From a virus: a stretch of DNA of 64,000 nt. Of the stretch, positions 1-64,000 are shown piece after piece. The number at the start of each line of letters is the position of its first letter. Positions within the stretch are counted from its first letter, which is position 1. Under the pieces are notes generated by a model that worked only from the letters and a program-made list of their open reading frames with translations, was not told the origin of the DNA and searched no databases. A program made the position numbers and the translations under genes. The DNA is taken from the IMG/VR virus record IMGVR_UViG_3300045988_129927. One strand, written 5' to 3'.

Positions 1-926
1 AGCAATTCCTCTTTGGTTTCTTTAGAATAAATACCATCGTAAATTGTATTGTCACTATTACCTTCCTCAACGTAATCAACATTGATAGTATCATTAGTCA
101 CTACATCAGTATGGCGACTTAACTTAGTAATGTCTTGCTTTGTAATAACAATACGACCAGTGTATTCTAAGCTATCCAAGTAACTAGTAATGGTAGTAGG
201 ATTACGGAATAACTGAGTATGTACCATACCTGTTTTTCTAAAACTAAAGCCAATAGCATCACTGCTTTCTGATACATATACTGCACGTGTAGGTGCAATA
301 TAGTCAAAGTCTACAGCAACAGTTTCGTAACTAGGTAAGAACAATTCACCTTTCTCATTCTCAATCTTAACTACATAACCATTTGTATCTGTATCGGATA
401 ATAAAATACTTTTGTTCATTTCTAGACTAAACGGATTACTAGCATATTTAGATAAAGAAATAAACCATTTACTAGTGAGAGAATGATAGTTTTCAATACA
501 ATATAAACCAGTTTTTTGATAAATGGCATCACCTATACGTTTAAAGAGTACGCGTAGATTACCATATAATTCATTACACTGAATTTCAAAATCATTCAAT
601 TCAATTTTTTCATCAGTGAATTCATCGTAAGTATAATAAACGTGGATGTATTGTTTGACTGGTTCAAAACTTAAGCAAAGGTATTTTTGTACTTCCAAAC
701 AGAATGTAATCATTCTTGACTTATACATTCTGTCAGCCATTTCTTCCAGACTACCTAAACCATTTTCTTTAATCAAGATATCGGTAAAAGCATCTATTAC
801 TTCATCTGAATAATCTTCTGACTTACTATCGGAATAAAGATAAAGATAACCATCTTTAAACAGAGGGTCATTTTCCTTACGCAGATAGTTAACTAAGTCT
901 AATCCGTAGTTTACTGTATTTTCCAT
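1..926 (-). CDS. hypothetical protein, C-terminal end lies beyond window start
   Basis: Hand translation from ATG at 926-924 (MENTVNYGLDLVNYLRKENDPLFKDG...) stays open to position 1. AAAAGGAAAC RBS-like leader upstream. Absent from the ORF track because no stop lies inside the window. Confidence 0.6.
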   Translation of the reverse strand, partial: MENTVNYGLDLVNYLRKENDPLFKDGYLYLYSDSKSEDYSDEVIDAFTDILIKENGLGSLEEMADRMYKSRMITFCLEVQKYLCLSFEPVKQYIHVYYTYDEFTDEKIELNDFEIQCNELYGNLRVLFKRIGDAIYQKTGLYCIENYHSLTSKWFISLSKYASNPFSLEMNKSILLSDTDTNGYVVKIENEKGELFLPSYETVAVDFDYIAPTRAVYVSESSDAIGFSFRKTGMVHTQLFRNPTTITSYLDSLEYTGRIVITKQDITKLSRHTDVVTNDTINVDYVEEGNSDNTIYDGIYSKETKEEL

Positions 927-947
927 CTTAGTTTCCTTTTAAAAGAA

Positions 948-1412
948 TTATGCTATTTTAGCAACAAATTGGAAAGTTTCCATATTCTCTTCAATATTGG
1001 AATGAAGATATTTCATCTTGGTTTCTAATTGCTTAGAAATAATAGGCAATGTAGCACTAACCTTATCAGCATAGGATTCTTTAAACTGCTCAAATGACAT
1101 ATCATCTGGAATAAAGAAAGAACCAGAATTGTACATTTGACGCATCGCTGTAATAGCCAAGCTATTAATCTCATTAACCAGGTTTTTACCTTTACCAGTA
1201 TCTAATAAACCAGTAATGATAAAACCATCTGTTAACAGGATTTTAGCTGTAGTGATTCGAGTATGACGTTCTAAGATATATACTTCACAGATGCCTTTGA
1301 CGAAATTGAAATCACTTTTCAGCAATTTCTTAATATCAGAGTGTTTAGGCTTACCTTTCAGGATTTCTACTGTAAAGTCTTTATCCAATTTAGTAACAGT
1401 CATTGTTTCCAT
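948..1412 (-). CDS. hypothetical protein (154 aa)
   Basis: ORF-track ORF. ATG preceded by TTTATAAAGGAAC leader and the promoter-like motif at 1447-1466. No motif recognised. Confidence 0.7.
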   Translation of the reverse strand: METMTVTKLDKDFTVEILKGKPKHSDIKKLLKSDFNFVKGICEVYILERHTRITTAKILLTDGFIITGLLDTGKGKNLVNEINSLAITAMRQMYNSGSFFIPDDMSFEQFKESYADKVSATLPIISKQLETKMKYLHSNIEENMETFQFVAKIA

Positions 1413-1446
1413 TTTTAGTTCCTTTATAAAAAGATTAATCTCACCT

Positions 1447-1466
1447 TAATAGTATAGGTTTAAAAA
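1447..1466 (-). promoter_or_regulatory. promoter-like motif, TTYAAAYNTATAYTAYTA class
   Basis: Minus strand reads ttttaaacctatactattaa. It lies between terminator 1472-1510 and the ATG at 1412. Confidence 0.5.
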
Positions 1467-1471
1467 TATTC

Positions 1472-1510
1472 AAAAAAAAAATAGGTAATGAGCTATTGCC
1501 CACTACCTAT
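1472..1510 (-). terminator. rho-independent terminator
   Basis: Minus strand has a 10-bp stem (ataggtagtg / cattacctat, one G-U pair), a 10-nt loop and a T9 run. Confidence 0.7.
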
Positions 1511-1516
1511 TTTCGA

Positions 1517-2245
1517 TTAAGCTACTTTCTCAATACTCTCAACATAATTGTTAAGATAGTATGCTTTCTGTTCTCGGTAAAGCTGATAGCCTTCACGAAT
1601 GCGATAGTATTTGATATTTTCTTCTTGGTAGTTTTCATTACCTAAACGAGCCATAGTCACACGACACGCTTTTTGGAAAATACCAACATCGCAAATACTC
1701 AACATCTCTTTAAAGCATTTAATGTATTCATCTACGATAGGTTTAGCACTCTTACCTAATTCAGATACAAATACAAAAGATTTTTGACGACGTACTGCTT
1801 GAGGCCAAATACGAATAATCAAACCTTCCATGTCTTCTAGAGATTTCTTCATGTTAGATTTAATTTCATTAATCTTAATTTGGTCTGCTAAGTCATCAGA
1901 CTCAATGTATTTGTTAATGAGTTCTAGTAGCACTTTAGAGACATAGACATTTTCTGTCAAGAAGCAATAGTCTTGCATACTGTCTTTTTCACGTGTACCT
2001 ACCAAGAATCTATCCATATTAGATTTCATGGTAGTGCAGAGTTCTTCAATATTCTTAGAACCAATACGTTGAGTAATCTGTTCTTCAAACAAATCGGTCA
2101 TCAACGAACCGGTTACAGTAGCATTCATTTTCTTATTGCCATGAGCATCGTAACCAAGAGTATTTTTACGATTCACTACTGTACCAGTACTCGCTTTACG
2201 AGCTTTAAGTTTAGCTTTACGCTTAGCGTCTTTATTTTTAGACAT
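1517..2245 (-). CDS. hypothetical protein with Lys/Arg-rich N-terminus (242 aa)
   Basis: ORF with TTTTATAAAGGAATTC leader. N-terminal MSKNKDAKRKAKLKARK tract. Terminator 1472-1510 downstream. Confidence 0.7.
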   Translation of the reverse strand: MSKNKDAKRKAKLKARKASTGTVVNRKNTLGYDAHGNKKMNATVTGSLMTDLFEEQITQRIGSKNIEELCTTMKSNMDRFLVGTREKDSMQDYCFLTENVYVSKVLLELINKYIESDDLADQIKINEIKSNMKKSLEDMEGLIIRIWPQAVRRQKSFVFVSELGKSAKPIVDEYIKCFKEMLSICDVGIFQKACRVTMARLGNENYQEENIKYYRIREGYQLYREQKAYYLNNYVESIEKVA

Positions 2246-2269
2246 AATGAATTCCTTTATAAAAGATAA

Positions 2270-2308
2270 AAAATAAAAATACTATAGGTGGAATTAACCA
2301 CCTATAGT
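2270..2308 (-). terminator. rho-independent terminator
   Basis: 11-bp perfect stem (actataggtgg / ccacctatagt), a 6-nt loop and a T-rich tail on the minus strand. Confidence 0.65.
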
Positions 2309-2321
2309 ATTCTATACTAGA

Positions 2322-2936
2322 TTACTTCTTCATGACAATTGGCAAAGTTGCCAAAACAATCTCTACAATCTTAGAAACTATTTCAGGGTCTACACCCTCT
2401 TTGCTGATTTTGTCAGCAATTGCATGAAGTTCGTTAGATTGTTTAGAAGGTTTACCTTCCAATTCACGCATCAGCTTCAAAGATTCTGGGTCGTTCATTG
2501 ATTGGTAGTTATCAGCATCGATGTGAACAGAAACTTCGATGTTGATAAAAGGTTTGCTATCTTCATCGACTTTGATGTCAGTAAGCAATTTAGCAGTGTA
2601 GTCTACAATGCCTTTTACTACTTCTTCGGAGAGTTCTTCCCACTCACCATATTTTACGACGAACATGCTTTCGGCATCTCGACCATCGATATAAATAAAC
2701 CCACTTGTTTTACTAACATCGAGTTTAAATGGGAATGGGCGCACGCCACTTACCCCATTCTCACTTTTACGAGAAGTATGTGACGGAACAAGCACGTTTT
2801 GAGTTACTTCAAAGTTGAATTGCGCTTCTTTACCGAATTTCTCTACCAACACTTTCTTTACTGCTTTGGTGAAGAATTTAGAGAATTGGAACTTCTTGGT
2901 GAAGATTTGATTTTGTTGGGTATTTTGAACGTTCAT
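2322..2936 (-). CDS. hypothetical protein (204 aa, start revised)
   Basis: The track ORF runs to 2996, but that extension reads through the leader hairpin at 2970-2997. ATG at 2936-2934 (MNVQNTQQ...) sits directly after the TATATAAAGGAAATTAAA leader. Confidence 0.65.
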   Translation of the reverse strand: MNVQNTQQNQIFTKKFQFSKFFTKAVKKVLVEKFGKEAQFNFEVTQNVLVPSHTSRKSENGVSGVRPFPFKLDVSKTSGFIYIDGRDAESMFVVKYGEWEELSEEVVKGIVDYTAKLLTDIKVDEDSKPFINIEVSVHIDADNYQSMNDPESLKLMRELEGKPSKQSNELHAIADKISKEGVDPEIVSKIVEIVLATLPIVMKK

Positions 2937-2996
2937 TTTAATTTCCTTTATATAAAGATTGGATAGAATAGTGAAAGGAACCGTCGTCCCTTTCAC

Positions 2997-3017
2997 TATA
3001 ATAGTATATATTTAAAA
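2997..3017 (-). promoter_or_regulatory. promoter-like motif, same class
   Basis: Minus strand reads ttttaaatatatactattata. Leader hairpin 2970-2997 follows. Confidence 0.5.
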
Positions 3018-3027
3018 TTATTTTGAA

Positions 3028-3288
3028 TTAGTTAGCCTTACGAATAATGTCTTGAGATTGACGGATACATTGAGTTAATGTATTAACAACAATACGACAC
3101 TCCTCATTCTCTTGTACTACCTCTACATAAGCACGAACCAAATCACCATTGGTTTTAATCTCTTGACGTTTAATAGGATCAGCACATACGTTTGGAATAG
3201 GACAATCGTAAGCCACATATTCTTTTACTTTAGTCGGTGTCGTACATGCTACAACAGAAAGTAAAATAGGAAGAATTAAGTATTTCAT
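3028..3288 (-). CDS. outer-membrane lipoprotein, o-spanin-like (86 aa)
   Basis: MKYLILPILLSVVAC is a signal peptide with lipobox V-V-A-C. Small protein with several Cys and Pro residues. Starts 4 nt after the i-spanin-like ORF, whose last codons supply AAGGAA as RBS. Confidence 0.6.
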   Translation of the reverse strand: MKYLILPILLSVVACTTPTKVKEYVAYDCPIPNVCADPIKRQEIKTNGDLVRAYVEVVQENEECRIVVNTLTQCIRQSQDIIRKAN

Positions 3289-3291
3289 TTT

Positions 3292-3705
3292 TTATTCCTT
3301 AGGTTTTAAAGGGATAGATGGGATAGATGGAATACCATTTGCGATATTTCTAATATCTAAAGGCAATTCTTGAGATTCGTATTCTTTGTGTTTGTCTAAA
3401 GAATGCTCTAAGTCTTCTTTAACTTTATTGAAGTTATCATGACTTTGTTTAAATAATGCTAACTGATTATCAGCAGCAGTTTTATAAGCAGTCGCTAATT
3501 CAGTTTGTAGAGCCAATTCTCTTTTCAAATCACGTACTTCATCTTCTAACAGCACAATCTTTTCTTTTCGAGTATCTAATGCTCGAGATTGATGTTGAAT
3601 AATGACCAAAGAGATAACAATGACAGACATTAGAAAAATAAATAATCCAGGGATTATCCATCTCTTAGCACTTTGTTTATAACCATTTAAATCAGAATAA
3701 AGCAT
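3292..3705 (-). CDS. i-spanin-like type II membrane protein (137 aa)
   Basis: One N-terminal TM helix (WIIPGLFIFLMSVIVISLVIIQ), then a long coiled-coil-like region and a Pro-rich tail (IPSIPSIPLKPKE). Lies directly upstream of the lipoprotein ORF, giving a separated two-component spanin layout. Confidence 0.6.
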   Translation of the reverse strand: MLYSDLNGYKQSAKRWIIPGLFIFLMSVIVISLVIIQHQSRALDTRKEKIVLLEDEVRDLKRELALQTELATAYKTAADNQLALFKQSHDNFNKVKEDLEHSLDKHKEYESQELPLDIRNIANGIPSIPSIPLKPKE

Positions 3706-3710
3706 ATTTA

Positions 3711-4286
3711 TTATATCCTTTCACCAAACCTCATGTAACGTACATCAGTAAATGTTAATGCTTGATTGGTTTCTGGCATACTTAAAGTATTAAACCAGTC
3801 AGAACCATCGTAGTAACTAGGTGAATTGATTTTAATAAATGGGATATATTCACCTTGAGACCACTCGGCATTATAATCATTAATGTATTTCTCATGTAGT
3901 AACATGAAGGTATTTGTTTTAATAAGAATAACGTCCATTTTATTACCATGGACATCAGTAACTGTTTGAAACTTAAGATTACCAGAATTAATAAATGTAT
4001 CGTATTGTTCGGGTTTTACTAAAGGGACAAAAGTAGCTTCTACTTCTAAATCTTCTTTAATAAGATACTTAGGTAATCTATTCTTAGAATACACTATAGT
4101 GACCGCTGTTTGACGCGGTAAGCCCTCTTTATTCAAAAGGGTATGACATACCCCAATACCATCTAAAATCGAAGCTAGAGCCAATACAGACTCATTAGAG
4201 AGCATTAACGATACATGGTCAATACAAATAAGGTCATCCCGAACAACAGAGTACATCTCTTTACTGGTGAGAATAATACTATCCAT
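3711..4286 (-). CDS. hypothetical protein (191 aa)
   Basis: ORF with TTAAATAAAGGAATAC leader. No motif recognised. Confidence 0.65.
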   Translation of the reverse strand: MDSIILTSKEMYSVVRDDLICIDHVSLMLSNESVLALASILDGIGVCHTLLNKEGLPRQTAVTIVYSKNRLPKYLIKEDLEVEATFVPLVKPEQYDTFINSGNLKFQTVTDVHGNKMDVILIKTNTFMLLHEKYINDYNAEWSQGEYIPFIKINSPSYYDGSDWFNTLSMPETNQALTFTDVRYMRFGERI

Positions 4287-4344
4287 AATGTATTCCTTTA
4301 TTTAAATAAGTACATTCAGTATAATATTATTCCTAAATTAAAAT

Positions 4345-5856
4345 CTAAACCACACTCTTAAATAGTACACCAAATAAACCTGCGATAAACATATGGTCAT
4401 TTTTAGATAGAGTACTCATGGAGAAATAATCACTATCCTGTGTATTATATAAGTTTTTCAAACCAGTATAGTTTCTAGGATTTGTCTCCTTAATATAAGA
4501 TAAATATCCATTGGTTAGACTACCTGGATTAACTCTGATATTAAACCTACTATAAATCCATTCATTAAATTCTTTAAAAATAGTAGCAAAAAAGAAATCC
4601 TTAACCCACATATTTTCTTTAGTAGTCGGTTGACCATTAAATGCTTCTAGTTTACAAACAATACCAGCATAGTCTCTAAATTCATTTGTATCAATATAAG
4701 ATTTATTTAGATGTTTTGTAAACTGGAGTTGAATATCAGAACCTACAGCTAAACCATTATTAATACCTGCTACATTTTTCATGGTAAATCTTTTACCAGG
4801 TTCTCTATTAGTTTCTTTTAAGAAACGGATAAAAGCAGAACCAATATGTAATTGCAAGATAATAGATTTAAATCCATGATATTTACCATCGTCGCAATAG
4901 AATACACGATAACCAATGATGTCATCTTCACCAACAATAGCAGCACCACGTTTCCAGATATTATTTACCCAAAAACCATCTAAAGTATAATCGTATACAG
5001 ATGTTTTAATAGCAGGGTCTTTAACAAAGTTAACAACCTTAGTCGTAATCGCTGGGATATATTGTTCTTCAATATCGATGTCTTGAATTAAGAAAGGTTT
5101 ATTATTAAATGGTTCAATATTGTTCTTAAGATTAAGCATTTTAATAAAGAACTCTTTTACGGATTCATTACCTGTAAAACGACCATCTAAAGAATAAGCT
5201 CTTTCAATCCTAAAACCACTATTGTCTTGATATTCATTAGAAGGAAAGTGCCAGTTAAATGTCCAACCACCGAAGAATGAACCAATCAATTGATTTTTAG
5301 CTTTAGGAAAGAAGTAACGGGATACGTAGATTTGTGTAGGGATACTGTTAATAGAAACCATTTCTCTAACATTAAACCCATATTGTTTACTTCCGTAGTA
5401 ACAAGGGGAAGCTAGAGAAGGAAATACAGTCATAGAGCGGAAGTCTTCAGATACTTCTACACGAAAAGGAAACCTATCTTCTTGAGAAAACTTAGGATGT
5501 CTATTTATCTTTTCTGCTAACTTTTCATTCATTGCAGTACGATTAGTAAAGTCTACTAATCCTTCTGTTCGCTCATCATGTTCTAATCTAAACGATGTAT
5601 CACCTGGAAAACCAAGAGGAACACGATTATAGTTACTCTCAGCATAAGCATTTTTTTCACGTAAATGTGTAGGTGAGTTTGGTAAGATATGTAAATGTAA
5701 TTCTGTATTATAACTTTTACCATTAATGGTCTTATCACGTGCTAAACAAGAATATCCTTCAATGTCATTCTTAACAGTTTGTGGGATATTAGCTTGTTCT
5801 AAAAGATACATTAGATTATCTGTTTGTGATTTTTCTGGATCGACTAATATAGTCAT
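4345..5856 (-). CDS. hypothetical protein (503 aa)
   Basis: Long ORF. AAAAGGAGTATTTTA precedes the ATG. No motif recognised. Confidence 0.75.
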   Translation of the reverse strand: MTILVDPEKSQTDNLMYLLEQANIPQTVKNDIEGYSCLARDKTINGKSYNTELHLHILPNSPTHLREKNAYAESNYNRVPLGFPGDTSFRLEHDERTEGLVDFTNRTAMNEKLAEKINRHPKFSQEDRFPFRVEVSEDFRSMTVFPSLASPCYYGSKQYGFNVREMVSINSIPTQIYVSRYFFPKAKNQLIGSFFGGWTFNWHFPSNEYQDNSGFRIERAYSLDGRFTGNESVKEFFIKMLNLKNNIEPFNNKPFLIQDIDIEEQYIPAITTKVVNFVKDPAIKTSVYDYTLDGFWVNNIWKRGAAIVGEDDIIGYRVFYCDDGKYHGFKSIILQLHIGSAFIRFLKETNREPGKRFTMKNVAGINNGLAVGSDIQLQFTKHLNKSYIDTNEFRDYAGIVCKLEAFNGQPTTKENMWVKDFFFATIFKEFNEWIYSRFNIRVNPGSLTNGYLSYIKETNPRNYTGLKNLYNTQDSDYFSMSTLSKNDHMFIAGLFGVLFKSVV

Positions 5857-5873
5857 TAAAATACTCCTTTTAA

Positions 5874-5908
5874 ATCAAAAAAAAAGAGAAGTAATCCTTC
5901 TCTTTTTT
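5874..5908. terminator. bidirectional hairpin terminator
   Basis: Stem aaagagaag / cttctcttt, flanked by an A-run and a T-run. Confidence 0.6.
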
Positions 5909-5916
5909 GTATTGTA

Positions 5917-6105
5917 TTAGTTGCACTCTTCCGATGAAGGTGCTTTCATACAATAATCAGCAAGGTCTTCAATTTGACGCATCTTAGCGTCAGCTTTAGC
6001 CTCAGCTGTTTGACGTGCACCCATAGTGACATCGCTGTCACTAGGGGATACTACGTATACAGTCAACGCAGCAATAGCTGCTACCAAGATATAACGGATT
6101 TTCAT
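5917..6105 (-). CDS. small exported or membrane-anchored protein (62 aa)
   Basis: N-terminal hydrophobic segment MKIRYILVAAIAALTVYVV. AAGGAAGAATC RBS. Followed by the bidirectional terminator 5874-5908. Confidence 0.5.
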   Translation of the reverse strand: MKIRYILVAAIAALTVYVVSPSDSDVTMGARQTAEAKADAKMRQIEDLADYCMKAPSSEECN

Positions 6106-6118
6106 GATTCTTCCTTTC

Positions 6119-6358
6119 TTAAAATTTAGTGGCTGCTAAGATTTTGATTTCTGTCTCTACAAAATGTAGGTCAATACCTATATCTGTGTATTGTTTGTAG
6201 AGGTCGAGAGTGAACTCTCGATCCATCAAATTCTTAGCCATTGATTCCAACTTAGCAGCGGCTGCTTTTCGTTCAGCCATTTGTTGCTCCCAATAGGTAT
6301 CAAACTCTGCTAGTTTTTCCTGCAGTTCGGTTCGGGTTTGTTCATAAGTTTTTTCCAT
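6119..6358 (-). CDS. small coiled-coil protein (79 aa)
   Basis: ORF with strong TTAAGGAGACTACT-ATG initiation region, related to the 64-bp leader at 39080 and 54943. Locally higher G+C. Confidence 0.55.
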   Translation of the reverse strand: MEKTYEQTRTELQEKLAEFDTYWEQQMAERKAAAAKLESMAKNLMDREFTLDLYKQYTDIGIDLHFVETEIKILAATKF

Positions 6359-6482
6359 AGTAGTCTCCTTAAGTTGTTGGAATTGTTTTGTGTAGATAGA
6401 TTAGTAAGAATCTATTACGGTGCATTGAGGAACATAGCTGCACTAGGCTACTTAACCGTTACTTACTTAACGTTTGTTTCCA

Positions 6483-6827
6483 TCACTTAACAGTGTAGAT
6501 ACTGAAGCTAAATGTGGCTTCAGCGATTTCGCTGTCAGTGTATTCGTGACGGTCAGTGAGTCGTGGTAAACCACGTACACCCATTACGATTACACTATCA
6601 CCACTGTTAACCACAACACGTGGTGGTGTTGTTGGGATTTCAACATGAATGGAGAATTTCTTCTCCATTGCACTGATGGTAGCTACGTGTGATGGGTTCA
6701 GGCATGGAGTGACACCACGATTGATGAGTTCTTTCACTTCATCGATTGTCAAGGTTTTGCGAGTAATCTCGCAGTCACCATTAAACATGCTATCAGCTAA
6801 AGCAAATCCGAAAAATGTTGTAGACAT
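6483..6827 (-). CDS. DUF1874-family protein, candidate AcrIII-1-type ring nuclease (114 aa)
   Basis: Full-length by-eye match to the DUF1874 pattern (SIRV1 gp29, STIV B116, YddF, all from memory). FALADSMF matches NAFSINML. NPSHVAT matches IGHDST, which holds the catalytic His. VVVNSGDSVIVMGVRGLPRL matches IKLEKEDKLYVVQISQRL. FSFSIY matches VQFFEI. Confidence 0.5.
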   Translation of the reverse strand: MSTTFFGFALADSMFNGDCEITRKTLTIDEVKELINRGVTPCLNPSHVATISAMEKKFSIHVEIPTTPPRVVVNSGDSVIVMGVRGLPRLTDRHEYTDSEIAEATFSFSIYTVK

Positions 6828-6892
6828 AATCTTTCCTTTCTATAAATGTAAAATAAGTTAACGAGAAGAAATAATTTTCTTCTCTTTTCACC

Positions 6893-6913
6893 TTGATAGT
6901 ATGTATTTGAAAA
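6893..6913 (-). promoter_or_regulatory. promoter-like motif, same class
   Basis: Minus strand reads ttttcaaatacatactatcaa. It lies upstream of the DUF1874 gene. Confidence 0.5.
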
Positions 6914-6933
6914 AATCTAAAATACAAAATACA

Positions 6934-7251
6934 TTAGATATTTTCAATAGCCAATTCGATATCTGCAATCTGTTTTCTAACAATAGCTAATTGTTTAAAT
7001 AACTTAACACGCAATTGAGTTAACTCATTAACTTTTGAAGTAAACGATTCATTATCTCCAGATTGTGAACCTCTAAATTGTGAACCTAATGGTACACTAA
7101 ATGGTGGTTTAGTAGCATACAGTACACGCAACTCGTTACTAACTTCCTCATTTGATTTAATGAGTTTAGACTTCACTTCTTGTAAAGAAGCTAAGTCTTC
7201 TTTCAGCATTTTCTTTTGTTGCTCTAAGAATGATTGCATAGTCATTTCCAT
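6934..7251 (-). CDS. small coiled-coil protein (105 aa)
   Basis: ORF with TATATAAAGGAATCTTAAA leader. Heptad-like, Lys/Glu/Leu-rich sequence. Confidence 0.6.
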   Translation of the reverse strand: MEMTMQSFLEQQKKMLKEDLASLQEVKSKLIKSNEEVSNELRVLYATKPPFSVPLGSQFRGSQSGDNESFTSKVNELTQLRVKLFKQLAIVRKQIADIELAIENI

Positions 7252-7307
7252 TTTAAGATTCCTTTATATAAAATATTAAAAAATAGAGAAGTTCTCTTCT
7301 CTTTCAA

Positions 7308-7329
7308 TTTAGTAATATAGACTTGAAAT
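7308..7329 (-). promoter_or_regulatory. promoter-like motif, same class
   Basis: Minus strand reads atttcaagtctatattactaaa. It lies between terminator 7342-7380 and the ATG at 7251. Confidence 0.5.
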
Positions 7330-7341
7330 AAAATAAAATAT

Positions 7342-7380
7342 AATAAAAATAGAAAGAGTAGGAATTACCTACTCTTTCTA
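7342..7380 (-). terminator. rho-independent terminator
   Basis: 12-13 bp stem (tagaaagagtagg / cctactctttcta) and a T-rich tail on the minus strand. Confidence 0.7.
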
Positions 7381-7392
7381 CTTAATCAATTG

Positions 7393-8916
7393 TTATTCTA
7401 CAATTTCAGTGTAACCAGCTAAAGAAGGTACCAAGTCGATACTGTTTACTTCAGTCTCTTCACTTGGAAGTGCGTCTTCATCAATATTTGGTTGACCATC
7501 AAAACCACTTAAGTCTTTCTCTACTGTAGTTTCCTTAATATCGTATTCTACTACGATAGCAAATTCACCAGTAATAAATGGTTTAGCTTCATCTTTAACA
7601 GTAACTAAAACAGTAGCAGAACTATTGTCGTAAGTGTTACTACCTTGATTAATGCTACCAAATTCTAAATAGCTACCTAACCCTAAAGTGTCTTTAAAGT
7701 AAGTAACCAATTCATTTAGTTTTTCTTCTGCATTTTCTTCACTCTTAACTTCACTGTGTTCAGCAATCAAAGCCAATGTACCACTAGCATTTGCTAGAGC
7801 ACCAGTAGAGAATGAAAATTCAGCATTAACAGAAGCAGGTTTATAATCAATGAATTCTTTAGGATAACTAGAAATATCAGATTGAATCGCATAGAAGTCA
7901 CGACTACCGATTACTTTATTGGTTAAAGTAGCTGGGATTTCCACAGTAGGTAATTTAACCAATTTCAAGTTATTTTCAGTAATCAGTTGACGTTCTTCCT
8001 CAGTAAATGCTTTTTCTAAATCATTAGTATCAGCTAATGTAGCTTGACCAAATAACTCAGTAGCACCTAAACCACTGCTTTCCAGATAAGTCTTACGTGC
8101 ATCAAATGCTTCAGTATAATAACCATTTTCAAAGAAACGATTTTTTACTTGGTCTAAGTTAAACGTCATGTTATAAACAAGTAAGTTTGAAGCACCATTA
8201 TAACTTACATCTTTTAAGAATTTAAAGCGCAATACTTCTACTTTAAATACTTTAGATAAATCAAGCTGACGCATGACTTTAATGTCTGATTTCAAAGAAG
8301 AGAAACCATGTGTTACAGAAGGTACAACATTAATGGTAGAGACTTCACCATATTTTACTGTACCTGTTTCTTCTGGACGATACAAGATTTCTGTACTACC
8401 AGAAGATTCTGGGTCTTGATACAGATTATTTTTACTCAAGAGGCTAGCAACAGCAACATCGAATTTACCAGAGGTAGTAAGTGCTGAAATATCTAGGTTA
8501 TCTTCTGGGATATAAGAAACTTCTGTACCTAGAATACCATGCACTAAGTCTAGTTTAGTATAACGGTGTGTTAACACTACCCATTCTTTGTCAGCAGGTA
8601 CTGATAATGCGCTTACTTCTTCAAAAGAAAGTAAACCATTATTGTATTTACGTACATAAATCTTACCAGTATTGTGTGGGTCTACAGTATTACTTTCTGT
8701 TTTAACGACATTGTGGTCAGTCGTATTAATACGTGCTGCTACGTCTTTTAAAAAAGCAATATGGACAGCAGCATTGTATTTCTCTTCAGAAATTTCAGAG
8801 AGTGTAAAATACACATTCTCTTGATTCAATACTGCATTGGTGTAGCCTGCATCAATCAGCAAACTATTAAAGTTATTTGCTGTAGTAGCATTTAGATTAT
8901 ACTTGATATTAGGCAT
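7393..8916 (-). CDS. paralog-array protein 1 of 5 (507 aa), probable virion or fibre-associated
   Basis: The N-terminus MPNIKYNLNATTANNFNSLLIDAGYTNAVLNQENVYFT and the C-terminus GEFAIVVEYD..VEKDLSGFDG are shared with the ORFs at 8936, 10576, 12164 and 15228. Confidence 0.8.
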   Translation of the reverse strand: MPNIKYNLNATTANNFNSLLIDAGYTNAVLNQENVYFTLSEISEEKYNAAVHIAFLKDVAARINTTDHNVVKTESNTVDPHNTGKIYVRKYNNGLLSFEEVSALSVPADKEWVVLTHRYTKLDLVHGILGTEVSYIPEDNLDISALTTSGKFDVAVASLLSKNNLYQDPESSGSTEILYRPEETGTVKYGEVSTINVVPSVTHGFSSLKSDIKVMRQLDLSKVFKVEVLRFKFLKDVSYNGASNLLVYNMTFNLDQVKNRFFENGYYTEAFDARKTYLESSGLGATELFGQATLADTNDLEKAFTEEERQLITENNLKLVKLPTVEIPATLTNKVIGSRDFYAIQSDISSYPKEFIDYKPASVNAEFSFSTGALANASGTLALIAEHSEVKSEENAEEKLNELVTYFKDTLGLGSYLEFGSINQGSNTYDNSSATVLVTVKDEAKPFITGEFAIVVEYDIKETTVEKDLSGFDGQPNIDEDALPSEETEVNSIDLVPSLAGYTEIVE

Positions 8917-8935
8917 TATTTATTCTCCTTATCCA

Positions 8936-10489
8936 TTAAACTTCTTTAGGAGTAACTTGAGCACGAATGTAGAATTTGTTTACTACATAATCCTCTAAAC
9001 CTGGTTTAGGAGTTACAACCAATACATATTCATTTTCAGAAGTGTGTTCATCACTCTTAGCTACAGCTGTGTAACCATCAATATAAAGAGTTCTAAACAT
9101 AGTGTAAATGTCTTCAGCTGCTTTTTTAGCTTTTTCAATAGTATCGATAGATTCGTGTGTAATGTTAAAACCACGAGTGTTTTCTTCAGGTACTTCGTAT
9201 ACAGTAATGGTTTGGTTATTGTATACGTCTTTACTAAATGTAGAGAAGTCTACACCAGCAAGACGAGATGCTATAGCAGTATTCCATGGATTGTAACCAA
9301 ATCGATCACCAGTTTCTACTAAGCAATCATCTTTATATTCATTTGGGAATTCAGCCAAGTTAGCGGTAGCAATCCAAACAGTACCTTTGTTAATAAAGTA
9401 ATCGACTTCTTCTTTAGTTTTAATCGTAACCACTTTACCAGGGATAGGTTTAGCATAAGCCGAACTATTACGATTACGTTTAACTACGCCGTCTTTATAG
9501 AATGCAGGTAATTCTAACAAATCAGGTACTTCAGTTACTTCAGAAGTATCTAAATTAGCACGTTTAATAAACTCACCTTGACCACGAATATCACCAGTAT
9601 AAGTAAATGCCAAGACAACATCCATCACGTTATTACCAGTAGGTGTTACACGAATACGGTTACCAATAAGAGGTCTAAATTCAATATCATTATTACCTAC
9701 TTTACGATAAGTACGGTTACGTATAAACCAGAAATGATAAGCTTTAAGGTCAGTCTTAGGAATCTTAGCTAAGTCACCAATAACTTTAACAGTAATGTCT
9801 TGTGGACGAACAATTAATTCGTTATCGTTTTTAGGAGTCAAACGAATGGTGTTGTTACCATATTTAAATGGGCCAGCAACACCAAAGTCTTCTAAGTAAT
9901 ATTGTTTCAAACGGTCAGAATCTTTAGAAAATAAAGTATTCAGTGTAGCAACAGGATTAACATTAAATGATAATACATTATTGTTCTCTACTTCAGAAAC
10001 ATTAATGGCATAATCTTTACTCTCTGTTTCTGCTACATGGTTAACCAAGGATACACGACGATATTGGTGTTTGTAAATAGAGAACTTATGGGTATGGTCA
10101 GCAGGATAGAATTTCACACGTTGGTATTCTACACCAGCGGCAGATTTAACACGTTTATAAGTATAAACATAACGCTTTTCTGTTTCAGCTTCAGTCAATA
10201 CTTCTAGGTTACCACCATCACCGATAACAGATTCTGGGAATGGATAAATAGAGGTATCAAATGGTACATCACCATGATTGATTTCTACACCATAAGGATT
10301 ATTCAGGGCAACAAACAATACTGTATTGTTATCACCTTCGAAGACAGGTTTTTTCTTTTCATTGAAATAAGGAGTGACGTATAAATCAAATTTATTTAAA
10401 GCGTCTTCTTTATAGCCACCAGATTTCAATAGTCTTTCAAAATTTTCAGTCACGCTTTTACTTAAGCGGTAAGACAATTTTTTACTCAT
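8936..10489 (-). CDS. paralog-array protein 2 of 5 (517 aa)
   Basis: N-terminus MSKKLSYRLSKSVTENFERLLKSGGYKEDALNKFDLYVT fits the family pattern. The central region is divergent. Confidence 0.75.
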   Translation of the reverse strand: MSKKLSYRLSKSVTENFERLLKSGGYKEDALNKFDLYVTPYFNEKKKPVFEGDNNTVLFVALNNPYGVEINHGDVPFDTSIYPFPESVIGDGGNLEVLTEAETEKRYVYTYKRVKSAAGVEYQRVKFYPADHTHKFSIYKHQYRRVSLVNHVAETESKDYAINVSEVENNNVLSFNVNPVATLNTLFSKDSDRLKQYYLEDFGVAGPFKYGNNTIRLTPKNDNELIVRPQDITVKVIGDLAKIPKTDLKAYHFWFIRNRTYRKVGNNDIEFRPLIGNRIRVTPTGNNVMDVVLAFTYTGDIRGQGEFIKRANLDTSEVTEVPDLLELPAFYKDGVVKRNRNSSAYAKPIPGKVVTIKTKEEVDYFINKGTVWIATANLAEFPNEYKDDCLVETGDRFGYNPWNTAIASRLAGVDFSTFSKDVYNNQTITVYEVPEENTRGFNITHESIDTIEKAKKAAEDIYTMFRTLYIDGYTAVAKSDEHTSENEYVLVVTPKPGLEDYVVNKFYIRAQVTPKEV

Positions 10490-10510
10490 CTCTATCCTTT
10501 CATTCTTTAT

Positions 10511-10547
10511 AAAAAACAGGTACTGTACGAATGAATACAGTACCTGT
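10511..10547 (-). terminator. rho-independent terminator
   Basis: 12-bp stem (acaggtactgta / tacagtacctgt) and a T6 run on the minus strand. Confidence 0.7.
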
Positions 10548-10575
10548 ATATCTCTTAATTAGAGGCTAGAATACA

Positions 10576-12141
10576 TTATACTTCATCGACACCGCGACGT
10601 TCGTGCTCGTATCCTTCATAACCATTGAGGTCTTTCTCTACAGTAATATCAGTAGGAACAGGATATTCGATTACCAGAGCAAATTCACCAGTAAAGATAG
10701 GTTCAAATTCAGGTTTAACACGTACTACACGAGTGAAAGAAGAAGTATCGTATACGTATTGGTCAGATTCTACTTCTTTAGTAGCTGACAAGTCAGTCAA
10801 ATCTAAAGGTTTCAAATTCAATTGACCCAACAGAGTACCGAATACTTGTTGCATTTTAACTTTAGCTTCATCGATAGATTTCACTTCAGGTGCATCCAGA
10901 ATCAAGGCTTTAACACCATTGGTCAGTACACCTTGGGTGAAAGTCAAACCACTTAACAAGTTAGCAGTTTGTTCAGTTACACCTGCTTGAGTCAAGTTGT
11001 CTTTATTGTCGATGAATTCTTTAGGGTATTCACCAATGTCTACTTGTTCTACGAAGACATTGAATTTACCTTTGAATTTCTCTTGCAATTCTACAGCTAA
11101 TTCTTTACCTTTGTATTGCAATACTTTTACTTTTTCGTCAGTTAAAGTTTGAATAGATTCATCGGTAAAGTATTTTTCCAATACTTCATCATCAGCAACT
11201 ACAGGGTTAACTTCCAATAAAGTAGCAGCATCCAGTAAGTTATCTTTCAAGAACTGACCACGTTTTTCTTGGAATGCACGTTCAACGGCTTTACCCAAGA
11301 TGTAGTCTTTACTGAAGTTCTCACCACCAATAGACAAGTTTTCAGTAACAATAGTGTTACCTTTTACTTTCAACTCTTTATTGTCTTTAACACTCAGAGA
11401 ACGGTGTTTACCTTTAATGAATTTAGGACGCAACAATACAGCTTGAGATTGAGCACCCAAGTCCAATACCAGTTTGGTTTTAACTTTAGAACCCAAAGAA
11501 GAAACTTTATGGTAAGCAGTAGGAGTCAATTCGGTAGTACTAGATACACCGTATTCTAAATCACCATCGCTATTGAATTGATAGTACTCACGTGGAGAAC
11601 CATTTACATCATCAGCATGGAGTTTCCATTTAGCCAAGAAACCATCAATGTTTGCTTTTTTAGACAGAGTAGAAACACCGCCTACACGCAATACTTCTTC
11701 AGTATCAGAAACATCAATAGTGTGCTCTTCCTTACCAGTTACTGCTTTCAATAAGTCTAAACGATTGTAGCGGTGGGTAACGATAACATAATCGCCACCA
11801 GTCAATTCATCAGCAGTGAATTGTTTTTCTTCAAAGTAAACAGAACCATCATTAGCTACTTTACGGGCAATGACTTTATTGTCGGTTACTTTTTCAGCAT
11901 TGAATGGAGTAGTAGAAGCAGTGTGTACGACTTCGTTAGTAGTGAAGTCAATTTTATCTGCTACAGATTTACGCAGAATTACATCTACAGAACTGTTAAA
12001 CTCAGCATCACCTGGAGTTTCAGATACTGTAAAATAAACGTTTTCTTGATTTAAGATGGCTTTAGTGTAGCCAGCGTCAATCAAAAGATTTTCAAAGTTA
12101 ACACCGGATTTTACACCGATAGTATATTTAATATTTGCCAT
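10576..12141 (-). CDS. paralog-array protein 3 of 5 (521 aa)
   Basis: MANIKYTIGVKSGVNFENLLIDAGYTKAILNQENVYFT and GEFALVIEYP..VEKDLNGYEG are the closest match to copy 1. Confidence 0.8.
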   Translation of the reverse strand: MANIKYTIGVKSGVNFENLLIDAGYTKAILNQENVYFTVSETPGDAEFNSSVDVILRKSVADKIDFTTNEVVHTASTTPFNAEKVTDNKVIARKVANDGSVYFEEKQFTADELTGGDYVIVTHRYNRLDLLKAVTGKEEHTIDVSDTEEVLRVGGVSTLSKKANIDGFLAKWKLHADDVNGSPREYYQFNSDGDLEYGVSSTTELTPTAYHKVSSLGSKVKTKLVLDLGAQSQAVLLRPKFIKGKHRSLSVKDNKELKVKGNTIVTENLSIGGENFSKDYILGKAVERAFQEKRGQFLKDNLLDAATLLEVNPVVADDEVLEKYFTDESIQTLTDEKVKVLQYKGKELAVELQEKFKGKFNVFVEQVDIGEYPKEFIDNKDNLTQAGVTEQTANLLSGLTFTQGVLTNGVKALILDAPEVKSIDEAKVKMQQVFGTLLGQLNLKPLDLTDLSATKEVESDQYVYDTSSFTRVVRVKPEFEPIFTGEFALVIEYPVPTDITVEKDLNGYEGYEHERRGVDEV

Positions 12142-12163
12142 TATACTTTCCTTTTAGTATGGT

Positions 12164-13771
12164 TTATTCTTCGATACCAGTGAATCCGCTTAATTCTTTA
12201 TTTAAGACAGATTCATCATTGTATTCAACAGTAATATTGAATACACCTTCTAACAATGTATCAGTATTTTCAACAGGAACATACTGTTTAGTGAGAGAAG
12301 AAACATCGTAAGTATTGGTTGTTTCTCTTTCTTCCAAATAGAAAGAGACGTTATATTCAGCGTGTAATACATTCATTAAGTCTTGTAATACTTGGCTGGT
12401 ATTTTCTTTGGTAATTAATTCACCTTTAACCAAAAGTGTTTTACTACCGTCATTTAGATTACCCAATGAGAATTTCAATTGAGCAAATTTTTCTTTATAT
12501 GTTTCATCTCTATCAGTCAGTGTAGACTGAATAGTACTGGCTAGTGTACTTAATTCTACAGTAGCTAATTCATCAGCTAATTCACCAAGATTACGGGAAA
12601 TATTTCTTACTGTTAATCTACCTGAGAATAAATCGTAGAAGTTTTCTTTAATCTTAGCTAATTCTTCACCTTCTAGATATACACTGTATTCTTTATGGTT
12701 TGTGGTACCTTCTAAAACAAGACCTTTAAAACCATAAGTGTATATATCGTATCCCAGTTTTGTTTTAGGGGTTACTTCGTCGGTGATATTAACCAATAAT
12801 TCTTGAAAGAAGAAGTCTTTACGTTTACCAGAGTAGTAAGTTTTAATGACGTCTCTAAATAAACCTTTATTGGATAATCTGGATTTAGGTTTATGGAATA
12901 CTACAACAGGATTCTGTGTAACTGAACCAGATTCCAATTCAACAGATACTTCTGTTTTAACAAATTCTTTCAAAGAAGATTGATTAAAGTCTTTTACAAA
13001 CTTAATTGCGTTGTATTGTAAAACATTATCAACTAAGTTCAAGTCCATAGCAGCATGGATATGCAATGATTCAGGTAACGCAAAGAAGCGATGAACGCCT
13101 TTTGGTGTAATCTGAATCTCGCTACCACCTAGTACTGGTGTAAAAGCTTCGTAGGAATAATACTTATCTAAGTTAGTAGCAGGGTCAGTTTGTTGTTCTG
13201 CTTCTTTATCAGGAAATACCAAATGTGTATCATTCTCGTATGTTACCTGACCTTCTTGAACAACCTGTACTTCTCGTACATAACCGTAAATAGTAGGTGT
13301 ATTTGGTTTACGGTTAGCTACCTTTCTAGCTACTTCAATTAATTTTTGACGAGTAAATTCGTGCTCAATAATAGTAAACTCTTTAACGATGTCTTCTTTA
13401 GAAAACTTAAATGGAACATAATCCACGCTGTCGCCAGAATTTACACGTTTGTATACATCGTATACTTGTTTAAATGTGGCATTATCCAAATGCGATTGAA
13501 ATTCAGCGACATCAATGTATTTAGCACCATTAGGTAGAGGTACATCGTTACTATATGTTTTTACTTTAGACTTATCAATCTTAGAAGCAACGTCTTTGGA
13601 AAAAGCAATAAAGAGTTTAGCATTATTGCCTTCCAAAGTATTGTCTTCTAATAACTGAATATAAACATCATCTTCATTCAGGATTTTTTTAGTATATCCT
13701 GCATTCAGTAAAAGTGCTTCGATGTTTATACCAGCAGACTGATGTACATTATACGGAGTCTTATTAGACAT
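12164..13771 (-). CDS. paralog-array protein 4 of 5 (535 aa)
   Basis: Carries NIEALLLNAGYTKKILNEDDVYIQL near the N-terminus and GVFNITVEYN..LNKELSGFTG near the C-terminus. Confidence 0.8.
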   Translation of the reverse strand: MSNKTPYNVHQSAGINIEALLLNAGYTKKILNEDDVYIQLLEDNTLEGNNAKLFIAFSKDVASKIDKSKVKTYSNDVPLPNGAKYIDVAEFQSHLDNATFKQVYDVYKRVNSGDSVDYVPFKFSKEDIVKEFTIIEHEFTRQKLIEVARKVANRKPNTPTIYGYVREVQVVQEGQVTYENDTHLVFPDKEAEQQTDPATNLDKYYSYEAFTPVLGGSEIQITPKGVHRFFALPESLHIHAAMDLNLVDNVLQYNAIKFVKDFNQSSLKEFVKTEVSVELESGSVTQNPVVVFHKPKSRLSNKGLFRDVIKTYYSGKRKDFFFQELLVNITDEVTPKTKLGYDIYTYGFKGLVLEGTTNHKEYSVYLEGEELAKIKENFYDLFSGRLTVRNISRNLGELADELATVELSTLASTIQSTLTDRDETYKEKFAQLKFSLGNLNDGSKTLLVKGELITKENTSQVLQDLMNVLHAEYNVSFYLEERETTNTYDVSSLTKQYVPVENTDTLLEGVFNITVEYNDESVLNKELSGFTGIEE

Positions 13772-13814
13772 TTTTACATCCTTGTTTGTTTTTTATAACT
13801 AAAAACTACTTATA

Positions 13815-14489
13815 CTACCAACCAGTTAAACGCTCCGGCCATGGGTCATCTGTTAAATAAGTGATAGTATCAAAACGAATATCGTCAATAGCCTTTTTAG
13901 CATCTTCTTGGTCGAAGAACTCTAAACGAAATTGATTTTTATCGTTAACACCACCTAACTTCCAGACGCCATAAGCTTTATTGGTTAAGTCAGAATAGAA
14001 TTGACCAATCAAACTAGACGGAGAACGAAAACCAACAGGGATAAGATTCCAGCTAGGAGGACAGATATACGTGTGGATAATTTTACCACCTTTAGCTAAA
14101 CCAGTCCAACTCTTATCAGCCTGAGCAACAATACCAAACCAGTCAAATTGAGCGCCACCGAATTTCCATGTTACGCGCTCATTTACTCGTCTAATCCAAA
14201 CTCTATTACTACTATTTTTTCTAGTAGTAGCTTTTGTTATTTCTACCCAACCCGTATCACCATTTAAAACCTTCCAACCAGTATTACCAGTATCAGTAGT
14301 TTTAATCCACTGCGATACACCTAGCGTAATTTGATTATCAGTATAAACAGTACCCTTAGATGCTGTTACCACTCTTTCTGGAGAACCATTGCCAGCAATA
14401 GACTTTGCAGAGTTGGCTAACTCTTTATGCTTCTCCCCCAGAAATTTCATGGTATCGATAAGTAGTTCTTTTAATTTTTGATTAGCCAT
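13815..14489 (-). CDS. fibre-like protein with C-terminal globular Trp/Gly-rich domain (224 aa, start revised)
   Basis: ATG at 14489 (MANQKLKELLIDTMKFLGEKHKELA) follows AAGAAGGGATAAATCAA. The track start at 14522 lacks an RBS. The N-terminal module resembles that of the ORF at 14589. Confidence 0.6.
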   Translation of the reverse strand: MANQKLKELLIDTMKFLGEKHKELANSAKSIAGNGSPERVVTASKGTVYTDNQITLGVSQWIKTTDTGNTGWKVLNGDTGWVEITKATTRKNSSNRVWIRRVNERVTWKFGGAQFDWFGIVAQADKSWTGLAKGGKIIHTYICPPSWNLIPVGFRSPSSLIGQFYSDLTNKAYGVWKLGGVNDKNQFRLEFFDQEDAKKAIDDIRFDTITYLTDDPWPERLTGW

Positions 14490-14588
14490 TTGATTTATCC
14501 CTTCTTGTTTTCGAGAAAACAATCGATTTAACTATATTCAATTATATACGTCTTATCGATTGTTTTATCAAATAGACTATAGAACTAG

Positions 14589-15143
14589 TTAAGCATTACG
14601 AGTACTGTTATAAGCCTGTTTCAGTTTTTCCAAATCCAAACCGTCGATGTCCAAAGTACCTAATTTAGTTTCAATAGTTTGAATCTTTTGTTCAGCAGTT
14701 TGGAGTTTGGTTTGGTTTGCTTGAGACAATACGTCAGCAGCTTCTGCTTTAGCTTTAACAGCAGCATAATCAGCTACAGTAGTCTTGGCTTCTTCAGCTA
14801 ATCGTTTTGCTTCATCTGCTGTATCTTTAGCAGTATTAGCCAAACCTTCAGCTGTAGTTTTATTGGTACCAACAGTGCCTGTTAAATCGGTGATTTTTTG
14901 TTCAATTTCAGTAAACTTAGTCAAGATGGCTTCAGGTGTATTACCTGAAGCAGTTTTCAGTTTCTTAAATTCAGCAATCAATTCACGGAAAGTATCCAGT
15001 TCTTCATCAACTTCACCACCCATGATGGTTTGTTTCAGTTGGTCTACCTTAGCAGTAATTGCATCTGCTAAAGTTTTGTTTTCAGTACCTAAGAACTCAG
15101 CAAATTCCGTAAGCATTTTGTTCAATTCAGACTTATCAGCCAT
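14589..15143 (-). CDS. Ala/Thr/Lys/Glu-rich coiled-coil fibre-like protein (184 aa)
   Basis: MADKSELNKMLTEFAEFLGTENKTLADAI N-terminal module, then low-complexity helical repeats (TAEGLANTAKDTADEAKRLAEEAKTT...). Confidence 0.6.
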   Translation of the reverse strand: MADKSELNKMLTEFAEFLGTENKTLADAITAKVDQLKQTIMGGEVDEELDTFRELIAEFKKLKTASGNTPEAILTKFTEIEQKITDLTGTVGTNKTTAEGLANTAKDTADEAKRLAEEAKTTVADYAAVKAKAEAADVLSQANQTKLQTAEQKIQTIETKLGTLDIDGLDLEKLKQAYNSTRNA

Positions 15144-15227
15144 TTTAATAACCTCTTCAATTTAAAGTTTAAGTTTAGAAAAGGGACACAAAAGTATCCC
15201 CATTAGTGGATGTCCCAAAAGGACTTA

Positions 15228-16751
15228 TTATTGTTGTCCATTCCTACCATGACGGTAAGCATCGATTAAGTTAGCAGCACTTACTTCAGTAACGCGTGGT
15301 TTAACAGGAGCTGGACGCTCGTGTACTGTTTCAGTTTCTTCAGTTACTGCGGGAGCTACAGGAGCTACGGGTGTAGCAGGAGTAGCTGGTTTTTCATAGT
15401 GAGCTACGCCAGAAAAACCACCTAAATTACGTTTAACGACAACAGTCTCTTTTTCAGGTTTATGCTCACAACCACAGTTATCTTCATCACCATTAATTTG
15501 GAGAGTATAGTTAACAATGGCTTTAACATCACCAGAAACATAATCAGAGATTTTATCGTTAGGAGTAACAGAAAGAATCAAGCGATTGGCTTCAGAAGTC
15601 TCTAAACCAATATCTACAAATACAGAATAATCACCTAAGAATTTACGAATAATTTTCTCAGCTTTTTGTTCTGCATTAGTAACAGAAGTCTCTTTACCTA
15701 ATGTGATTTCAAACTCTACAAAGTTTTTATTAGTTTTAGAGAATACGAAACTACGCACCTTATCTTCTTTAAAGCGATAGGCTTGTTCTTCTTCTACTGG
15801 GAATAAGTTAGAATCCAGTAAAAGTTTAGACAAGTAACCACGAGCTACCATCAAGCGAATATTACCTACTACAGCAGATGTTTCATCTTCTTGTTGTTCT
15901 TTAGACAAAGTATACAAGTAAGAGTATGCGTAGTTAGCGGAAGCTTTCTTCTCAATAGATTGTTCTTCATTTGCAGGAGCACGCAGTTCTTGTTTGAAGT
16001 TAGGATTACGAACGATGTCGATGACTTCATCGTCGATTTCTTTTAAGATGGCTTTACTGCGAATCATGCCATATGCTTCACGCAAATAGCGGTCTAGAAT
16101 ACGACGTTCAGTTTCTTGAACAGTAACGGCAGGTGGAACCACCATCTCAATATAGCAGTCTTTTTTATTCATTTGTACAGTATTGACAAATGGGTTTACT
16201 ACTGCTACAATCTTAGCTTGTTTGTGACCTAAATCGACAAAGTATTGTACTTTTTGATAAGCTACACCAGTCAAACCATAGCTACGTGGAGAAGGACGTA
16301 CTTCTACTAAGTTACGACCATAACGTAAACCACCAGCTGTACCTTGTACATCAAATGACAGGTTTTCACCTAAGAATGGAAAGCCATCATTAGTCCAAAC
16401 ATTTTTAATGTATTGGTCAATACTGATGTTTTCCATTTCAGAATCACGCACGTACATGATTTTGTTTTGCCATTTATCTGGAATAGGCTTCACACGGTCG
16501 TAGAAGTGGACGTTAGAAGTCTTTTTGGTTAGCTTAGCCAATTCACCAGAGTAACTTACTTTCAAAGCAGTGTTACCTACTTTGTCTTGGTATACATCAA
16601 ACTCTGGATTAGATGAATCTTTTACTGATTCAATCGTTACATCATCCAGTAATTCTTCTGGAATACCAGCGGCTTCCAAAATACGATTGATGTTATCAAT
16701 ACCCGTAACTCGTGGGTCGTAAGGCATTAGCTTATTTGCATTGTCTACCAT
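15228..16751 (-). CDS. paralog-array protein 5 of 5, divergent (507 aa)
   Basis: NINRILEAAGIPEELLDDVTIESV and VVVKRNLGGFSG fit the family N- and C-terminal patterns. Adds a PATPATPVAPVAPAV linker and a basic tail. Confidence 0.7.
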   Translation of the reverse strand: MVDNANKLMPYDPRVTGIDNINRILEAAGIPEELLDDVTIESVKDSSNPEFDVYQDKVGNTALKVSYSGELAKLTKKTSNVHFYDRVKPIPDKWQNKIMYVRDSEMENISIDQYIKNVWTNDGFPFLGENLSFDVQGTAGGLRYGRNLVEVRPSPRSYGLTGVAYQKVQYFVDLGHKQAKIVAVVNPFVNTVQMNKKDCYIEMVVPPAVTVQETERRILDRYLREAYGMIRSKAILKEIDDEVIDIVRNPNFKQELRAPANEEQSIEKKASANYAYSYLYTLSKEQQEDETSAVVGNIRLMVARGYLSKLLLDSNLFPVEEEQAYRFKEDKVRSFVFSKTNKNFVEFEITLGKETSVTNAEQKAEKIIRKFLGDYSVFVDIGLETSEANRLILSVTPNDKISDYVSGDVKAIVNYTLQINGDEDNCGCEHKPEKETVVVKRNLGGFSGVAHYEKPATPATPVAPVAPAVTEETETVHERPAPVKPRVTEVSAANLIDAYRHGRNGQQ

Positions 16752-16768
16752 TTTGCTTTATCCTTATA

Positions 16769-17299
16769 TTAATCTAGATTAACACAACGTGACAGGGTAG
16801 TTTGATTGTCTGTCACCCAAGTGTACTTAATGTTTTCAAACTCAAACGTGATTACATTCGCTGTAGATAGTTTCTTTAGAAAACGAATTTGTTCTTCAGT
16901 AGGGTTTGGATTATCGTTAATCACTGGTACTTTATATAAATCATCATCCATTCCTAAAGTAGAAATTGGAAATTGTTCACCATACAATGATATTCTTAAA
17001 ATAGTCATGGCTTTCAGGTCTTGTATGGTAAATTTCTTATCCTTACAAGTTAATACTAAAGCCAAACCTTTATTATCCGATAAGTAATAAGAATCTCTAT
17101 TATCAGGATAAGTTTGCGATACCCAACTTACTGTTTTACTGCGTGGCTTATGTAAAACTCTTCTCTCTCCATCAGGGTAAACCCAGGATAAAAAAAGAAA
17201 ACTAGACAAAATAAATACCACCAGTATCATGACTAATAAATCTTTTCTATGTGATTTACAATAGACACAATTATCTAATAAATCTTGTATCCATTTCAT
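16769..17299 (-). CDS. membrane-anchored protein (176 aa)
   Basis: One N-terminal TM segment (LLVMILVVFILSSFLFLSWV). TTTAGGAGATTCTAA RBS. Confidence 0.65.
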   Translation of the reverse strand: MKWIQDLLDNCVYCKSHRKDLLVMILVVFILSSFLFLSWVYPDGERRVLHKPRSKTVSWVSQTYPDNRDSYYLSDNKGLALVLTCKDKKFTIQDLKAMTILRISLYGEQFPISTLGMDDDLYKVPVINDNPNPTEEQIRFLKKLSTANVITFEFENIKYTWVTDNQTTLSRCVNLD

Positions 17300-17385
17300 T
17301 TAGAATCTCCTAAATAATCTGCGTATAGTCATACTTATTACACTACAGTACACCCGATTTAGGTGTACTGTAGCATTAAGTTATT

Positions 17386-18414
17386 TTAACCTTCTAGTGA
17401 AAAAGAAATCGCTGGATGCGACTGATATCCCACTACTTTAAACCATTCAATATCAATATCACCACTCAATAATTTATCACGAGTGAGTTGTTGAGACAAG
17501 TATAGTTTAGGTGCTGGGAATGGAGTGCGACTTAGCTGTTCTTTAATGTTTTGGATGTGTGGTAAATAGATGTGTGCATCATGTACCATGTGGGTGTGTT
17601 CACCAGGATGACAATTAAGAACGTGTGCTAAGATAAAGTTCATACAAGCGTATTGTGCAATATTGTGTGGTTTACCAATAGCCACATCATTAGAGCGCAT
17701 GGTTAGAGAAGTCATGAGTTTATATTTAGGTAAAGGACGATTATCTACTTCACCAAATTGCTTGGCTTGGTTCTCACGATAATTGATGACTTCTTCTAAT
17801 TCGGTGTCGGATATTGGACGTAGAGAAACAAAGAATTCTCGGTGACAAGTATCGAGAGCCATGTGTCCCATCTTAACATTGGTAATAGGGTCTAGTTTCT
17901 CAAATGGGCGCATACCTAAGTTAACATTTGAGATATAGTGACGACGTGAGATAACATCGTATTGAATATCACGTGCTAAACCTACTACTAAGTCTTTTAA
18001 TTGGTCGATGGTCTTACAACTCACCATATGGTTATCTGCTTTATCAGAACCTACTTCGACATTGACATTGGTTACTGAAAGCTTGCGCCAAATTTCAGGA
18101 TACATAGGGCCGATGGTCTTAAATGGTTTCTTGTCAATTTGGATATTACGCTCAGTAGTCCATTTTGTCCAGAAGGGTACTTTGTTTTCTTCTAGATAAG
18201 TAATATCACTGGTACCCTTAATAAACCAAATCAATTCATGTAATGTTTTAGTAAAATTAATCTTACGAGTAGTGACTAGTGGGAATGAACCATCTAAAAG
18301 TGGATACTTTTCCATAACACCAATAACAGAACGCATACCTGAACCACTACGGTCTGTCAAAATAGTTTCACCATATTGTAAAATTTCACGAATGGTATTC
18401 AAATGTTGTTGCAT
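17386..18414 (-). CDS. thyA: thymidylate synthase (ThyA) family enzyme with insertions (342 aa)
   Basis: By-eye match to E. coli ThyA motifs. DRSGSGMRS matches DRTGTGT. FPLVTTRK matches FPLVTTK. LHELIWF is present. SRRHYISNVN supplies the RR pair. LDTCH supplies the catalytic Cys. MRSNDVAIGKPHNIAQY matches QRSCDVFLGLPFNIASY. HDAHIY matches GDTHLY. Confidence 0.8.
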   Translation of the reverse strand: MQQHLNTIREILQYGETILTDRSGSGMRSVIGVMEKYPLLDGSFPLVTTRKINFTKTLHELIWFIKGTSDITYLEENKVPFWTKWTTERNIQIDKKPFKTIGPMYPEIWRKLSVTNVNVEVGSDKADNHMVSCKTIDQLKDLVVGLARDIQYDVISRRHYISNVNLGMRPFEKLDPITNVKMGHMALDTCHREFFVSLRPISDTELEEVINYRENQAKQFGEVDNRPLPKYKLMTSLTMRSNDVAIGKPHNIAQYACMNFILAHVLNCHPGEHTHMVHDAHIYLPHIQNIKEQLSRTPFPAPKLYLSQQLTRDKLLSGDIDIEWFKVVGYQSHPAISFSLEG

Positions 18415-18500
18415 GTGGATTCCTTTAGGTAAAAAAAGAAATAAAGAATTTAGAAAATACTACCCTATCCATATATTCACGGATAGAGTAGTATTTTATT

Positions 18501-19442
18501 TTAGAAGAAGTTACATGGGTGCTTATTGAAAATTTTACCTTCACCGGCGGTCAGTTTAGGAATACTAGAAATCAAGATAGGTTTAGTCGTATTGACCTTA
18601 CCATTGATTTCAGGTACTTCAGTTGCTTGACCAGTAAGTACCGCATTTTCAGCTTCACTAAAGCGACCCAAGTACATATTGTCATACTGACCATTGTACC
18701 AACGGCTGATGAAGTTACTATTTGACATATCGGAAGAGTGAGTAAACTTGTTTTTGTTTCGCAAAACCAAGCTGTCAAAATCACGATAGTTCACATCAAT
18801 GGTATTTTTATTGAGGTCTGCACTAGAGACAATCTCCAAAGTACCATTAGGCATATTACCACTACGGGCAGGACTACCATCAGGACCCATAGAAATGTAA
18901 CGATAGCGACCTACTGGGTGTTGGAATGACTCTACACCCGCACTAGAGAACTCACCACCGTTTGCCATTGCGAAGAGCACAAATGAATTGGTATTAGGTT
19001 TAGCACAAGTGAAGACCATGGTTACATGATTGCCGTCGATGTCACCCATGTAACGATAGACTGGACCACCAGCTTCTACTACCTTACGAATTTCAAAGTT
19101 AGTAGTACCTTCTTTAAACAAAGTCCAACCATTACCAAAGTGGATGGTTGCACCGTTATCTTCAGTAGTCAAGCCACTACCATCATCCATGGCTTGTTCT
19201 TCAGGTGTGAGTTCAGTATCATCAACATTACCTGATGGGTCATTGGCGACTTCACCAGGTGTACCTTCTTTATCAGACAAAGCACGCAGTACGATAGCCT
19301 GCGCGTCTTTGTCCAAATTCTTAAAGTCATCAGAAGAGATAGTTTCTTTGATAACTTCGTCATTTGATTTAGTCTTTGCTTCTTCTTTAGAGCAAGCAGT
19401 TAAAGCAGCCAAGACAGCGATAGAGAGAATCAGTTTATTCAT
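18501..19442 (-). CDS. lipoprotein (313 aa)
   Basis: MNKLILSIAVLAALTAC is a signal peptide with lipobox L-T-A-C. TATATAAAGGAAATTCAAA leader. Confidence 0.7.
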   Translation of the reverse strand: MNKLILSIAVLAALTACSKEEAKTKSNDEVIKETISSDDFKNLDKDAQAIVLRALSDKEGTPGEVANDPSGNVDDTELTPEEQAMDDGSGLTTEDNGATIHFGNGWTLFKEGTTNFEIRKVVEAGGPVYRYMGDIDGNHVTMVFTCAKPNTNSFVLFAMANGGEFSSAGVESFQHPVGRYRYISMGPDGSPARSGNMPNGTLEIVSSADLNKNTIDVNYRDFDSLVLRNKNKFTHSSDMSNSNFISRWYNGQYDNMYLGRFSEAENAVLTGQATEVPEINGKVNTTKPILISSIPKLTAGEGKIFNKHPCNFF

Positions 19443-19506
19443 TTTGAATTTCCTTTATATAAGTAGATTAAGATTTAAATAGTGAAAGGAGAAATCATCC
19501 TTTTCA

Positions 19507-19528
19507 CTATAGTAGTATAGGTTTAAAA
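19507..19528 (-). promoter_or_regulatory. promoter-like motif, same class
   Basis: Minus strand reads ttttaaacctatactactatag. The leader hairpin gtgaaaaggatgatttctcctttcac follows. Confidence 0.5.
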
Positions 19529-19539
19529 TAATTTAAAAT

Positions 19540-19791
19540 TTAATTATAATCTTCAACATAGCCTTCGTCAATGAGACTATCGTGAAAATCCTCTAATGCA
19601 AAGTTGTTATCAAAAGCTTTTTTCATACTGGTGGTACGAGGACTTTGCATTAATGTTTCAATGCCTAGAATTACACTACCAATGTCACCAGAAGCAATTA
19701 AATCTTTAGCTGCTTCAAAACTAGTTTTATCTAGGTAGTTTAATTCGATAAACAACTTACGTCGTTTATTTTTATTTTTTGGAATAATCAT
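19540..19791 (-). CDS. hypothetical protein (83 aa)
   Basis: ORF with AAAAGGATACTCAAA RBS. No motif recognised. Confidence 0.55.
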   Translation of the reverse strand: MIIPKNKNKRRKLFIELNYLDKTSFEAAKDLIASGDIGSVILGIETLMQSPRTTSMKKAFDNNFALEDFHDSLIDEGYVEDYN

Positions 19792-19858
19792 TTTGAGTAT
19801 CCTTTTAAGCTACAATGTATTCAATAGAATAGAAATAACGCTTATTGTTTAACATAAA

Positions 19859-20131
19859 CTATACCTCCATTGAGCTATTGGTACAGAAGTCTACATGACG
19901 TGATTTAGTCAAAATTAGATTAGCGTGTTTTAATTGAGAAATCAATTCATTGTTTTCTTCAATAAAGTCACGCAATCGTTGTTTGAATGGTTCTTTGTAA
20001 ATTAACATTTTCTTACGAATAAATGTGTTTACTTCAGATTCAATTTGTAAACGAACAGAGAATTCTTCTTGACATTTAGAGAAGAACTCATCTACCTTTT
20101 GTTTAAATTGAATTAATTCATTTTCATTCAT
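19859..20131 (-). CDS. hypothetical protein (about 90 aa)
   Basis: ATG at 20131 (MNENELIQF...) overlaps the upstream stop (ATGAATGA). The track uses a GTG at 20140. Confidence 0.5.
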   Translation of the reverse strand: MNENELIQFKQKVDEFFSKCQEEFSVRLQIESEVNTFIRKKMLIYKEPFKQRLRDFIEENNELISQLKHANLILTKSRHVDFCTNSSMEV

Positions 20132-20420
20132 CTTTTGCACCCATTACCTTAATTAGTTCAGAACTAGAAATAACACCAACAGATACATCATTCCATACCA
20201 ATATATCGCCATATCTTGCTGTAATGGTTTCATTACCATACCGTGGTTTAATGGTTAATGTGTTAGTATGTGGATATGTTTCTACATGGTGTTTGAACTC
20301 TTCAGCATTTGATAACTGATAAACATATTCAGATAAGTCAAAATCACAAATCGTCAAGATATATGTCGTTAAATCTGTTTTGATAATCTTAAACTTTGCT
20401 TTATCCATTTCGTTAGCCAT
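20124..20420 (-). CDS. hypothetical protein (98 aa)
   Basis: ORF with AAAGGAATCCAAA RBS. No motif recognised. Confidence 0.55.
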   Translation of the reverse strand: MANEMDKAKFKIIKTDLTTYILTICDFDLSEYVYQLSNAEEFKHHVETYPHTNTLTIKPRYGNETITARYGDILVWNDVSVGVISSSELIKVMGAKDE

Positions 20421-20431
20421 TTTGGATTCCT

Positions 20432-21061
20432 TTATGTTTTAATACGGTAGAACTGATGATGTCCTACACGCACACTTTTTATAGCACGTGGTGCTGGTCG
20501 TACACCGTTTGAGCTAAAGAAGATACTACCACCTGTGTTGTCTACACGACGACCTGATACATGTTTCTGATAGATGTCACGTGCAATAGCACGAGCTTCT
20601 TCAGTAGGTGCTGTTCGAGAACGCAGTTTGTGGTTATGGTACCATTGAAATTGTCCGCGTTGTGTAACGACTTTACGGACGGTATTAGGAAAGCTTTTGT
20701 GTTTTACTCGATTGAGAATCACATTAGCCACTGCGTATTTACCACTACGAGGCTCACCACGTGCTTCATTGTGGATAGCCAAAGCCAACATATCGACTTC
20801 ACTGTTAGGAGATACATTAACTTCTTCTTTAACTACCTTTTGGTGGGTATTCTTTACATGCTTTTTAAGGTGGTGCTTCACCACTACGTGACGCACGTGT
20901 TTCTTAATACGAGGGTGTTTCTTCACTTTGTGTTTCTTGTGAAGTTTCACTACCTTGTGGGGTTTGTGTTTAGACTTCTTTACTTTGTGTGGTTTAGCTT
21001 CAGCTGAATAGGCCGTAGCTGCTAAACCTACTGCTACTAATGCTCCAATAAATTTCTTCAT
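20432..21061 (-). CDS. secreted SleB-type (Hydrolase_2) cell-wall hydrolase, probable endolysin (209 aa)
   Basis: Sec signal MKKFIGALVAVGLAATAYSA. A roughly 60-aa His/Lys-rich tract follows. The C-terminal domain LALAIHNEARGEPRSGKYAVANVILNRV...FPNTVRKVVTQRGQFQWY matches the SleB/CwlJ-type motif. Confidence 0.7.
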   Translation of the reverse strand: MKKFIGALVAVGLAATAYSAEAKPHKVKKSKHKPHKVVKLHKKHKVKKHPRIKKHVRHVVVKHHLKKHVKNTHQKVVKEEVNVSPNSEVDMLALAIHNEARGEPRSGKYAVANVILNRVKHKSFPNTVRKVVTQRGQFQWYHNHKLRSRTAPTEEARAIARDIYQKHVSGRRVDNTGGSIFFSSNGVRPAPRAIKSVRVGHHQFYRIKT

Positions 21062-21073
21062 TTGATACTCCTA

Positions 21074-21574
21074 TTACTTAATGGTTTTATACAAATCTTC
21101 TACCACATCAATGTGGTCAGAAATTTTCTTAGAAATACGATGGCAAGCATCTTCCATCTTATCTAAGATATCTTCTGCTTTATAACATTCGTTATAAGTA
21201 GAAATGATATATTCATCTTGAGCAAACTTCAAAATAGAATAATGCTCATGGTCACTGAATCCTGCACTGTCGTACAGTTCAAATTCAATAGTGCCAGTGT
21301 GAGCATCTTTAATATAGACTTTAATGTCTATTTTAAGTATGCGATCATTAAATATTTTCCCATCTGTACCATACACTGGTTCAGCTACTTTGAATTTGAC
21401 TTGTTTACAACGAGGTTCTTCTTCATTTAACCAGTATTGGATATTCTTGATGATGTCTTTGTGAATATCCTTTGGAGTATGGTAAGCATTATTAAAATAC
21501 TCACCAAATTCTTTAGGTTGGTTTTGGTTTTTATTAACCAGATTGATGATTTGATTTTTGATGTATTTAAACAT
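21074..21574 (-). CDS. hypothetical protein (166 aa)
   Basis: ORF with TATATAAAGGAAACTTATC leader. No motif recognised. Confidence 0.65.
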   Translation of the reverse strand: MFKYIKNQIINLVNKNQNQPKEFGEYFNNAYHTPKDIHKDIIKNIQYWLNEEEPRCKQVKFKVAEPVYGTDGKIFNDRILKIDIKVYIKDAHTGTIEFELYDSAGFSDHEHYSILKFAQDEYIISTYNECYKAEDILDKMEDACHRISKKISDHIDVVEDLYKTIK

Positions 21575-21630
21575 GATAAGTTTCCTTTATATAAAGTGAG
21601 AAAATAGACGATTAATATTAATCGTTTTCA

Positions 21631-21651
21631 ATATAATAATATAGATTTGAA
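21631..21651 (-). promoter_or_regulatory. promoter-like motif, same class
   Basis: Minus strand reads ttcaaatctatattattatat. It abuts structured element copy A. Confidence 0.5.
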
Positions 21652-21722
21652 TTAATATTAAATTAATTCAAGCGACTTAGGTCTTAGGTGTTTTACACAC
21701 CGTAAGTTATTTAAATTAATTT
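21645..21722. repeat. structured intergenic element, copy A
   Basis: atttgaattaat-atta-aattaattcaa-gCGACTTAGgtcttaggtgt-ttta-cacacCGTAAGTTAT-ttaaattaattt. Confidence 0.6.
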
Positions 21723-21744
21723 AGATAACTTCTTTGTTATGAAA

Positions 21745-21785
21745 GGAAAAAAAGAAAGACAATGCTTGCTACACTGTCTTTCTTT
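21745..21785 (-). terminator. rho-independent terminator of the orphan small ORF
   Basis: 11-bp stem (aaagaaagaca / tgtctttcttt), a 13-nt loop and a T7 run on the minus strand. Confidence 0.6.
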
Positions 21786-21815
21786 GCATTTGTGATAACA
21801 ATCATTATTTTTGGC

Positions 21816-21959
21816 TTAGTAATGATTGTTGTTAGCCCAAGAATCTAATGTTTGGTTTTCAGCTGCTAGTGCTGCTTCCAGCCATTCATTTTCTTCTTGG
21901 GTTATTTCACCAAGCATCTTCTTAATTTGAAGTACTTGAATCTGATAACTAGATCCCAC
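21816..21959 (-). CDS. possible small protein (47 aa from GTG, or 33 aa from ATG at 21917)
   Basis: Hand translation gives (M)GSSYQIQVLQIKKMLGEITQEENEWLEAALAAENQTLDSWANNNHY. A strong GGAAAGGAGG lies 8 nt before the GTG. Its own terminator sits at 21745-21785. Below the track size cutoff. Confidence 0.35.
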   Translation of the reverse strand: MGSSYQIQVLQIKKMLGEITQEENEWLEAALAAENQTLDSWANNNHY

Positions 21960-22075
21960 ATGGTTCACCTCCTTTCCGCGACAATATTTACTCTATACTC
22001 CTGGGCTAACAGGAGTATAGAGTAGTCGCTATTATGTTTTAATCTATAAAGAATTTATTTATTTCTTTATTACCA

Positions 22076-22096
22076 TTTAAATAATATATACTCGAA
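22076..22096 (-). promoter_or_regulatory. promoter-like motif, same class
   Basis: Minus strand reads ttcgagtatatattatttaaa. It lies downstream of terminator 22110-22146 and upstream of the orphan small ORF. Confidence 0.45.
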
Positions 22097-22109
22097 TTAA
22101 AATAGCTTA

Positions 22110-22146
22110 TTACTCTACTGGCCCCTATACGAGGTCAGTAGAGTAA
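22110..22146 (-). terminator. hairpin terminator
   Basis: 11-bp stem (ttactctactg / cagtagagtaa), directly after the stop at 22151. Confidence 0.55.
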
Positions 22147-22150
22147 ATAG

Positions 22151-22807
22151 TTACATGCAAGGTAAAGTATTGGTTTTACGTGGCTCAACAAACATGTTAA
22201 TTCGTTGAGTGTTTTCTAAAATCAAATAAAATTCATTGTGTGTGTTTAAATCATTTAGAATTTCTTTAACTTTAGTTTTATCAGTTACTAAGTAAGAGTT
22301 ATCACCTACATTAATAGAACTGATGGGAATAGGATGTGAAGTCTCTGTAGCACCTAAGTCAAACATGAAGTAACGACCTTTAGTTGGCAGTACCGTATCT
22401 TTAGGAGAACAGATATAATACATCACGCGTTTAAACTTACCGTTTTTAGAAGCAGTATTAAAGTAAGAAACAATCTTATTGTCCTTATCGTCACGAGTTA
22501 GACCTAATTTGGTTTTAATGTCTAAAACAGGTAATTGATAAGGTTTAATTACATCTTCTACACTATTAGTAGTAGCTTCTTCTACAACAGTGTTACCTGT
22601 TTCTTGTTTAACTTCTTCTTTTACTACTTCTTGTTTAGTTTCAGTAGGTTTATTTTGTTCTACTGTTGGTGTAGTAGTAGTCTGAGTTTGTGGTTTATCC
22701 ATTTTTGCTGAACAACTTACATTGATAAAAATGATACCAATTAAGAGTAGAGCAATAATACCTAATGTGATAAGTGGTTTTTTATTAAATGCAGATTTTA
22801 CTGGCAT
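22151..22807 (-). CDS. membrane-anchored or exported protein (218 aa)
   Basis: N-terminal hydrophobic segment LITLGIIALLLIGIIFINVSC, then a Thr/Glu/Lys/Val-rich linker and a C-terminal globular part. Overlaps the upstream ORF by 10 nt. Confidence 0.65.
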   Translation of the reverse strand: MPVKSAFNKKPLITLGIIALLLIGIIFINVSCSAKMDKPQTQTTTTPTVEQNKPTETKQEVVKEEVKQETGNTVVEEATTNSVEDVIKPYQLPVLDIKTKLGLTRDDKDNKIVSYFNTASKNGKFKRVMYYICSPKDTVLPTKGRYFMFDLGATETSHPIPISSINVGDNSYLVTDKTKVKEILNDLNTHNEFYLILENTQRINMFVEPRKTNTLPCM

Positions 22808-23451
22808 GTGTGTTTTCCTTTCGATGGATGGATGGTATTGAAACCACCTGCGTTATTGTTAATATCAAGAACTGGAGCTTCATCACAATGACAATCATGA
22901 GATGAATTATCCCAGTATGCTTTATTAAAGAACTGGATTTGTCCTTTTTCATCTTGCCAAGAGAAAGAGTGTACACTTAGCAATTCTTCTAGATAAGTGC
23001 GTTTACCATTTAAACCTAGAATTTGATAATAAGGCTTATTGACTAAAATCTTTACTTTATCGGAAGACATAAGATAAGAAGGACCACCTACTGCAACATC
23101 TACTAACATATGGTCGGTAGAGAACATTTGCCAAAGTTTAACAGTAGAAGAAGTAATGAGTTCAGTTCTTAGTTTATTGACACCATTTACTGGTTTTGCA
23201 GAAATAGTATAAATCTCAATATCTTCATGTACAGCACGTTTGAAACTAAAGTCTTGAGAGGGTAAATCTCTTTTTTGAATGAGTTTCAGTTTATGTAAAA
23301 GCTGCTCTACTGTTTGAATAGGACAAGGTGAACCTGCTAGTACTACTTCACCTGTTTGTGACATGTGCCATGTAGGTTGGTTAATGGAATCGTACAGTAA
23401 TTTATCTTTGGGCATTGAAGAGAGTTCTTCAATCAACATTCTTAAATTCAT
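22798..23451 (-). CDS. hypothetical protein (217 aa)
   Basis: ORF with TAATAGGAGTATCCTAA RBS. No motif recognised. Confidence 0.65.
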   Translation of the reverse strand: MNLRMLIEELSSMPKDKLLYDSINQPTWHMSQTGEVVLAGSPCPIQTVEQLLHKLKLIQKRDLPSQDFSFKRAVHEDIEIYTISAKPVNGVNKLRTELITSSTVKLWQMFSTDHMLVDVAVGGPSYLMSSDKVKILVNKPYYQILGLNGKRTYLEELLSVHSFSWQDEKGQIQFFNKAYWDNSSHDCHCDEAPVLDINNNAGGFNTIHPSKGKHTCQ

Positions 23452-23524
23452 TTAGGATACTCCTATTAGGGGTGTAAATATAAATTCTCATAGAATTGCC
23501 CGATAAATAGACAAAAAAATAATA

Positions 23525-23556
23525 GACTACTACGAGGTTTTATCCCCGTAGTAGTC
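23525..23556 (-). terminator. rho-independent terminator
   Basis: 10-bp stem (gactactacg / cgtagtagtc). A T7 run lies a few nt downstream on the minus strand. Confidence 0.6.
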
Positions 23557-23562
23557 CAATAC

Positions 23563-25050
23563 TTATTTACCTAACAAACCAGAAGCTTCAGATTCCTTAG
23601 AGTAGTCTCGGTTGATGCTATCTTCTACCGAGAATTTTTCAGGATAACGAGCTTTCAGTTTTTTGAATACTTTATCAGCAACAGTTTCCATATCCATATC
23701 GTGATAAAATGCCAATGAAGTTAACACAGTAAGAATTCTCTCAACTGTGTTCAAGAAATTGCTAAGCAACACACTTGTTAAAGGTTGACCGTAGAAGTAG
23801 TGTTTCTTATAATCATCGATTACAGAAGCAATACGAGACAATTCACTTTGGAATATTCCCATAAAGAAATCATCTTGATTAACATCTTTATCAATATGTA
23901 AAGAATAAGTAGTATTCAGTTTACAAGACGTGATATAGCTAACAATCTTGCTGCCACAGATATTGATACCTAATCTTTCCGCAATATTATCTTCAGAAGA
24001 AATAATCTTTTCAGTAATTACACGGTCAAGGTCATATAGTGCAATACCACAGTACCAAAGAGTATCACCTACTTCAGACAACATACATTGAACTTGCTCA
24101 TCTGTTAATGGTTTTTTCTCAAAGATAGCTCGTTTGGTTTCAACATCAAAAACTTCATTGAGTTCACCCAAGATACCTACCATGTCATGGAAGAGTGCTT
24201 TGCTGATGTCTGCATTATAGGTAGCATTAGTACGATTTGCTAACTGCATGAATTCATACCAACCCATACCACTAACATCTACTTTGCTAACCATACCATG
24301 CAATTCAGAAGCCAGTGTTTCTGGTTCTTCATTAGCTACATCGATAATCACGAATTTAGGTTTACCAATAACCAACCAGAAGAAAGAACTATAGTGTTTT
24401 TGATATTTCTCATGACTAGCCATAGACTCTTTGTCGAATGTTTTATCGTACTCTTCACCATTTAGTTTCTCTTTTGGAAGATTAAATGGTGTTTCACGAG
24501 TAACATTAACAAATACATCTACCATATTTTTAAGACATTTTACGTGACGGTGTTCTCTGTTTACAACTAATGTTTCAAGATTACTCACATTATTGTAAGA
24601 ATAACCGTAAATCAAAGAAGAAATAATAGTACGGTCTACCAACAAGTAAATATCTTTATTGGTTTTAATATTGTTCAAGAGCATACGTACTACGTGCAAT
24701 TGTTCAATCTTACCTTCGCAAATAAGTTGAACATTTGCTTCTCTGATATATTCAGATGTTGCATTTTCAATTACAATACCAGTATTGGTTTTTTTACCCA
24801 ATACAAGATCAATACCATGAGCAGTATGTTCACGAGCTTTTTGATAACGAGCTTGATATGGTGTCAGATAGTCTTTATCTACACCTTCAAATGAGAAGAT
24901 GTCGTATTCTTTACCATAAGTAGATTCGTCACCTGTAGGTTTATGGATAAATACCAAGTTACCTTCATTCTGAAGTTTCTTAGCATAAGCTTTAATCAAA
25001 GTAGTTTTACCTACGTTAGAGCTACCTTCAAATGCGATTACTTTAATCAT
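23563..25050 (-). CDS. dNMP (thymidylate-type) kinase fused to MazG-like NTP pyrophosphohydrolase (495 aa)
   Basis: N-terminal P-loop IAFEGSSNVGKTT and DRTIISSLIYG match Tmk IEGLEGAGKTT and DRY..S..AYQ. The C-terminal half carries ILGELNEVFD...EVGDTLWYCGIAL, the MazG E..E / E..D..W pattern, plus a second helical repeat. Confidence 0.65.
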   Translation of the reverse strand: MIKVIAFEGSSNVGKTTLIKAYAKKLQNEGNLVFIHKPTGDESTYGKEYDIFSFEGVDKDYLTPYQARYQKAREHTAHGIDLVLGKKTNTGIVIENATSEYIREANVQLICEGKIEQLHVVRMLLNNIKTNKDIYLLVDRTIISSLIYGYSYNNVSNLETLVVNREHRHVKCLKNMVDVFVNVTRETPFNLPKEKLNGEEYDKTFDKESMASHEKYQKHYSSFFWLVIGKPKFVIIDVANEEPETLASELHGMVSKVDVSGMGWYEFMQLANRTNATYNADISKALFHDMVGILGELNEVFDVETKRAIFEKKPLTDEQVQCMLSEVGDTLWYCGIALYDLDRVITEKIISSEDNIAERLGINICGSKIVSYITSCKLNTTYSLHIDKDVNQDDFFMGIFQSELSRIASVIDDYKKHYFYGQPLTSVLLSNFLNTVERILTVLTSLAFYHDMDMETVADKVFKKLKARYPEKFSVEDSINRDYSKESEASGLLGK

Positions 25051-25073
25051 TTTGGTTTCCTTTATTTAAGGGT

Positions 25074-25367
25074 TTAATTGGCTTCTTGTTGATTAAGAAG
25101 TTGTTTCACACGTCTAATAACATAGAGTGCATTTTTATCACCAAGGAGCATTTTAGTAACCTCCTTGTCAATAAATTCCTGACGACTATCGTCTTCACTG
25201 TCTACAATTGCTTGTGCTTTTATATCCAGTTTTTCAATTCTATCATTCTCTTCGATAGGTTTATTAATTTCATCAAAGTAAAATGAAAGTTTACCTAACC
25301 TACTTTTAGAATGTTGTCTCGTTAACATTGGTCTATCACCAATATTTAAATCAGTATTTACATCCAT
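25074..25367 (-). CDS. hypothetical protein (97 aa, start revised)
   Basis: ATG at 25367 (MDVNTDLNIG...) follows AAAGGATATAAA. The track start at 25382 lies inside that RBS. Confidence 0.55.
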   Translation of the reverse strand: MDVNTDLNIGDRPMLTRQHSKSRLGKLSFYFDEINKPIEENDRIEKLDIKAQAIVDSEDDSRQEFIDKEVTKMLLGDKNALYVIRRVKQLLNQQEAN

Positions 25368-25437
25368 TTTATATCCTTTCATGGAATAGATGTGATATAC
25401 ATCAAATGGAGATATATATCAAAGGAATATCTCATCA

Positions 25438-25459
25438 ATTAAATAATATAGGTTTAAAA
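25438..25459 (-). promoter_or_regulatory. promoter-like motif, same class
   Basis: Minus strand reads ttttaaacctatattatttaat. Confidence 0.5.
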
Positions 25460-25509
25460 TAAATTAAATATACAGGTACCCTATTCATTTAGGGTACCTG
25501 TATTCGCTA

Positions 25510-26850
25510 TTAATATTCTTTACAAAAGATAAACAAACCAGTAGTGGTTTCGTAAGCAGTAGAAGTCATGCCTTGACCAGTAGCTTGTGTATAATGGTGT
25601 GCTTTTAGTAACACTCCTTCAAGCATTAATTGCTCATTCTTCTCACCTGTATAATGGATACGCATAATAGAACCAGGTTTAACTAAATCTGGATTAGAGT
25701 TATTCCAAACCACAGAATAGAGTTTACCTACTTTACCTTCTAGAGTAGAGACTTGTTCGTACACATTGGTATTGATTTTAGCCTGTGCCAATGGCGCGTA
25801 TGTTACGTTATTGGGTGATTCGTTGATGATAAACTCATTAACAGATTGACCACGAGATACTAGTGCTTTATTACCATCTACTTTTACAGCATCATCTGTA
25901 TCTTGTACATTAAGATTAACAGTTCTTAAACCATTACCATGATTCAATAACTTAGCTGAATTATTATCTACTGATTCATTTTCTATTGTACCGATAATAT
26001 AAAGGTCATTACCTTCTATTCGATAAGTAACAGGTGTATGTTGTAATAAATCACGAGAAGTAACAAAGATATTAACATATCGTATTTTATTGTCTCGTCT
26101 ATCTAAACCAAACTTAGGATAGACATACCACATACCATTTTGGATATAGTGACTTAATCCTTTTTTATAAATACCATAAGAAAACTTTTGTAAGTAATTA
26201 GGTAAGTTAATCAAACGAGTAGTATGGGGTACAGGGATATTACGATAAGTATCTTGATTATCTGGTTCGACAATATCAATACCTTGTAATGCATCGTGGT
26301 TATCCAAACCTTCAATCTTAGAACCTTCGTTCATTAGCATGGTCACTAATGCTTCATCTACACGACAATCTACAAAATTAGTCCCTGCTTGAATAGTCAA
26401 TAGTTTTTCTACTAAGATAGGCACTAATTGAAAGTCTATCTTAATCACATCCATTTTATTCAAGTCTTCAGTGGAAGCATTTTGAGCAATAGCCATTACC
26501 TTACGAACATTGATTGGATTCTTACAGTATCCTTTATAACGCTGAATAGTTTGATACGTACTAATCGCACTGGGTGATTTTTGTACGGTAATTTCAATAT
26601 CGTCAATATAAGGATAAATCATGTCTGCCCAAATACCAGGAGATAACATTACTTCAATCGTGATTTCATCTGCTATGTTTTTATCATAGTCTCTTGAAAT
26701 ATCTAAAGACAAGACTTTTAAAGTACGATAAGTCACATTCTTTTTAATAACGTGTATATAAGCCTGTGTATAATCGTAAAAAGCAGGTGAATTACCTTTT
26801 GCTATTTTGATAATTTCACCATTAGCTGGATTGGTCATGTTATCAAACAT
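25510..26850 (-). CDS. hypothetical protein, last gene of a 4-gene coupled block (446 aa)
   Basis: Long ORF. Its start is 2 nt after the upstream stop (TAAGTATG). Confidence 0.75.
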   Translation of the reverse strand: MFDNMTNPANGEIIKIAKGNSPAFYDYTQAYIHVIKKNVTYRTLKVLSLDISRDYDKNIADEITIEVMLSPGIWADMIYPYIDDIEITVQKSPSAISTYQTIQRYKGYCKNPINVRKVMAIAQNASTEDLNKMDVIKIDFQLVPILVEKLLTIQAGTNFVDCRVDEALVTMLMNEGSKIEGLDNHDALQGIDIVEPDNQDTYRNIPVPHTTRLINLPNYLQKFSYGIYKKGLSHYIQNGMWYVYPKFGLDRRDNKIRYVNIFVTSRDLLQHTPVTYRIEGNDLYIIGTIENESVDNNSAKLLNHGNGLRTVNLNVQDTDDAVKVDGNKALVSRGQSVNEFIINESPNNVTYAPLAQAKINTNVYEQVSTLEGKVGKLYSVVWNNSNPDLVKPGSIMRIHYTGEKNEQLMLEGVLLKAHHYTQATGQGMTSTAYETTTGLFIFCKEY

Positions 26851-26852
26851 AC

Positions 26853-27470
26853 TTAACCTCTAACCTTTTCTGAAATCTTACCCATCTCTGCTAAATGAGG
26901 TGCCATCTCTTGTTGGTTTCTCATCTCTTCGATAAGCTCAGTTTTCTCTTTCTCACGAGTGAACAAATCGTAACCTGTATACACACCACTAACACTAAAG
27001 GATTGATTAATCGCATTAATGGTTTCAGTAATGTCTCTATCATTATTACGGTCACGTACTTTATAAATCACTGTAGCCATTTCAGATAAATCCCTTAAAT
27101 CCTTATAAGGAACTTTACCTAGTAAATGGTTAATCCCTCTACACTCTTCTACATATTCTCGCCACTCAATTAAGTGTTCATGAATAATCGTATACATTAA
27201 GTGTTCTTGACTAGAATCGACTAAATAAAATGGAATCTGTTTTCTAAATAATTCCAATAGCTTAGGAATCTTTAGAGCTACAGTGACTTTCTCATGAGCA
27301 TTACACCTATCATCATGTTCATCACCAGATGTAATCATCCCATAACGCTGAATTTCACCAATATCAATCAAATCAATATAAGCCACTCGTACTACGAATG
27401 GTGTATTGAATAATCGATAAACAGAAGAATTCATTTCATCACGAGTAAGATATCTTCTTTTTTCTTCCAC
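26853..27470 (-). CDS. hypothetical protein (205 aa, GTG start)
   Basis: The GTG directly abuts the upstream TAA (GGAGAATGTAAGTG). Translational coupling is likely. Confidence 0.65.
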   Translation of the reverse strand: MEEKRRYLTRDEMNSSVYRLFNTPFVVRVAYIDLIDIGEIQRYGMITSGDEHDDRCNAHEKVTVALKIPKLLELFRKQIPFYLVDSSQEHLMYTIIHEHLIEWREYVEECRGINHLLGKVPYKDLRDLSEMATVIYKVRDRNNDRDITETINAINQSFSVSGVYTGYDLFTREKEKTELIEEMRNQQEMAPHLAEMGKISEKVRG

Positions 27471-28826
27471 TTACATTCTCCTTACACCATAGTGGATTAA
27501 AATCATCAGAGTAGGAATAAAATAGTATTGTTCCATTTCACCCCAGTTTTCTACATCTTTTACCAATGCTTCTAAAGTCTCAATATCTAATGTATCGTCA
27601 TTAAGATATTTTCTTAGTTGTAATTCTAAGTGAGATTGTCCTTCTAGTGAATCTTTATAAAAGTCACGAGAGAATACATAAGAATCGTTCATCAGTACCT
27701 GATTGATTAAAGGAATACCTTGGTACGTATGCATTCTGGTTTTAGAAACATCATTTGTAATGGTAATTGCTTTACCAATAATGTCTTTATGGTTTAGATA
27801 GAGTTCATTGGTATAACTTACTTCTACAGGCATAACGACACAACTAAAGCCTGAAAAACGAATCATAGCAAATTGGGGAATATTACTAAAAGAACTACTC
27901 GGTACAGCTACAGCTTTAGTGAATATTTCTTTTAATAAGTATTTATCACGAGTATGGATAACATCCCAAATACTAGGATTCTTTAAAATAGAGAACTGAG
28001 AGTCATCGAAGATTTTAAAATACATCATCTCAGGTGTATTACACACACTAAACCATTTACGAATGGCTTTCATGTAAAAACCATCGTAAGTAACGTGTGA
28101 TTGATTCGGTAATACACAAGTTTCTAACATACGAGAATAGAACTTACGAAACCACAATACTCTTAGTCTATCGTACTCTTCTAAAAGCTCTTCAAACAAA
28201 GCAGCTTTCTTAGGAGAAATTAAAGGATTCTGACCTGCTTTTAAATAGTCTTTAGAATACTTAAATACTTCGACTGTTTTCTTATTTAAGTCAAGCATTC
28301 TCGGGTCATTTAATTGGTCAGTAATTTCAAATGACAAAGAGAATTGGATTTCGTATAAAGTATTGGTACGATGGGTCATACGGCGAGTACTATTAATACC
28401 AAACCAACCTAATGTACCTCTACCAAAGTCCATTAACATAATATCCCCTACATTGGGAATAATAGGTTGTTCAATCAGTGCTTCACCTGTAATCTCAGTA
28501 GTTCTAATGTCACTACCATTATTGGAAGTAGACAAACCAGATTGCATGACGATTTCTAATCCATCAATTCTTTCGTATTGCTGATGAGCAGCAGAAGTAT
28601 CTTGAGAGTATTGTGATACTGAATCGTCTCGACCTAATCTTTGTCTAAAGTAAATCACCTTTTGGTGAGAACCCTCTACATAACGGATTAAGGTATCTAG
28701 TCGGTTATTTCTATTATCGACTACTGCTGTTTTGAAATCAGTAGGAACAATCTTTGGTTTTTCAATAAACTCATGTACGGGTTTTGCCTGTTCTGGTTTA
28801 TATTTATCAGTAATTAAAGTAGGCAT
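27471..28826 (-). CDS. hypothetical protein (451 aa)
   Basis: ATG directly abuts the upstream TAA (AAGGAGAGGTAAATG). Confidence 0.75.
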   Translation of the reverse strand: MPTLITDKYKPEQAKPVHEFIEKPKIVPTDFKTAVVDNRNNRLDTLIRYVEGSHQKVIYFRQRLGRDDSVSQYSQDTSAAHQQYERIDGLEIVMQSGLSTSNNGSDIRTTEITGEALIEQPIIPNVGDIMLMDFGRGTLGWFGINSTRRMTHRTNTLYEIQFSLSFEITDQLNDPRMLDLNKKTVEVFKYSKDYLKAGQNPLISPKKAALFEELLEEYDRLRVLWFRKFYSRMLETCVLPNQSHVTYDGFYMKAIRKWFSVCNTPEMMYFKIFDDSQFSILKNPSIWDVIHTRDKYLLKEIFTKAVAVPSSSFSNIPQFAMIRFSGFSCVVMPVEVSYTNELYLNHKDIIGKAITITNDVSKTRMHTYQGIPLINQVLMNDSYVFSRDFYKDSLEGQSHLELQLRKYLNDDTLDIETLEALVKDVENWGEMEQYYFIPTLMILIHYGVRRM

Positions 28827-30491
28827 TTACCTCTCCTTAGGATGGCTAATATTGGTTGTATTGAATGTTTGTACAGTTTTGTGTGTATTAAGAATAGAAG
28901 GATGGTCTTTACCCCAGTCTCTATTATTCTTAATCATGTCAGGCATTCTATTACCAGAAATATACTCGATGATTCTAAAGTAAAGTTCAGAATATTTATC
29001 ATTAACACATTCTACTTCTCTAAAGAATCTATCATCAGGATGGCGACGAATACCCAGTTGACATTCATTGTAAGCATATCTATCTTTAAAGGTAAAGAAG
29101 TGACATTTACCTTTTTCACGGCACCATTTCTTCAATCTTTCAATAGCATCTGTATCTAAGTATTTCCAATCATGGTAAATTCCTAAACGAATATTATAAA
29201 TCTTAGCAATATCAATCTCACCATTTAGATATACTTTACCTGTTTCATCAATCTTAATAAAGTCTCTTCTTAACATGGCGTTATTTTCGTAAACACATAA
29301 CTGGAATACAGACTTTCCTTTGTGTAACATGTAGTCTTTTTCAGAAACAATGAAAGCTTTTAAATCTTCGTCAATATCGTAACCTTGTGGGTTATTTAAA
29401 TCTAGGATTAAATCACCTTCTTTATCTTCAGGTAAGAATAATACCAATTGGTCTACAAATCTCTCTAACCCAACAATAGAATGCGATTGTAGAGGTTGGA
29501 ATTCATTCCACCTAGGTACAGTAATACCATTGTAATCATCCCATTCAGCATTATCTCGAATAGCTGAATATTGGTCTAAGAAATAACCTGAATTGGTATA
29601 GTGAGTTTGATTTTCAGGAAACTTAACTTCATCTGGTTTAGTAGTCTCTACCTCACCATCGTCATCAATACCCATAATGGAATCCGGTAGCACTTGATTG
29701 TAAATAGTTCTAGGTACCCAGATAGAAACATCAGTAGGTTTTTGATAACGTAATAAGTAATCAAAAGAAACAATCCAAGAAGTCGCACCATCGGCTTTAT
29801 CACCTTCTTCAATTGCACCATCAAAGTTAAAATAACCGAATACTTGTTGTTGGATTTCAGAAACAACAAAGATAGTATTCACACCTGCTGAATCAGAAGC
29901 AGTACCAAATCTTCTAATAAAATATTCTTGAAACCAATCTGATACATTACTCACTGTTTTATCTTGATTACGGATTAGACGATAGACTTCTGTCAATATG
30001 TAAATGAATTGTTCAGGTATCTCGTATGAGTATTCTAAGTTATGTGGAAATGCGTCTCTGTATCTTCTAATCTTCGATTTAATGCTGTTTAACCACATCC
30101 TAGCAGCTGCTTTAGAAGGTGCCCTGTATGAGATATTCAAACGCATTTCTACATCTGAATAATAAGGTGTGATGGATGTTTGTGTTTTATCGTGTAAAAA
30201 ACAAGGATGGAATTCTTGGTCGTAATGTTGGTATTGTAAGAAAGTATTATTACGATACTCCTCAGTAACCGATAAGGTAATTAAAGGATTAGATGTCGTA
30301 TTGATTCCTTCTCTACCTAATTCGTGTGTAGCAGTACCATTTTCTTTACGCACACCTTCTTCGTCAATATAAACAATATTAATATTATCAGGAAAGATAT
30401 CTAAGTATTCTTTTAAGTCTCGTACCACCTTTAGTACAATGGGTCGAGTAATACTGGCTTTTTCATTCCTGATGGGTAATTGTAATAACAT
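28827..30491 (-). CDS. hypothetical protein, first gene of the 4-gene block (554 aa)
   Basis: Long ORF with AGTAAAGGACATACT RBS, preceded by a 420-bp ORF-free region. Confidence 0.75.
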   Translation of the reverse strand: MLLQLPIRNEKASITRPIVLKVVRDLKEYLDIFPDNINIVYIDEEGVRKENGTATHELGREGINTTSNPLITLSVTEEYRNNTFLQYQHYDQEFHPCFLHDKTQTSITPYYSDVEMRLNISYRAPSKAAARMWLNSIKSKIRRYRDAFPHNLEYSYEIPEQFIYILTEVYRLIRNQDKTVSNVSDWFQEYFIRRFGTASDSAGVNTIFVVSEIQQQVFGYFNFDGAIEEGDKADGATSWIVSFDYLLRYQKPTDVSIWVPRTIYNQVLPDSIMGIDDDGEVETTKPDEVKFPENQTHYTNSGYFLDQYSAIRDNAEWDDYNGITVPRWNEFQPLQSHSIVGLERFVDQLVLFLPEDKEGDLILDLNNPQGYDIDEDLKAFIVSEKDYMLHKGKSVFQLCVYENNAMLRRDFIKIDETGKVYLNGEIDIAKIYNIRLGIYHDWKYLDTDAIERLKKWCREKGKCHFFTFKDRYAYNECQLGIRRHPDDRFFREVECVNDKYSELYFRIIEYISGNRMPDMIKNNRDWGKDHPSILNTHKTVQTFNTTNISHPKER

Positions 30492-30626
30492 AGTATGTCC
30501 TTTACTATATAATTAGTAGTCATACGTTTAAAGGAAAATCAAATGGATAATCAGAGTAAGCATCTAACAGATATTGAAGAATATACACTATGTTTATAGA
30601 TAAACTAAAAAAATCATTCACGTGGT

Positions 30627-30664
30627 AAAAAAAAGATACCCACCCCGAACGAAGGGTGAGTATC
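30627..30664 (-). terminator. rho-independent terminator with no ORF upstream of it
   Basis: Minus strand reads gatactcaccc-ttcgttc-ggggtgggtatc followed by T8. Confidence 0.65.
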
Positions 30665-30869
30665 TAAAGCGGAGATTACTAGTAATTTTAACCAAGAGCA
30701 ATTAAGGCAGAAAGGGAAGAGGAAACACCTTATTACTCTAGATTAAAATAGTGCATTTTCGGGAGCACACCTGCACTAGGGTGTGTATTGCTTTATTTAA
30801 CGTCCTGCAATATTCAGACGTAGGAGAAATGATATGAAGAAAGAATAGAACATAATTCCACTCTTTCAC
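30627..30869 (-). ncRNA. candidate non-coding RNA or long structured leader (about 240 nt)
   Basis: Bounded by the promoter-like motif at 30870-30890 and the intrinsic terminator at 30627-30664. No ORF of 60 codons or more on either strand, and no RBS-linked small ORF. Contains the hairpin cacaccctagtgcaggtgtg, the palindrome attactagtaat and a pyrimidine tract. Confidence 0.3.
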
Positions 30870-30890
30870 TTAAATAGTATAGATTTGAAA
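30870..30890 (-). promoter_or_regulatory. promoter-like motif, same class
   Basis: Minus strand reads tttcaaatctatactatttaa. It is followed by about 235 nt without an ORF, then terminator 30627-30664. Confidence 0.5.
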
Positions 30891-30912
30891 TATTTTAGAA
30901 TATAGAAATAAT

Positions 30913-31128
30913 TCAAACGCTTTTACCTTTTAAGATTTGTAAGAAGAATGGGCCTTTAGCATTATAAGAATTACGGATAAGTTTAGGACAAGAATAATAT
31001 ATCTTATCAACATTATCTTGTTTTAGTTTATCTAAACTATTTCTTGTAAAGCGATTAGGGTGTTTATATTGAAATAGGTATTTCTTAATAACTATAACAA
31101 CAGGACTGTAGATGAAAGTATACTTCAT
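30913..31128 (-). CDS. small basic protein, tandem paralog c (71 aa)
   Basis: KKYLFQYKHPNRF resembles NKYF.xYKSKxRF in the two upstream ORFs. AAGGAGGTCAATAA RBS. Confidence 0.5.
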   Translation of the reverse strand: MKYTFIYSPVVIVIKKYLFQYKHPNRFTRNSLDKLKQDNVDKIYYSCPKLIRNSYNAKGPFFLQILKGKSV

Positions 31129-31500
31129 TTATTGACCTCCTTTATATAAAATAGGTAATTGCTTAATGGCTGATTGGTTGTTATTACGTACTGCACCAAT
31201 AACAATAGCATGATTTGGTTTAAACCCAGTAAAGAGTTTCTCACCTGTTGATGTTTTACTACCTTCGATATAACCCATATGGGTAAGGTTAAGACGAGAA
31301 CGGTCTACCCAATCATTGAAGAATTCTCTTTCGTAAGTATCTTCAAATGAGATATTTCTATCGAAATACCATTCTTTATATACCATTCGTTTAACTGCTG
31401 AGTATTCGAATCTTCTAAACCTTGTTTTAGATTTGTACTTACAAAAATATTTATTAAAATATTTTTCAACTTTACGTGCTAAACCACGACGGTATTTCAT
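31129..31500 (-). CDS. small basic protein, tandem paralog b (123 aa)
   Basis: Carries FNKYFCKYKSKTRFRRFE. Its start overlaps the upstream stop (ATGA). Confidence 0.6.
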   Translation of the reverse strand: MKYRRGLARKVEKYFNKYFCKYKSKTRFRRFEYSAVKRMVYKEWYFDRNISFEDTYEREFFNDWVDRSRLNLTHMGYIEGSKTSTGEKLFTGFKPNHAIVIGAVRNNNQSAIKQLPILYKGGQ

Positions 31501-31769
31501 TTTGATTTCCTTTTTACTGTCTTTTTAGATTTTGGCTTTACTATCTTAACAGGTAATTTCTTACACGCTAAAGTATACCAGTAACCTTTCTCTTTAATGA
31601 TACTGGTAAATGACGTTTTGATTACATTCATGCCAAACGTATTATTGAAAATCATTTGCCAAAAACCTAATCTTTCAAATGTATTAAATCTTGCTTTAGA
31701 TTTATAAGTAATAAAATACTTATTAATCGTATTACGTAAGATAGGTGATATTTCACTATACTTATCCAT
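31497..31769 (-). CDS. small basic protein, tandem paralog a (90 aa)
   Basis: Carries INKYFITYKSKARFNTFE and a Lys-rich C-terminus. Confidence 0.6.
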   Translation of the reverse strand: MDKYSEISPILRNTINKYFITYKSKARFNTFERLGFWQMIFNNTFGMNVIKTSFTSIIKEKGYWYTLACKKLPVKIVKPKSKKTVKRKSK

Positions 31770-31829
31770 ATAGTATCCTTTAAAAATAAAGAGTAGGGAT
31801 AACCCCTACTCTTTATTAATGTTTATGTT

Positions 31830-32237
31830 TTAATCTACATACTTCTCTAACCAAGGATAAGACATATGTGGTTCGTTATGTAAATAACGATATGCTGCAA
31901 TGATGATGTCACCATCAAGGTCGATATACTCTTCGTATTCTTCACCATTCTCATCTTCAGCAATAATCCATACATTATCCATATCGAAGTATAATGTTTC
32001 TTCACAGCGAGGGTCTTTGTAAAGACCATACGCACCTTCAATTTGACCATCAGATGAGCGCCAGTGCTGAATACGGCGAATAACGTTTAAAGCGTCTTTC
32101 TCATCTTCTAACAAAGATTCTTTAACTACTTCATCTGGTACAGTAAATGTACCGAAGATAGTAGAAACAACAATATCGGTGATGTTGTCTAATTGTACAT
32201 CATTGTGGTTATGGTTACATTGACATTGATTACACAT
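31830..32237 (-). CDS. acidic hypothetical protein (135 aa)
   Basis: ORF with N-terminal MCNQCQCNHNHN (Cys/His-rich) and an acidic remainder. Confidence 0.6.
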   Translation of the reverse strand: MCNQCQCNHNHNDVQLDNITDIVVSTIFGTFTVPDEVVKESLLEDEKDALNVIRRIQHWRSSDGQIEGAYGLYKDPRCEETLYFDMDNVWIIAEDENGEEYEEYIDLDGDIIIAAYRYLHNEPHMSYPWLEKYVD

Positions 32238-32249
32238 TTTAACATTCCT

Positions 32250-32804
32250 TTATTCAAAAGCTTTCAAGAGTCCATTGATATTACAAGCAAAGATATCTTT
32301 TATATTACTAAAGATACCTTCTGGAATATCTTCACCAATATTTGCTAATGGTTGTTTTGATGACTCGTTATCTTTGTAGTGGCTATACAGAGACGATTTA
32401 ACATCATCCATAATCGTATTGTTAGTCACTTCGATATTATCTTCAAAGAAAGATAAGCGTCTTGCTTTATAGATGTTGATGGATTTTAACTGAACATTCT
32501 CTTTGGTCAAGAGTTTAGATATTGTATTTAAATACTGATATCTTTTCAGATTACCTACATCGATTGCAGGTAATGTAATATCGACATTGTATTCACACAA
32601 CAGTTCAGATAAATATAATGAGTTTCTGTCTACCATGTGTCTAACACCAGGGTCTACATGGTGGTCTCTGTTAATGAAGATATAGAAATCTTCTTTTTCC
32701 ATAGTGACAGTGAAACATCTTCGATATAAGTCTAGAGTTTCTTTATCGAATCTATCCTTATGTATTACCATGGCTTCAACACCAATACTTAATAACTTAA
32801 TCAC
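32250..32804 (-). CDS. hypothetical protein (184 aa, GTG start)
   Basis: The GTG overlaps the stop of the upstream micro-ORF (GTGA). Confidence 0.6.
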   Translation of the reverse strand: MIKLLSIGVEAMVIHKDRFDKETLDLYRRCFTVTMEKEDFYIFINRDHHVDPGVRHMVDRNSLYLSELLCEYNVDITLPAIDVGNLKRYQYLNTISKLLTKENVQLKSINIYKARRLSFFEDNIEVTNNTIMDDVKSSLYSHYKDNESSKQPLANIGEDIPEGIFSNIKDIFACNINGLLKAFE

Positions 32805-32908
32805 AATACTACTCCTTTACCATAATAGCCACAAGCTAAACCTAATAGAAATACAACAATTAAAATAATTGCTGATAGAATAGTATCAATACTGAATAAT
32901 TGTTTCAT
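32801..32908 (-). CDS. single-pass membrane micro-protein (35 aa)
   Basis: Hand translation gives MKQLFSIDTILSAIILIVVFLLGLACGYYGKGVVL. It has the canonical TATATAAAGGAAACAAAAA leader and the promoter motif at 32951-32971. Below the track size cutoff. Confidence 0.55.
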   Translation of the reverse strand: MKQLFSIDTILSAIILIVVFLLGLACGYYGKGVVL

Positions 32909-32950
32909 TTTTTGTTTCCTTTATATAAAAGACTAAGAGACAATTCTCAA

Positions 32951-32971
32951 TTTAATAGTATATGGTTAAAA
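32951..32971 (-). promoter_or_regulatory. promoter-like motif, same class
   Basis: Minus strand reads ttttaaccatatactattaaa. Confidence 0.5.
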
Positions 32972-33032
32972 AAATATACACTACAATATACGCTACTAGT
33001 AGGAGTATAATCTCCTACTAGTAGTATCTTAA

Positions 33033-33473
33033 TTAAGATTTTGTAATAGCTATATAATACCCATCATCACCTAATACCAAAGAAACAACATTTCCAATAG
33101 GCGAACCTCCCAACGTGTTACTTAGATTATATAGAGGTAAATCTTCCAGCATGTCATTTAGTTTGTATACAAAATCGAATACTTCGTCTTTGATTTCATC
33201 AATACTACTAAATGTTAAATCTGCTTCACCCATTGACTTATAACAAGCATAGAGACAAGTAATATACATAAACATTAAATTACTTTTCTCACTGTTTTTA
33301 TCTAATAAAATATAGGTTTGTTCACCGTCATCTACAGCAATTCTTTCCAGAAATATAATGAAGAGATGATTCAATAGATTACGTTCTTCTTCATTGAATC
33401 CAAAGACATTATTAATAATAGTCTTTTTCTTTTCAATTTTAGTAATCACATCTGTTTCAACATTAACTTTCAT
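33033..33473 (-). CDS. hypothetical protein (146 aa)
   Basis: ORF with TTAAGGAGTTTAAA RBS. No motif recognised. Confidence 0.65.
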   Translation of the reverse strand: MKVNVETDVITKIEKKKTIINNVFGFNEEERNLLNHLFIIFLERIAVDDGEQTYILLDKNSEKSNLMFMYITCLYACYKSMGEADLTFSSIDEIKDEVFDFVYKLNDMLEDLPLYNLSNTLGGSPIGNVVSLVLGDDGYYIAITKS

Positions 33474-33606
33474 TTTAAACTCCTTAAAAAAATAAATATC
33501 ACAAAAAAGTAAACAGTAAAAAATAAATGAAGAATTAAAGAGTAATAGGTAGGAAATCCTACCTATTACTCCATTCAGTGATTATTCGATGTCTATAAGC
33601 CATTGG

Positions 33607-33891
33607 TCATGCAATGCCTTTGTTAGTGCGTTTAGCATTATTCATCATATTGCTGGCGTTTTTAGATATCTTAACTCTAACTACCTCTTTAATTACTTCC
33701 GAAACGATAACTTTAAGTTCATTTGAATCAACCATCTTTAAACAAGTATTTATATCACCCATGTTTTCGGGAGTGATTTTTGCTTTGGATTCATTTGGGA
33801 GTTTATCCCAGATTTTGTTACGGATGGATACATGTGCTTCTTCCAGCATTTCGCCAGCAAAAGCTGTAATTTTTTCGTTAATGTTGGTCAT
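33607..33891 (-). CDS. hypothetical protein (94 aa)
   Basis: ORF with TATATAAAGGAAATCCAA leader. Confidence 0.6.
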   Translation of the reverse strand: MTNINEKITAFAGEMLEEAHVSIRNKIWDKLPNESKAKITPENMGDINTCLKMVDSNELKVIVSEVIKEVVRVKISKNASNMMNNAKRTNKGIA

Positions 33892-33954
33892 TTGGATTTC
33901 CTTTATATAAGAATAATTTAATACCAGATAGGTTTTCCTATCTGGTATTAATAA

Positions 33955-34266
33955 TTAAAGAAAGTTAAAGCCATCAGAAATGACTCGTGTCATTTCTGGA
34001 ACTTCAGTATTTTGTTTGGTTTCAAGATACTGTTTAAACCGGCGTGCTTCACCGGATTTCTTTACTTTGTATTTTAACTCTTTAATGCGCTCTTTGATTT
34101 TTTCTTTAGAGTTAATTTCAATAACTTTAACTTCTGTTTCTACCAATTCTACAGTAGTTTCTGGAATACTTTCTACTACTGTTTCACCAGTGGCTTCGAT
34201 ATTATTTTTGGTAGCCATACCATGCAATAAATTTGCATACTTGTTTAAATTTTCTTTACGATTCAT
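33955..34266 (-). CDS. hypothetical Lys/Glu-rich protein (103 aa)
   Basis: ORF with TAAATAAAGGAAACTAAAA leader. Confidence 0.6.
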   Translation of the reverse strand: MNRKENLNKYANLLHGMATKNNIEATGETVVESIPETTVELVETEVKVIEINSKEKIKERIKELKYKVKKSGEARRFKQYLETKQNTEVPEMTRVISDGFNFL

Positions 34267-34321
34267 TTTTAGTTTCCTTTATTTAAGATGAAAAATAATA
34301 AGGAGATAATTCCTTTACCAA

Positions 34322-34342
34322 TTTAATAATATATATCTGAAA
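34322..34342 (-). promoter_or_regulatory. promoter-like motif, same class
   Basis: Minus strand reads tttcagatatatattattaaa. It abuts structured element copy B. Confidence 0.5.
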
Positions 34343-34397
34343 TATTCTATATTTCAGACGACTTAGGTGTAGAACACCGTAAGTTATCTGAAATATT
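34335..34397. repeat. structured intergenic element, copy B
   Basis: atctgaaatatt-ct-atatttcag-aCGACTTAGgtgt-aga-acacCGTAAGTTAT-ctgaaatattt. Confidence 0.6.
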
Positions 34398-34438
34398 TTA
34401 TAATCTTTTTAAATATAAATTAAACTATAAATAATTAA

Positions 34439-34474
34439 ATACTACTCTACCACATTATCGTGGTAGAGTAGTAT
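34439..34474 (-). terminator. hairpin terminator
   Basis: 15-bp perfect stem (atactactctaccac / gtggtagagtagtat) and a 6-nt loop. Confidence 0.6.
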
Positions 34475-34501
34475 CCATTATTTAATACAAATCAATTAGT
34501 A

Positions 34502-36076
34502 TTAATCGTTTTTAGAAGGAGTCATCAGGTCAGCTTGTTTAGAGATAACATCCAACAAACCTTTAACTTCAAACAATACATAAGTAGAGAAAGAAGTACC
34601 TGGTTCACGCAGCAAACCAATTAAATCATTGATGTACAGAATAGAAACACGTGTAGCACGAATATTAGCCATGAAGCCACGACCTTCACGTGCTTTCTTA
34701 GAAATAGCAACGTATTTAGTACGCAATTTCCAAATCACGGTTTTCAGTTTACCAGCTACAGGTTTAGTAGCGTCGATAAGTTTCTTGATTTGTTGCATTT
34801 GACCCAACAGTTTTTCAATACCGGCAACAGCAGCTTGCAAGTCAGCACGTGATTGAACAGGGATTTGAACATCACCGCTTTTCTCTGCAACTTTATAGTT
34901 GGTGATACGAGAGTAGATACGGCCGCTGTGGCCTTTTTCACCAGCATCACCAGTACTAGTACCAACAACAGTCACACCTACTTTGTTGCGTGGCAGAGCA
35001 CGGGAAACAAAGCATTTCTCACTTTGTTTCAGTTTAACACCAGCACGTGCGGCTTCTTGAGAAGAAACAGGAGTACCACCAACGAATGGCAAGGTTTTCC
35101 AAACTTCTTCAGCTGAAGCACCAAGGGTACGGCGAACAACCATATCTGCACCGTTAACATGTTCGTCTTTAGAGGCACCAGATTTATAGCTGTTAGCTTC
35201 AGCGTATTTCAGACCACCGTCAACATCTTTTTCGATTTCTTCAACAGTTTGCAATGTAGCTTGACCAATTTTCTCACCAAAAGAACCGATTTTTTGTACA
35301 GTCCAGCGTTTAGCGATTTCGTCAGCTACAGCTTGCATAGCGGCTACACACTCGCTAGGAGTAGACAACTTACCATTGATGTAAAGAGACAGTGCGCCGC
35401 CGTGAGATTTATAAGATTTTTCTTTAGGGGCGGCAGTGGCTTTATCCAATTTTTCTTTAACTTTAGCAGCGTAAGATTTCATTTTTTCAAAGTTATTGAA
35501 AAGTTTAGAAACCAGTTGTGCGCCTTTATCCATAATCCAAGCGATACCTTTCAAGATACCATCCAAGATTTTCAAGAAGAAGTTCTTAACAGATTCAATG
35601 GCACCTTCGGTGTTCATTGATACACCACCTACAGTAGCGAAGGATTCAGTGCTATAGTCAAGAGCAGGTACGTGTTCAGCAGGAACACCAAGACGACCAG
35701 AGATGTAGTTAACATGTTCGTGAGCCAGTTCGCAGTGTACTTCAGTCAGACCACCGGTCATTTTAGCAGCAAACAAGTTAGCCAAGAAAGATTCAGTAGC
35801 TACAGCAGCTTCTTGAGCTTCTTCTACTTCTTCTTCTACGTCAGCTACTTCTTCAGCATCTTCTTGAGTATCCAGAAGTTCAGTGTTCAGTTCTTCAGAT
35901 TCAGTAACTGTTTCTTCACCAGCAGAGTTTTCAGTAGTTTCGATTACTTCTTCGCTAACACCTTCATCACCAACTACATCTTCGAAACCTTCAACAACAG
36001 TTTCAGTATTGGCTTCAGTAGCGTCCAGGTTAGTTACTTGTACTTGACCTGCAATAATTTTATCAAATAAAGACAT
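34502..36076 (-). CDS. MSLFD-family protein with hyper-acidic N-terminal region (524 aa), probable virion or internal protein
   Basis: Starts MSLFDKII. About 100 aa of Glu/Asp/Thr/Val-rich sequence follow. The STESFATVGG motif is shared with the ORF at 39243 (STESFSTLHG). Confidence 0.75.
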   Translation of the reverse strand: MSLFDKIIAGQVQVTNLDATEANTETVVEGFEDVVGDEGVSEEVIETTENSAGEETVTESEELNTELLDTQEDAEEVADVEEEVEEAQEAAVATESFLANLFAAKMTGGLTEVHCELAHEHVNYISGRLGVPAEHVPALDYSTESFATVGGVSMNTEGAIESVKNFFLKILDGILKGIAWIMDKGAQLVSKLFNNFEKMKSYAAKVKEKLDKATAAPKEKSYKSHGGALSLYINGKLSTPSECVAAMQAVADEIAKRWTVQKIGSFGEKIGQATLQTVEEIEKDVDGGLKYAEANSYKSGASKDEHVNGADMVVRRTLGASAEEVWKTLPFVGGTPVSSQEAARAGVKLKQSEKCFVSRALPRNKVGVTVVGTSTGDAGEKGHSGRIYSRITNYKVAEKSGDVQIPVQSRADLQAAVAGIEKLLGQMQQIKKLIDATKPVAGKLKTVIWKLRTKYVAISKKAREGRGFMANIRATRVSILYINDLIGLLREPGTSFSTYVLFEVKGLLDVISKQADLMTPSKND

Positions 36077-36268
36077 AATAAATCCTTTTTTAACTAGTAA
36101 AATAAATTTGTTTGGAATTTGTTTTACTCAGAATCTTTTAAAGTACTACTAACATAAAGTTAAAATACGTTTCGGTATAACGTACTTAATAGAAAATAAT
36201 ACTTTAGCTATTTACCATATATAAGTAGTATTTTACTAACACTATTGTTTTTATAAAAGGAAATTGAA

Positions 36269-36772
36269 ATGGAAATAAATGAACTAGATGAAAAACTCAT
36301 TCCTGATTATTTAATAGATGAAAATAGCTATTTAGAATCTACAATCGCGGATTTGAAGAGAGAACTTAAAGAAAATGATAAAAAGATAGAATCTATATTG
36401 AATCTTAAGACTATTCAGTGGAATGGTATTAAATCAATTAAGGCATCAGTAAATTATACTAAAGTAGCTAGATTAATTGCTGACAGTAGAGTATCTGAAC
36501 CTAACAGTATCTTCTATTTTTACAACTTTCATGGTGAAGTACTGTCTATGGTAGATGCCATTAAATGTTCTGAATTACCTGATTACAAAGATAATTTTGA
36601 ACTATACGAGTTAGTATGTGATAAGATTAAAACTATGCTTAATAATTCTAATGGAAGTGCTCTTTATTACATTAAAGGATTTATTTCAAATAAAGAATTT
36701 AATGTAGATACAAGTCACATAACGTTTATTGGGTCTTTACAAGATTTACTTCAAATAAAGATTGTAGATTAA
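36269..36772 (+). CDS. hypothetical protein, paralog A of plus-strand island (167 aa)
   Basis: ATAAAAGGAAATTGAA-ATG start region. N-terminal coiled coil. KIKTMLNNSNGSALYYI resembles RITTNLENNGSNSKIYYM of the next ORF. Confidence 0.7.
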   Translation: MEINELDEKLIPDYLIDENSYLESTIADLKRELKENDKKIESILNLKTIQWNGIKSIKASVNYTKVARLIADSRVSEPNSIFYFYNFHGEVLSMVDAIKCSELPDYKDNFELYELVCDKIKTMLNNSNGSALYYIKGFISNKEFNVDTSHITFIGSLQDLLQIKIVD

Positions 36773-36783
36773 GGATTAGGAAA

Positions 36784-37263
36784 ATGGAAACTAAAGATAA
36801 AATTAATGGTTTTTTAACTAAGATTCGTGATTTGGAAGAATCTATTAAAGATAAAACCAATGAATTAAATGAAGCAATTGTTGAATATCAAGATTATCTT
36901 ACTGAACTTTTTAAATCAAATAAGATAAGCCGTATTAATGCAGATTGGTTTGCTACTAATTTCTGTCGTTTTTCAGAAGAATATGGTGAATATATTACTG
37001 AGTATAATCACGATGACGTACTTACTTTCTTTATTGAACATAAAGACGGTAGGATTTCGCAATTGTTTGATTTTAAGATTTCTACCATGATAAAAGAAGA
37101 TGGTTATTGTAATTATAACTTTAAAGACTTCATGTTAAAACGTATTACTACTAATTTAGAAAATAATGGTAGTAATAGTAAAATTTATTATATGTCGGAT
37201 ATTGATGGTGATATTACCGAGATTGTTTTTAATGATAATCAGAGAAAATATTACGGTGTATAA
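36784..37263 (+). CDS. hypothetical protein, paralog B of plus-strand island (159 aa)
   Basis: TAAGGATTAGGAAA-ATG start region. Same architecture as the ORF at 36269. Confidence 0.7.
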   Translation: METKDKINGFLTKIRDLEESIKDKTNELNEAIVEYQDYLTELFKSNKISRINADWFATNFCRFSEEYGEYITEYNHDDVLTFFIEHKDGRISQLFDFKISTMIKEDGYCNYNFKDFMLKRITTNLENNGSNSKIYYMSDIDGDITEIVFNDNQRKYYGV

Positions 37264-37314
37264 CGATACATTAACTTATATTGAAAAATCAATTAAACTT
37301 AAGGAAAATTAAAA

Positions 37315-37890
37315 ATGGCAGGATTAGAATTATCTAATACCATTATTAAGCACAGCGTTGCTAAAACATACTCTCTTTATCTTTCTGGTGGTATTTACGA
37401 TGATACTCAGAAAGAATTCTTAAATGACTTACGTATTGTTACAGAACATCCTGTCAATACGACACTTAAGCTCTTTATTAATTCTCCTGGTGGTTATGTG
37501 CACATCATGAATGAAATCATTTACTATATCCAAGAGTATAGTAAAAAAGGTGGATGTCTGGAATTGTATATTACTGGTCAAGCTTGTTCAGCAGCTATTG
37601 TTATCTTTACACAATTGTTACCATTGGCTTGTAAGTACGATGTTAACCCAGATTCTACCATCATGATTCACACTGCATTCTCTGGTATGTTTGGTAAAGC
37701 CAGTGACATTAAAGATTATGCTAGTCATTTGGATAAATCTGAAATGATTAAATGTTTTAAAAATATCTTACCTAAAAAGCTTTATGAGAAAGCAGCAAAA
37801 CGAGATAAAGATGTTTGGCTGACTGGTAAGAAGTTTATGTCTTACTTGAAGAAGGCTACTGAAAAAGGTCATTTACCTAAATTAGATTAA
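37315..37890 (+). CDS. ClpP-like (S14-type) serine protease (191 aa)
   Basis: LFINSPGGYV matches INSPGG. ITGQACSAAIV matches GQAASMG, which holds the catalytic Ser. IMIHTAFSG matches VMIHQPLGG, which holds the catalytic His. KRDKDVWLTG matches ERDRFLSA, which holds the Asp. Confidence 0.7.
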   Translation: MAGLELSNTIIKHSVAKTYSLYLSGGIYDDTQKEFLNDLRIVTEHPVNTTLKLFINSPGGYVHIMNEIIYYIQEYSKKGGCLELYITGQACSAAIVIFTQLLPLACKYDVNPDSTIMIHTAFSGMFGKASDIKDYASHLDKSEMIKCFKNILPKKLYEKAAKRDKDVWLTGKKFMSYLKKATEKGHLPKLD

Positions 37891-37912
37891 AAAATAAATT
37901 AAAGTACTGTTT

Positions 37913-37944
37913 ATTAGAGAGACAGTAAATACTGTCTCTCTAAT
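37913..37944. terminator. bidirectional terminator between convergent genes
   Basis: 14-bp perfect stem (attagagagacagt / actgtctctctaat) and a 4-nt loop. Confidence 0.65.
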
Positions 37945-38047
37945 AGATTTACTATGTGTTTTAAAATAAAAAAATAAGATAGTTTAAATAAGTAAAGGTA
38001 GCACTGCCACTGCCGCCTTTACTTGTATCTATCTTATTTGCTGGTGA

Positions 38048-38434
38048 TTAATCTACATTAATCCCTTGTGCCAGCTCTTTCCATTGGTCAAGAGTGAAGT
38101 TTTCCTCTACTTCCTTCGACATTTCTTCCAATGAGTTGATGCGTTCTGCATCACCCATGAAGAAGCAGTGGAAAGATTTGCCGTTTTTGCGACATCCTAC
38201 GATATCGCCATTATCGGCGATATGTCGAACTTCGGCAACTTCTGACTCGAGAGCTGCACCCAACATCACATCCCACTCTTCCTCCAGTTCCATTTCTGGA
38301 GAAAGAGGTAATGGGTTGGATACAAACAGTTCCCATTTGTCTTCCCACACATCACACCCCAGTGAAGGCATGGCTGCTACCAACCATTTTTGGAAGACCT
38401 CTTGGGTTACCTTAATTTGTTTGATTGTCTTCAT
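38048..38434 (-). CDS. hypothetical protein, GC-richer paralog 1 (128 aa)
   Basis: VTQEVFQKWLVAA and FHCFFMGDAERINSLEEM resemble VSKEVFEKWVEVA and HIAFFSGRRSRIRDFIEM of the ORF at 38525. Confidence 0.65.
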   Translation of the reverse strand: MKTIKQIKVTQEVFQKWLVAAMPSLGCDVWEDKWELFVSNPLPLSPEMELEEEWDVMLGAALESEVAEVRHIADNGDIVGCRKNGKSFHCFFMGDAERINSLEEMSKEVEENFTLDQWKELAQGINVD

Positions 38435-38524
38435 TCTCTTTCCTTTCGTTTTGTTTGGTAAATAGAATTAAGTAAGCTAGAGAGATAGTGGTAGTATCTC
38501 TCTAGACCCTGTACTTAAATAATC

Positions 38525-39082
38525 CTATTTTGCTTTAATTCCTTTTAAAATAGAGAACGGGTTATTCTCTTTTGCGAACTTGCGGTCACTACGACGACGA
38601 CTCTCTTCAGAGCGGATTTTAGCTGCTTCTTTTTCCGCTGCACGACGTTCTTCGTATTCGTCTTTTATTTCCCACCAGTGCATGTCTGATGGAGCAGCTG
38701 ACTCGTGAACTGTGATGTCAGCACTTTCCTTCTTAAATGCTGGATCAGAGTCCTTCATCATTTCGATGAAGTCACGAATACGGCTCCGGCGACCTGAGAA
38801 GAAAGCAATATGTTCACCATCATGGTCAATCATGCCCCATGCGTTGCCGCCGCATGTAACATATTGGGCTACAGTATCCGATGTAGTCCAACCGCATTTA
38901 ACTTCGTCGTTATCGGCGTTGTAAAACTTAGTTACGCGCTTAACGATTGGTGGGAAGATGTTACCGTCAATTGTTCTACGACCATGCGGTGTGTCGTAGA
39001 AGTTGTCTGCTTCACGGGTTTCTTTTGCTACTTCAACCCATTTTTCAAATACTTCTTTAGATACATTTAATGTCAAAAACAT
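38525..39082 (-). CDS. hypothetical protein, GC-richer paralog 2 (185 aa)
   Basis: Preceded by the 64-bp leader that is identical to the one at 54943-55006. C-terminal charged helix (RRAAEKEAAKIRSEESRRRSDRK). Confidence 0.7.
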   Translation of the reverse strand: MFLTLNVSKEVFEKWVEVAKETREADNFYDTPHGRRTIDGNIFPPIVKRVTKFYNADNDEVKCGWTTSDTVAQYVTCGGNAWGMIDHDGEHIAFFSGRRSRIRDFIEMMKDSDPAFKKESADITVHESAAPSDMHWWEIKDEYEERRAAEKEAAKIRSEESRRRSDRKFAKENNPFSILKGIKAK

Positions 39083-39143
39083 AGTAAACTCCTTAAGTTT
39101 GTTGTTGAAAGAATTAAATTGGAAAGATTCCTCTCTCTTTCCA
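39080..39143 (-). repeat. 64-bp leader repeat, copy 1 (hairpin, leader, SD and ATG)
   Basis: Plus strand reads catagtaaactccttaagtttgttgttgaaagaattaaattggaaagattcctctctctttcca, identical to 54943-55006. Confidence 0.9.
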
Positions 39144-39166
39144 CTATAGTAGTATATGTTTGAAAA
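39144..39166 (-). promoter_or_regulatory. promoter-like motif, same class
   Basis: Minus strand reads ttttcaaacatatactactatag. The 64-bp shared leader follows. Confidence 0.5.
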
Positions 39167-39242
39167 AATCTAGAATACATTAAAACATAGTAATAAATAG
39201 ACACTATACGGATATCCGTATAGTGTCTAAATATATTAGTTA

Positions 39243-40796
39243 TTAGTGTTTATTGGATTTACCAATAGATGCATAACCATAACTCAACAAAGCATTAGCT
39301 GTTGATTTAATAACAGTATATAATTCTCGATAAGTACCAATAAAGAATAAAGTTACTTTATTCTCAAATGAGTTGGTATACTTTTTCAAGAACAAACCGT
39401 TAATAAGAGTATGTTCAATACCATGGATACCACCACGTACAAAACCACCCATTTCTTGAACACTATTTCGAGCAATATTATGTTTTGCACCATCAGACGC
39501 GACATGATTAATTAGGTTTGAGAGTGTGTTAATACCTTTACCAACAGACATACCTAAAATACCAGCTGGACCTAATAAGATAAAAACAATCGCTGGAATG
39601 GCTACACTACCTGCCAAAGCTTCCCAGTCATCACTGTTCCAATCAGTATCATCACGTTGATGGTTTTTCAATGCCATGTTCATTTTAACCAATTGCTCAA
39701 TACGTTTTTTCATATTGGTAGTCATTGTGTTAAATTGAGAAGCATTTGGTAAATCATTTAAACAGTTCAAGAAAGTATTTAAACTTTTCAATAACTGTTG
39801 TTTACCAATATAAGGTAATTGTCTATCAGCTGAACTTTTAGTAGCTGCATTACCTGAAATTTCCATGCGTGTTTTATTAGCATCAGCATAAGGGGAGCTA
39901 GGAATCAATGAATCGCTACCTTTAGGCATTGGAACAACCATAGAATTCAAATCAGAAATTTCCCATTCGTAATTATTGAACTTACGATCACCACGAGATA
40001 CTTCTTTAAAAGGACGACCTAATCTAAAGAAGTTTTTTCTTTCCATAGCGTTAGCAGCATTTTTACCATCACTCCAATTCATTGTGTTGAAGAACTGGCA
40101 AGACTTTTGAAGTTCAGAAAAATAATCTTCCATGAACTGGCCATTACCAAATTGGTTCTTAACACCTTCTGCTACATTGGCTACTACTTTATCTAGTGCT
40201 AATTTACCACCAATAGTCAAAGCAGAACCATTCTTAACAACTAGGCTACCAGTACCACTGAATTCGCCGTGTTGTTCAATCTCATTAATCAATGTACTAA
40301 TATCGTCTTTAATACGTTCAATACGATTAAACTCACGACCAAAGAATTCTTTAGTATTACGCCAGAAACGGGCAAAGAAATGGTTGGCTTCTGTGGATAA
40401 ACCAAGGATACGGCCATCTAATTCTTCTAGTGCTAATGTAATGGCATTACGTGAACCATGTAGTGTAGAGAAAGACTCTGTAGAAATATGTACAGGGAAT
40501 TCTTCTTTCAAACCGTTTGTCTGGTATGCTAATGTAACACGTTCAGAAAGAACTTTATTCAATTCACGCATACCTTCAATACCATACTCTGTTTCATTTC
40601 GTTTCATGTTCATGTAAGATACACGAGCAGATTCTAATGAATCAATGGTATTTAACACACGAGACAAATGTTCAATCTGTTCACCTTCGGCACCGGCTGC
40701 TTCTGGATGTACTTCTTCTGGTTCTTCATATTCGCCTTCTACACCAGAGGTTACCATGCTTTTATCTTCTTCCAAAGACAAATCAAATAAACTCAT
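39243..40796 (-). CDS. MSLFD-family protein with C-terminal TM segment (517 aa)
   Basis: Starts MSLFDLSLEEDK, followed by an acidic region. Carries the STESFSTLHG motif and the hydrophobic segment ALAGSVAIPAIVFILLGPAGILGMSVG. Confidence 0.75.
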   Translation of the reverse strand: MSLFDLSLEEDKSMVTSGVEGEYEEPEEVHPEAAGAEGEQIEHLSRVLNTIDSLESARVSYMNMKRNETEYGIEGMRELNKVLSERVTLAYQTNGLKEEFPVHISTESFSTLHGSRNAITLALEELDGRILGLSTEANHFFARFWRNTKEFFGREFNRIERIKDDISTLINEIEQHGEFSGTGSLVVKNGSALTIGGKLALDKVVANVAEGVKNQFGNGQFMEDYFSELQKSCQFFNTMNWSDGKNAANAMERKNFFRLGRPFKEVSRGDRKFNNYEWEISDLNSMVVPMPKGSDSLIPSSPYADANKTRMEISGNAATKSSADRQLPYIGKQQLLKSLNTFLNCLNDLPNASQFNTMTTNMKKRIEQLVKMNMALKNHQRDDTDWNSDDWEALAGSVAIPAIVFILLGPAGILGMSVGKGINTLSNLINHVASDGAKHNIARNSVQEMGGFVRGGIHGIEHTLINGLFLKKYTNSFENKVTLFFIGTYRELYTVIKSTANALLSYGYASIGKSNKH

Positions 40797-40864
40797 CTTA
40801 TATTCCTTTTAACTTCATTTCTTAACAACTAGGCGAGTACCTAGCAACATGTAATCGTTTTCCA

Positions 40865-41641
40865 TTACTCTCTACCTTTACTTAATAGTAAATTATAAGG
40901 GCCAGAACCCACGATGGTTCGAGTACCATACAGTACTTTCAACAATTCTACCAAATAACCAATACCACCAAACCCGATACAATGACGAATCAGATTAGCA
41001 GTATTGATTTTATTCGGCTCACCAAATACAACGTCATCAAAGTTACCGTGTAGTTCTGGAACATATTTAATAATAGAACCCAGTTCAAAATGAGTAATTT
41101 GATGTTCAGTGTAGAAATCATCTTGACGACGAGAGTGTTGTTTCAATGTATATCTTGGTTTGTCTTTAGGTTGACGAACAATACCGATTTCTTTTAGTGC
41201 ATCAGCAAATGCCATAAATTCATTATAACCTAATTTTCCAGTAGAAGCATAACCTGATAATAAAGTATACCAGTCACTACTTAGTAGATTATAAGTAAGA
41301 TTATAAACAGTCTCACGGTTTTTCAGTGCTTCTAAAGAACTACCTTTAAACCAGTCTGGATGTCGAGTATAAGTTTGATAAACCATATCGACATCACCAA
41401 TACCATTTAAAAATACAATACCAGGTCCTTTACCATTACAAACAGTATTAGGTTGGTTATAACCATTGTATTTCTTAGTATCTTGCTCAATCTCGTAAAG
41501 AGCGTTATAAACCAAACCATAAGTGGAATGAATATTATCTACTGGGAAACAACGGATATTATCATCTTGATAAGTATCTCTTCTATCTAATGGTTTCTGT
41601 TTACGTGGAATATAAATGATTTTCTTTTCTTGAATATGCAT
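40865..41641 (-). CDS. hypothetical protein (258 aa)
   Basis: ORF with GAAAGGAATAACAA RBS. No motif recognised. Confidence 0.7.
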   Translation of the reverse strand: MHIQEKKIIYIPRKQKPLDRRDTYQDDNIRCFPVDNIHSTYGLVYNALYEIEQDTKKYNGYNQPNTVCNGKGPGIVFLNGIGDVDMVYQTYTRHPDWFKGSSLEALKNRETVYNLTYNLLSSDWYTLLSGYASTGKLGYNEFMAFADALKEIGIVRQPKDKPRYTLKQHSRRQDDFYTEHQITHFELGSIIKYVPELHGNFDDVVFGEPNKINTANLIRHCIGFGGIGYLVELLKVLYGTRTIVGSGPYNLLLSKGRE

Positions 41642-41655
41642 TTGTTATTCCTTTC

Positions 41656-42570
41656 TTAGTACTTGGTATTTCGTGCTTTTTCTTCGTATTTAGAAATTTG
41701 ATACTCTAACTTCTGCATACGCTCAATAGCCAAGTCACGTTGGCGTTCAGTATAAGCATCTACTTGACCATTAGCCAATTGGCTATTCATGGCTTCTAAT
41801 TCAATCTTAATAGATTCTACTTCTTCTTTAGCCAGTTTATATTTGTTATGCTGATAATCAACAATGGCCATACCAATATAATAGAATGGATTAGTAGAAG
41901 CAGATAAGAAGTTATTCAAAGTACCAGATGGGTCTAACTTATGTTGTTTAAACATTTTTGTTTCAGCACCATCTTCGCTGATGACGACATCAGGAATCTC
42001 TTTTAACATCTTCTCAATTTCACCAATATTGATACTGGCTAGAGAAATCAGTGCTTTGTAGAATTCTACAGTGTTTTCTTTAATGTAGTTGATTTGACCA
42101 CGTGAGATGACTTTTTCAGCTTTTAAACCACCTGCTAATTCATTTTGTTTAACGATGACATAGCGGCAGTGTTTAGGAATGAACTCACCGACAAAATCAA
42201 TAGTCTTACCTAAAGCCATGATTTGTCCACGAGCATAAGTCATGGAGTCTTTATCTACAGTTTTAGTAAAGTATTTTGTTACTAAACCAATCAACTCATC
42301 CAAGTGTTTATCACAGTTATTCAGGATTAAACCATAGGCTTGAAACAAATCTAACTTAGCCGTACCACGTGGGTAGTTACGATGAATCGCTGCTAATGTA
42401 GATTTATATTCCATGTTTTTACTGAAGTCTACATTTTGAGTATCTTGGATACAGCTTTGTACCACTTCAAGAGCACCATCACGAATACGATTACGTGTAT
42501 CGATTAGCGTATCTGAAATATCATCAGATTTAAAGGTATTCATTAAACTACTTAAAATATTACCAAACAT
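41656..42570 (-). CDS. hypothetical protein (304 aa)
   Basis: ORF with AAAAGGATATTTAAC RBS and a C-terminal coiled coil. Confidence 0.7.
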   Translation of the reverse strand: MFGNILSSLMNTFKSDDISDTLIDTRNRIRDGALEVVQSCIQDTQNVDFSKNMEYKSTLAAIHRNYPRGTAKLDLFQAYGLILNNCDKHLDELIGLVTKYFTKTVDKDSMTYARGQIMALGKTIDFVGEFIPKHCRYVIVKQNELAGGLKAEKVISRGQINYIKENTVEFYKALISLASINIGEIEKMLKEIPDVVISEDGAETKMFKQHKLDPSGTLNNFLSASTNPFYYIGMAIVDYQHNKYKLAKEEVESIKIELEAMNSQLANGQVDAYTERQRDLAIERMQKLEYQISKYEEKARNTKY

Positions 42571-42584
42571 GTTAAATATCCTTT

Positions 42585-43838
42585 TTAAATAATAGGTGCA
42601 GAACCTTGAGAGAGCATTTTGAATACATCCATGTCAAATGAATCAGACTTAGTTTTCTTCTCAAGATAGTTCATAGAAATTTCAGATACATCGTCAATAC
42701 CGTGATTGTAAATGAAAATACGTTGGTAGTCTTGGTTATAGACAATCAGAGTCATGATACCTGATTCTTCGAAGAATTTATCACGAGCACGTTTGTTATC
42801 CAGTTTAGCACCAATAGTCGCTTGAATACGTGTGCGTGTCGCATCGGAAATAATCCAAGTATTCGCAACAGTACCTACAGAGAACTCACCTGTTAACATG
42901 GCAGCAGTTTTATTATTCACATTACGATTATGTGTTTTCTCGTAATAACCAGTGGTATCCTCTACTAGGTTACGACGGTGTGCTTCAACCAGGTCACGAC
43001 AAACAAATAAGTCAAAAGCAGAGTTAATGGTACCGCGATCAAAGTAAGCAATTAAGCGCTCACGCATGGATTTAGGTTTCTTAGTAATACCAGCAATCTC
43101 AACCAACATGTTAGAACGAATAGATTTCAATTCTGGTTTTAACAAGATGTTTACTTTGGCTTTAGCTTGCTCACGAGATACATCTACGGTGAGAATACGA
43201 CCAGCCGCTAGGTTAGCCAGTTTATTAATCTCATCAGTTACATCGTTGTTAGCGGAAGTAACTGCAGTTTCACGATAGTTAAATACATCTTCTGCAATAT
43301 CTTCTGCTTCGGCTTCTGGATTTACAGTGTAGTAAGTAGCTTCGGTAGATACCTCTAATTTAGCTAAGTATTTACTAGGTAAGTCTGGGATTCTGGCTGG
43401 TACACTAATTTTATTACTTAATGTAGATAATGTAGTGTTACCACTTACGATGACCGGTTTATATGAAGATGTGGAGACAGTAGCTACTGTTTGACCCATT
43501 AAACGAATAGCCTCACCTGTCGCATCGCGTGTAGGTGAGTATTTACCCAATGCTTTACCAATACTTACGCCATTGATAGTATTATCAATGGACAAAGCAA
43601 CAATATAATAACCGGCATAGTTTGCTAAACCTGTCTGAATTAATGTAGACATATTCGAGTCATTAAGTAACTCTGTCTCAATAGCAAACGTAGGTCGTAA
43701 TTGTAATTCTGTGGTGTATTGTGATAATGATTTTGAAGTAACACTGTTATAGTCAGATGCAATCATTTTAGCAGCATTAGCTTTAAGCTGGTTACCGATT
43801 GCGCCAACTGCAGTCATACCCATATTTGCAATATCCAT
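42585..43838 (-). CDS. hypothetical protein (417 aa, start revised)
   Basis: ATG at 43838 (MDIANMGMTAVGAIG...) follows AAAAAGGAATTCGTT. The track extension to 44093 overlaps the divergent plus-strand gene and has no RBS. Confidence 0.7.
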   Translation of the reverse strand: MDIANMGMTAVGAIGNQLKANAAKMIASDYNSVTSKSLSQYTTELQLRPTFAIETELLNDSNMSTLIQTGLANYAGYYIVALSIDNTINGVSIGKALGKYSPTRDATGEAIRLMGQTVATVSTSSYKPVIVSGNTTLSTLSNKISVPARIPDLPSKYLAKLEVSTEATYYTVNPEAEAEDIAEDVFNYRETAVTSANNDVTDEINKLANLAAGRILTVDVSREQAKAKVNILLKPELKSIRSNMLVEIAGITKKPKSMRERLIAYFDRGTINSAFDLFVCRDLVEAHRRNLVEDTTGYYEKTHNRNVNNKTAAMLTGEFSVGTVANTWIISDATRTRIQATIGAKLDNKRARDKFFEESGIMTLIVYNQDYQRIFIYNHGIDDVSEISMNYLEKKTKSDSFDMDVFKMLSQGSAPII

Positions 43839-43875
43839 AACGAATTCCTTTTTAGATAGAAAGGTTAAAAATAAA

Positions 43876-45054
43876 ATGTCAGATTCTGTACATAGTGTCG
43901 AAAAGTTCTTAGAGCAAGAACTACGCGAGGGTAGGCTAACAGGACTTTCCGAAAAATTTCTTACCAATACCGTTGATTTTATAGACCATCTTGTAAAAAT
44001 GAAACATGGTTTTAGTGTGTCAAGTGCAATGGCAGATACCTTTAAAGGTCCTAATATTCTTGCTAACACACCCATGATTAAACCAAATACCAATCAACCA
44101 GGTTATATCTTTACTACTCGACCAGATTTAAACTTATCTTCTGCCAATATTAAAATTGAAAGAAAGATGATGCCATTATTAACAGAGAATAAGAATTCTT
44201 TGATGCACGCTATACGAATGATTTTATCACCTCGTTTAGCAAAAAGAATGGAACAAATAGAATATGGTGGTTCATTAGGTAAAAGTGATTTACCACGACA
44301 TCCTAATTCTAATCTGGTTGACCCGAATTACCCTTTTATTGCTGTTTCTGATAACTTAGTAAAATCATTAACAGGATGGCCTTCTAGTGGTCTAGGTATT
44401 CACAGTACACCTGCCGGTGTTCTAAAAGAAGTACACATCATGGCAGATGGGCCTAGTACCTATAATACAGAATATAGTTTAAACTTAAGTTTACATGCCA
44501 TGAAAGGCAGTGCTACTTTATATCTGTATTACTATTGGATTCAATATATTGGTTTTGTCTTATATCAAACATATGGCATGATGCCATGGCCTGAATATTT
44601 AGGTAACGGCAGAATGGACTACACTTGTAGAATCTATCGCCTCATAATGGATGAGACCCGAACGTTCGTAGAAGAAATGGCTGCTACAGGATACGCAATT
44701 CCAAGAAGTGTAGACATTGGCCCTTACTTCGATTATTCTAATCCAAGTGAGAATCCTAGACCTTATGTTGATAGGTCTGTAGATGTTGAATTTGCTTGTT
44801 CTGGTGCGATTTATTTGGATGAGATTTTAATTAAGCAATTTAATAATACTGTGATATTGTTTAATCCAAATATGGCAAATGGATTACGTGAAAGATTCTA
44901 CGTTAAAGTATCTAAGAAATACCAGCCAATATTTAATAACTATTGTTATCCTAGAATTAATCCTATTTCACGTGAACTAGAATGGTGGACAACTAAGGAT
45001 ATGGTTAAAGCTAAGAAAGATGTTATTCTGTTAAGTAATATTGGTCCTTATTAA
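43876..45054 (+). CDS. hypothetical protein (392 aa)
   Basis: ORF preceded by TTTAGATAGAAAGGTTAAAAATAAA, an 18-nt box repeated at 49796. Confidence 0.7.
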   Translation: MSDSVHSVEKFLEQELREGRLTGLSEKFLTNTVDFIDHLVKMKHGFSVSSAMADTFKGPNILANTPMIKPNTNQPGYIFTTRPDLNLSSANIKIERKMMPLLTENKNSLMHAIRMILSPRLAKRMEQIEYGGSLGKSDLPRHPNSNLVDPNYPFIAVSDNLVKSLTGWPSSGLGIHSTPAGVLKEVHIMADGPSTYNTEYSLNLSLHAMKGSATLYLYYYWIQYIGFVLYQTYGMMPWPEYLGNGRMDYTCRIYRLIMDETRTFVEEMAATGYAIPRSVDIGPYFDYSNPSENPRPYVDRSVDVEFACSGAIYLDEILIKQFNNTVILFNPNMANGLRERFYVKVSKKYQPIFNNYCYPRINPISRELEWWTTKDMVKAKKDVILLSNIGPY

Positions 45055-45073
45055 TTATTAGAGGAATTAAAAA

Positions 45074-48000
45074 ATGACTGAAGCTATACATGCCGATTTA
45101 ATTTCGGATATTGTAGAAAATGTATCTAGCTATTCTGCTTCTCCAGCACGATTACAACGAGACGCATTAAAGACAATTCAAAAAGTATTAGACAATGAAC
45201 TCGGTATTATCTCAGCAGAAAACCCTGTTGCTTTATGTCTTGAAATGTCTGCCATGCAAACAGCAGGTGCGGTAAATAAAGCATGGTTATTGAATCGTAG
45301 ACAATATCCAGTATCTGCTCAAACCCACGAAGACTTATATTACCACTTAAGTGATTTAGACTGGGTAGGTGTATTTGGTTTACCTGCTAAAGCTAAGTTT
45401 GCTGTTTCGTTTGACTATGGTGAAATCCTACAAGTATTAAAACCTTTACCAGATGGTAGTGGTAACCTATTACGTATTCCACGTGGTATGCGTATCACTG
45501 TAGGTGAAGTTGACTTTATGTTAGACTACCCTGTTAATATTTTACAATTAAAACATGGTGGTTTTAGGGTAACTTACGATACTACTGAAAAATCGCCTAT
45601 TCAAACTCTGTCTAGTAATATTGCTTATCACGAAGTATCTCAAGCAATGGCAGGTGCAAAACGACTCTCTATTGTATTAGAGATGATTCAAGTACGTGAG
45701 ATTACTGTAGAAGACAATATCACGGCTAACATGAATATTACTCTATCTAAAACATTTGATGATTTCTACCACTATGCTCGAGTGTTCCATGGGGATGGTG
45801 TTTCCAAATGGAAAGAAATGGCTACCACTCATTGTCCTGATATTTACGATTTATATAAACCTACTGCTGTATTAAAATTAGTAGAGAATACAGAAGACTT
45901 TACACTCTCTATGTCTATTCCTAAAGTATATAACCAATCGACTAATCCGGCAGCAAGTCCTGTGGTCTCTGGTTCATTAGGTGGTCGTGTTAAATTAAAT
46001 ATCTATACTACTTTAGGTAAGATAGACATGAATTTAGATGCGTATACACTAGACCAATATAGTTACGACTTCTTCCCTCAAGGTTCTAAGAATCGTGACT
46101 ACAGTGAGTTAGATGAATTCAGTAGTGCGCTCACTTCTTTACATAGCGTAATCATCTTCAGTAGGGACTATGTTAACCAAGGTCGTGACCCATTGACATT
46201 TGAGGAATTACGTAGCCGTGTAATTAATAATACAGTAGGACCTAATGAAGTTCCTGTTAGTCATGTGGCGTTAACCGACCACTCTTTAGATAGTAGCTTT
46301 AAGATTATTAAATCTGTAGACTATGTTACTAACCGTGCTTATTGGGCAGTACGTGGTATGCCAAAACCAGAGAACTCTGATTTGATTACACCTGCCGCTG
46401 CTTCTATTGAAACACTGACGACGACTATTTCTGGTCTAGTAGGTACAGGTACTGTAAAAGACAATGAGAAACGTGTAACGATTATGCCTAACTCTATCTA
46501 TACCATGTACAATGGTAGGATGTCCATGTTAGACCATACTGAAATCAAACGTATCTTAGACTTGAGTGCTGAAAATAGAGCTAAGGAAGTCAACAGTAAA
46601 GAGATGTTCTACTCGCCATTTCACTATGTTGTCGATAATGAAGACGATACAGTGAAGTTACGTGCTTACTACTTAGATTCACCTAAAGCCATTACTAAAT
46701 ACTATAATGAAAGCAATAATAAGATTCCTATCTCATTGACTGTTTCTGATAAGTATAGTATTCGTCGTTCTGAAAATGGTTATATCATTCGTGTAGAGAT
46801 GAAGTCTAATTCTGACTATAAGAATTTACCTGATGATAGACTCTGGGCACAGTTGTTGGTTAAACCTTACCAAGATAAAAATGATGTTTATCTAAATGGT
46901 AGGTTAGTAGGTAAGAACAGTGATGAAGAACCTATTTTCGAATTTGAATTAGTGACTAATTTCGATTTAGATGACAACCATTGTTTAATTGTTAATAACT
47001 TGTCTTTAAAAGGTTCTAGTGATTTAGATATTCCTATTGAATTAGATAATAATTTTGAATTGTTATTTGGTTTTTATGGTAATGTAAATGGTTGGAGTCG
47101 CGTTACTTTAGATGATAAAGTAGGTATCCATTTATTGGAGAATGACGCTAAGGTTATCTTGAGTGAAAGTATTCGTATTCGTTTAGGACATCATCTAAAA
47201 TGGTTATGGTCTCGTGCCAGAACCTATGCTGATGAGGTTATCTATAAACGTTATACTGAAAACGTACCTATGTTATACGAAGAAGATGTATATGCTAAAG
47301 ACGCTGTGACTGGTTCTATTATTAACATTGTAGATGGTAAAGTTAAATACAACCTAGTACACCGTAAGGGTGAACAAATGACGGATAACGATGGTCAGTT
47401 GGTTTGGAAACATCGTCAAGGCGATATCATGTTGGACAATAATGGTCAACCTATTATTGATAGGCCTCGTGATATTATTCGTCGTTTAGAACTGATGGTG
47501 GTTGATGCTACTTACTGGTTTGCTACTGACGATATTGCAACAGAATATCGTAATGAATTAGTAGACTTGTTTATTGATTGGATTGTTTCTGACTTAACAC
47601 CGATTAATGAGAAAACACTGGAACAAACTGGTATCTACTATTATCCTTCAGCGACTATGGGTCAGTTAAAAGTAATGTATAACGAAGGTATTGAGACTTA
47701 TATCAATGCTGCACAATCGTTACAAATTAACTTAACTGTATCTCGTCAAGTATACAATAACATCGATGTGATTAATAAGATTAAAGAAGCTACTATTCGT
47801 GTACTGAATGAAGAAATCAGTAAAGAAACAGTTTCTGTTTCTACTATTGTTTCTAAGTTAGTAAAAGAACACGGCGATGATGTTATTGGTTTAACATTAG
47901 GTAACTTAGGTGGTAGTGACCGTATTATTTCATTTACTGTATTGGATGAAGGTAAGCGTGCTACTATTCGTAAGAAACTGACTATTCAATCAGATGAAAC

Positions 48001-48076
48001 ATTGTCTGTTGATGAAGACGTTACTTTCAACTTCAAAGTACATAGCAGCGAAGAAGAAAGAATTAAATCTCTATAA
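45074..48076 (+). CDS. large hypothetical protein (1000 aa), probably structural
   Basis: Long ORF with TAGAGGAATTAAAAA RBS. No motif recognised. Followed by the bidirectional terminator 48082-48117. Confidence 0.8.
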   Translation: MTEAIHADLISDIVENVSSYSASPARLQRDALKTIQKVLDNELGIISAENPVALCLEMSAMQTAGAVNKAWLLNRRQYPVSAQTHEDLYYHLSDLDWVGVFGLPAKAKFAVSFDYGEILQVLKPLPDGSGNLLRIPRGMRITVGEVDFMLDYPVNILQLKHGGFRVTYDTTEKSPIQTLSSNIAYHEVSQAMAGAKRLSIVLEMIQVREITVEDNITANMNITLSKTFDDFYHYARVFHGDGVSKWKEMATTHCPDIYDLYKPTAVLKLVENTEDFTLSMSIPKVYNQSTNPAASPVVSGSLGGRVKLNIYTTLGKIDMNLDAYTLDQYSYDFFPQGSKNRDYSELDEFSSALTSLHSVIIFSRDYVNQGRDPLTFEELRSRVINNTVGPNEVPVSHVALTDHSLDSSFKIIKSVDYVTNRAYWAVRGMPKPENSDLITPAAASIETLTTTISGLVGTGTVKDNEKRVTIMPNSIYTMYNGRMSMLDHTEIKRILDLSAENRAKEVNSKEMFYSPFHYVVDNEDDTVKLRAYYLDSPKAITKYYNESNNKIPISLTVSDKYSIRRSENGYIIRVEMKSNSDYKNLPDDRLWAQLLVKPYQDKNDVYLNGRLVGKNSDEEPIFEFELVTNFDLDDNHCLIVNNLSLKGSSDLDIPIELDNNFELLFGFYGNVNGWSRVTLDDKVGIHLLENDAKVILSESIRIRLGHHLKWLWSRARTYADEVIYKRYTENVPMLYEEDVYAKDAVTGSIINIVDGKVKYNLVHRKGEQMTDNDGQLVWKHRQGDIMLDNNGQPIIDRPRDIIRRLELMVVDATYWFATDDIATEYRNELVDLFIDWIVSDLTPINEKTLEQTGIYYYPSATMGQLKVMYNEGIETYINAAQSLQINLTVSRQVYNNIDVINKIKEATIRVLNEEISKETVSVSTIVSKLVKEHGDDVIGLTLGNLGGSDRIISFTVLDEGKRATIRKKLTIQSDETLSVDEDVTFNFKVHSSEEERIKSL

Positions 48077-48081
48077 GAAAT

Positions 48082-48117
48082 ATTACTCTACTACCCTTAA
48101 TTGGGTAGTAGAGTAAT
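48082..48117. terminator. bidirectional terminator between convergent genes
   Basis: 15-bp perfect stem (attactctactaccc / gggtagtagagtaat). Confidence 0.65.
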
Positions 48118-48122
48118 TATCT

Positions 48123-49748
48123 TTATGCTCTAAATTCTTCAGCTACTGTTTTACATTGTAAACCAAATTGGCGTACTAAGTTATTAATTTCTTCAGAGTA
48201 CGTTTCATTTGGTTCTGATTCGCTGTATTGACCTAAGAAGTCTAATACCAAAGCCATAGCATCTTTACAACTATTGTAGAATGTAATCAGTTGATTATAA
48301 GCAATAGTTTTAGTTAAGAATGAATAGCTAATATGTCGAATCACTTCTTTAGTTAAGTTATTCAGAACAGACAATGCTGCATAAGTATCATCATCTTGTC
48401 CTTTAACCATATTGTCTTTAATGGATTTAGTTAAGATGTTGTTATACCAATCTAAATAAAGTTTAGTACTACTTACTTCACTAATTAACAAACTAGAAGC
48501 ACCAACGATGGTGTGTTCTAATCTATTGAAATTAGAATTTAAGACTTGTAAACATTGTTTACCAAATAAACTTTTACCATCAGTATCTTTTACGATTGGT
48601 TTGAGTACTTCATCAATAGACTTACGATTCCAGTATTGATTAAATAACAATTTATTTACTGCATTAACGGTAATACCCATTTGTTTTTTCATGAGTGTAT
48701 TGGATTCAGAATTTCTTGTTTCTACCCAATCTGCAATACTATTATACAAATCACTTAATGCATTACCGCATTCGTCTAATTTTTCATTAAAGCATGGTTC
48801 GAAGATATCACCATTTAAATAGATAACATCCAATAGGTTGCTAATGCGGTCACTATTTACCATATAAGCCAAATAGGTGAATGGTGAATTAATGGTTTTA
48901 AAATTAGACTCAATAAATTGTTCTAGTGTTACTTTATTGACTTTAGGATTATCGTATTCATTGAATAAGAATGAATAACCCGCTATTTCTGGGTCTTGTC
49001 TGGTATACTCAGCTACACAATCGTGTCTTCTCTCTACTGCTTCTAATACGTCTTTATCGTAAATAGCGAGATTAATATCTTCACGAGCTTGTCGTTTCTC
49101 TTCTACTAATTGTGTGTAAATTTTATCTAGGATAGAACGAACAGAAGTTAGACGAAGTGATAGGCTTTCACCTTTACCGTATACTTTGCCTAATTTATCA
49201 TTAATAACCATAATCGCTTGAGGCTCTAAACTATCGCTTTCCATGGCTCTGTTATCACCATAGGTTAATAAACGCATGGCTGTGTTATAGTAATCCTTAG
49301 CTAATTTTTCATTAATGGCACATTCATTTGTACAGATTTGTTCTTGAATGGTTTCTTCAGTTTCAGTCAACAAATGATGGGAAGGTGTAGAAGTATATTC
49401 ACTCTCTCCTTCTAGTGGAATATCGGGTTGAATCTCAACCAATGTAGAACGGTCTTCACGAGAGATACAACCTTTATCTTTAATAAAGGCTAACATATTT
49501 TGTAAAGATTCGTTAGAAGATTCTATTTTAGCTACTTCATCTTCAGTATGTTCTACTTCTTTTAATTGTTCTACAGTATTGTTAATTGCTTCTGTAGGAG
49601 CATTTAGAATCTCTTCAATAGAAGTATTACTTTGATTAGTAGTAGGTTCAGTATCAGAAGATTGACCTGATGGTTCACTACTTTCTTTGTGTTGTTCAAC
49701 TGGGGTGGTGGTATCTACATCATCCCAAGAATACTTATTAATAGACAT
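48123..49748 (-). CDS. hypothetical protein with acidic Ser/Thr/Glu-rich N-terminus (541 aa)
   Basis: ORF starting MSINKYSWDD, with AAAAAGGAAACTGTT RBS. Confidence 0.75.
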   Translation of the reverse strand: MSINKYSWDDVDTTTPVEQHKESSEPSGQSSDTEPTTNQSNTSIEEILNAPTEAINNTVEQLKEVEHTEDEVAKIESSNESLQNMLAFIKDKGCISREDRSTLVEIQPDIPLEGESEYTSTPSHHLLTETEETIQEQICTNECAINEKLAKDYYNTAMRLLTYGDNRAMESDSLEPQAIMVINDKLGKVYGKGESLSLRLTSVRSILDKIYTQLVEEKRQAREDINLAIYDKDVLEAVERRHDCVAEYTRQDPEIAGYSFLFNEYDNPKVNKVTLEQFIESNFKTINSPFTYLAYMVNSDRISNLLDVIYLNGDIFEPCFNEKLDECGNALSDLYNSIADWVETRNSESNTLMKKQMGITVNAVNKLLFNQYWNRKSIDEVLKPIVKDTDGKSLFGKQCLQVLNSNFNRLEHTIVGASSLLISEVSSTKLYLDWYNNILTKSIKDNMVKGQDDDTYAALSVLNNLTKEVIRHISYSFLTKTIAYNQLITFYNSCKDAMALVLDFLGQYSESEPNETYSEEINNLVRQFGLQCKTVAEEFRA

Positions 49749-49817
49749 AACAGTTTCCTTTTTATTTCTATGAAAATGGTTTTACACTCATAGGTTTTAG
49801 ATAGAAAGGTTAATAAA

Positions 49818-49970
49818 ATGAATTTATTTGAAAATACAACCGAAGATGATTTTAAAACAGGTCCTCATTTTATTCCTAAACATAATGGTTTAAGTGAAGA
49901 AGAGCAGGCAAAGTTGGAAGAACTTCGTAAAAATTATATTGCTAGAAAATTAGCAGAAGCGAAAAAATAA
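49818..49970 (+). CDS. small protein (50 aa)
   Basis: Hand translation gives MNLFENTTEDDFKTGPHFIPKHNGLSEEEQAKLEELRKNYIARKLAEAKK. It has the same TTTAGATAGAAAGGTTAA box as the gene at 43876. Followed by the terminator 49985-50018. Confidence 0.5.
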   Translation: MNLFENTTEDDFKTGPHFIPKHNGLSEEEQAKLEELRKNYIARKLAEAKK

Positions 49971-49984
49971 AATTATTTACTATA

Positions 49985-50018
49985 ATTAGATACTCCTACA
50001 AGAGTAGGAGTATCTAAT
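49985..50018. terminator. bidirectional terminator between convergent genes
   Basis: 15-bp perfect stem (attagatactcctac / gtaggagtatctaat). Confidence 0.65.
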
Positions 50019-50028
50019 TTATTTAACG

Positions 50029-50517
50029 TTACTTACTAGAACCAGTAGCAAGGTTATAAGCAATACGTGCTACTTCTTTAACACCTTTACCTGTAGCTTT
50101 TGCTGCTTCTACTAAATCAGAACCTAAATCTCTCAATGCTTGTTTGCGATTTTCTTTACGTTCTTCTTTTTTAGCCTGTTTTTCTTGCTCTTTAGCTTCT
50201 TTATCAGCATGACGTTGTTCAATCTCTTCATCTGTTTCTTTGTTTAATGCTCTAGAATATTGAGCATTTTCAGCCTGCTCTTGATAAGCATTTTTAGCTT
50301 TAGCAAATTCAAAGAGACCTTCTACAGAAACTTCAGAAGAAAATAGTCCAGAACCTATATCTACATTAACTTCAATCTCAGAAGTATCTTCTCCTTCGAT
50401 TTCTATTTCATCAGAATCGACATAGGAATCGTCGGTGAATAAATCTAGGGGTATTTCACTGACGTTATTCTCTAAAGATAGAACAGGTGTTTCTAAATCA
50501 TCGTCAAAAATACTCAT
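50029..50517 (-). CDS. MSIFD-start acidic/basic bipartite protein (162 aa)
   Basis: Starts MSIFDDDLETP. The N-terminal half is acidic and the C-terminal half is a Lys/Glu/Arg-rich helix. Confidence 0.65.
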   Translation of the reverse strand: MSIFDDDLETPVLSLENNVSEIPLDLFTDDSYVDSDEIEIEGEDTSEIEVNVDIGSGLFSSEVSVEGLFEFAKAKNAYQEQAENAQYSRALNKETDEEIEQRHADKEAKEQEKQAKKEERKENRKQALRDLGSDLVEAAKATGKGVKEVARIAYNLATGSSK

Positions 50518-50530
50518 GCAGATACCCTCA

Positions 50531-50953
50531 TCATTCTTGGTTTAAACGATTAAAGATATTAACGATACCTGTTTTATTTTGTTTGAAAAATTCCAAAGTA
50601 TCTGCTGGGAAATAGCTTTCCGCATCAAACAGTACTGACAATAGAGAAGAACCATCATTGTTAATAGAGATAGGTCTATATTTAACATTGTACATCATGA
50701 TAAATAATTTCTTAGTCAAATCTACGCAATAACGGATATCTGTTAAAACGTTTTCATTAATTAAAGAAATTGTTTCAGAAACTGGTTTATAGACATATTG
50801 TAGATATGTATTTTCAGCAGTATCGTTGCCATCTACTGTATTAATATATTTTACAGATAGTGCCAAAGCCACAGCGAACGCTACGCCTTGTAATCTATTC
50901 TCTTGTTGAAAGTTAGAATCAGCAAGAGCACGAATATCTGAATATAAAGACAT
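50531..50953 (-). CDS. hypothetical protein (140 aa)
   Basis: Starts MSLYSDIRAL. AAAAAGGAATTAATT RBS. Confidence 0.65.
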   Translation of the reverse strand: MSLYSDIRALADSNFQQENRLQGVAFAVALALSVKYINTVDGNDTAENTYLQYVYKPVSETISLINENVLTDIRYCVDLTKKLFIMMYNVKYRPISINNDGSSLLSVLFDAESYFPADTLEFFKQNKTGIVNIFNRLNQE

Positions 50954-50966
50954 AATTAATTCCTTT

Positions 50967-52295
50967 TTATTTTAAATTTCTTAAATCATAAGCTGCAACA
51001 AATAAATTGTTAGAACTTAACTTTTCTAATTCTTTATAGAATTCTGTTTGAGACAATAGTCTACGTTTACTAGGTATAATCATATCTGCAAACGAACCAA
51101 TTAAAGATTTATATTCTTTATAGTTAGTTAAAACTTTATCAATGCGACTAATATCATCGCGGATACGTTTACCTATCGCCTTATCAATATTCTTATCCTT
51201 AAGCATGGTGACCATATCATTACGCATACGACCAAAACGATTGACTTCCGTGTCGTAGGTACCATCACCTGCATTAGATGTTGATTTAAAGATTTCAATG
51301 GTAATGATTAACCCAATAATACCAGGAAGAATCATTGCCATGCCAACGACAGTAAAAGCACTCATCATAAGCAAAACCATACCAGTGATGATTTCATTAA
51401 TAACAAAACCAGTCATTGTCATTGCAGACCTAACACCATATAACTGTAGGATTTTATTTAAACCAGATGATAGGTCGCCGCCTGCGCCACATCGTACTGC
51501 AAATTTGTCAGCTAAATGTTCTGCATTAATTTCTTCATACTCTCGTTGAGACATAAGTGTTTTTGTATCTTGAACATGGTTGGATACAATAGCTGTAACA
51601 ATAATTTCTTTTCGTTTACCAGATAGTTCTTTTGTATCTACTTTAGTAAGTGTGGTTTCATTACTATTCCATTGTTTTAAGATGATTTCTATCTTATCAG
51701 CATCTTCTGTTTTTGCAATTCGATTTAAAGTCCCTAGCATAGGTAGATTAATAGAATAAGTATGTGCAACCAATGCAAAGTAAGAGAACATATGTCCAAC
51801 TTCATGTAGGATAACTGCTGAAATTTCAGCAGGTGTCATTAACGCATTACTTTCGTAATAACCTGGCCACATCATGTCTGGACCAATAAATAAATCAACA
51901 ACAACATTCTTAAAGTCACCGCCGATTTTAAAATTCTTAATGTCTACAGAACCCCTAATGCTTCCTTGTTGTCTCTTTAATTCTTCATTATCGAAAAATA
52001 TTCTTTGATCAAAATCAATTAAAGTATGGTTTTTATTTAAATCAGGTGGCATCATTGCAAAACACCTGTGTTCTGCAGAAATATTTACACTAATACCTGT
52101 ATGCTTAGCAATCACATCTGTAATTCTTTTTTGTGCTTCTTTATTACGATAAAAAGTACGAGGTGTTTCTGTATCAATAATTATCTTTATTGCTTTTGTC
52201 AATTCTTCATGAAAACCTGATTTTATCATTGACCAGTTGTTTTCATTGACCATCATCTCGTTAGATAACTCTAACGACCCATCAAATAAACTCAT
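50967..52295 (-). CDS. MSLFD-start HExxH zinc-metalloprotease-like membrane protein (442 aa)
   Basis: Starts MSLFDGSLEL. VILHEVGHMFSY is an HExxH motif. Two or three hydrophobic segments lie near residues 290-335 (FVINEIITGMVLLMMSAFTVVGMAMILPGIIGLIITIEIF). Confidence 0.65.
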   Translation of the reverse strand: MSLFDGSLELSNEMMVNENNWSMIKSGFHEELTKAIKIIIDTETPRTFYRNKEAQKRITDVIAKHTGISVNISAEHRCFAMMPPDLNKNHTLIDFDQRIFFDNEELKRQQGSIRGSVDIKNFKIGGDFKNVVVDLFIGPDMMWPGYYESNALMTPAEISAVILHEVGHMFSYFALVAHTYSINLPMLGTLNRIAKTEDADKIEIILKQWNSNETTLTKVDTKELSGKRKEIIVTAIVSNHVQDTKTLMSQREYEEINAEHLADKFAVRCGAGGDLSSGLNKILQLYGVRSAMTMTGFVINEIITGMVLLMMSAFTVVGMAMILPGIIGLIITIEIFKSTSNAGDGTYDTEVNRFGRMRNDMVTMLKDKNIDKAIGKRIRDDISRIDKVLTNYKEYKSLIGSFADMIIPSKRRLLSQTEFYKELEKLSSNNLFVAAYDLRNLK

Positions 52296-52418
52296 TTTAA
52301 CTATCCTTTTAGTATAACGTTATACGGTGTTCTCATATTATCTTTCGTTTTATTTGGCTAATATATATTTTTGCATTTAAAAAAATATGAATAGACTTGA
52401 CTTTTAAAGGAAAAGAAA

Positions 52419-54215
52419 ATGGCTGAAATAGTCGGTACTCAATGTCGTAACGTTATTTACTTAGCAAATCAAGCTGCTAAGAATGCAGTCTTAAGTGAAA
52501 AGATTGGCAATAGAGAAACAGACGTACATTTAGTTAAGATTACGGATTATCTTGACGATGGTACAGTAGATAGAAAAATTAAACTAATTAAAGACTTTAA
52601 AAAGACTTTTTGGGTATGTACACCTAAGAATAGAAACCATAAACAAAAGAAAGAACGTTTTCCTATTTCAGAGTGTGAAGAGATTCGTGTACCTAGAAAA
52701 GAGATGTTAACTGCAGCAATGAATTCTTTAGGTATTAAGAACTTTGGTCAACGTATCTCTCCTTCTGATATTCTAAGAGGCCCTTATGTTTACGGTACTG
52801 ATTTAAGTTCATCTGCTGAACTAAAGTATAAATACAATCATGGTGAGTTAGCCAGTAAGACTGAAAAATTAGCTGACGTTGCAGCATTTGACGTGGAAAC
52901 CAATATCCGTAATAAAGATAAATACGAGCATATTGAAATGGCTACATTGTCCATGAAAGATACTGTGGTTACTGTCGTAGATATTAACTTTATTCGTGGT
53001 AAATTTCCTAATATCTCTAAAGAAAAAGCATTGGAGACTTTATATAAGTACGATGAGATTTACTTAGGAGAAGTGAATAAAGAAAGAAATATTAAACAAG
53101 AGTTTTATGTAGTCGATTCTGAAATCGAGGTTGTTAAGAAAATCTTTGAAAGAGCGCATGAGTTAAAGCCTGATTTCATTAGTGCTTGGAACATGGATTA
53201 CGATGTACGCAGAACTATTGAAGCTTGTGAGAGAGCTGATGTAAAAGTGTCTGATATATTATCCGACCCATCTGTACCTCCTGCTTTTAGATTCTTTGAT
53301 TATAATCCTGGTAAAGAATCTGCATTAAGTAAAAAAGGTGTATGGAAAAACTTAGCTAACTTTGAGAAGTGGCCACAAGTCAATGTACCTGCTAGTTTTA
53401 CTTTTATTGATAGCATGTGTTATTACTATAACTCTCGTAAACATAAAGGTAAATTACCTAAGTATTCATTAGACTATATTTTGTCTATTGAATTTCCTGA
53501 TGAAATTAAACCTGGTATGTCTGAAAAAGAAATTGCTAGAGCTAATCGAAACAGTAAGATTCGTAAATTAAAGTTTGACGAAAGTAGTCACTTGATTGGT
53601 ACTGTGGATTGGCATATCTTCATGCAAAGTAATTATCCATTTGAATATATCATCTATAATAAGTTTGACTGCATTGCATTAGAATATTTAGATGAACAAA
53701 CCATGGATATTTCACACAGTGTTGTATCAGCATGTGAATCTAGTGATTATAAAGACTTTGATTCAGAACCTAAACGATTAGCAGATGATATGCACTGGTT
53801 TAATCTAGAGAGAGGTTATGCTTACGGTACAGGTGGTGCAAATAATGAAATACCATTAGACAGTGAGTTGATTGGGCGTGATGATTGGATTATTACATTA
53901 CGTGCTGATTTATTAATTGCTGAAGGTAATAATTTATTTGAAGATGCTCGCGGTTTAAAAACATTAGTATTTAGAGACAATGCTGACATTGACGTAACAT
54001 CTAGTTATCCAAATGGCAATAGTGCTTTAAATACTTCTCGTGAAACCATGACTAAAGAGTTAATCAGTATTGACCATGTAGATGAAAGATGGAGAAGACA
54101 AAGTGGTATTAACATGAGTGGTGGATTTGTTAATGCTGTAGAAATATCATGTCAACTATTTAATGCACCTACTATGGTAAATATGTTAGAAGAATACAGA
54201 AGACAAAAAAAATAA
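52419..54215 (+). CDS. family-B DNA polymerase, N-terminal fragment (3'-5' exonuclease domain plus polymerase motif A; 598 aa)
   Basis: Exo I is AAFDVETN, Exo II is ISAWNMDYDVRRT and Exo III is YNKFDCIALEYL. Motif A is DIDVTSSYPNG (compare T4/RB69 DLTSLYPS). The ORF ends about 60 aa later, without motif B (K...NS.YG) or motif C (DTDS). Confidence 0.75.
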   Translation: MAEIVGTQCRNVIYLANQAAKNAVLSEKIGNRETDVHLVKITDYLDDGTVDRKIKLIKDFKKTFWVCTPKNRNHKQKKERFPISECEEIRVPRKEMLTAAMNSLGIKNFGQRISPSDILRGPYVYGTDLSSSAELKYKYNHGELASKTEKLADVAAFDVETNIRNKDKYEHIEMATLSMKDTVVTVVDINFIRGKFPNISKEKALETLYKYDEIYLGEVNKERNIKQEFYVVDSEIEVVKKIFERAHELKPDFISAWNMDYDVRRTIEACERADVKVSDILSDPSVPPAFRFFDYNPGKESALSKKGVWKNLANFEKWPQVNVPASFTFIDSMCYYYNSRKHKGKLPKYSLDYILSIEFPDEIKPGMSEKEIARANRNSKIRKLKFDESSHLIGTVDWHIFMQSNYPFEYIIYNKFDCIALEYLDEQTMDISHSVVSACESSDYKDFDSEPKRLADDMHWFNLERGYAYGTGGANNEIPLDSELIGRDDWIITLRADLLIAEGNNLFEDARGLKTLVFRDNADIDVTSSYPNGNSALNTSRETMTKELISIDHVDERWRRQSGINMSGGFVNAVEISCQLFNAPTMVNMLEEYRRQKK

Positions 54216-54222
54216 CTAAAAA

Positions 54223-54254
54223 AATAGACTAGGGGGTGTTCTCCCTAGTCTATT
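54223..54254. terminator. bidirectional terminator; arms identical to the hairpin at 55107
   Basis: 12-bp stem (aatagactaggg / ccctagtctatt). Confidence 0.65.
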
Positions 54255-54267
54255 TACTTTCCTTATG

Positions 54268-54945
54268 TTAACCCATAATAGGTTTGAACATATGGAAGTT
54301 TTCACGAATGTACTCCATGCGAGCTTCAGCATCGGCTTTTATTTCAGCAGCGTCTTTGCAGACTTTCAGAGCCACTGGGTACATTGTCGATAATACATTT
54401 GCAATATCGTCAGCTGTACCAGTACCGAGGCGCACACAGTCGAAGCAATAGGCATCAATCTCTGCTTCGTATTGAACCTGTTCTAGCTCTTTAAGGAGTG
54501 CTTGCATCTTCGGTGTTGCAAAGTAAAGACCAGACAATTCCGTATTAACTTCACGAATGGTACGACCATCCAGATAGAAGTTTCTGAATTGTACTGCGTG
54601 TAGAAGTTCGTGAGGCAAGATGTTTTTATCAACATTCAACATTGCCTTGAGCTGTTTACGCAAGTTCTTAGAGAAAATACTACAGAAAGCAAAGAATGCT
54701 TTCAGAGTAGGGTTAAGGAACTTAATAATTACCTTATCCTTATCTGCAAGGTACGCACCTTGCATATTATAATTTCTCATGAATTCACGTTCAGAATCTC
54801 TTAAGAAGTTCATGCTTCCTAGATTATCTGCGGTTACGATTGTCTTACCACCATATCTCTTTTGAAACCATTTTTGACGGTCTACTTTTACATCAAGGTT
54901 AGTGAACATGGATTCGTTGTATTGAAAGTTAAATTTGATAGCCAT
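54268..54945 (-). CDS. HExxH metallopeptidase-like protein (225 aa)
   Basis: LPHELLHAVQF is an HExxH motif and resembles the HEL[TA]HV.Q signature of DUF4157-type domains (from memory). Locally higher G+C. Preceded by the 64-bp leader shared with the gene at 38525. Confidence 0.6.
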   Translation of the reverse strand: MAIKFNFQYNESMFTNLDVKVDRQKWFQKRYGGKTIVTADNLGSMNFLRDSEREFMRNYNMQGAYLADKDKVIIKFLNPTLKAFFAFCSIFSKNLRKQLKAMLNVDKNILPHELLHAVQFRNFYLDGRTIREVNTELSGLYFATPKMQALLKELEQVQYEAEIDAYCFDCVRLGTGTADDIANVLSTMYPVALKVCKDAAEIKADAEARMEYIRENFHMFKPIMG

Positions 54946-55006
54946 AGTAAACTCCTTAAGTTTGTTGTTGAAAGAATTAAATTGGAAAGATTCCTCTCTC
55001 TTTCCA
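54943..55006 (-). repeat. 64-bp leader repeat, copy 2
   Basis: Identical 64 nt to 39080-39143, checked base by base. Confidence 0.9.
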
Positions 55007-55027
55007 TTTTAATAGTATATATCTGAA
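55007..55027 (-). promoter_or_regulatory. promoter-like motif, same class
   Basis: Minus strand reads ttcagatatatactattaaaa. It abuts element copy C and is followed by the 64-bp shared leader. Confidence 0.5.
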
Positions 55028-55088
55028 TTAATCTAAATTAATTCAGACGACTTAGATACTTTGTATCGTAAGTTATTTGAAATAAAAT
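55021..55088. repeat. structured intergenic element, copy C
   Basis: atctgaattaat-cta-aattaattcag-aCGACTTAGatac-ttt-gtatCGTAAGTTAT-ttgaaataaaat. Confidence 0.6.
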
Positions 55089-55106
55089 AAAATGTATTAG
55101 AGTATA

Positions 55107-55142
55107 TTAATAGACTAGGGTAATGTTACCCTAGTCTATTAA
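55107..55142 (-). terminator. hairpin terminator; arms identical to the hairpin at 54223
   Basis: About 15-bp stem built on the same aatagactaggg / ccctagtctatt arms. Confidence 0.6.
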
Positions 55143-55152
55143 TATTTATTCT

Positions 55153-55389
55153 TTAGTCATTCAACATTCTGTTAAGCTTAAGCATATTTTCATTGATGAA
55201 TTTCAAACGAACTTTATCAGTAATCATTTTATCACCTTGCTCTTTCAGTTCATTGTGGCGTTTTTCAGCTGCACGATATACACTACCATCATCAGTATAA
55301 GCGTACCAGAAATCAAACCCATCGTACTTCTTAACGTATTCTTTTTCTACGTCAGTTAATACGAAGTTTTCTAAAGTATAATTTTCCAT
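55153..55389 (-). CDS. hypothetical protein (78 aa, start revised)
   Basis: ATG at 55389 (MENYTLENF...) follows the TATATAAAGGAAACTAAA leader. The track start at 55422 lies inside the leader. Confidence 0.6.
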   Translation of the reverse strand: MENYTLENFVLTDVEKEYVKKYDGFDFWYAYTDDGSVYRAAEKRHNELKEQGDKMITDKVRLKFINENMLKLNRMLND

Positions 55390-55429
55390 TTTAGTTTCCT
55401 TTATATAAAGATTAAGAGACAATTCTCAA

Positions 55430-55450
55430 TTTAATAGTATAGATTTAAAA
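55430..55450 (-). promoter_or_regulatory. promoter-like motif, same class
   Basis: Minus strand reads ttttaaatctatactattaaa. Confidence 0.5.
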
Positions 55451-55462
55451 ATAAACATAATA

Positions 55463-55505
55463 CTATTACTACTAGACTACCCAATAGGTAGTCTAGTAGT
55501 AATAG
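55463..55505 (-). terminator. hairpin terminator
   Basis: 19-bp perfect stem (ctattactactagactacc / ggtagtctagtagtaatag). Confidence 0.6.
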
Positions 55506-55510
55506 TCTTT

Positions 55511-55993
55511 TTAACGAAGTGCTTTTTGTAATTTATCTACTAATACAGAAACTGTATCTTTAATTCTTTGGTTAGAGCAATTGTTGATTTTCAAAATCTG
55601 GTTAATTTGTTTTGCACAAACACCAATCATTTTGCCCATTGCCATGTAATCGACATAGGTATTACTACGTGCAATATAGATATCTGTAAACTCAATACCT
55701 TTTTCATGGTCTTCGTAAATATCTACCACTGAATTAAAATGCTTAAATGAAGTACGAATAGGAATAGGTGTCATTGCCAGACTATGGTAAACATAAATAC
55801 GGATTTGTTTATCATAAGGCATTTTGTTTCCACGATAAGATTTACCGGTTACAAAAAGTTCACCATTTTCACTAATTTGGTATAGCATATCAATTGTAGG
55901 AGAGATACGTTTATCAATATTGCGAAAAACTGGAATTTCTTTTTTAGGTTGTTTCACTTTAAATTTCCCTATAGTTTTTTGAGTAAGTAACAT
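55511..55993 (-). CDS. possible degenerate HNH/NUMOD4-type homing-endonuclease-like DNA-binding protein (160 aa)
   Basis: YQISENGELFVTGKSYRG resembles the NUMOD4 Y.VSN.G.V.S pattern. VYHSLAMTPIP resembles HNH_3 vHrlVaeaFIPNP. The C-terminus has an HTH-like GKMIGVCAKQINQILK. No intact HNH catalytic motif was seen. Confidence 0.3.
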   Translation of the reverse strand: MLLTQKTIGKFKVKQPKKEIPVFRNIDKRISPTIDMLYQISENGELFVTGKSYRGNKMPYDKQIRIYVYHSLAMTPIPIRTSFKHFNSVVDIYEDHEKGIEFTDIYIARSNTYVDYMAMGKMIGVCAKQINQILKINNCSNQRIKDTVSVLVDKLQKALR

Positions 55994-56020
55994 TTGTCGA
56001 TTCCCTTGGTTAGAAGTAAG

Positions 56021-57586
56021 TTATGTTAAAATGTTGTCATAACTTATATCTTTCACAGGGTGCATTTTGCCTTTAAAGATACGGGTTCTTTTGGCTATAT
56101 CATAATTACGGTGGGGTGGAATATTATCACAGACTAAATAAACGAAACTATGCTCTACATCTTCTGGTAGTTTACGTAAACGACCGGCAATCTGTAGATT
56201 AGTTTGTGTAGAGTTAATAGCGTTAGTCATGATAACGGTAGCCAGTTCCGGAATATCGTGTCCAGTGCCAGCACCCAATACTGTAGATACGCAAATATCA
56301 CTGGTATATAAGTTATCTACTGTATCATCTTCAACGTAACTGGTTACTTTCTTATTAGGGTATAATTCAGCTAGATACTTAGATAAGTCTTTTGCCATCT
56401 TAATCGTACCTACTGTAATCAGTAATTTAAAATTTGGATTAATTTCGTATTTAGGAAAATGAATGTCTTCAATAATTGAAACAATCATGTTATAATATTG
56501 CTTCAATAATGTTTTCTTTTTCATGAGTGATTTCTCAAAAGCAGTTTGAGAATATCCTCTAAAACCTTCGGTACGAATACCATTTAAACTACCTAGTTTA
56601 TACTTAAATGCTAATGGTTGAATATAAGATACATGTACTTTTTGTACATAACGTCTTTCTATTGGAAAGAGTAGTTTTGACATTCTGTCTACAAATTTAT
56701 CATCTGCCACTGGTGTGGCTGATAAACCAAATACTCTTTTAGCACCTAAATAAGAAACAAACTTACAGTTTAAGTGATGGTCAAAGTGAGCCTCGTCAAT
56801 TACTAAATCATTTACACCTAGTAGTCTAGGAAATTCCTGTGGTGTACAGTTAAACCCTAAGTCTTTAAATTCTTCTAAACTATATTCCTCGTAATATTTA
56901 ATAAAATTCATTAGAGTCTTAGAAGAAATCAAAATAGCTTTATAAGGGTTTCTATTTTCAGCCAAACAGATATTGATAAATGATTTCAATTCATCTGAAC
57001 CTTGAATACGGATTAAATCTTTCTTTAAATCAATATTATAAGTTTTATAAAAGTCTTTAATCCAACCACTGTCTTGGTTTTTACCTAAGTATTGTGGTCT
57101 CATGATACCGACAAATCTTTCTTTCATCTTTTCAATAACAAACATTGAGATAAGACTTTTACCTTGTCCTGTTTGCAGGTGTCCTAATACACAACCTGAA
57201 TCAAAACTTAACAAAAAATCAATCACGTCTTGCTGTTCACCACGTGGAGACCATCCTTCTTTAATAGTAGGATAGTAATCATCCACAATATTGTCAATAT
57301 CTTTATACTCCAATTGAAAATCTATTCCTTCTTTATACCGGAACATTTTCAAGTGACCAATTAAATCATTTAACATAGTACGCATGATTCTTACTTCACG
57401 TCTATCGTTAGTAAAAAATACATACCCAGCCATGGGCACACGCACTTTCTTTCTTTGTCTTTTATCGTAATATTCGCTCCAGCGCAAGTAGTTTCTTGCA
57501 AATGCGCGAACTTGGTTATTGTCATCCTGATTACGAGGATATATAATAACCTGTAATGGATAGACTTCAATCTTCATTGCTGTCAT
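56021..57586 (-). CDS. superfamily-2 DEAH-box helicase (521 aa)
   Basis: Walker A is LQTGQGKSLI. Motif II is LVIDEAHF. Motif III is GLSATP. Motif VI is QIAGRLRK. Confidence 0.8.
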   Translation of the reverse strand: MTAMKIEVYPLQVIIYPRNQDDNNQVRAFARNYLRWSEYYDKRQRKKVRVPMAGYVFFTNDRREVRIMRTMLNDLIGHLKMFRYKEGIDFQLEYKDIDNIVDDYYPTIKEGWSPRGEQQDVIDFLLSFDSGCVLGHLQTGQGKSLISMFVIEKMKERFVGIMRPQYLGKNQDSGWIKDFYKTYNIDLKKDLIRIQGSDELKSFINICLAENRNPYKAILISSKTLMNFIKYYEEYSLEEFKDLGFNCTPQEFPRLLGVNDLVIDEAHFDHHLNCKFVSYLGAKRVFGLSATPVADDKFVDRMSKLLFPIERRYVQKVHVSYIQPLAFKYKLGSLNGIRTEGFRGYSQTAFEKSLMKKKTLLKQYYNMIVSIIEDIHFPKYEINPNFKLLITVGTIKMAKDLSKYLAELYPNKKVTSYVEDDTVDNLYTSDICVSTVLGAGTGHDIPELATVIMTNAINSTQTNLQIAGRLRKLPEDVEHSFVYLVCDNIPPHRNYDIAKRTRIFKGKMHPVKDISYDNILT

Positions 57587-57608
57587 GTGTTATTCTCCAT
57601 AAGGGTGT

Positions 57609-57645
57609 ATAACCACCACCCCTATGGAGGAAGGGGTGGTGTTAT
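57609..57645 (-). terminator. hairpin terminator
   Basis: 13-bp GC-rich stem (ataaccaccaccc / gggtggtggttat, allowing for imperfect ends). Confidence 0.55.
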
Positions 57646-57646
57646 C

Positions 57647-59737
57647 TTAACGTTTATTTATTAAATCACTATAGGTATATTCAGGTTGCTCTAATAGATT
57701 AAAGTATTCTAAGTTCATTTGTTCTGGAACAAAGAATTCATCCATAGGACAATCTGACCTATTGGTATAGATATAGGAATTAGGACTTGCCAGTGTTCTA
57801 CCTTGTTTTTCATAAGAAAGAGCACCAGATAAACTACGACCCCAAATCAATTGGTCCATCGTACCCACGCCGTGACCTGTGTGTGGCTTAGGCAGTGAGA
57901 AGTCTTTATTCACAATATCCGTACCTAGCATAGTATATGCTAATACCTGAAGAATGGATAGATTAATTCCTAACTTACTATTTACTGCATCTGATAACTC
58001 CATTAAGAACATCTCTGGTGTTACTGATACAGCACGTTGTTTGATTTCCTTAACTGAAGACTTAATCATCTTTTCCAATCCTTTTGCATATTTATACATA
58101 TCGGATTGTTTCGGAGTAATTTCAACAATAGGTCGATTGGTATCAAAATCAATCATCTCAATTTCTACCATACCATCATCTGTAATTGTCCAACCATTGT
58201 CTTTCATGTACTTCAGTGTTTCCATAGACAGATAACCTACATCTGTAATAGGAACAACATCGACAATTTCTTCAGTTACAGAACCATCCTTTGCAGTAAA
58301 TAGAAGTTTAATACGATTGATGTGTGAAGTACGTCTTGCTGACAATACACCTACATCACGTACATTGCTGATATCTGAAATACCATCAATAGCTTCTTCG
58401 GAAATGATCAACTTAATAGAAGTAAAGTTCTTCTTGATATCGTCTTTCAGACCAGTAGCTAAACCGTCTTTCATTAACTTCATGAATTTTTGTACATGGT
58501 CAGTCAATTCAATCAAAGCACCAATAGCTGATGAAGTATGGTGTTTTGTAGACAATACCAACTGCGTGATAATTTGTGTAAACGAAATAATGGCAAAGTG
58601 TCCTACATTACGATATTTTGGTACACTGCGGGACGCTTGACCAAAACAAGTAGAACATACACCTTGTGGGTCAGAATGCTGACAACCAAAGATGGTTCTT
58701 ACTTTAATTCGTTTACCAATTAAATGGTGGTCTGTTTTCTTAATAGGTTTTAAGATAGGTTCTAATTTACCGTTTACTTCTACTTCATCAGCAACATAAT
58801 ACATACCTTCTAGGAATTCCAAATCTGAAATCACATAGCCATCTCGATTGTCTCGTACCTGGAATTCAAAATAATATTCAGAACCACAGTCACCAAAGTG
58901 TAGATTTCTCAATTCCATGCCAATGAATTGTACACGTCGAGAAAAATACTCTGTAAACTTCAATGGAGCAGATTGGTTATTCAGAGACATTGCTGCTGTA
59001 CGTGATTCAATTAATCTATCGTACATTCTGTGGAAGCCGTCCATATAACCATCCTGAATAGGTTCGTTAAAGATATCAGAGTTAATATCCGTTACAGAAC
59101 CACGGGGGCCAAAACATTGCATCAATTGTGGAATCTTAATCACACTTGAACGCATCATGATGGAAATGTTATTGTATTTGTGTTTTTCTGAAGTCATTAC
59201 CTTTTGTTTGCGCTTATAAATACTGGCAATGTAATGTGGATCTTTTACCGTATTTGCGTTAACTGGATAATCCTTCTTAATCTTAATAATCTCAGGGTCA
59301 AATTCGATATCTAAGATGTCTTCAATGTTCATCGACATATGGTATTTTGCACGATGAATTTGTACATCATTAAAGATATCGTTAAATGCCCTCATGTATT
59401 CTTCCCATACTTCAGATTGCAAAGCCCATGCTTGTTCATTGGTATCCATTGGATAGATATCAAATACACTGTTTACAATCTTAGAAAGAAATAAACGAAA
59501 CGACGTAGGTGTAAAAGAGAGTTCGTCTTTCATGTAAGATGAAATAAAATGCTCTTTAGTGATTGGGACATTGGGAAACTTTTTAATGATTTCCCATCCG
59601 TATCGTGAGATTGCAACTTGTGTCCCTGTTGTATCGATTACTTCGCCGTCGTCAAACTGTAGTTTAAACTTACCGACAAAGTTCTCCAATACATCGATAG
59701 GACTTGCATCTAGTATTTTCCTTGCAGCTAATTGCAT
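57647..59737 (-). CDS. multisubunit RNA polymerase beta-prime-like subunit, C-terminal part (696 aa)
   Basis: GCQHSDPQGVCSTCFGQASRSVPKYRNVGHFAIISFTQIITQLVLSTKHHTSS aligns by eye with E. coli beta-prime [50 protein letters not shown]. That region is the Zn-site Cys cluster plus the bridge helix. Confidence 0.75.
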   Translation of the reverse strand: MQLAARKILDASPIDVLENFVGKFKLQFDDGEVIDTTGTQVAISRYGWEIIKKFPNVPITKEHFISSYMKDELSFTPTSFRLFLSKIVNSVFDIYPMDTNEQAWALQSEVWEEYMRAFNDIFNDVQIHRAKYHMSMNIEDILDIEFDPEIIKIKKDYPVNANTVKDPHYIASIYKRKQKVMTSEKHKYNNISIMMRSSVIKIPQLMQCFGPRGSVTDINSDIFNEPIQDGYMDGFHRMYDRLIESRTAAMSLNNQSAPLKFTEYFSRRVQFIGMELRNLHFGDCGSEYYFEFQVRDNRDGYVISDLEFLEGMYYVADEVEVNGKLEPILKPIKKTDHHLIGKRIKVRTIFGCQHSDPQGVCSTCFGQASRSVPKYRNVGHFAIISFTQIITQLVLSTKHHTSSAIGALIELTDHVQKFMKLMKDGLATGLKDDIKKNFTSIKLIISEEAIDGISDISNVRDVGVLSARRTSHINRIKLLFTAKDGSVTEEIVDVVPITDVGYLSMETLKYMKDNGWTITDDGMVEIEMIDFDTNRPIVEITPKQSDMYKYAKGLEKMIKSSVKEIKQRAVSVTPEMFLMELSDAVNSKLGINLSILQVLAYTMLGTDIVNKDFSLPKPHTGHGVGTMDQLIWGRSLSGALSYEKQGRTLASPNSYIYTNRSDCPMDEFFVPEQMNLEYFNLLEQPEYTYSDLINKR

Positions 59738-59771
59738 GTTGTTTTCCTTTATAAAACAATAGGTCCAACAT

Positions 59772-59790
59772 ATTAATAGTATATATCAGA
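59772..59790 (-). promoter_or_regulatory. promoter-like motif, same class
   Basis: Minus strand reads tctgatatatactattaat. It lies upstream of the RNAP beta-prime-like gene. Confidence 0.45.
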
Positions 59791-59805
59791 CCTATTATTC
59801 ATTTT

Positions 59806-62181
59806 TTAGTCATTGTCGTTGTCGTTGTTTTCCTCATCATTAGAACCAGATTCATCTTGCTCATCTGGATTGTCTGATGATTCATCCAAGTCTACTTCTT
59901 TATCATCGTCATCGTTTTGTTGATTGTTCTGATTTCTACCAGTCTTAACTTTAGGCTGTTCATCTTCACTCTCATCAATTTCCATACAGATTGCACCTGT
60001 AATAGGATCGATTTTAGACAATACTTGTTGACTTGGGTCAAACTCAGCATACACCATCTTCGTACCATTTGTTTGGATAAAATGTCGAAGAATTTGTAAT
60101 GGTCTATTTGCACCAATATTAATCTCATTAGGATTAATTACATCGTCGATGTCTGTTGGTCTGTCTGTCGTATAAATCGTTGTTAAGATTTTATCAACAG
60201 TTTCTGGGTTATTAGAACGGTCATGTAGGACTGCTGCTAAACCAGAAGGACCACTACCTACTAACAAACGACCTTCAGACTCACCTGGGAATTTAGTAGC
60301 CTGTTTACGGATTTGTTGAGTAGTCTTATCTTTAGAGGTTAATGGGACAATAATACCATTAGGTTGTGTTGCTGCTGTGGATACTGCTGCGGCATCATCA
60401 CCAATCTTTTCAAGACAGATATAGTATTGTGGACCAATACGCTGTGGTGTTGCAGTATCTTCAAAACATTGTTTATAAGGATTCCAGAATCTTAAGCAGT
60501 TTGGATCTGATAAGAAACCTTCTTCTTTTAATGCTTTAAATACATGTAACATACGACGATTATTACCATGAGGCATCCAGATAATTGGTGTCTCGTGAAT
60601 CATGTGGTACAAATCTACTGTCTTTTCTTGGAAGGACATTGATTTATAGAAATCGTAATGTTTGTTTGAACAGATTTCGTAAAATCTTTCCAGACGTGCA
60701 AAGATAGGTTCAAGTACATCACGTGGTAATCGAATCACTTTATCACGTAGATTAGGTGTAGACTCATTTAGATTAACTGTATTACATACCCATTGTTTCA
60801 ATTCCAACATGGCAGCTTTTAAGCTAACCTCGTAAGTTTGACCTTGGTTCATTCGGTTAAATGTAGAGTTTACACCAATACAAATATCCGCACGAATACC
60901 TGTAATAGGATCGTAAGGCATTTGAGAGGGTTCTACTGTCACCACATCGGCGATTACACCTTTGTTACCATGTAAACCTGTGATTTTAAAACCTGGGCCT
61001 ACTTCTTTAGTATACTCGGTTGTTACGATAATAGTGATATCATCTAACTTACGATTGAAGTTTGAAACTTTCTGGATAGGTACATTACGAGTACGTTCAT
61101 CACTTGTTGGTTCATTGGTAATAGCCATACAGTGTTTAATCAGTTGGTCAAAATCATCTGTAAACTCTGCATTACCATTGGTCTTAGCCATGATTTTACG
61201 ATATTCATTAACAATACGTTCGCAAAAATCACGATAAGCATTTGCATACTTATCTAATTGTTCCATGACTTTAGGTGCTACTGCTGTATTGGTTTTAGGT
61301 TGTTTGTATACAATGATATCAATTACACGAGCTTCTTGACCATTACCATCTAGTGGTACATCTGTTACTGAATCAAAAATCCGTGTAGATTTCTTCGTAA
61401 ACATGATAGGTAAAAGGTCAGGACGATATTCACGTTTTGCCATGACAATACCAGAATAGGCTTGACCTGTAGGAATACAGTATTCACCGATATCTGGCAT
61501 GACTTTATAGTTGTCATCATCACCATACAAATTCAATGGGAATTCTTTTTCACCTAATTCAAATACACGTGTGGTAAATGTTTTAGTTTTAAGTAATGGT
61601 GCAACATCTTTGGCAATCAGAATCGAGTCTTCAATCGTACCTTCTAAAGAAGAATACAAAGTATTTAAATCAATACCTGGTGAATACAAACCATGCTTAT
61701 CTTTTGCAGGTGTATCGTATAGTACTGTTCCTTTTGGAATACTGTTACCGACACGAATCTGTTGTGCTTCTTCAGTTGGTTTATATTCAAAACCAAACTT
61801 AGGATGTGATGAACTAAAACGATTAATGTCAATAATACCAAATAATGGACGAGAACCTTCATCGAATGTTTGGTAGATAACAATCTGTTGTGGGTTCAAT
61901 TGAATGCCGTTATGTTGGGACGGAATATAACGGTTTACAATCGAAAATACTACCATGTTATGGGGTGTGGTAATGGAATTAGAGAATCTACCGTACTCTA
62001 TATCCGCACCAGTTTGAATCATATTCGGCTTACACCCACTAATCACATAGTGTTGTGAAATGGCATTTGCCTGCATTTGACCACGTGATGAAGACGTGTA
62101 TTCACTAAACGGATTAAAGGCGGTCGCACCAATTAACCGTATATCGTTTTCGTTATAGACTGTTTCAATTTGTTCAGTCAT
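59806..62181 (-). CDS. multisubunit RNA polymerase beta-like subunit, C-terminal part (791 aa)
   Basis: [14 protein letters not shown] matches [26 protein letters not shown] matches [33 protein letters not shown] matches [31 protein letters not shown] matches [23 protein letters not shown] matches GGQRFGEMEVWAL. Confidence 0.85.
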   Translation of the reverse strand: [791 protein letters not shown]

Positions 62182-62248
62182 TTTGGTTTCCTTTTATAAG
62201 TGCTTCACTATACTAAAAGATAGAATAATACTATTCTATTTCTTCCAA

Positions 62249-62269
62249 TTTAATAATATATACCTGAAA
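62249..62269 (-). promoter_or_regulatory. promoter-like motif, same class
   Basis: Minus strand reads tttcaggtatatattattaaa. It lies upstream of the RNAP beta-like gene, in a 98-bp divergent region. Confidence 0.45.
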
Positions 62270-62279
62270 GGTTTTACAA

Positions 62280-62627
62280 ATGGCATCATCATTACTTGAT
62301 TCTACATTCGATGATGGCGATTACGTATCTGAAAGTTTTAAAACAGTATTAGAGGACCACTTATCTATCTTAAGTGACCCTAAAAATATTGAGGAATTTA
62401 AAACAATCTCTCCTATTGACGCAAATCGCTTTGAATACGATTTCTATGGTTTGTTAAGAAACTTAGCTGTACCAGTACAACACCATTGGATTACAATGAG
62501 AATTAATGGTTATTCTTCACCTAGTGAATATAAAAAAGATAAGCTAACAATTAAGATTCCTCGTTCTGAATTAATTAATAGTTTACTTTCTTACCATAAT
62601 CAAATTGTAAAACGGACAGCTAGTTAA
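62280..62627 (+). CDS. hypothetical protein (115 aa)
   Basis: ORF with AAAGGTTTTACAA-ATG start region. Followed by the bidirectional terminator 62675-62706. Confidence 0.6.
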   Translation: MASSLLDSTFDDGDYVSESFKTVLEDHLSILSDPKNIEEFKTISPIDANRFEYDFYGLLRNLAVPVQHHWITMRINGYSSPSEYKKDKLTIKIPRSELINSLLSYHNQIVKRTAS

Positions 62628-62674
62628 GTAGAACTACTCCTAGATAATATCATGTTAAAAAAATATATAGTAAT

Positions 62675-62706
62675 CTAGATACACTACCATTTGGTAGTGT
62701 ATCTAG
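62675..62706. terminator. bidirectional terminator between convergent genes
   Basis: 14-bp perfect stem (ctagatacactacc / ggtagtgtatctag). Confidence 0.65.
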
Positions 62707-62716
62707 TTATTACTAT

Positions 62717-64000
62717 TTATCGTTTACGAGTACTAAACAATGAAGCAGAACCATTACGAGCGAAGAAGTTATTGTTACCACCATTATAACCACCGTAACC
62801 GAAACCCGCATTTCTTGGTACATTCACTGAATGTGATTGGCCAGGAACATAACCATTAACTGCTGCAGGAGGTGTAAACATACGATGATGATTGTTAATC
62901 ATGTTCTGACGATGTGCTTGGAAACCATTGTATTGACCATTGTTTGGTTGATACTGTTGTACGGTATCTTGACGACGTAAGAATTGATTACCACCTGCTT
63001 GTTGTACTGGTTGAGCTTGTTGGTATACAGGTTGTACGTATTGTACTGGCTCTTGACGTGCCAAGAACTGATTACCTGCTTGCACTGGCTGTGCTACTGG
63101 TGCTGTTTGAGTAGTTTGTACATTAGCTGGATGTACTATAGCAGGGTGTCCAGCTACCTGTTCTGTTACTGCACCATATTTACTACGAGAAGGAGCTTCT
63201 TGTTTTACTTCTTCTTGAGTAATAGCTGCTACACCTTCATTACCATCTTGCAAAGGAATCAACAAATACTCTTTACGCCAATCACGTACTGTAAAGGTAC
63301 CTGTTTCTGATTCTTTTACCAACTCTTCCAACCAATCGATATCGATATGGGTGGTTTCATGACATTCTTTCGATACTTCTTTAGCATGAACCATACCTTT
63401 ACCAGTATAGAACATATCAGAAATAGCATTCAGTCGTTTAGGTAATGTCAACAATGAGCGAACAAATGATTCGCAATATGGTGCATCAGTAGCGTCAGAT
63501 GAACTATAGAACTCATGGTTCTTTTCATCGATGTTACCGAAGAATGCACGACAAAGGTTTTCGTATGTTTTCAAATCACCTTTACGAACAGATACACCTA
63601 GAATTTTAGGAGTAGCTTGTGTGCCTTTGTTTACTTGTTCAATACAAGTCATGACTTCTTCCAATAATGGTGAAGACCAAATGGCTGCACGTGAGTGTGT
63701 TTTACCGGCCCAGTTTACACCTTTACGCAATGAAAGATATACTGGAGTATTACGAGATTTACGACTAGCTAGATTATTAATAATCTTATCAAAGTCTTTT
63801 ACAAATCTCTCGTCTACTTTACCGATAGAACTGATAAACTTACGTTGTTCTACAGTTAAATCACTGTGGTTTACTGTACCAGATGAAATAGCGACAATAT
63901 CACACATCAGTGCAGAAACTGATGCACCATAGAAATGGTTCAACTCACGACGTACTGCTGACATCACACGTGATTCACCACGCACCAAGTTTTCTTGGAA
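62717..64000 (-). CDS. hypothetical protein with Gln/Asn/Gly/Tyr-rich C-terminal tail; N-terminus probably beyond the window end
   Basis: The reading frame is still open at 64000 (FQENLVRGESRVMSAV...). The track start at 63988 is a TTG. The only in-window ATG (63964) has no typical leader. Confidence 0.7.
   Translation of the reverse strand, partial: FQENLVRGESRVMSAVRRELNHFYGASVSALMCDIVAISSGTVNHSDLTVEQRKFISSIGKVDERFVKDFDKIINNLASRKSRNTPVYLSLRKGVNWAGKTHSRAAIWSSPLLEEVMTCIEQVNKGTQATPKILGVSVRKGDLKTYENLCRAFFGNIDEKNHEFYSSSDATDAPYCESFVRSLLTLPKRLNAISDMFYTGKGMVHAKEVSKECHETTHIDIDWLEELVKESETGTFTVRDWRKEYLLIPLQDGNEGVAAITQEEVKQEAPSRSKYGAVTEQVAGHPAIVHPANVQTTQTAPVAQPVQAGNQFLARQEPVQYVQPVYQQAQPVQQAGGNQFLRRQDTVQQYQPNNGQYNGFQAHRQNMINNHHRMFTPPAAVNGYVPGQSHSVNVPRNAGFGYGGYNGGNNNFFARNGSASLFSTRKR

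What the first reader, a model, noticed from the sequence alone, without database searches (positions are those of the whole stretch)
6483..6827. DUF1874-like small protein: candidate AcrIII-1-type viral ring nuclease in a jumbo phage
The 114-aa ORF matches, along its whole length and by eye, the DUF1874 fold family as I remember it (SIRV1 gp29 = AcrIII-1, STIV B116, B. subtilis YddF).
- The N-terminal strand FALADSMF matches NAFSINML.
- NPSHVAT aligns with IGHDST, which contains the catalytic His of AcrIII-1.
- VVVNSGDSVIVMGVRGLPRL matches IKLEKEDKLYVVQISQRL.
- The C-terminal FSFSIY matches VQFFEI.

AcrIII-1 proteins degrade cyclic tetra-adenylate and so switch off type III CRISPR signalling. 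phiKZ-like phages are known to escape DNA-targeting CRISPR and restriction but to stay exposed to RNA-guided type III and type VI systems. A cOA-degrading enzyme is therefore exactly the counter-defence such a phage would need.

The gene has its own promoter-like motif (6893-6913). It heads a small GC-richer three-gene unit with the ORFs at 6119-6358 and 5917-6105, ending at terminator 5874-5908.
Basis: partly seen in the sequence, partly recalled or inferred. Interest (0 to 1): 0.8.

Follow-up and report, generated by a model that had tools for sequence, protein, structure and literature searches.

The report
Divergent ring-nuclease-fold gene in jumbo phage
A small gene in a roughly 240-kb phiKZ-like phage encodes a protein with the same fold and catalytic histidine as the viral enzyme AcrIII-1, which destroys a CRISPR alarm molecule, but it belongs to a distinct, unannotated and very conserved branch with a remodelled binding pocket, so its exact target is still unknown.

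Summary
ORF 6483-6827 (-) is a real 114-aa gene with more than 1,100 homologs and dN/dS of 0.08-0.14. Its AlphaFold model (pLDDT 93) matches only DUF1874 proteins in the PDB: B116, AFV3-109, SIRV1 gp29/AcrIII-1 and Csx1-Crn2 (TM about 0.7, E about 1e-5; the next fold has E above 1). It pairs the invariant His47, Thr50 and the lid Arg-Leu-x-Asp/Glu.

The protein is not a standard family member. Pfam PF08960 does not detect it. Four cA4-contact side chains are replaced (N8F, S11A, S49A, Q81G). The lid loop is a different invariant sequence, MGVRGLPRLTDRHEY.

The clade is sporadic and linked to mobile elements. It occurs in two unrelated phiKZ-like jumbo phages, other phages, a conjugative element and mostly CPR bacteria, and it never sits beside type III CRISPR genes.

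In the window it heads a horizontally acquired GC-rich cassette. An early-promoter-type motif lies upstream and a terminator lies downstream.

The best reading is a cyclic-oligonucleotide phosphodiesterase used as counter-defence. The substrate may be cA4 or something else and is unproven. This is a new variant of a known kind, of moderate to high interest.

The parts
6483..6827 (-). 114-aa gene for a divergent DUF1874-fold (AcrIII-1/Crn2-like) protein. Key features are the catalytic-type His47 in the C-x-NPSH-x-A-T motif and an invariant lid loop, MGVRGLPRLTDRHEY, at residues 82-96.
   Evidence: ORF. Homologs and invariant columns. AF2 model with pLDDT 93. Foldseek top 17 PDB hits are all DUF1874 proteins. 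hhalign 92% probability, E 6e-7. dN/dS 0.08-0.14.
6893..6911 (-). AT-rich promoter-type motif TTCAAATACATACTATCAA with core ATACATACTAT, 66-84 nt upstream of the ATG. It is probably a phage early (virion-RNAP) promoter.
   Evidence: The core has 4 exact copies against 0.27 expected, all upstream of minus-strand genes. The same motif-hairpin-RBS layout is seen at five sites and in L010 and L077. [quoted passage not shown] The assignment as an early promoter is inferred.
6863..6884 (-). 9-bp hairpin GAGAAGAAA-loop-TTTCTTCTC between the promoter-type motif and the ribosome-binding site. It is either a 5' leader stem-loop or a weak terminator of the upstream gene.
   Evidence: Sequence. The pattern GAGAAG..CTTCTC occurs only 3 times in 64 kb, all at this locus, against 0.02 expected.
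6119..6358 (-). 79-aa ORF, helical or coiled-coil-like, second gene of the GC-rich cassette. Function unknown. It is replaced by a diverged 121-aa ORF in the sister contig L010.
   Evidence: no family. (not homologous to downstream genes elsewhere). (39% identity over 49 aa in L010; 100% in L077).
5917..6105 (-). 62-aa ORF with an N-terminal hydrophobic segment (MKIRYILVAAIAALTVYVV) and a Cys-containing tail, third gene of the cassette. Function unknown.
   Evidence: Conserved 90-100% in L010 and L077.
5880..5908 (-). Intrinsic-terminator-like hairpin (12-bp stem AAAAAAGAGAAG/CTTCTCTTTTTT followed by a T-run) that closes the three-gene unit.
   Evidence: It has the same GAGAAG/CTTCTC stem family as the other two local hairpins.
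5850..6900 (.). Compositional island: 37-43% GC and GC3 of 35-38%, against 28-35% GC and GC3 of 20-24% in the flanks. This indicates horizontal acquisition of the cassette.

Best explanation
The gene encodes a divergent member of the DUF1874 fold superfamily, which includes AcrIII-1, Crn2 and B116.

**Proposed mechanism, by analogy with AcrIII-1.**
- Two subunits form a pocket at the dimer interface that binds a cyclic oligonucleotide.
- The invariant Arg/His-rich loop (residues 85-96, equivalent to the mobile lid 82-94 of AcrIII-1) closes over the ligand.
- Arg89 (equivalent to Arg85) locks the lid.
- His47, at the N-terminus of helix 45-58, acts as general acid in metal-independent cleavage to linear products with a 2',3'-cyclic phosphate.

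**Proposed role.**
- In this phiKZ-like jumbo phage the gene was acquired horizontally.
- It is probably transcribed early from a virion-RNAP-type promoter.
- It removes a host immune second messenger. That messenger is most probably a cyclic oligoadenylate of type III CRISPR, possibly of a ring size other than cA4, or a related signal.

**Shown:** gene reality, fold, homology, conservation of His47, Thr50, Arg89 and Asp92, the compositional island, the recurrent promoter motif, and a distribution linked to mobile elements.

**Inferred:** dimerisation, ligand identity, catalysis, early timing and the anti-defence role.
For: **Fold.**
- The AF2 model has pLDDT 93 and pTM 0.85.
- The top 17 PDB Foldseek hits are all DUF1874 proteins: 2j85, 8y7f/8y7g, 2j6b, 2x4i and 6scf. 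E-values run from 6e-6 to 4e-4 and TM from 0.65 to 0.72. The next fold has E>1.
- The top viral predicted-structure hits are DUF1874-like phage and archaeal-virus proteins, including STIV B116.

**Homology.**
- hhalign against a canonical profile gives 92% probability and E 6e-7.
- 36 of 58 relatives hit PF08960 weakly.
- The only PDB sequence hit is AFV3-109, with the His aligned.

**Active site.**
- His47, Thr50, Arg89 (=R85), Leu90, Asp92 (=E88), His94 (=K90) and Glu100 (=E96) are invariant in the clade.
- They align with residues that are invariant in canonical proteins. Among these are H47, the general acid, whose H47A mutant loses more than 2,500-fold activity, and R85, which locks the lid.
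- The secondary structure places His47 at a helix N-terminus. It places the invariant loop before helix 98-103, as in AcrIII-1.

**Selection and mobility.**
- dN/dS is 0.08-0.14.
- The gene is kept in all 7 contigs of the lineage.
- A 63%-identical copy sits at a different position in a second, unrelated phiKZ-like phage.
- Copies occur in other phages and inside a conjugative element.

**Timing.** The upstream motif fits the AT-rich early-promoter class of about 10 nt described for RNAP-encoding jumbo phages.
Against: - No PF08960 hit for the window protein.
- Several published cA4 contacts are lost: N8->F, S11->A, S49->A, Q81->G and N65->P. The lid has a 2-residue insertion and a different invariant sequence.
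- There is no association with type III CRISPR, CARF or cyclase genes in 138 cellular and metagenomic loci. The only recurrent neighbour is a TrmBL2-type HTH regulator.
- Most carriers are CPR bacteria. To my knowledge (not tested here), type III systems are rare in these organisms.
- The host of the phage is unknown.
- A canonical family member was reported not to work as an Acr in its native infection and to bind a host methyltransferase instead.
- The 65-75% identity across very distant carriers is unusual for a small-molecule hydrolase and is not explained.
Confidence: 0.5

Rival explanations
1. The protein has the same fold and chemistry but a different substrate. It would be a phosphodiesterase for a nucleotide other than cA4: another cOA ring size (cA6 or cA3), a CBASS, Pycsar or Thoeris-type signal, or a non-immune oligonucleotide or RNA end. 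This overlaps with the best explanation except for ligand identity.
For: - The pocket is remodelled. N8F, S11A, S49A and Q81G replace cA4 contacts.
- The clade has new invariant polar residues: D12, R23, C42, N44, S46, D77, R85, R93, H94, E95 and Y96.
- The lid is more basic and 2 residues longer.
- There is no co-location with type III loci.
- All known stand-alone ring nucleases are cA4-specific, and cA6 effectors lack a known partner ring nuclease. An unfilled niche therefore exists.
Against: The catalytic His, Thr50, the lid Arg and the acidic residue are kept in register with AcrIII-1. No positive evidence points to any particular alternative ligand.
Confidence: 0.25
2. The gene is a cellular (CPR) accessory gene with a non-defence role, for example nucleotide or RNA turnover under a TrmBL2-type regulator. 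Phages picked it up as an auxiliary gene and it is unrelated to CRISPR.
For: - 58 of 67 genome loci are Patescibacteria.
- Neighbours are housekeeping genes (RNase Y, ClpP, trigger factor, NusA, KhpA). A TrmBL2-like regulator is present in 28 of 67 loci and directly adjacent in 12.
- There are no CRISPR arrays or cas genes nearby.
Against: - The distribution is sporadic: 67 of 185,579 species genomes.
- The gene is present in unrelated phages and in a conjugative element.
- It lies in a compositional island in the phage.
- The very high identity across distant lineages fits horizontal spread better than vertical housekeeping inheritance.
Confidence: 0.12
3. The protein has a non-catalytic role. 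It would act as a nucleotide sponge or as a protein-binding inhibitor of a host factor, as reported for SIRV2 gp37 and the lysine methyltransferase SiL_1451.
For: There is a published precedent within the fold family. Very strong surface-wide conservation (61% mean column identity with many invariant positions) could reflect a conserved macromolecular partner.
Against: The invariant residues coincide with the catalytic His and the ligand lid of AcrIII-1, not with a separate surface. A conserved protein partner shared by jumbo-phage hosts and CPR bacteria is hard to name.
Confidence: 0.1

Closest known systems
AcrIII-1 (SIRV1 gp29; PDB 2X4I, 6SCF) and the viral DUF1874 proteins STIV B116 (2J85) and AFV3-109 (2J6B)
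   Same: - About 110-aa single-domain protein with the same fold (TM 0.65-0.72).
- His47 and Thr50 are at identical positions.
- The lid keeps the pattern R-L-x-(D/E)-x-(K/H)-x-x-(T/S)-x-x-E.
- The N-terminal strand motif x-A-(F/L)-x-x-x-M is kept.
- It is carried by viruses.
   Different: - Only 13-18% sequence identity.
- Below the Pfam PF08960 threshold.
- cA4 contacts N8, S11, S49, Q81 and N65 are replaced.
- G46->S, G89->R, a 2-residue insertion in the lid, and many clade-specific invariant residues.
- Far more conserved within its own clade (65-75% identity) than canonical members are with each other.
Crn2 (cellular DUF1874, e.g. Marinitoga Csx1-Crn2, PDB 8Y7F/8Y7G)
   Same: Fold (TM 0.65-0.72, E about 1e-5) and a catalytic His.
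   Different: Crn2 is defined by its location in, or fusion to, type III CRISPR effectors. The present clade shows neither in 138 loci. The longer family members carry no recognisable CARF or HEPN domain.
B. subtilis YddF (DUF1874 in the conjugative element ICEBs1)
   Same: A bacterial DUF1874-type gene carried within conjugation machinery. The present clade also occurs between DUF3854 and PrgI/TraC/VirB4-like genes. YddF was assayed for cOA cleavage in the AcrIII-1 study.
   Different: YddF is a canonical PF08960 member and the present clade is not. The position of YddF within ICEBs1 is from my own knowledge and was not checked here.
Csx16 (a cA4 ring nuclease reported to resemble 2J6B structurally)
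   Different: No Pfam Csx16 signal in the clade. Csx16 is CRISPR-linked and described as CARF-like.

Membership tests
DUF1874 / STIV_B116-like (Pfam PF08960) | Match to the PF08960 profile at or above the gathering score (26 bits) | tested here: not met
   The window protein has no hit at E<=10. 36 of 58 relatives hit only weakly, with a best E of 2.9e-4. The best score seen is 24 bits, for P0175.
DUF1874 / AcrIII-1 / Crn2 fold superfamily | The DUF1874 fold: beta-strands 4-7 and 21-26, helices 28-37 and 45-58, strand 78-85, a loop, helix 98-103, and a C-terminal strand | tested here: met
   The AF2 model has pLDDT 93. The Foldseek top 17 PDB hits are all DUF1874 proteins, with TM 0.65-0.72 and probability 1.00. 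The next fold has E>1.
DUF1874 / AcrIII-1 / Crn2 fold superfamily | Detectable sequence homology to canonical members | tested here: met
   hhalign of A1 against A2 gives 92% probability and E 6e-7 over 99 columns. The profile search of PDB sequences finds only AFV3-109, at E 0.089.
AcrIII-1 / Crn2 ring nucleases | Absolutely conserved catalytic His (H47 of SIRV1 gp29) in the H-x-x-T motif | tested here: met
   His47 and Thr50 are invariant in 58 of 58 sequences. They align to H47 and T50. The role of H47 is described.
AcrIII-1 / Crn2 ring nucleases | Mobile lid loop with the locking Arg (R85) and a conserved acidic residue (E88) | tested here: met
   R89, L90 and D92 are invariant and align to R85, L86 and E88. 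However, the loop carries a 2-residue insertion and a different invariant sequence.
AcrIII-1 / Crn2 ring nucleases | Conservation of the cA4-contacting side chains N8, S11, N13, S49, T50, R66 and Q81 | tested here: not met
   T50 is kept and R66 is mostly kept (as R70). N13 becomes S. The replacements are N8->F, S11->A, S49->A and Q81->G, three of them at positions invariant in the clade.
AcrIII-1 / Crn2 ring nucleases | Homodimer with the ligand pocket at the interface | not testable with these tools
   Only monomer prediction was available and no model coordinates were returned.
AcrIII-1 / Crn2 ring nucleases | Cleavage of cA4 to A2>P / A2-P | not testable with these tools
   This requires biochemistry.
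[quoted passage not shown] | Location in, or fusion to, type III CRISPR-Cas loci or effectors | tested here: not met
   There are no CRISPR arrays. No Cas10, Csm or Cmr models appear among the PADLOC families listed for 417 neighbours (one search shows only 25 of 73 families, the rest being single-member hits). Fused forms have no CARF or HEPN domain. One unresolved Csx16-like neighbour and one weak CARF hit remain.
Anti-CRISPR (AcrIII) in the functional sense | Carried by a mobile element and expressed early enough to pre-empt signalling | tested here: inconclusive
   Carriage by phages and a conjugative element is shown. Early expression is only inferred from a recurrent AT-rich promoter-type motif. 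The host and its CRISPR content are unknown.
phiKZ-like (chimallivirus-type) jumbo phage, as context | Genome over 200 kb, split multisubunit RNAP subunits, shared core virion genes, and the nuclear shell protein | tested here: inconclusive
   Size is 235-244 kb. Split RNAP beta subunits are present. Core virion proteins are shared with PCH45, 201phi2-1 and PhiPA3. Chimallin was not identified in these 64 kb.

The most novel reading that the evidence does not exclude
This is a previously unrecognised clade of DUF1874-fold ring nucleases whose remodelled, more basic pocket gives it a specificity no stand-alone ring nuclease is known to have, for example cA6 or another immune nucleotide. It would spread horizontally as a general anti-signalling gene among nucleus-forming jumbo phages, other phages, conjugative elements and CPR bacteria. 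It would explain how phiKZ-like phages, which are shielded from DNA-targeting defences, can also blunt RNA-triggered type III CRISPR signalling.
Probability: 0.15. Interest if true: 0.8.

Novelty: new variant of a known kind. Interest (0 to 1): 0.6.

Why it matters
From established knowledge (work on Serratia phage PCH45 and Pseudomonas phiKZ), phiKZ-like phages evade DNA-targeting CRISPR and restriction but remain exposed to RNA-sensing type III systems. A cyclic-nucleotide-degrading enzyme would be the obvious missing counter-measure.

This gene is a concrete, easily testable candidate. The protein is 114 aa, the chemistry needs no metal, and there are clear point mutants to make (H47A, R89A, H94A).

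The gene also defines a clade that current ring-nuclease surveys cannot see. It falls below the Pfam threshold, it is absent from 50,697 GenBank phages, and I found no paper on it. The clade has more than 1,100 metagenomic members. Its remodelled pocket could reveal a new ligand specificity.

Its concentration in CPR bacteria without CRISPR linkage is unexpected. It may point to cyclic-nucleotide biology in those organisms.

Tried and rejected
1. Single-sequence Pfam, PHROGs and PDB searches gave nothing useful. Homology appeared only with profiles and structure.
2. tblastn of the protein against 50,697 GenBank phages found no match.
3. The downstream 79-aa ORF is not a conserved partner. It is not homologous to the downstream genes in other carriers.
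4. The recurrent HTH neighbour in CPR loci is not a cyclic-nucleotide sensor. It is a full-length TrmBL2-type regulator (5BPD, E 8e-12) and has no CARF domain.
5. The PADLOC 'Csx3-AAA' hits among neighbours are artefacts of the AAA domain. The proteins are an IS21 IstB-type ATPase and ComM.
6. A neighbour that weakly matched the canonical AcrIII-1 profile (L156:5929-6240) is KhpA.
7. A crude repeat scan of 76 loci gave only two array-like hits (L045, L051). I dismissed them on apparent repeat spacing without inspecting them further.
8. The fused or longer family members carry no recognisable extra Pfam domain.
9. The sigma-70 promoter scan was not above background (11 sites against 7.5 expected), and no site lies at 6893-6913.
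10. A loose version of the promoter core with 1 mismatch is not enriched. Only the exact core is.
11. Rfam and tRNA scans of the locus and window found nothing above threshold.
12. There is no nucleotide-level evidence of recent transfer. Similarity to other carriers is limited to the coding region, at about 69%.
13. The supplement of the 2025 ring-nuclease survey was not available, so I could not see which phages carry canonical AcrIII-1.
Full report
**1. The observation**

The minus-strand ORF 6483..6827 exists as described. It has an ATG start, encodes 114 aa, and has a strong ribosome-binding site. Three results show that it is a real gene.
- A word-indexed search of about 5.8 billion proteins returned 1,157 relatives, most of them 65-75% identical over the full length.
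- An exhaustive profile search of 1.84 billion cluster representatives found 330 clusters.
- Against two contigs of the same phage lineage, substitutions are mostly synonymous, with dN/dS of 0.08 and 0.14.

An alignment of 58 members shows very strong conservation.
- FGFxxADxMF at the N-terminus is invariant.
- C-x-NPSH-x-A-T around His47 is invariant.
- MGVRGLPRLTDRHEY (residues 82-96) is an unbroken invariant stretch.

**2. Is it DUF1874-like?**

Single-sequence searches say nothing. There is no PF08960 hit at E<=10, no informative PHROG, and no PDB sequence hit. With more sensitive methods the answer is yes.

*Sequence evidence*
- 36 of 58 relatives give sub-threshold PF08960 hits, with a best E of 2.9e-4.
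- A profile of the family finds one PDB sequence, AFV3-109, with the histidines aligned.
- I extracted the SIRV1 ORF114 (AcrIII-1) and STIV B116 sequences from their GenBank records. I collected 18 canonical relatives and aligned them.
- Profile-profile comparison of the two alignments gives 92% probability and E 6e-7.

*Structure evidence*
- The AlphaFold2 model is confident, with pLDDT 93 and pTM 0.85.
- Its 17 best PDB matches are all DUF1874 proteins: B116, Csx1-Crn2, AFV3-109, SIRV1 ORF114a and AcrIII-1 bound to cA4. E-values run from 6e-6 to 4e-4 and TM-scores from 0.65 to 0.72. The next fold scores E>1.
- The viral predicted-structure library gives matching results.

The fourth, the C-terminal strand, lies outside the hhalign alignment but within the Foldseek alignments.

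**3. The active site**

The AcrIII-1 paper names the following features.
- His47 is the general acid, and the H47A mutant loses more than 2,500-fold activity.
- Arg85 sits on a mobile loop (82-94) that locks the closed dimer.
- The side chains R66, N8, Q81, S11, T50, S49 and N13 contact cA4.

On the alignment, the residues retained and invariant in the clade are as follows.

| This clade | AcrIII-1 |
|---|---|
| His47 | His47 |
| Thr50 | Thr50 |
| Arg89 | Arg85 |
| Leu90 | Leu86 |
| Asp92 | Glu88 |
| His94 | Lys90 |
| Glu100 | Glu96 |

Arg70 (=Arg66) is mostly retained. The model places His47 at the N-terminus of helix 45-58. It places the invariant loop just before helix 98-103, as in AcrIII-1.

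The differences are also clear.
- N8 becomes Phe, S11 becomes Ala, S49 becomes Ala and Q81 becomes Gly.
- The canonical invariant residues G46, N65 and G89 become Ser, Pro and Arg.
- The lid has two extra residues.
- The clade has its own invariant polar set: D12, R23, C42, N44, S46, D77, R85, R93, H94, E95 and Y96.

The catalytic apparatus and the lid principle are therefore kept, while the ligand pocket is remodelled. This supports 'works like a ring nuclease'. It leaves the ligand open.

**4. Genomic setting in the window**

The window belongs to a very divergent phiKZ-like jumbo phage.
- Split RNAP beta-type subunits, a DNA polymerase and virion proteins match PHROGs typical of that group. 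They are about 30% identical to proteins of Burkholderia, Ralstonia, Pseudomonas, Serratia (PCH45) and Erwinia jumbo phages.
- There is no nucleotide similarity to any GenBank phage.
- Metagenome contigs of the same lineage are 235-244 kb, and all seven carry the gene at 92-99% identity.
- Chimallin was not identified within these 64 kb, so nucleus formation is inferred from relatedness only.

The gene heads a three-ORF unit (6483-6827, 6119-6358, 5917-6105).
- The unit is a compositional island. It has 37-43% GC and GC3 of 35-38%, against GC3 of 20-24% in its neighbours.
- A clear terminator hairpin at 5908-5880 closes it.
- It lies just downstream of an array of four paralogous ORFs of about 510-535 aa.

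Its core, ATAYATACTAT, occurs four times exactly against 0.27 expected. Every copy lies in intergenic DNA upstream of a minus-strand gene, and one of those genes is an RNAP subunit gene. At five sites the layout is the same: motif, a short spacer, a hairpin, the RBS and then the ATG. This layout is conserved in sister contigs.

A review states that every RNAP-encoding jumbo phage has an AT-rich motif of about 10 nt, centred near -10, that serves as the virion-RNAP early promoter. I therefore infer early expression, which is a prerequisite for an anti-signalling role.

Hairpins with GAGAAG/CTTCTC stems occur only three times in 64 kb, and all three bracket this cassette. Within the lineage the small ORFs on either side of the gene are hypervariable: 51% and 39% identity in L010, against 96-100% for the flanks. 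The site therefore behaves as an exchange hot spot.

**5. Distribution elsewhere**

- *Species genomes.* Among 185,579 species genomes the clade occurs in 67 loci. Of these, 58 are Patescibacteria/CPR, chiefly Saccharibacteria. One 'Gemella' MAG contig is this same phage.
- *Neighbours in CPR loci.* They are housekeeping genes. The one recurrent neighbour is a TrmBL2-type HTH regulator, present in 28 of 67 loci and adjacent in 12. It is not a CARF-type sensor.
- *CRISPR and defence genes.* No CRISPR arrays were found. PADLOC scans of 417 neighbouring proteins from 138 loci show no recurrent defence family and no Cas10, Csm or Cmr among the families listed. Apparent Csx3 hits are AAA-domain artefacts. 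One Csx16-model hit and one weak CARF hit remain unresolved.
- *Viral contigs.* Among 2.9 million viral contigs only 11 carry the clade. One is a second, unrelated phiKZ-like jumbo phage of 234 kb, which has a 63%-identical copy at a different genomic position. The other carriers share nothing but this gene with the window.
- *Conjugative element.* One context is a conjugative element, between a DUF3854 gene and T4SS genes. From my own knowledge, this recalls YddF in ICEBs1.

The pattern is sporadic and linked to mobile elements, the gene is highly conserved, and it shows no link to CRISPR loci.

**6. Interpretation**

The best-supported reading (confidence about 0.5) is a dimeric, metal-independent phosphodiesterase for a cyclic oligonucleotide. 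It would use His47 and an Arg/His-rich lid, and mobile elements would deploy it to erase a host immune signal.

The case for this reading:
- The fold and catalytic residues are shown.
- Carriage by mobile elements and acquisition by two separate phiKZ-like lineages fit a counter-defence role.
- The logic that such phages are exposed to type III CRISPR is established knowledge.

The points against the specific 'cA4 / AcrIII-1' label:
- the remodelled pocket
- the failed Pfam test
- the lack of any CRISPR linkage
- the CPR bias
- a report that a canonical member is not an Acr in its native infection and instead inhibits a host methyltransferase

The rivals are:
- a different nucleotide substrate (0.25)
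- a non-defence cellular function borrowed by phages (0.12)
- a non-catalytic binder or sponge (0.1)

The unusually high conservation across distant carriers remains unexplained by any of these.

**7. Novelty and verdict**

AcrIII-1/Crn2 is well known, and canonical members were counted in 36 of 28,114 phage genomes. The present clade is invisible to the Pfam model, absent from GenBank phages, and not mentioned in any paper I could find. It is best called a new variant of a known kind.

The homology call was correct, while the specific function remains a good but untested hypothesis. I score interest at 0.6.

Noticed in passing
window 5886-5902, 6863-6884, 7286-7301: Hairpins with the same GAGAAG...CTTCTC stem occur only three times in 64 kb (0.02 expected). 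All three bracket the small genes of this cassette, and a fourth lies at the equivalent place in L010. They could be local terminators or leader structures, or marks of cassette exchange.
   Followed up: partly
window 3001-3011, 6896-6906, 55012-55022, 59776-59786 (all minus strand); variant at 7310-7319: A recurrent AT-rich core, ATAYATACTAT, is followed after a few bases by a hairpin, then the RBS and the ATG. It looks like the phage's own (virion-RNAP, early) promoter. One copy precedes an RNAP beta-type subunit gene (57647-59737).
   Followed up: partly
window 7393-8916, 8936-10489, 10576-12141, 12164-13771 (minus strand): Four tandem ORFs of 507-535 aa are paralogs (21-33% identity) with no PHROG match. 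The cassette sits immediately downstream of this array. ORFs 4345-5856 and 15228-16751 are of similar size but are not detectably related.
   Followed up: partly
window 6934-7251 and 6119-6358, compared with L010:36-368 and L010:948-1313: Within the same phage lineage the flanking genes are 96-100% identical. The small ORFs on either side of the DUF1874-like gene are only 51% and 39% identical. The gene itself has dS of 0.47. The site is a local hypervariable or recombination hot spot.
   Followed up: partly
L085 and L140 (contigs of 233-234 kb), gene at 10001-10348: A second phiKZ-like jumbo phage (43% GC) that shares no other gene with the 64-kb window carries a 63%-identical copy. It lies between a virion structural protein gene and the terminase large subunit gene.
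   Followed up: partly
L168:7001-7348 and L169:5070-5417: A family member lies inside a conjugative element. Upstream are SSB, anaerobic ribonucleotide reductase and DUF3854 genes. Downstream are PrgI-like, TraC-like and VirB4/TraG-like genes.
   Followed up: no
CPR loci, e.g. L015:7535-8320, L046:8862-9674, L172:3519-4313: A TrmBL2-type HTH regulator of about 260 aa lies near the gene in 28 of 67 genome loci. It is directly adjacent in 12, often divergently oriented, which suggests that it regulates the gene in CPR bacteria.
   Followed up: partly
one protein among the +-3 neighbours in loci L095-L167: One neighbour matches PADLOC Csx16 models (E 7e-18; Csx16 is a confirmed cA4 ring nuclease). 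One neighbour in L041-L076 weakly matches a CARF model (1e-7).
   Followed up: partly
BFVD hits J7KCD4 (Erwinia phage phiEaH2) and A0A1B2IEC3, A0A1B2IEJ3, A0A1B2IEG6 (Erwinia phage vB_EamM_Kwan): Uncharacterised proteins of 133-165 aa from Erwinia phages resemble the model more weakly (TM 0.45-0.63). From my own knowledge these are jumbo phages. More diverged DUF1874-like folds may therefore already exist, unannotated and as several paralogs, in phages of this kind.
   Followed up: no
about 28 CPR loci, e.g. L066:5455-5931 and L062:10063-10545 (antisense to the gene): A long antisense ORF of about 158 aa overlaps the family gene in many CPR loci. It is probably a by-product of the conserved coding sequence and GC content. 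It is absent from the window.
   Followed up: no
window 23563-25050 and 17386-18414 (minus strand): A 495-aa ORF combines thymidylate-kinase-like and MazG-like pyrophosphatase matches. A thymidylate synthase gene lies nearby. Together they form a nucleotide-metabolism module of the phage.
   Followed up: no

What the first reader, a model, noticed from the sequence alone, without database searches (positions are those of the whole stretch)
34335..34397. Three-copy intergenic element with X / X' / conserved core hairpin / X architecture and compensatory changes
Copies lie at 21645-21722, 34335-34397 and 55021-55088. All share the invariant core CGACTTAG...CGTAAGTTAT.

Between the core arms the stem differs but stays complementary: GGTGT/ACACC, GTGT/ACAC and ATAC/GTAT. 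The same bulged G is present each time.

The core is preceded by a hairpin whose arms also covary: CTGAAATAT/ATATTTCAG, CTGAATTAAT/ATTAATTCAG and TTGAATTAAT/ATTAATTCAA. It is followed by a third segment that repeats the first arm almost exactly. In copy B, ATCTGAAATATT occurs twice.

The middle segment can therefore pair either upstream or downstream, giving two mutually exclusive folds. One fold is a roughly 22-bp extended hairpin.

The flanking direct repeats also look like target-site duplications of a roughly 40-50 bp insert placed in the TTTGAAAT part of the promoter motif. Each copy directly abuts a promoter-like motif.

Possible roles are a miniature mobile element, an operator for a phage regulator, an RNA switch, or a processing site.
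Basis: seen in the sequence. Interest (0 to 1): 0.65.

Follow-up and report, generated by a model that had tools for sequence, protein, structure and literature searches.

The report
Tiny hairpin-pair mobile repeat in phage
The three look-alike intergenic hairpin motifs are copies of a roughly 51-base, non-coding, two-hairpin repeat that is gained, lost, duplicated and overwritten among closely related uncultured giant (phiKZ-like) phages, most often landing just upstream of the phage's own early promoters.

Summary
CGACTTAG..CGTAAGTTAT occurs three times on the + strand, with 0 expected by chance. Each copy lies between a terminator hairpin and a recurrent early-promoter-like motif of a phiKZ-like jumbo phage.

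The same unit occurs in every related ~230-244 kb metagenomic phage genome I could fetch, at 22 or more distinct sites and about 5-8 copies per genome. It was found nowhere else.

Both hairpins covary strongly. At least 12 sites have filled and empty alleles among relatives. All three window copies are missing from some relatives, and the window is empty at five or more sites that are filled elsewhere.

Indel size varies (37-64 nt), and flanking direct repeats vary from 0 to 11 nt. Targets resemble the element's own head-to-tail junction (..GTTAY|YTGAAWT..), which is also what the upstream edge of the promoter looks like.

Best reading: a miniature mobile repeat spread by short-homology copy-in. 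The X/X'/K/X pattern and the alternative fold are by-products of insertion. No transposase, Rfam family or CRISPR repeat matches. RNA or protein-binding function remains untested.

The parts
21646..21672 (+). Copy A, hairpin H1 (X/X'): TTTGAATTAAT-attaa-ATTAATTCAAG. The 5' arm is the promoter's native upstream element.
   Evidence: Sequence; hairpin. The whole unit (64 nt) is absent in relatives L069, L070, L071 and L074.
21673..21710 (+). Copy A, core hairpin K. It carries a 7-nt internal tandem duplication (CTTAGGT x2), so this copy is damaged.
   Evidence: the K stem does not form fully. The undamaged version of the same allele is in L125.
34336..34358 (+). Copy B, hairpin H1: TCTGAAATAT-tct-ATATTTCAGA.
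34359..34387 (+). Copy B, core hairpin K: CGACTTAG GTGT aga ACAC C(G)TAAGTTAT.
   Evidence: The covariance model scores the unit at 78.5 bits. The site is filled in L077 and L113 and empty in L005.
34386..34397 (+). Copy B, third segment X2 (ATCTGAAATATT). It exactly repeats 34335-34346 and pairs with X' to give the extended fold of about 22 bp.
   Evidence: (10/10 match).
55022..55047 (+). Copy C, hairpin H1: TCTGAATTAAT-ctaa-ATTAATTCAGA.
55048..55076 (+). Copy C, core hairpin K: upper stem ATAC/GTAT, loop TTT.
   Evidence: The 54-nt unit is absent from L037, L059, L063, L065 and L068, and present in L094 and L104.
21634..21643 (-). Early-promoter-like core next to copy A. It reads TAATAATATA on the + strand and TATATTATTA on the gene strand. 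It drives the gene at 21074-21574.
   Evidence: Recurrent motif. Analogy with the AR9 early promoter AAATATATATTAT-(6N)-G(+1) from PMC5312081.
34324..34333 (-). Early-promoter-like core next to copy B, upstream of the gene at 33955-34266.
55010..55019 (-). Early-promoter-like core next to copy C, upstream of the gene at 54268-54945.
34436..34477 (-). Terminator-like hairpin plus T-run that ends the gene upstream of copy B. Equivalent hairpins lie at 21751-21785 and 55104-55145.
3004..3005 (+). Empty site in the window. Relatives L004, L091, L127, L045 and L110 carry a clean 51-53-nt H1+K unit exactly here, between TAGTATA and TATTTAAAAT.
5885..5905 (.). Empty site in the loop of a terminator hairpin (AAAGAGAAG-taatc-CTTCTCTTT). 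It is filled in L107 in one orientation and in L109, L114 and L125 in the other.
6892..6918 (+). Empty promoter site. L108 carries a 50-nt unit here.
30872..30920 (+). Promoter with an H1-like imperfect palindrome but no K. Relatives carry one or two units here (L056, L057, L009, L096, L136), an inverted unit (L003, L054), and a gene cassette of about 470 nt flanked by K units.

Best explanation
**What it is.** The three copies belong to a family of miniature, non-coding, hairpin-pair repeats specific to one clade of uncultured phiKZ-like jumbo phages.
- The unit has two parts.
  - H1 is an AT-rich hairpin with a 6-12-bp stem (YYTGAAWT..AWTTCARR). A deletion form, CCTGAAAGG, also occurs.
  - K follows it: CG-ACTTA-G-[4-5 variable but paired bp]-[3-nt loop]-[..]-C-(bulged G)-TAAGT-TAY.
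- The commonest unit length is 51 nt. The short form is 37 nt.

**How it most likely works.**
- The unit is mobile in the population sense. It is copied into new places, duplicated in tandem, inverted, overwritten and lost.
- The most likely route is short-homology copy-in, meaning ectopic gene conversion or replication template switching from an existing copy. A transposase with fixed ends is less likely.
- Landing sites resemble the unit's own head-to-tail junction (..GTTAY|YTGAAWT..).
- The upstream edge of the virion-RNA-polymerase early-promoter consensus (TAGTATA-nn-TTTGAAAT on the + strand) looks just like that junction, so promoters are the favourite landing pad.
- Because the unit starts with a TTGAAAT-like arm, the promoter keeps a consensus upstream element after insertion.
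- The X / X' / core / X layout and the alternative extended fold in copy B are therefore by-products of where and how the unit lands.

**Shown.**
- The family exists and is restricted to this clade.
- Both hairpins covary.
- Many sites have filled and empty alleles.
- Junctions are variable.
- K tops are replaced as patches.

**Inferred.**
- The copying mechanism.
- That the element is largely selfish or neutral and is tolerated because it is compact and preserves the promoter or terminator it enters.
For: **The family is real and clade-restricted.**
- The core pattern was found only in related phage contigs of about 230-244 kb: 5 IMG/VR loci and about 50 metagenome loci.
- Three further loci lie on phage contigs binned into one 'Gemella' genome assembled from a metagenome.
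- The other 43 genome hits have no hairpin.
- Nothing was found in 50,697 cultured phage records.
- The covariance model finds 32 + 65 hits in the fetched relatives.

**Covariation.**
- K: 20 distinct sequences, 96% of cells paired, 6 of 10 pairs changed on both sides, 0 of 500 shuffles as good, and the signal collapses when partners are slid.
- H1: 19 distinct hairpins, 181 of 191 Watson-Crick pairs. Self-complementarity is 0.95 against 0.67 for arms taken from different copies.

**Mobility.**
- At least 12 sites have both filled and empty alleles.
- These include clean 51-nt indels within otherwise about 94% identical DNA.
- All three window copies are absent from some relatives.
- Tandem pairs, truncated copies, decayed copies and inverted copies all occur.

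**Homology-guided rather than fixed-end insertion.**
- Indel sizes are 37, 49-54, 57 and 64 nt.
- Flanking repeats are 0, 5, 7, 8, 9 or 11 nt and imperfect.
- The insertion phase differs between sites. It is H1-first at most sites, K-first in L092 compared with L093, and shifted by 3 nt at window 3004.
- Targets mimic the start of H1 or the end of K. Two examples are TTAC|TTAAATTATTTTAT against unit start TTGAATTATTTTAT, and CACCG|AGTTACC against K's CACCGTAAGTTATC.

**Patch replacement.**
- At one orthologous 5'-UTR site the flanks differ at 2 of 240 positions.
- At the same site the K top and loop differ at 5 of 11 positions, including two fully compensated pairs, while the K base differs at 0 of 17.

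**No dedicated enzyme in view.** No transposase, HUH, HNH or recombinase Pfam family appears in the 64 window ORFs scanned.

**Location of the window copies.** Each lies between a terminator and a promoter. If termination is efficient, that DNA is not part of either flanking transcript.
Against: - The base of K (ACTTA/TAAGT, the bulged G, and the flanking CG and TTA) is almost invariant, while its top varies freely but stays paired. That pattern is what sequence-plus-shape recognition by a protein would give. It fits a dedicated mobilising enzyme or a regulatory binding protein at least as well as passive recombination.
- Only about a quarter of each relative's genome was in hand, so a trans-acting enzyme encoded elsewhere cannot be excluded.
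- One 5'-UTR site is filled in all 11 genomes sampled, which could reflect selection for a function.
- Most copies share one orientation relative to the neighbouring genes, as expected for an RNA-level role or a strand-specific single-stranded-DNA mechanism.
- Template switching within quasi-palindromes can create 'compensatory' changes without selection, so covariation does not say whether DNA or RNA is the folded species.
- No transcript, binding or activity data exist.
Confidence: 0.55

Rival explanations
1. A non-autonomous element mobilised in trans by a dedicated enzyme acting on folded single-stranded DNA. This would work like REP elements moved by their RAYT transposase, or like IS200/IS605-type hairpin ends. 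K would be the recognition hairpin, and ..TTAY the target or cleavage context.
For: - K has a conserved base, a bulged base and conserved nucleotides flanking the foot of the hairpin, with a free but paired top.
- 3-nt loops predominate.
- The left flank is very often ..TTA/TTAC, and the unit itself ends ..GTTAY.
- Units insert into the loops of terminator hairpins and directly after another K.
- There are no terminal inverted repeats, and one insertion is clean with no duplication.
- Orientation is biased.
Against: - Ends and phase are not constant. Insert length, junction repeats (0-11 nt) and phase (K-first or H1-first) all vary.
- No Y1/HUH or other transposase domain is present among the 64 window ORFs scanned.
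- K occurs in no bacterial genome among 185,579 species representatives apart from binned phage contigs. A host-encoded enzyme with its own resident K repeats is therefore unlikely.
- The four nucleotides 5' of the foot of K show no obvious pairing rule with TTAY (read from the sequence).
Confidence: 0.17
2. A cis-acting RNA element that selection keeps and recombination spreads. K, with or without H1, would be a recognition hairpin in polycistronic or 5'-UTR RNA for a processing endoribonuclease, a stabilising 3'-end structure, or a translational regulator.
For: - Strong pairing covariation with a conserved base and bulge.
- Several copies sit in 5' UTRs 10-15 nt upstream of the ribosome-binding site. 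One such site is filled in all 11 genomes sampled.
- All copies are intergenic.
- Most are oriented so that the same strand is in the sense RNA.
- The few non-Watson-Crick cells in K are mostly A.C on the + type strand, which is G.U on the sense strand (read).
- Copy B can form a helix of about 22 bp, the size RNase III needs (the RNase III requirement is from my own knowledge).
Against: - About half the sites, including all three in the window, lie between a terminator and the next promoter core, so they are outside both transcripts unless there is read-through.
- Both orientations occur at one terminator-loop site, and an inverted copy occurs at another promoter.
- Most sites are dispensable, being empty in close relatives.
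- Damaged and truncated copies persist.
- Wobble pairs at the base of H1 point to the opposite strand, so the strand evidence conflicts.
- No Rfam family matches.
Confidence: 0.15
3. A DNA-level operator. A phage or host protein would bind the palindromes (H1 and/or K) next to selected early promoters to switch them off or on.
For: - About 10 of 22 sites abut the early-promoter core.
- H1 is often a perfect or near-perfect palindrome overlapping the promoter's upstream element.
Against: - The same unit sits in terminator loops, in 5' UTRs and between convergent genes.
- Palindrome arms covary rather than keep a fixed sequence, which is not how dimeric operator sites usually behave (the expectation for operators is from my own knowledge).
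- Orthologous promoters work with or without the unit in close relatives.
Confidence: 0.06
4. An RNA switch or attenuator that uses two mutually exclusive folds, with X' pairing either upstream or downstream.
For: In copy B both folds exist and lie within 3.6 kcal/mol of each other.
Against: - The downstream partner (X2) is complementary only in promoter-adjacent copies and is absent elsewhere in the family.
- Copies A and C prefer the two-hairpin fold.
- X2 is simply the promoter's original upstream element, present in the empty alleles.
- No U-tract follows either hairpin.
Confidence: 0.03
5. An RNA anti-CRISPR: solitary units that mimic a host CRISPR repeat.
For: - K is a 28-29-nt hairpin-containing unit found in intergenic phage DNA, often near promoters, as described for solitary repeat units (PMC10651486).
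- Nucleus-forming phages are exposed mainly to RNA-targeting CRISPR systems (from my own knowledge).
Against: - Three scans of one genome per species for 185,579 species found K-like sequence only in the phage contigs and never in an array.
- The upper stem differs between copies within one genome.
- Copies lie inside terminator loops.
Confidence: 0.02

Closest known systems
REP / BIME / REPIN elements of bacteria, mobilised by RAYT (TnpA-REP) transposases
   Same: - Short (20-40 nt) extragenic imperfect palindromes.
- Conserved nucleotides at the foot of the hairpin, a bulge or mismatch, and a variable but paired upper stem.
- Found singly, in pairs and in clusters between genes and near terminators.
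- Non-coding, and polymorphic in presence between strains.
   Different: - The present element is in a virulent-type jumbo phage, not a bacterial chromosome.
- It has 5-8 copies per genome, not hundreds.
- Its unit is two different hairpins in tandem, not a convergent pair of the same palindrome.
- No RAYT gene was seen in the sequence examined.
- Junctions point to short-homology copying.
MITEs, for example Correia elements or the MITEs reported in viral genomes (bioRxiv 10.1101/2024.01.18.576219, seen only as a search hit)
   Same: - Small, non-coding and AT-rich.
- Multi-copy and insertion-polymorphic.
- Can carry or alter promoter elements.
   Different: - No terminal inverted repeats and no fixed-length target-site duplication.
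- At 37-64 nt it is at or below the size of the smallest MITEs.
- No related autonomous insertion sequence was found.
IS200/IS605-family ends and their miniature derivatives (PATEs)
   Same: - Sub-terminal imperfect hairpins with a bulged base.
- No inverted-repeat ends, and insertion without duplication is possible.
- A preference for a short T/A-rich target. IS608 uses TTAC (from my own knowledge), and here the left flank is often TTAC or TTAT.
   Different: - Variable ends and phase.
- The two hairpins are unrelated to each other.
- No TnpA gene was found.
- No guide/target pairing rule is evident.
PeSL (promoter-early stem-loop) cassettes of T4-type phages (PMC2839356, PMC4122927)
   Same: - Short composite terminator/promoter repeats in a large virulent phage.
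- They act as points of homologous exchange and flank small variable gene cassettes.
- Here a cassette of about 470 nt in L056, L009 and L136 is bracketed by K units, and promoter-to-promoter exchange is visible (L104).
   Different: - PeSLs are the functional terminator and promoter themselves.
- H1+K is an extra, dispensable insert with its own conserved hairpin. It also lands in non-promoter sites.
Very small dispersed repeats (SDRs, 21-27 nt) of cyanobacteria
   Same: - Ultra-small palindromic units that insert without obvious duplications, nest and form tandems.
- No known enzyme.
   Different: - Different sequence, size and host.
- A two-hairpin architecture.
- A phage genome.
RNase III processing hairpins of phage T7 early and late RNAs (from my own knowledge)
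   Same: - A family of similar intergenic hairpins with an internal bulge.
- Located near promoters and ribosome-binding sites of a virulent phage.
   Different: - The T7 sites are transcribed and are conserved in position.
- Here half the copies lie outside predicted transcripts, most are dispensable, and only copy B can make a helix about 20 bp long.

Membership tests
MITE | Terminal inverted repeats at the two ends of the element | tested here: not met
   The unit starts YYTGAAWT and ends CGTAAGTTAY, and these ends are not reverse complements of each other. The inverted repeats are internal, forming two separate hairpins.
MITE | Target-site duplication of fixed length | tested here: not met
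   Filled-versus-empty alignments give flanking repeats of 0, 5, 7, 8, 9 and 11 nt, all imperfect.
MITE | Multi-copy, non-coding and insertion-polymorphic | tested here: met
   At least 22 sites, at least 12 of them with both alleles, unit length 37-64 nt.
REP/REPIN (RAYT-mobilised) | Short extragenic imperfect palindrome with conserved nucleotides 5' of the stem | tested here: met
   K has invariant CG 5' of the stem, the ACTTA/TAAGT base, a bulged G and a covarying top. All copies are intergenic.
REP/REPIN (RAYT-mobilised) | A cognate RAYT (Y1 HUH) gene in the same genome | tested here: inconclusive
   None of the 64 window ORFs scanned matches a transposase family. However, about 75% of the phage genome and the whole host genome were not examined.
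IS200/IS605-derived miniature element | Defined left and right ends, with insertion 3' of a specific tetra- or pentanucleotide and no duplication | tested here: not met
   The left flank is often TTAC or TTAT, but the ends and phase vary between sites. Examples are K-first in L092 and a 3-nt shift at window 3004.
PeSL-type recombination cassette | A repeat made of a functional early promoter plus an upstream terminator stem-loop, at the borders of variable genes | tested here: inconclusive
   The terminator-promoter layout exists, and a cassette bracketed by K units exists. But H1+K is separate from both the terminator and the promoter, and it also occurs elsewhere.
RNA anti-CRISPR (solitary repeat unit) | At least 90% identity to a CRISPR repeat of a plausible host (criterion from PMC10651486) | tested here: not met
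   No array and no non-phage occurrence in genome contigs with three K patterns. A dedicated CRISPR-repeat database was not available.
Known structured RNA families (Rfam) | A match at the family's gathering score | tested here: not met
   No matches in the whole window.
Riboswitch / attenuator | Alternative pairings conserved across members | tested here: not met
   The X2 partner is present only in promoter-adjacent copies. It scores 10/10 in copy B but is low or unrelated at the terminator-loop and 5'-UTR copies.
RNase III-type processing site | Lies in a transcript and forms about 20 bp of near-continuous helix that is cleaved in vivo | not testable with these tools
   Only copy B reaches about 22 bp. 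No transcript data are available.

The most novel reading that the evidence does not exclude
K is the recognition hairpin of an as yet unidentified phage-encoded enzyme that acts on single-stranded DNA or on RNA. H1+K would then be a new class of ultra-small (about 51 nt) mobile element native to nucleus-forming jumbo phages. It would home to the upstream edge of virion-RNA-polymerase early promoters while re-supplying the promoter element it displaces. By bracketing small gene cassettes, it would drive modular gene shuffling in these phages.
Probability: 0.15. Interest if true: 0.8.

Novelty: new variant of a known kind. Interest (0 to 1): 0.55.

Why it matters
Small hairpin repeats such as REPs, MITEs and PeSLs shape bacterial and T4-type phage genomes. 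I found no report of one in phiKZ-like, nucleus-forming jumbo phages in the papers I searched.

**What this family offers.**
- It comes with an unusually clean natural experiment. Dozens of filled and empty alleles exist within otherwise 90-99% identical DNA. These alleles expose how very short homologies move about 50 nt of DNA between promoters, terminator loops and 5' UTRs in a virulent phage.
- It marks the early promoters of an uncultured oral phage clade.
- It gives ready-made allelic pairs for testing what the upstream part of a virion-RNA-polymerase promoter does.
- It may point to recombination hot spots that exchange small gene cassettes.
- If K turns out to have a protein partner, it would give a compact hairpin-protein pair from a phage group whose RNA and DNA transactions inside the phage nucleus are poorly known.

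**Practical consequences.** These repeats can break metagenomic assemblies, and they can be mistaken for regulatory RNA motifs because of their 'compensatory' changes.

Tried and rejected
**Searches that found nothing.**
- Rfam at gathering thresholds over the whole window: no hit.
- tRNA/tmRNA scan: none.
- Megablast of the region against 50,697 phage records: no match. A sensitive blastn of copy B against the same set gave only partial chance hits with E of 0.03 or worse.

**CRISPR-repeat mimic: rejected.** Three scans of the species-representative genomes found K only in phage contigs binned with a 'Gemella' metagenome-assembled genome, and never in arrays.

**Dedicated transposase or homing nuclease in the window: none found.**
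- Pfam on 64 ORFs gave only structural, polymerase, thymidylate synthase, Clp protease, helicase, cell-wall hydrolase and phiKZ internal-head families. PHROGs was run on 10 ORFs.
- Pfam on six genes downstream of conserved 5'-UTR, terminator-loop and other copies in relatives gave no informative match.

**Fixed target-site duplication: rejected** from the junction alignments.

**IS608-like guide/target pairing between the nucleotides 5' of K and TTAY:** no rule evident from the sequence.

**Strand of function from G.U against A.C counts: inconclusive.**
- Five transition-type mismatches in K and in one inverted copy favour the gene-sense strand.
- Five terminal T.G pairs in H1 favour the other strand. 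Those appear to be junction effects where the native promoter arm meets an imported X'.

**Other ideas checked.**
- K as a second (middle or late) promoter: no resemblance to the published phiKZ or AR9 motifs.
- Sigma-70 promoter scan around the copies: no more hits than in shuffles.
- H1 as a native feature of all promoters: rejected. Perfect 10-11-bp hairpins occur only at the three K-bearing promoters in the window.
Full report
**1. Observation.** The pattern CGACTTAG-N(4-30)-CGTAAGTTAT matches three times in the window, all on the + strand: 21673-21710, 34359-34387 and 55048-55076. None of 100 dinucleotide-preserving shuffles gave a match. Reading the sequence confirms the rest of the description.
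- Each core is a hairpin, which I call K. It has a conserved base (ACTTA/TAAGT), a G bulged from the 3' arm, a 4-5-bp top that differs between copies but stays complementary, and a 3-5-nt loop.
Its arms differ between copies but remain complementary.
- In copy B the 12-mer ATCTGAAATATT occurs on both sides, at 34335-34346 and 34386-34397.
- All three regions fold much better than shuffles on either strand, with z from -3.5 to -6.1.

Two corrections are needed.
- Copy A's K contains a 7-nt tandem duplication (CTTAGGT twice) and no longer folds as a single stem.
- The extended hairpin of about 22 bp is the best fold only for copy B, at -22.4 against -18.8 kcal/mol.

**2. Setting.**
- The window is 33% G+C.
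- It encodes split RNA polymerase beta-like subunits and a DNA polymerase related at about 30-36% identity to those of phiKZ-like jumbo phages.
- It also encodes phiKZ-type internal head proteins.
- It has no close cultured relative.
- Nearly all genes around the three copies are on the minus strand.
- A motif recurs at least a dozen times upstream of gene starts. On the + strand it reads TCAcTAtAaTAGTATAgaTTTgAAAt. On the gene strand it reads aTTTcAAAtcTATACTAtTAtaGTGA.
- The motif resembles the AT-rich early promoters that virion RNA polymerases of such phages use, centred near -10. AR9 has AAATATATATTAT-(6N)-G(+1) (PMC5312081; PMC7598289). Here TATACTAT-(6N)-G fits the same spacing.
- Read along the gene strand, each of the three copies lies in the 40-60 nt between a terminator-like hairpin with a T-run and one of these promoter cores.

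**3. The family outside the window.**
- Exact-pattern scans found the core in five IMG/VR loci and in 63 metagenome stretches. About 50 of those are true copies, lying on some ten contigs of 229-244 kb.
- Three further loci lie on phage contigs binned into one 'Gemella sp.' genome assembled from a metagenome.
- The other 43 hits in 185,579 species-representative genomes show no hairpin and are chance matches.
- Two further allele-specific scans again found only those phage contigs.
- A covariance model built from 11 copies found 32 + 65 matches in the related DNA fetched.
- Counting pattern and model hits per contig gives about 5-8 copies per genome. This is a lower bound, because only neighbourhoods of hits were fetched.
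- The element is therefore a low-copy family confined, as far as these collections show, to one clade of uncultured jumbo phages.

**4. Structure and covariation.**
- Twenty distinct K sequences align without gaps.
- For K, 96% of cells form standard pairs and 6 of 10 pairs show changes on both sides (28 cells). None of 500 shuffles reached the observed values. Sliding the partners by 1-3 columns drops pairing to 23-39%.
- Variation is concentrated in the top four pairs. The alleles are GTGT/ACAC, ATAC/GTAT, GCGT/ACGC and GTGC/GCAC.
- The base is nearly invariant, though rare variants exist. One has ACACA/TGTGT. Others have an inserted C that pairs with the otherwise bulged G.
- For H1, 19 distinct hairpins have 181 of 191 Watson-Crick pairs, 5 G.T pairs and 5 mismatches. 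Arms from different copies are only 67% complementary.
- A short form of H1, CCTGAAAGG, looks like an internal deletion of CCTGAA...TTCAGG and gives a 37-nt unit.
- Pairing is clearly maintained. However, template switching within quasi-palindromes can produce matched changes at the DNA level (from my own knowledge), so this does not show that RNA is the folded species.

**5. Presence/absence polymorphism.** I joined the flanks of every copy and searched all fetched DNA for places where they are contiguous. This found at least 12 sites with both filled and empty alleles.
- The cleanest case is in the window itself. Around 3004/3005 the window reads TAGTATA|TATTTAAAATTATTTTG. L004, about 94% identical over 7.3 kb, has exactly 51 extra bases there: GACCTGAAATATTTTATATTTCAGGCGACTTAGGTGTTATACACCGTAAGT. 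The flanks next to the insert are identical and there is no duplication.
- Copy C is absent from L037, L059, L063, L065 and L068 (a 54-nt difference). It is present in L094 and L104.
- Copy A is absent from L069, L070, L071 and L074 (64 nt).
- Copy B is present in L077 and L113 and absent from L005.
- The window is also empty at a terminator loop (about 5885-5905), at promoters near 6905 and 22100, at a 5' UTR near 1426, and at the 30.9-kb promoter. All of these are filled in some relative.

**6. Where the units sit.** There are four contexts.
- About ten sites lie against an early-promoter core.
- Several sites are in 5' UTRs, 10-15 nt upstream of the ribosome-binding site. These carry the short H1.
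- Four sites are inside the loops of terminator hairpins.
- A few sites are elsewhere between genes.

Copies also occur in several altered states.
- Tandem pairs occur, both identical pairs (L134) and pairs of different alleles (L001, L092, L121, L122, L074).
- Truncated copies (L009) and decayed copies (L037) occur.
- Some copies carry internal duplications (window copy A; L057).

Orientation is mostly the same relative to neighbouring genes, but not always. One terminator loop holds the unit in one orientation in L107 and in the other in L109, L114 and L125. L003 and L054 carry an inverted unit at the 30.9-kb promoter.

**7. Junction anatomy and mechanism.** Four points come out of the filled-versus-empty alignments.
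- Insert sizes are 37, 49-54, 57 and 64 nt.
- Flanking direct repeats are 0, 5, 7, 8, 9 or 11 nt and imperfect.
- The phase differs between sites. It is usually H1 then K. In L092 compared with L093 the extra 51 nt are K then H1, bounded by GCGACTTA. At window 3004 the insert starts 3 nt before H1 and stops 3 nt before the end of K.
- The target resembles part of the unit itself, usually the start of H1 and/or the end of K.
  - TTAC|TTAAATTATTTTAT received a unit beginning TTGAATTATTTTAT.
  - CACCG|AGTTACC received a unit whose K ends CACCGTAAGTTATC.
  - Terminator loops with GTAA received units ending CGTAAGTTAC.

Put together, targets look like the head-to-tail junction of the unit (..GTTAY|YTGAAWT..). 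That junction also matches the upstream edge of the promoter consensus (TATAkaTTTGAAAT).

Copies also exchange sequence.
- At one orthologous 5'-UTR site, L080 and L103 differ at 2 of 240 flanking positions. They differ at 5 of 11 positions in the K top and loop, including two fully compensated pairs, and at none of 17 base positions.
- In L104 the promoter-proximal arm of H1 has been replaced by the upstream element of a paralogous promoter, so H1 no longer pairs fully.

These features fit short-homology copy-in: ectopic gene conversion or replication template switching between copies and look-alike sites. They fit cut-and-paste by an enzyme with fixed ends less well. No transposase, HUH, HNH or recombinase family appears among the 64 window ORFs scanned.

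**8.
- X-X'-core-X arises because a unit that begins with a TTGAAAT-like arm lands beside the promoter's own TTTGAAAT element.
- The distal X is the original promoter sequence. It is present in the empty alleles.
- The proximal X comes with the insert, or is the native element where recombination resolved further out.
- Complementarity between X' and the distal segment is high only at promoter-adjacent copies. It is 10/10 in copy B and 9/11 in copy A. It is low or unrelated at the terminator-loop and 5'-UTR copies.
- The alternative fold is therefore incidental, not a conserved switch.
- After insertion the promoter still matches its consensus through TTCARAT, which may be why promoter sites tolerate the unit.

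**9. Rivals.** The main weakness of the passive-recombination view is the near-invariance of K's base, bulge and flanking nucleotides beside a free but paired top. That is the classic signature of recognition by a protein.
- A trans-acting single-stranded-DNA enzyme (REP/RAYT-like or IS200/IS605-like) remains possible. Most of each genome and the host were not examined.
- An RNA-level role such as processing, stability or a translational operator is possible for the transcribed copies. One 5'-UTR site is filled in all 11 genomes sampled. Against it, half the copies lie between a terminator and a promoter, most sites are dispensable, both orientations occur, and the wobble-pair evidence for a strand conflicts.
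- An operator for early promoters does not explain the non-promoter copies.
- A CRISPR-repeat mimic is not supported.
- No Rfam family matches.

**10. Comparison and novelty.**
- In behaviour the family is closest to bacterial REP/BIME-type palindromic repeats and to other very small mobile repeats.
- In genomic role it is closest to the PeSL terminator/promoter cassettes that mediate modular exchange in T4-type phages (PMC2839356, PMC4122927).
- A gene cassette of about 470 nt, present in L056, L009 and L136 between window positions 30901 and 30908, is bracketed by K units.
- The family fails the MITE definition, having no terminal inverted repeats and no fixed duplication. It also fails the fixed-end rule of IS200/IS605 elements.
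- I rate it a new variant of a known kind: a two-hairpin, roughly 51-nt repeat native to nucleus-forming-type jumbo phages, with promoter edges as preferred landing sites.

**11. Limits.**
- No transcript, binding or activity data exist, and the host is unknown.
- The binning with a Gemella genome assembled from a metagenome and a Hydrolase_2 cell-wall hydrolase domain are only hints of a Bacillota host.
- Gains and losses were not polarised on a phylogeny.
- Only parts of the relatives' genomes were available.

Noticed in passing
window + strand cores at 1447, 2999, 7310, 19510, 21634, 32953, 34324, 39147, 55010, 55432, 59774 and 62251; variants near 6895, 22080, 25441 and 30872: A motif recurs upstream of minus-strand genes. 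On the gene strand it reads aTTTcAAAtcTATACTAtTA-(about 6 nt)-G. It fits the pattern of virion-RNA-polymerase early promoters of phiKZ- and AR9-type phages (AT-rich consensus near -10, start 6 nt downstream).
   Followed up: partly
window, e.g. 2970-2998, 19481-19509, 54983-55006 and 21606-21626: Each promoter-like core is immediately followed, in the direction of transcription, by a short hairpin that would sit at the very 5' end of the transcript. An example is GTGAAAGGAACCGTCGTCCCTTTCAC. The stem sequences differ between promoters.
   Followed up: no
window 7246-7281, 19437-19463, 32903-32938, 34261-34296, 55383-55415 and others (repeat families D6, D8, D9, D15, D16): The translation-initiation region is highly repetitive. 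On the gene strand it reads TTTATATAAAGGAAnnnnAAAATG, a shared leader and ribosome-binding site in front of many genes.
   Followed up: no
window 39066-39177 vs 54929-55040: A 112-nt repeat at 87% identity covers the start, 5' UTR and promoter of two genes (38525-39082 and 54268-54945). The 39-kb copy has no H1+K unit, so it is an in-window 'empty' paralogue of copy C's promoter. In L104 its upstream element appears to have replaced the proximal arm at the copy C site.
   Followed up: partly
L056 16178-16646 (also L009, L136), relative to window 30901-30908: Relatives carry an extra cassette of about 470 nt here, containing a small gene with its own promoter and terminator. It is bracketed by K units on both sides. 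L066 has a similar cassette at the copy C site, joined through an H1 hairpin without K.
   Followed up: partly
window 62251-62271: A promoter-like core is followed by TACCTGAAAGG, the short form of H1, with no K. This is either a footprint of a lost unit or the ancestral sequence from which the short H1 derives. No K was found at this site in the relatives fetched.
   Followed up: partly
window 7393-8916, 8936-10489, 10576-12141, 12164-13771 and 15228-16751 (minus strand): Five neighbouring genes of 507-535 aa share DNA-level repeats (families D10, D11 and D17), so they are probably paralogues. No Pfam family matched them.
   Followed up: no
L107 5205-5257 vs L109 1316-1362, L114 480-536 and L125 1582-1640 (window 5885-5905 is the empty allele): The same terminator loop holds the unit in opposite orientations in different genomes. 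This suggests either inversion of the loop contents through the terminator's own inverted arms or two independent insertions.
   Followed up: partly
L009, L037, L045, L137, L138 (contigs CALHQV010000351, CALHQV010000132, CALHQV010000305 and CALHQV010000280): Contigs of a close relative of this phage are binned in a genome assembled from a metagenome and labelled 'uncultured Gemella sp.'. The window gene 20432-21061 has a Hydrolase_2 (SleB-type) cell-wall hydrolase domain. Together these are weak hints of a Bacillota host.
   Followed up: no
L058 (IMGVR_UViG_3300008472_000019), contig end near the position equivalent to window 55000-55045: This metagenomic contig ends within a few tens of bases of the copy C site. 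Repeats of this kind may break assemblies.
   Followed up: no
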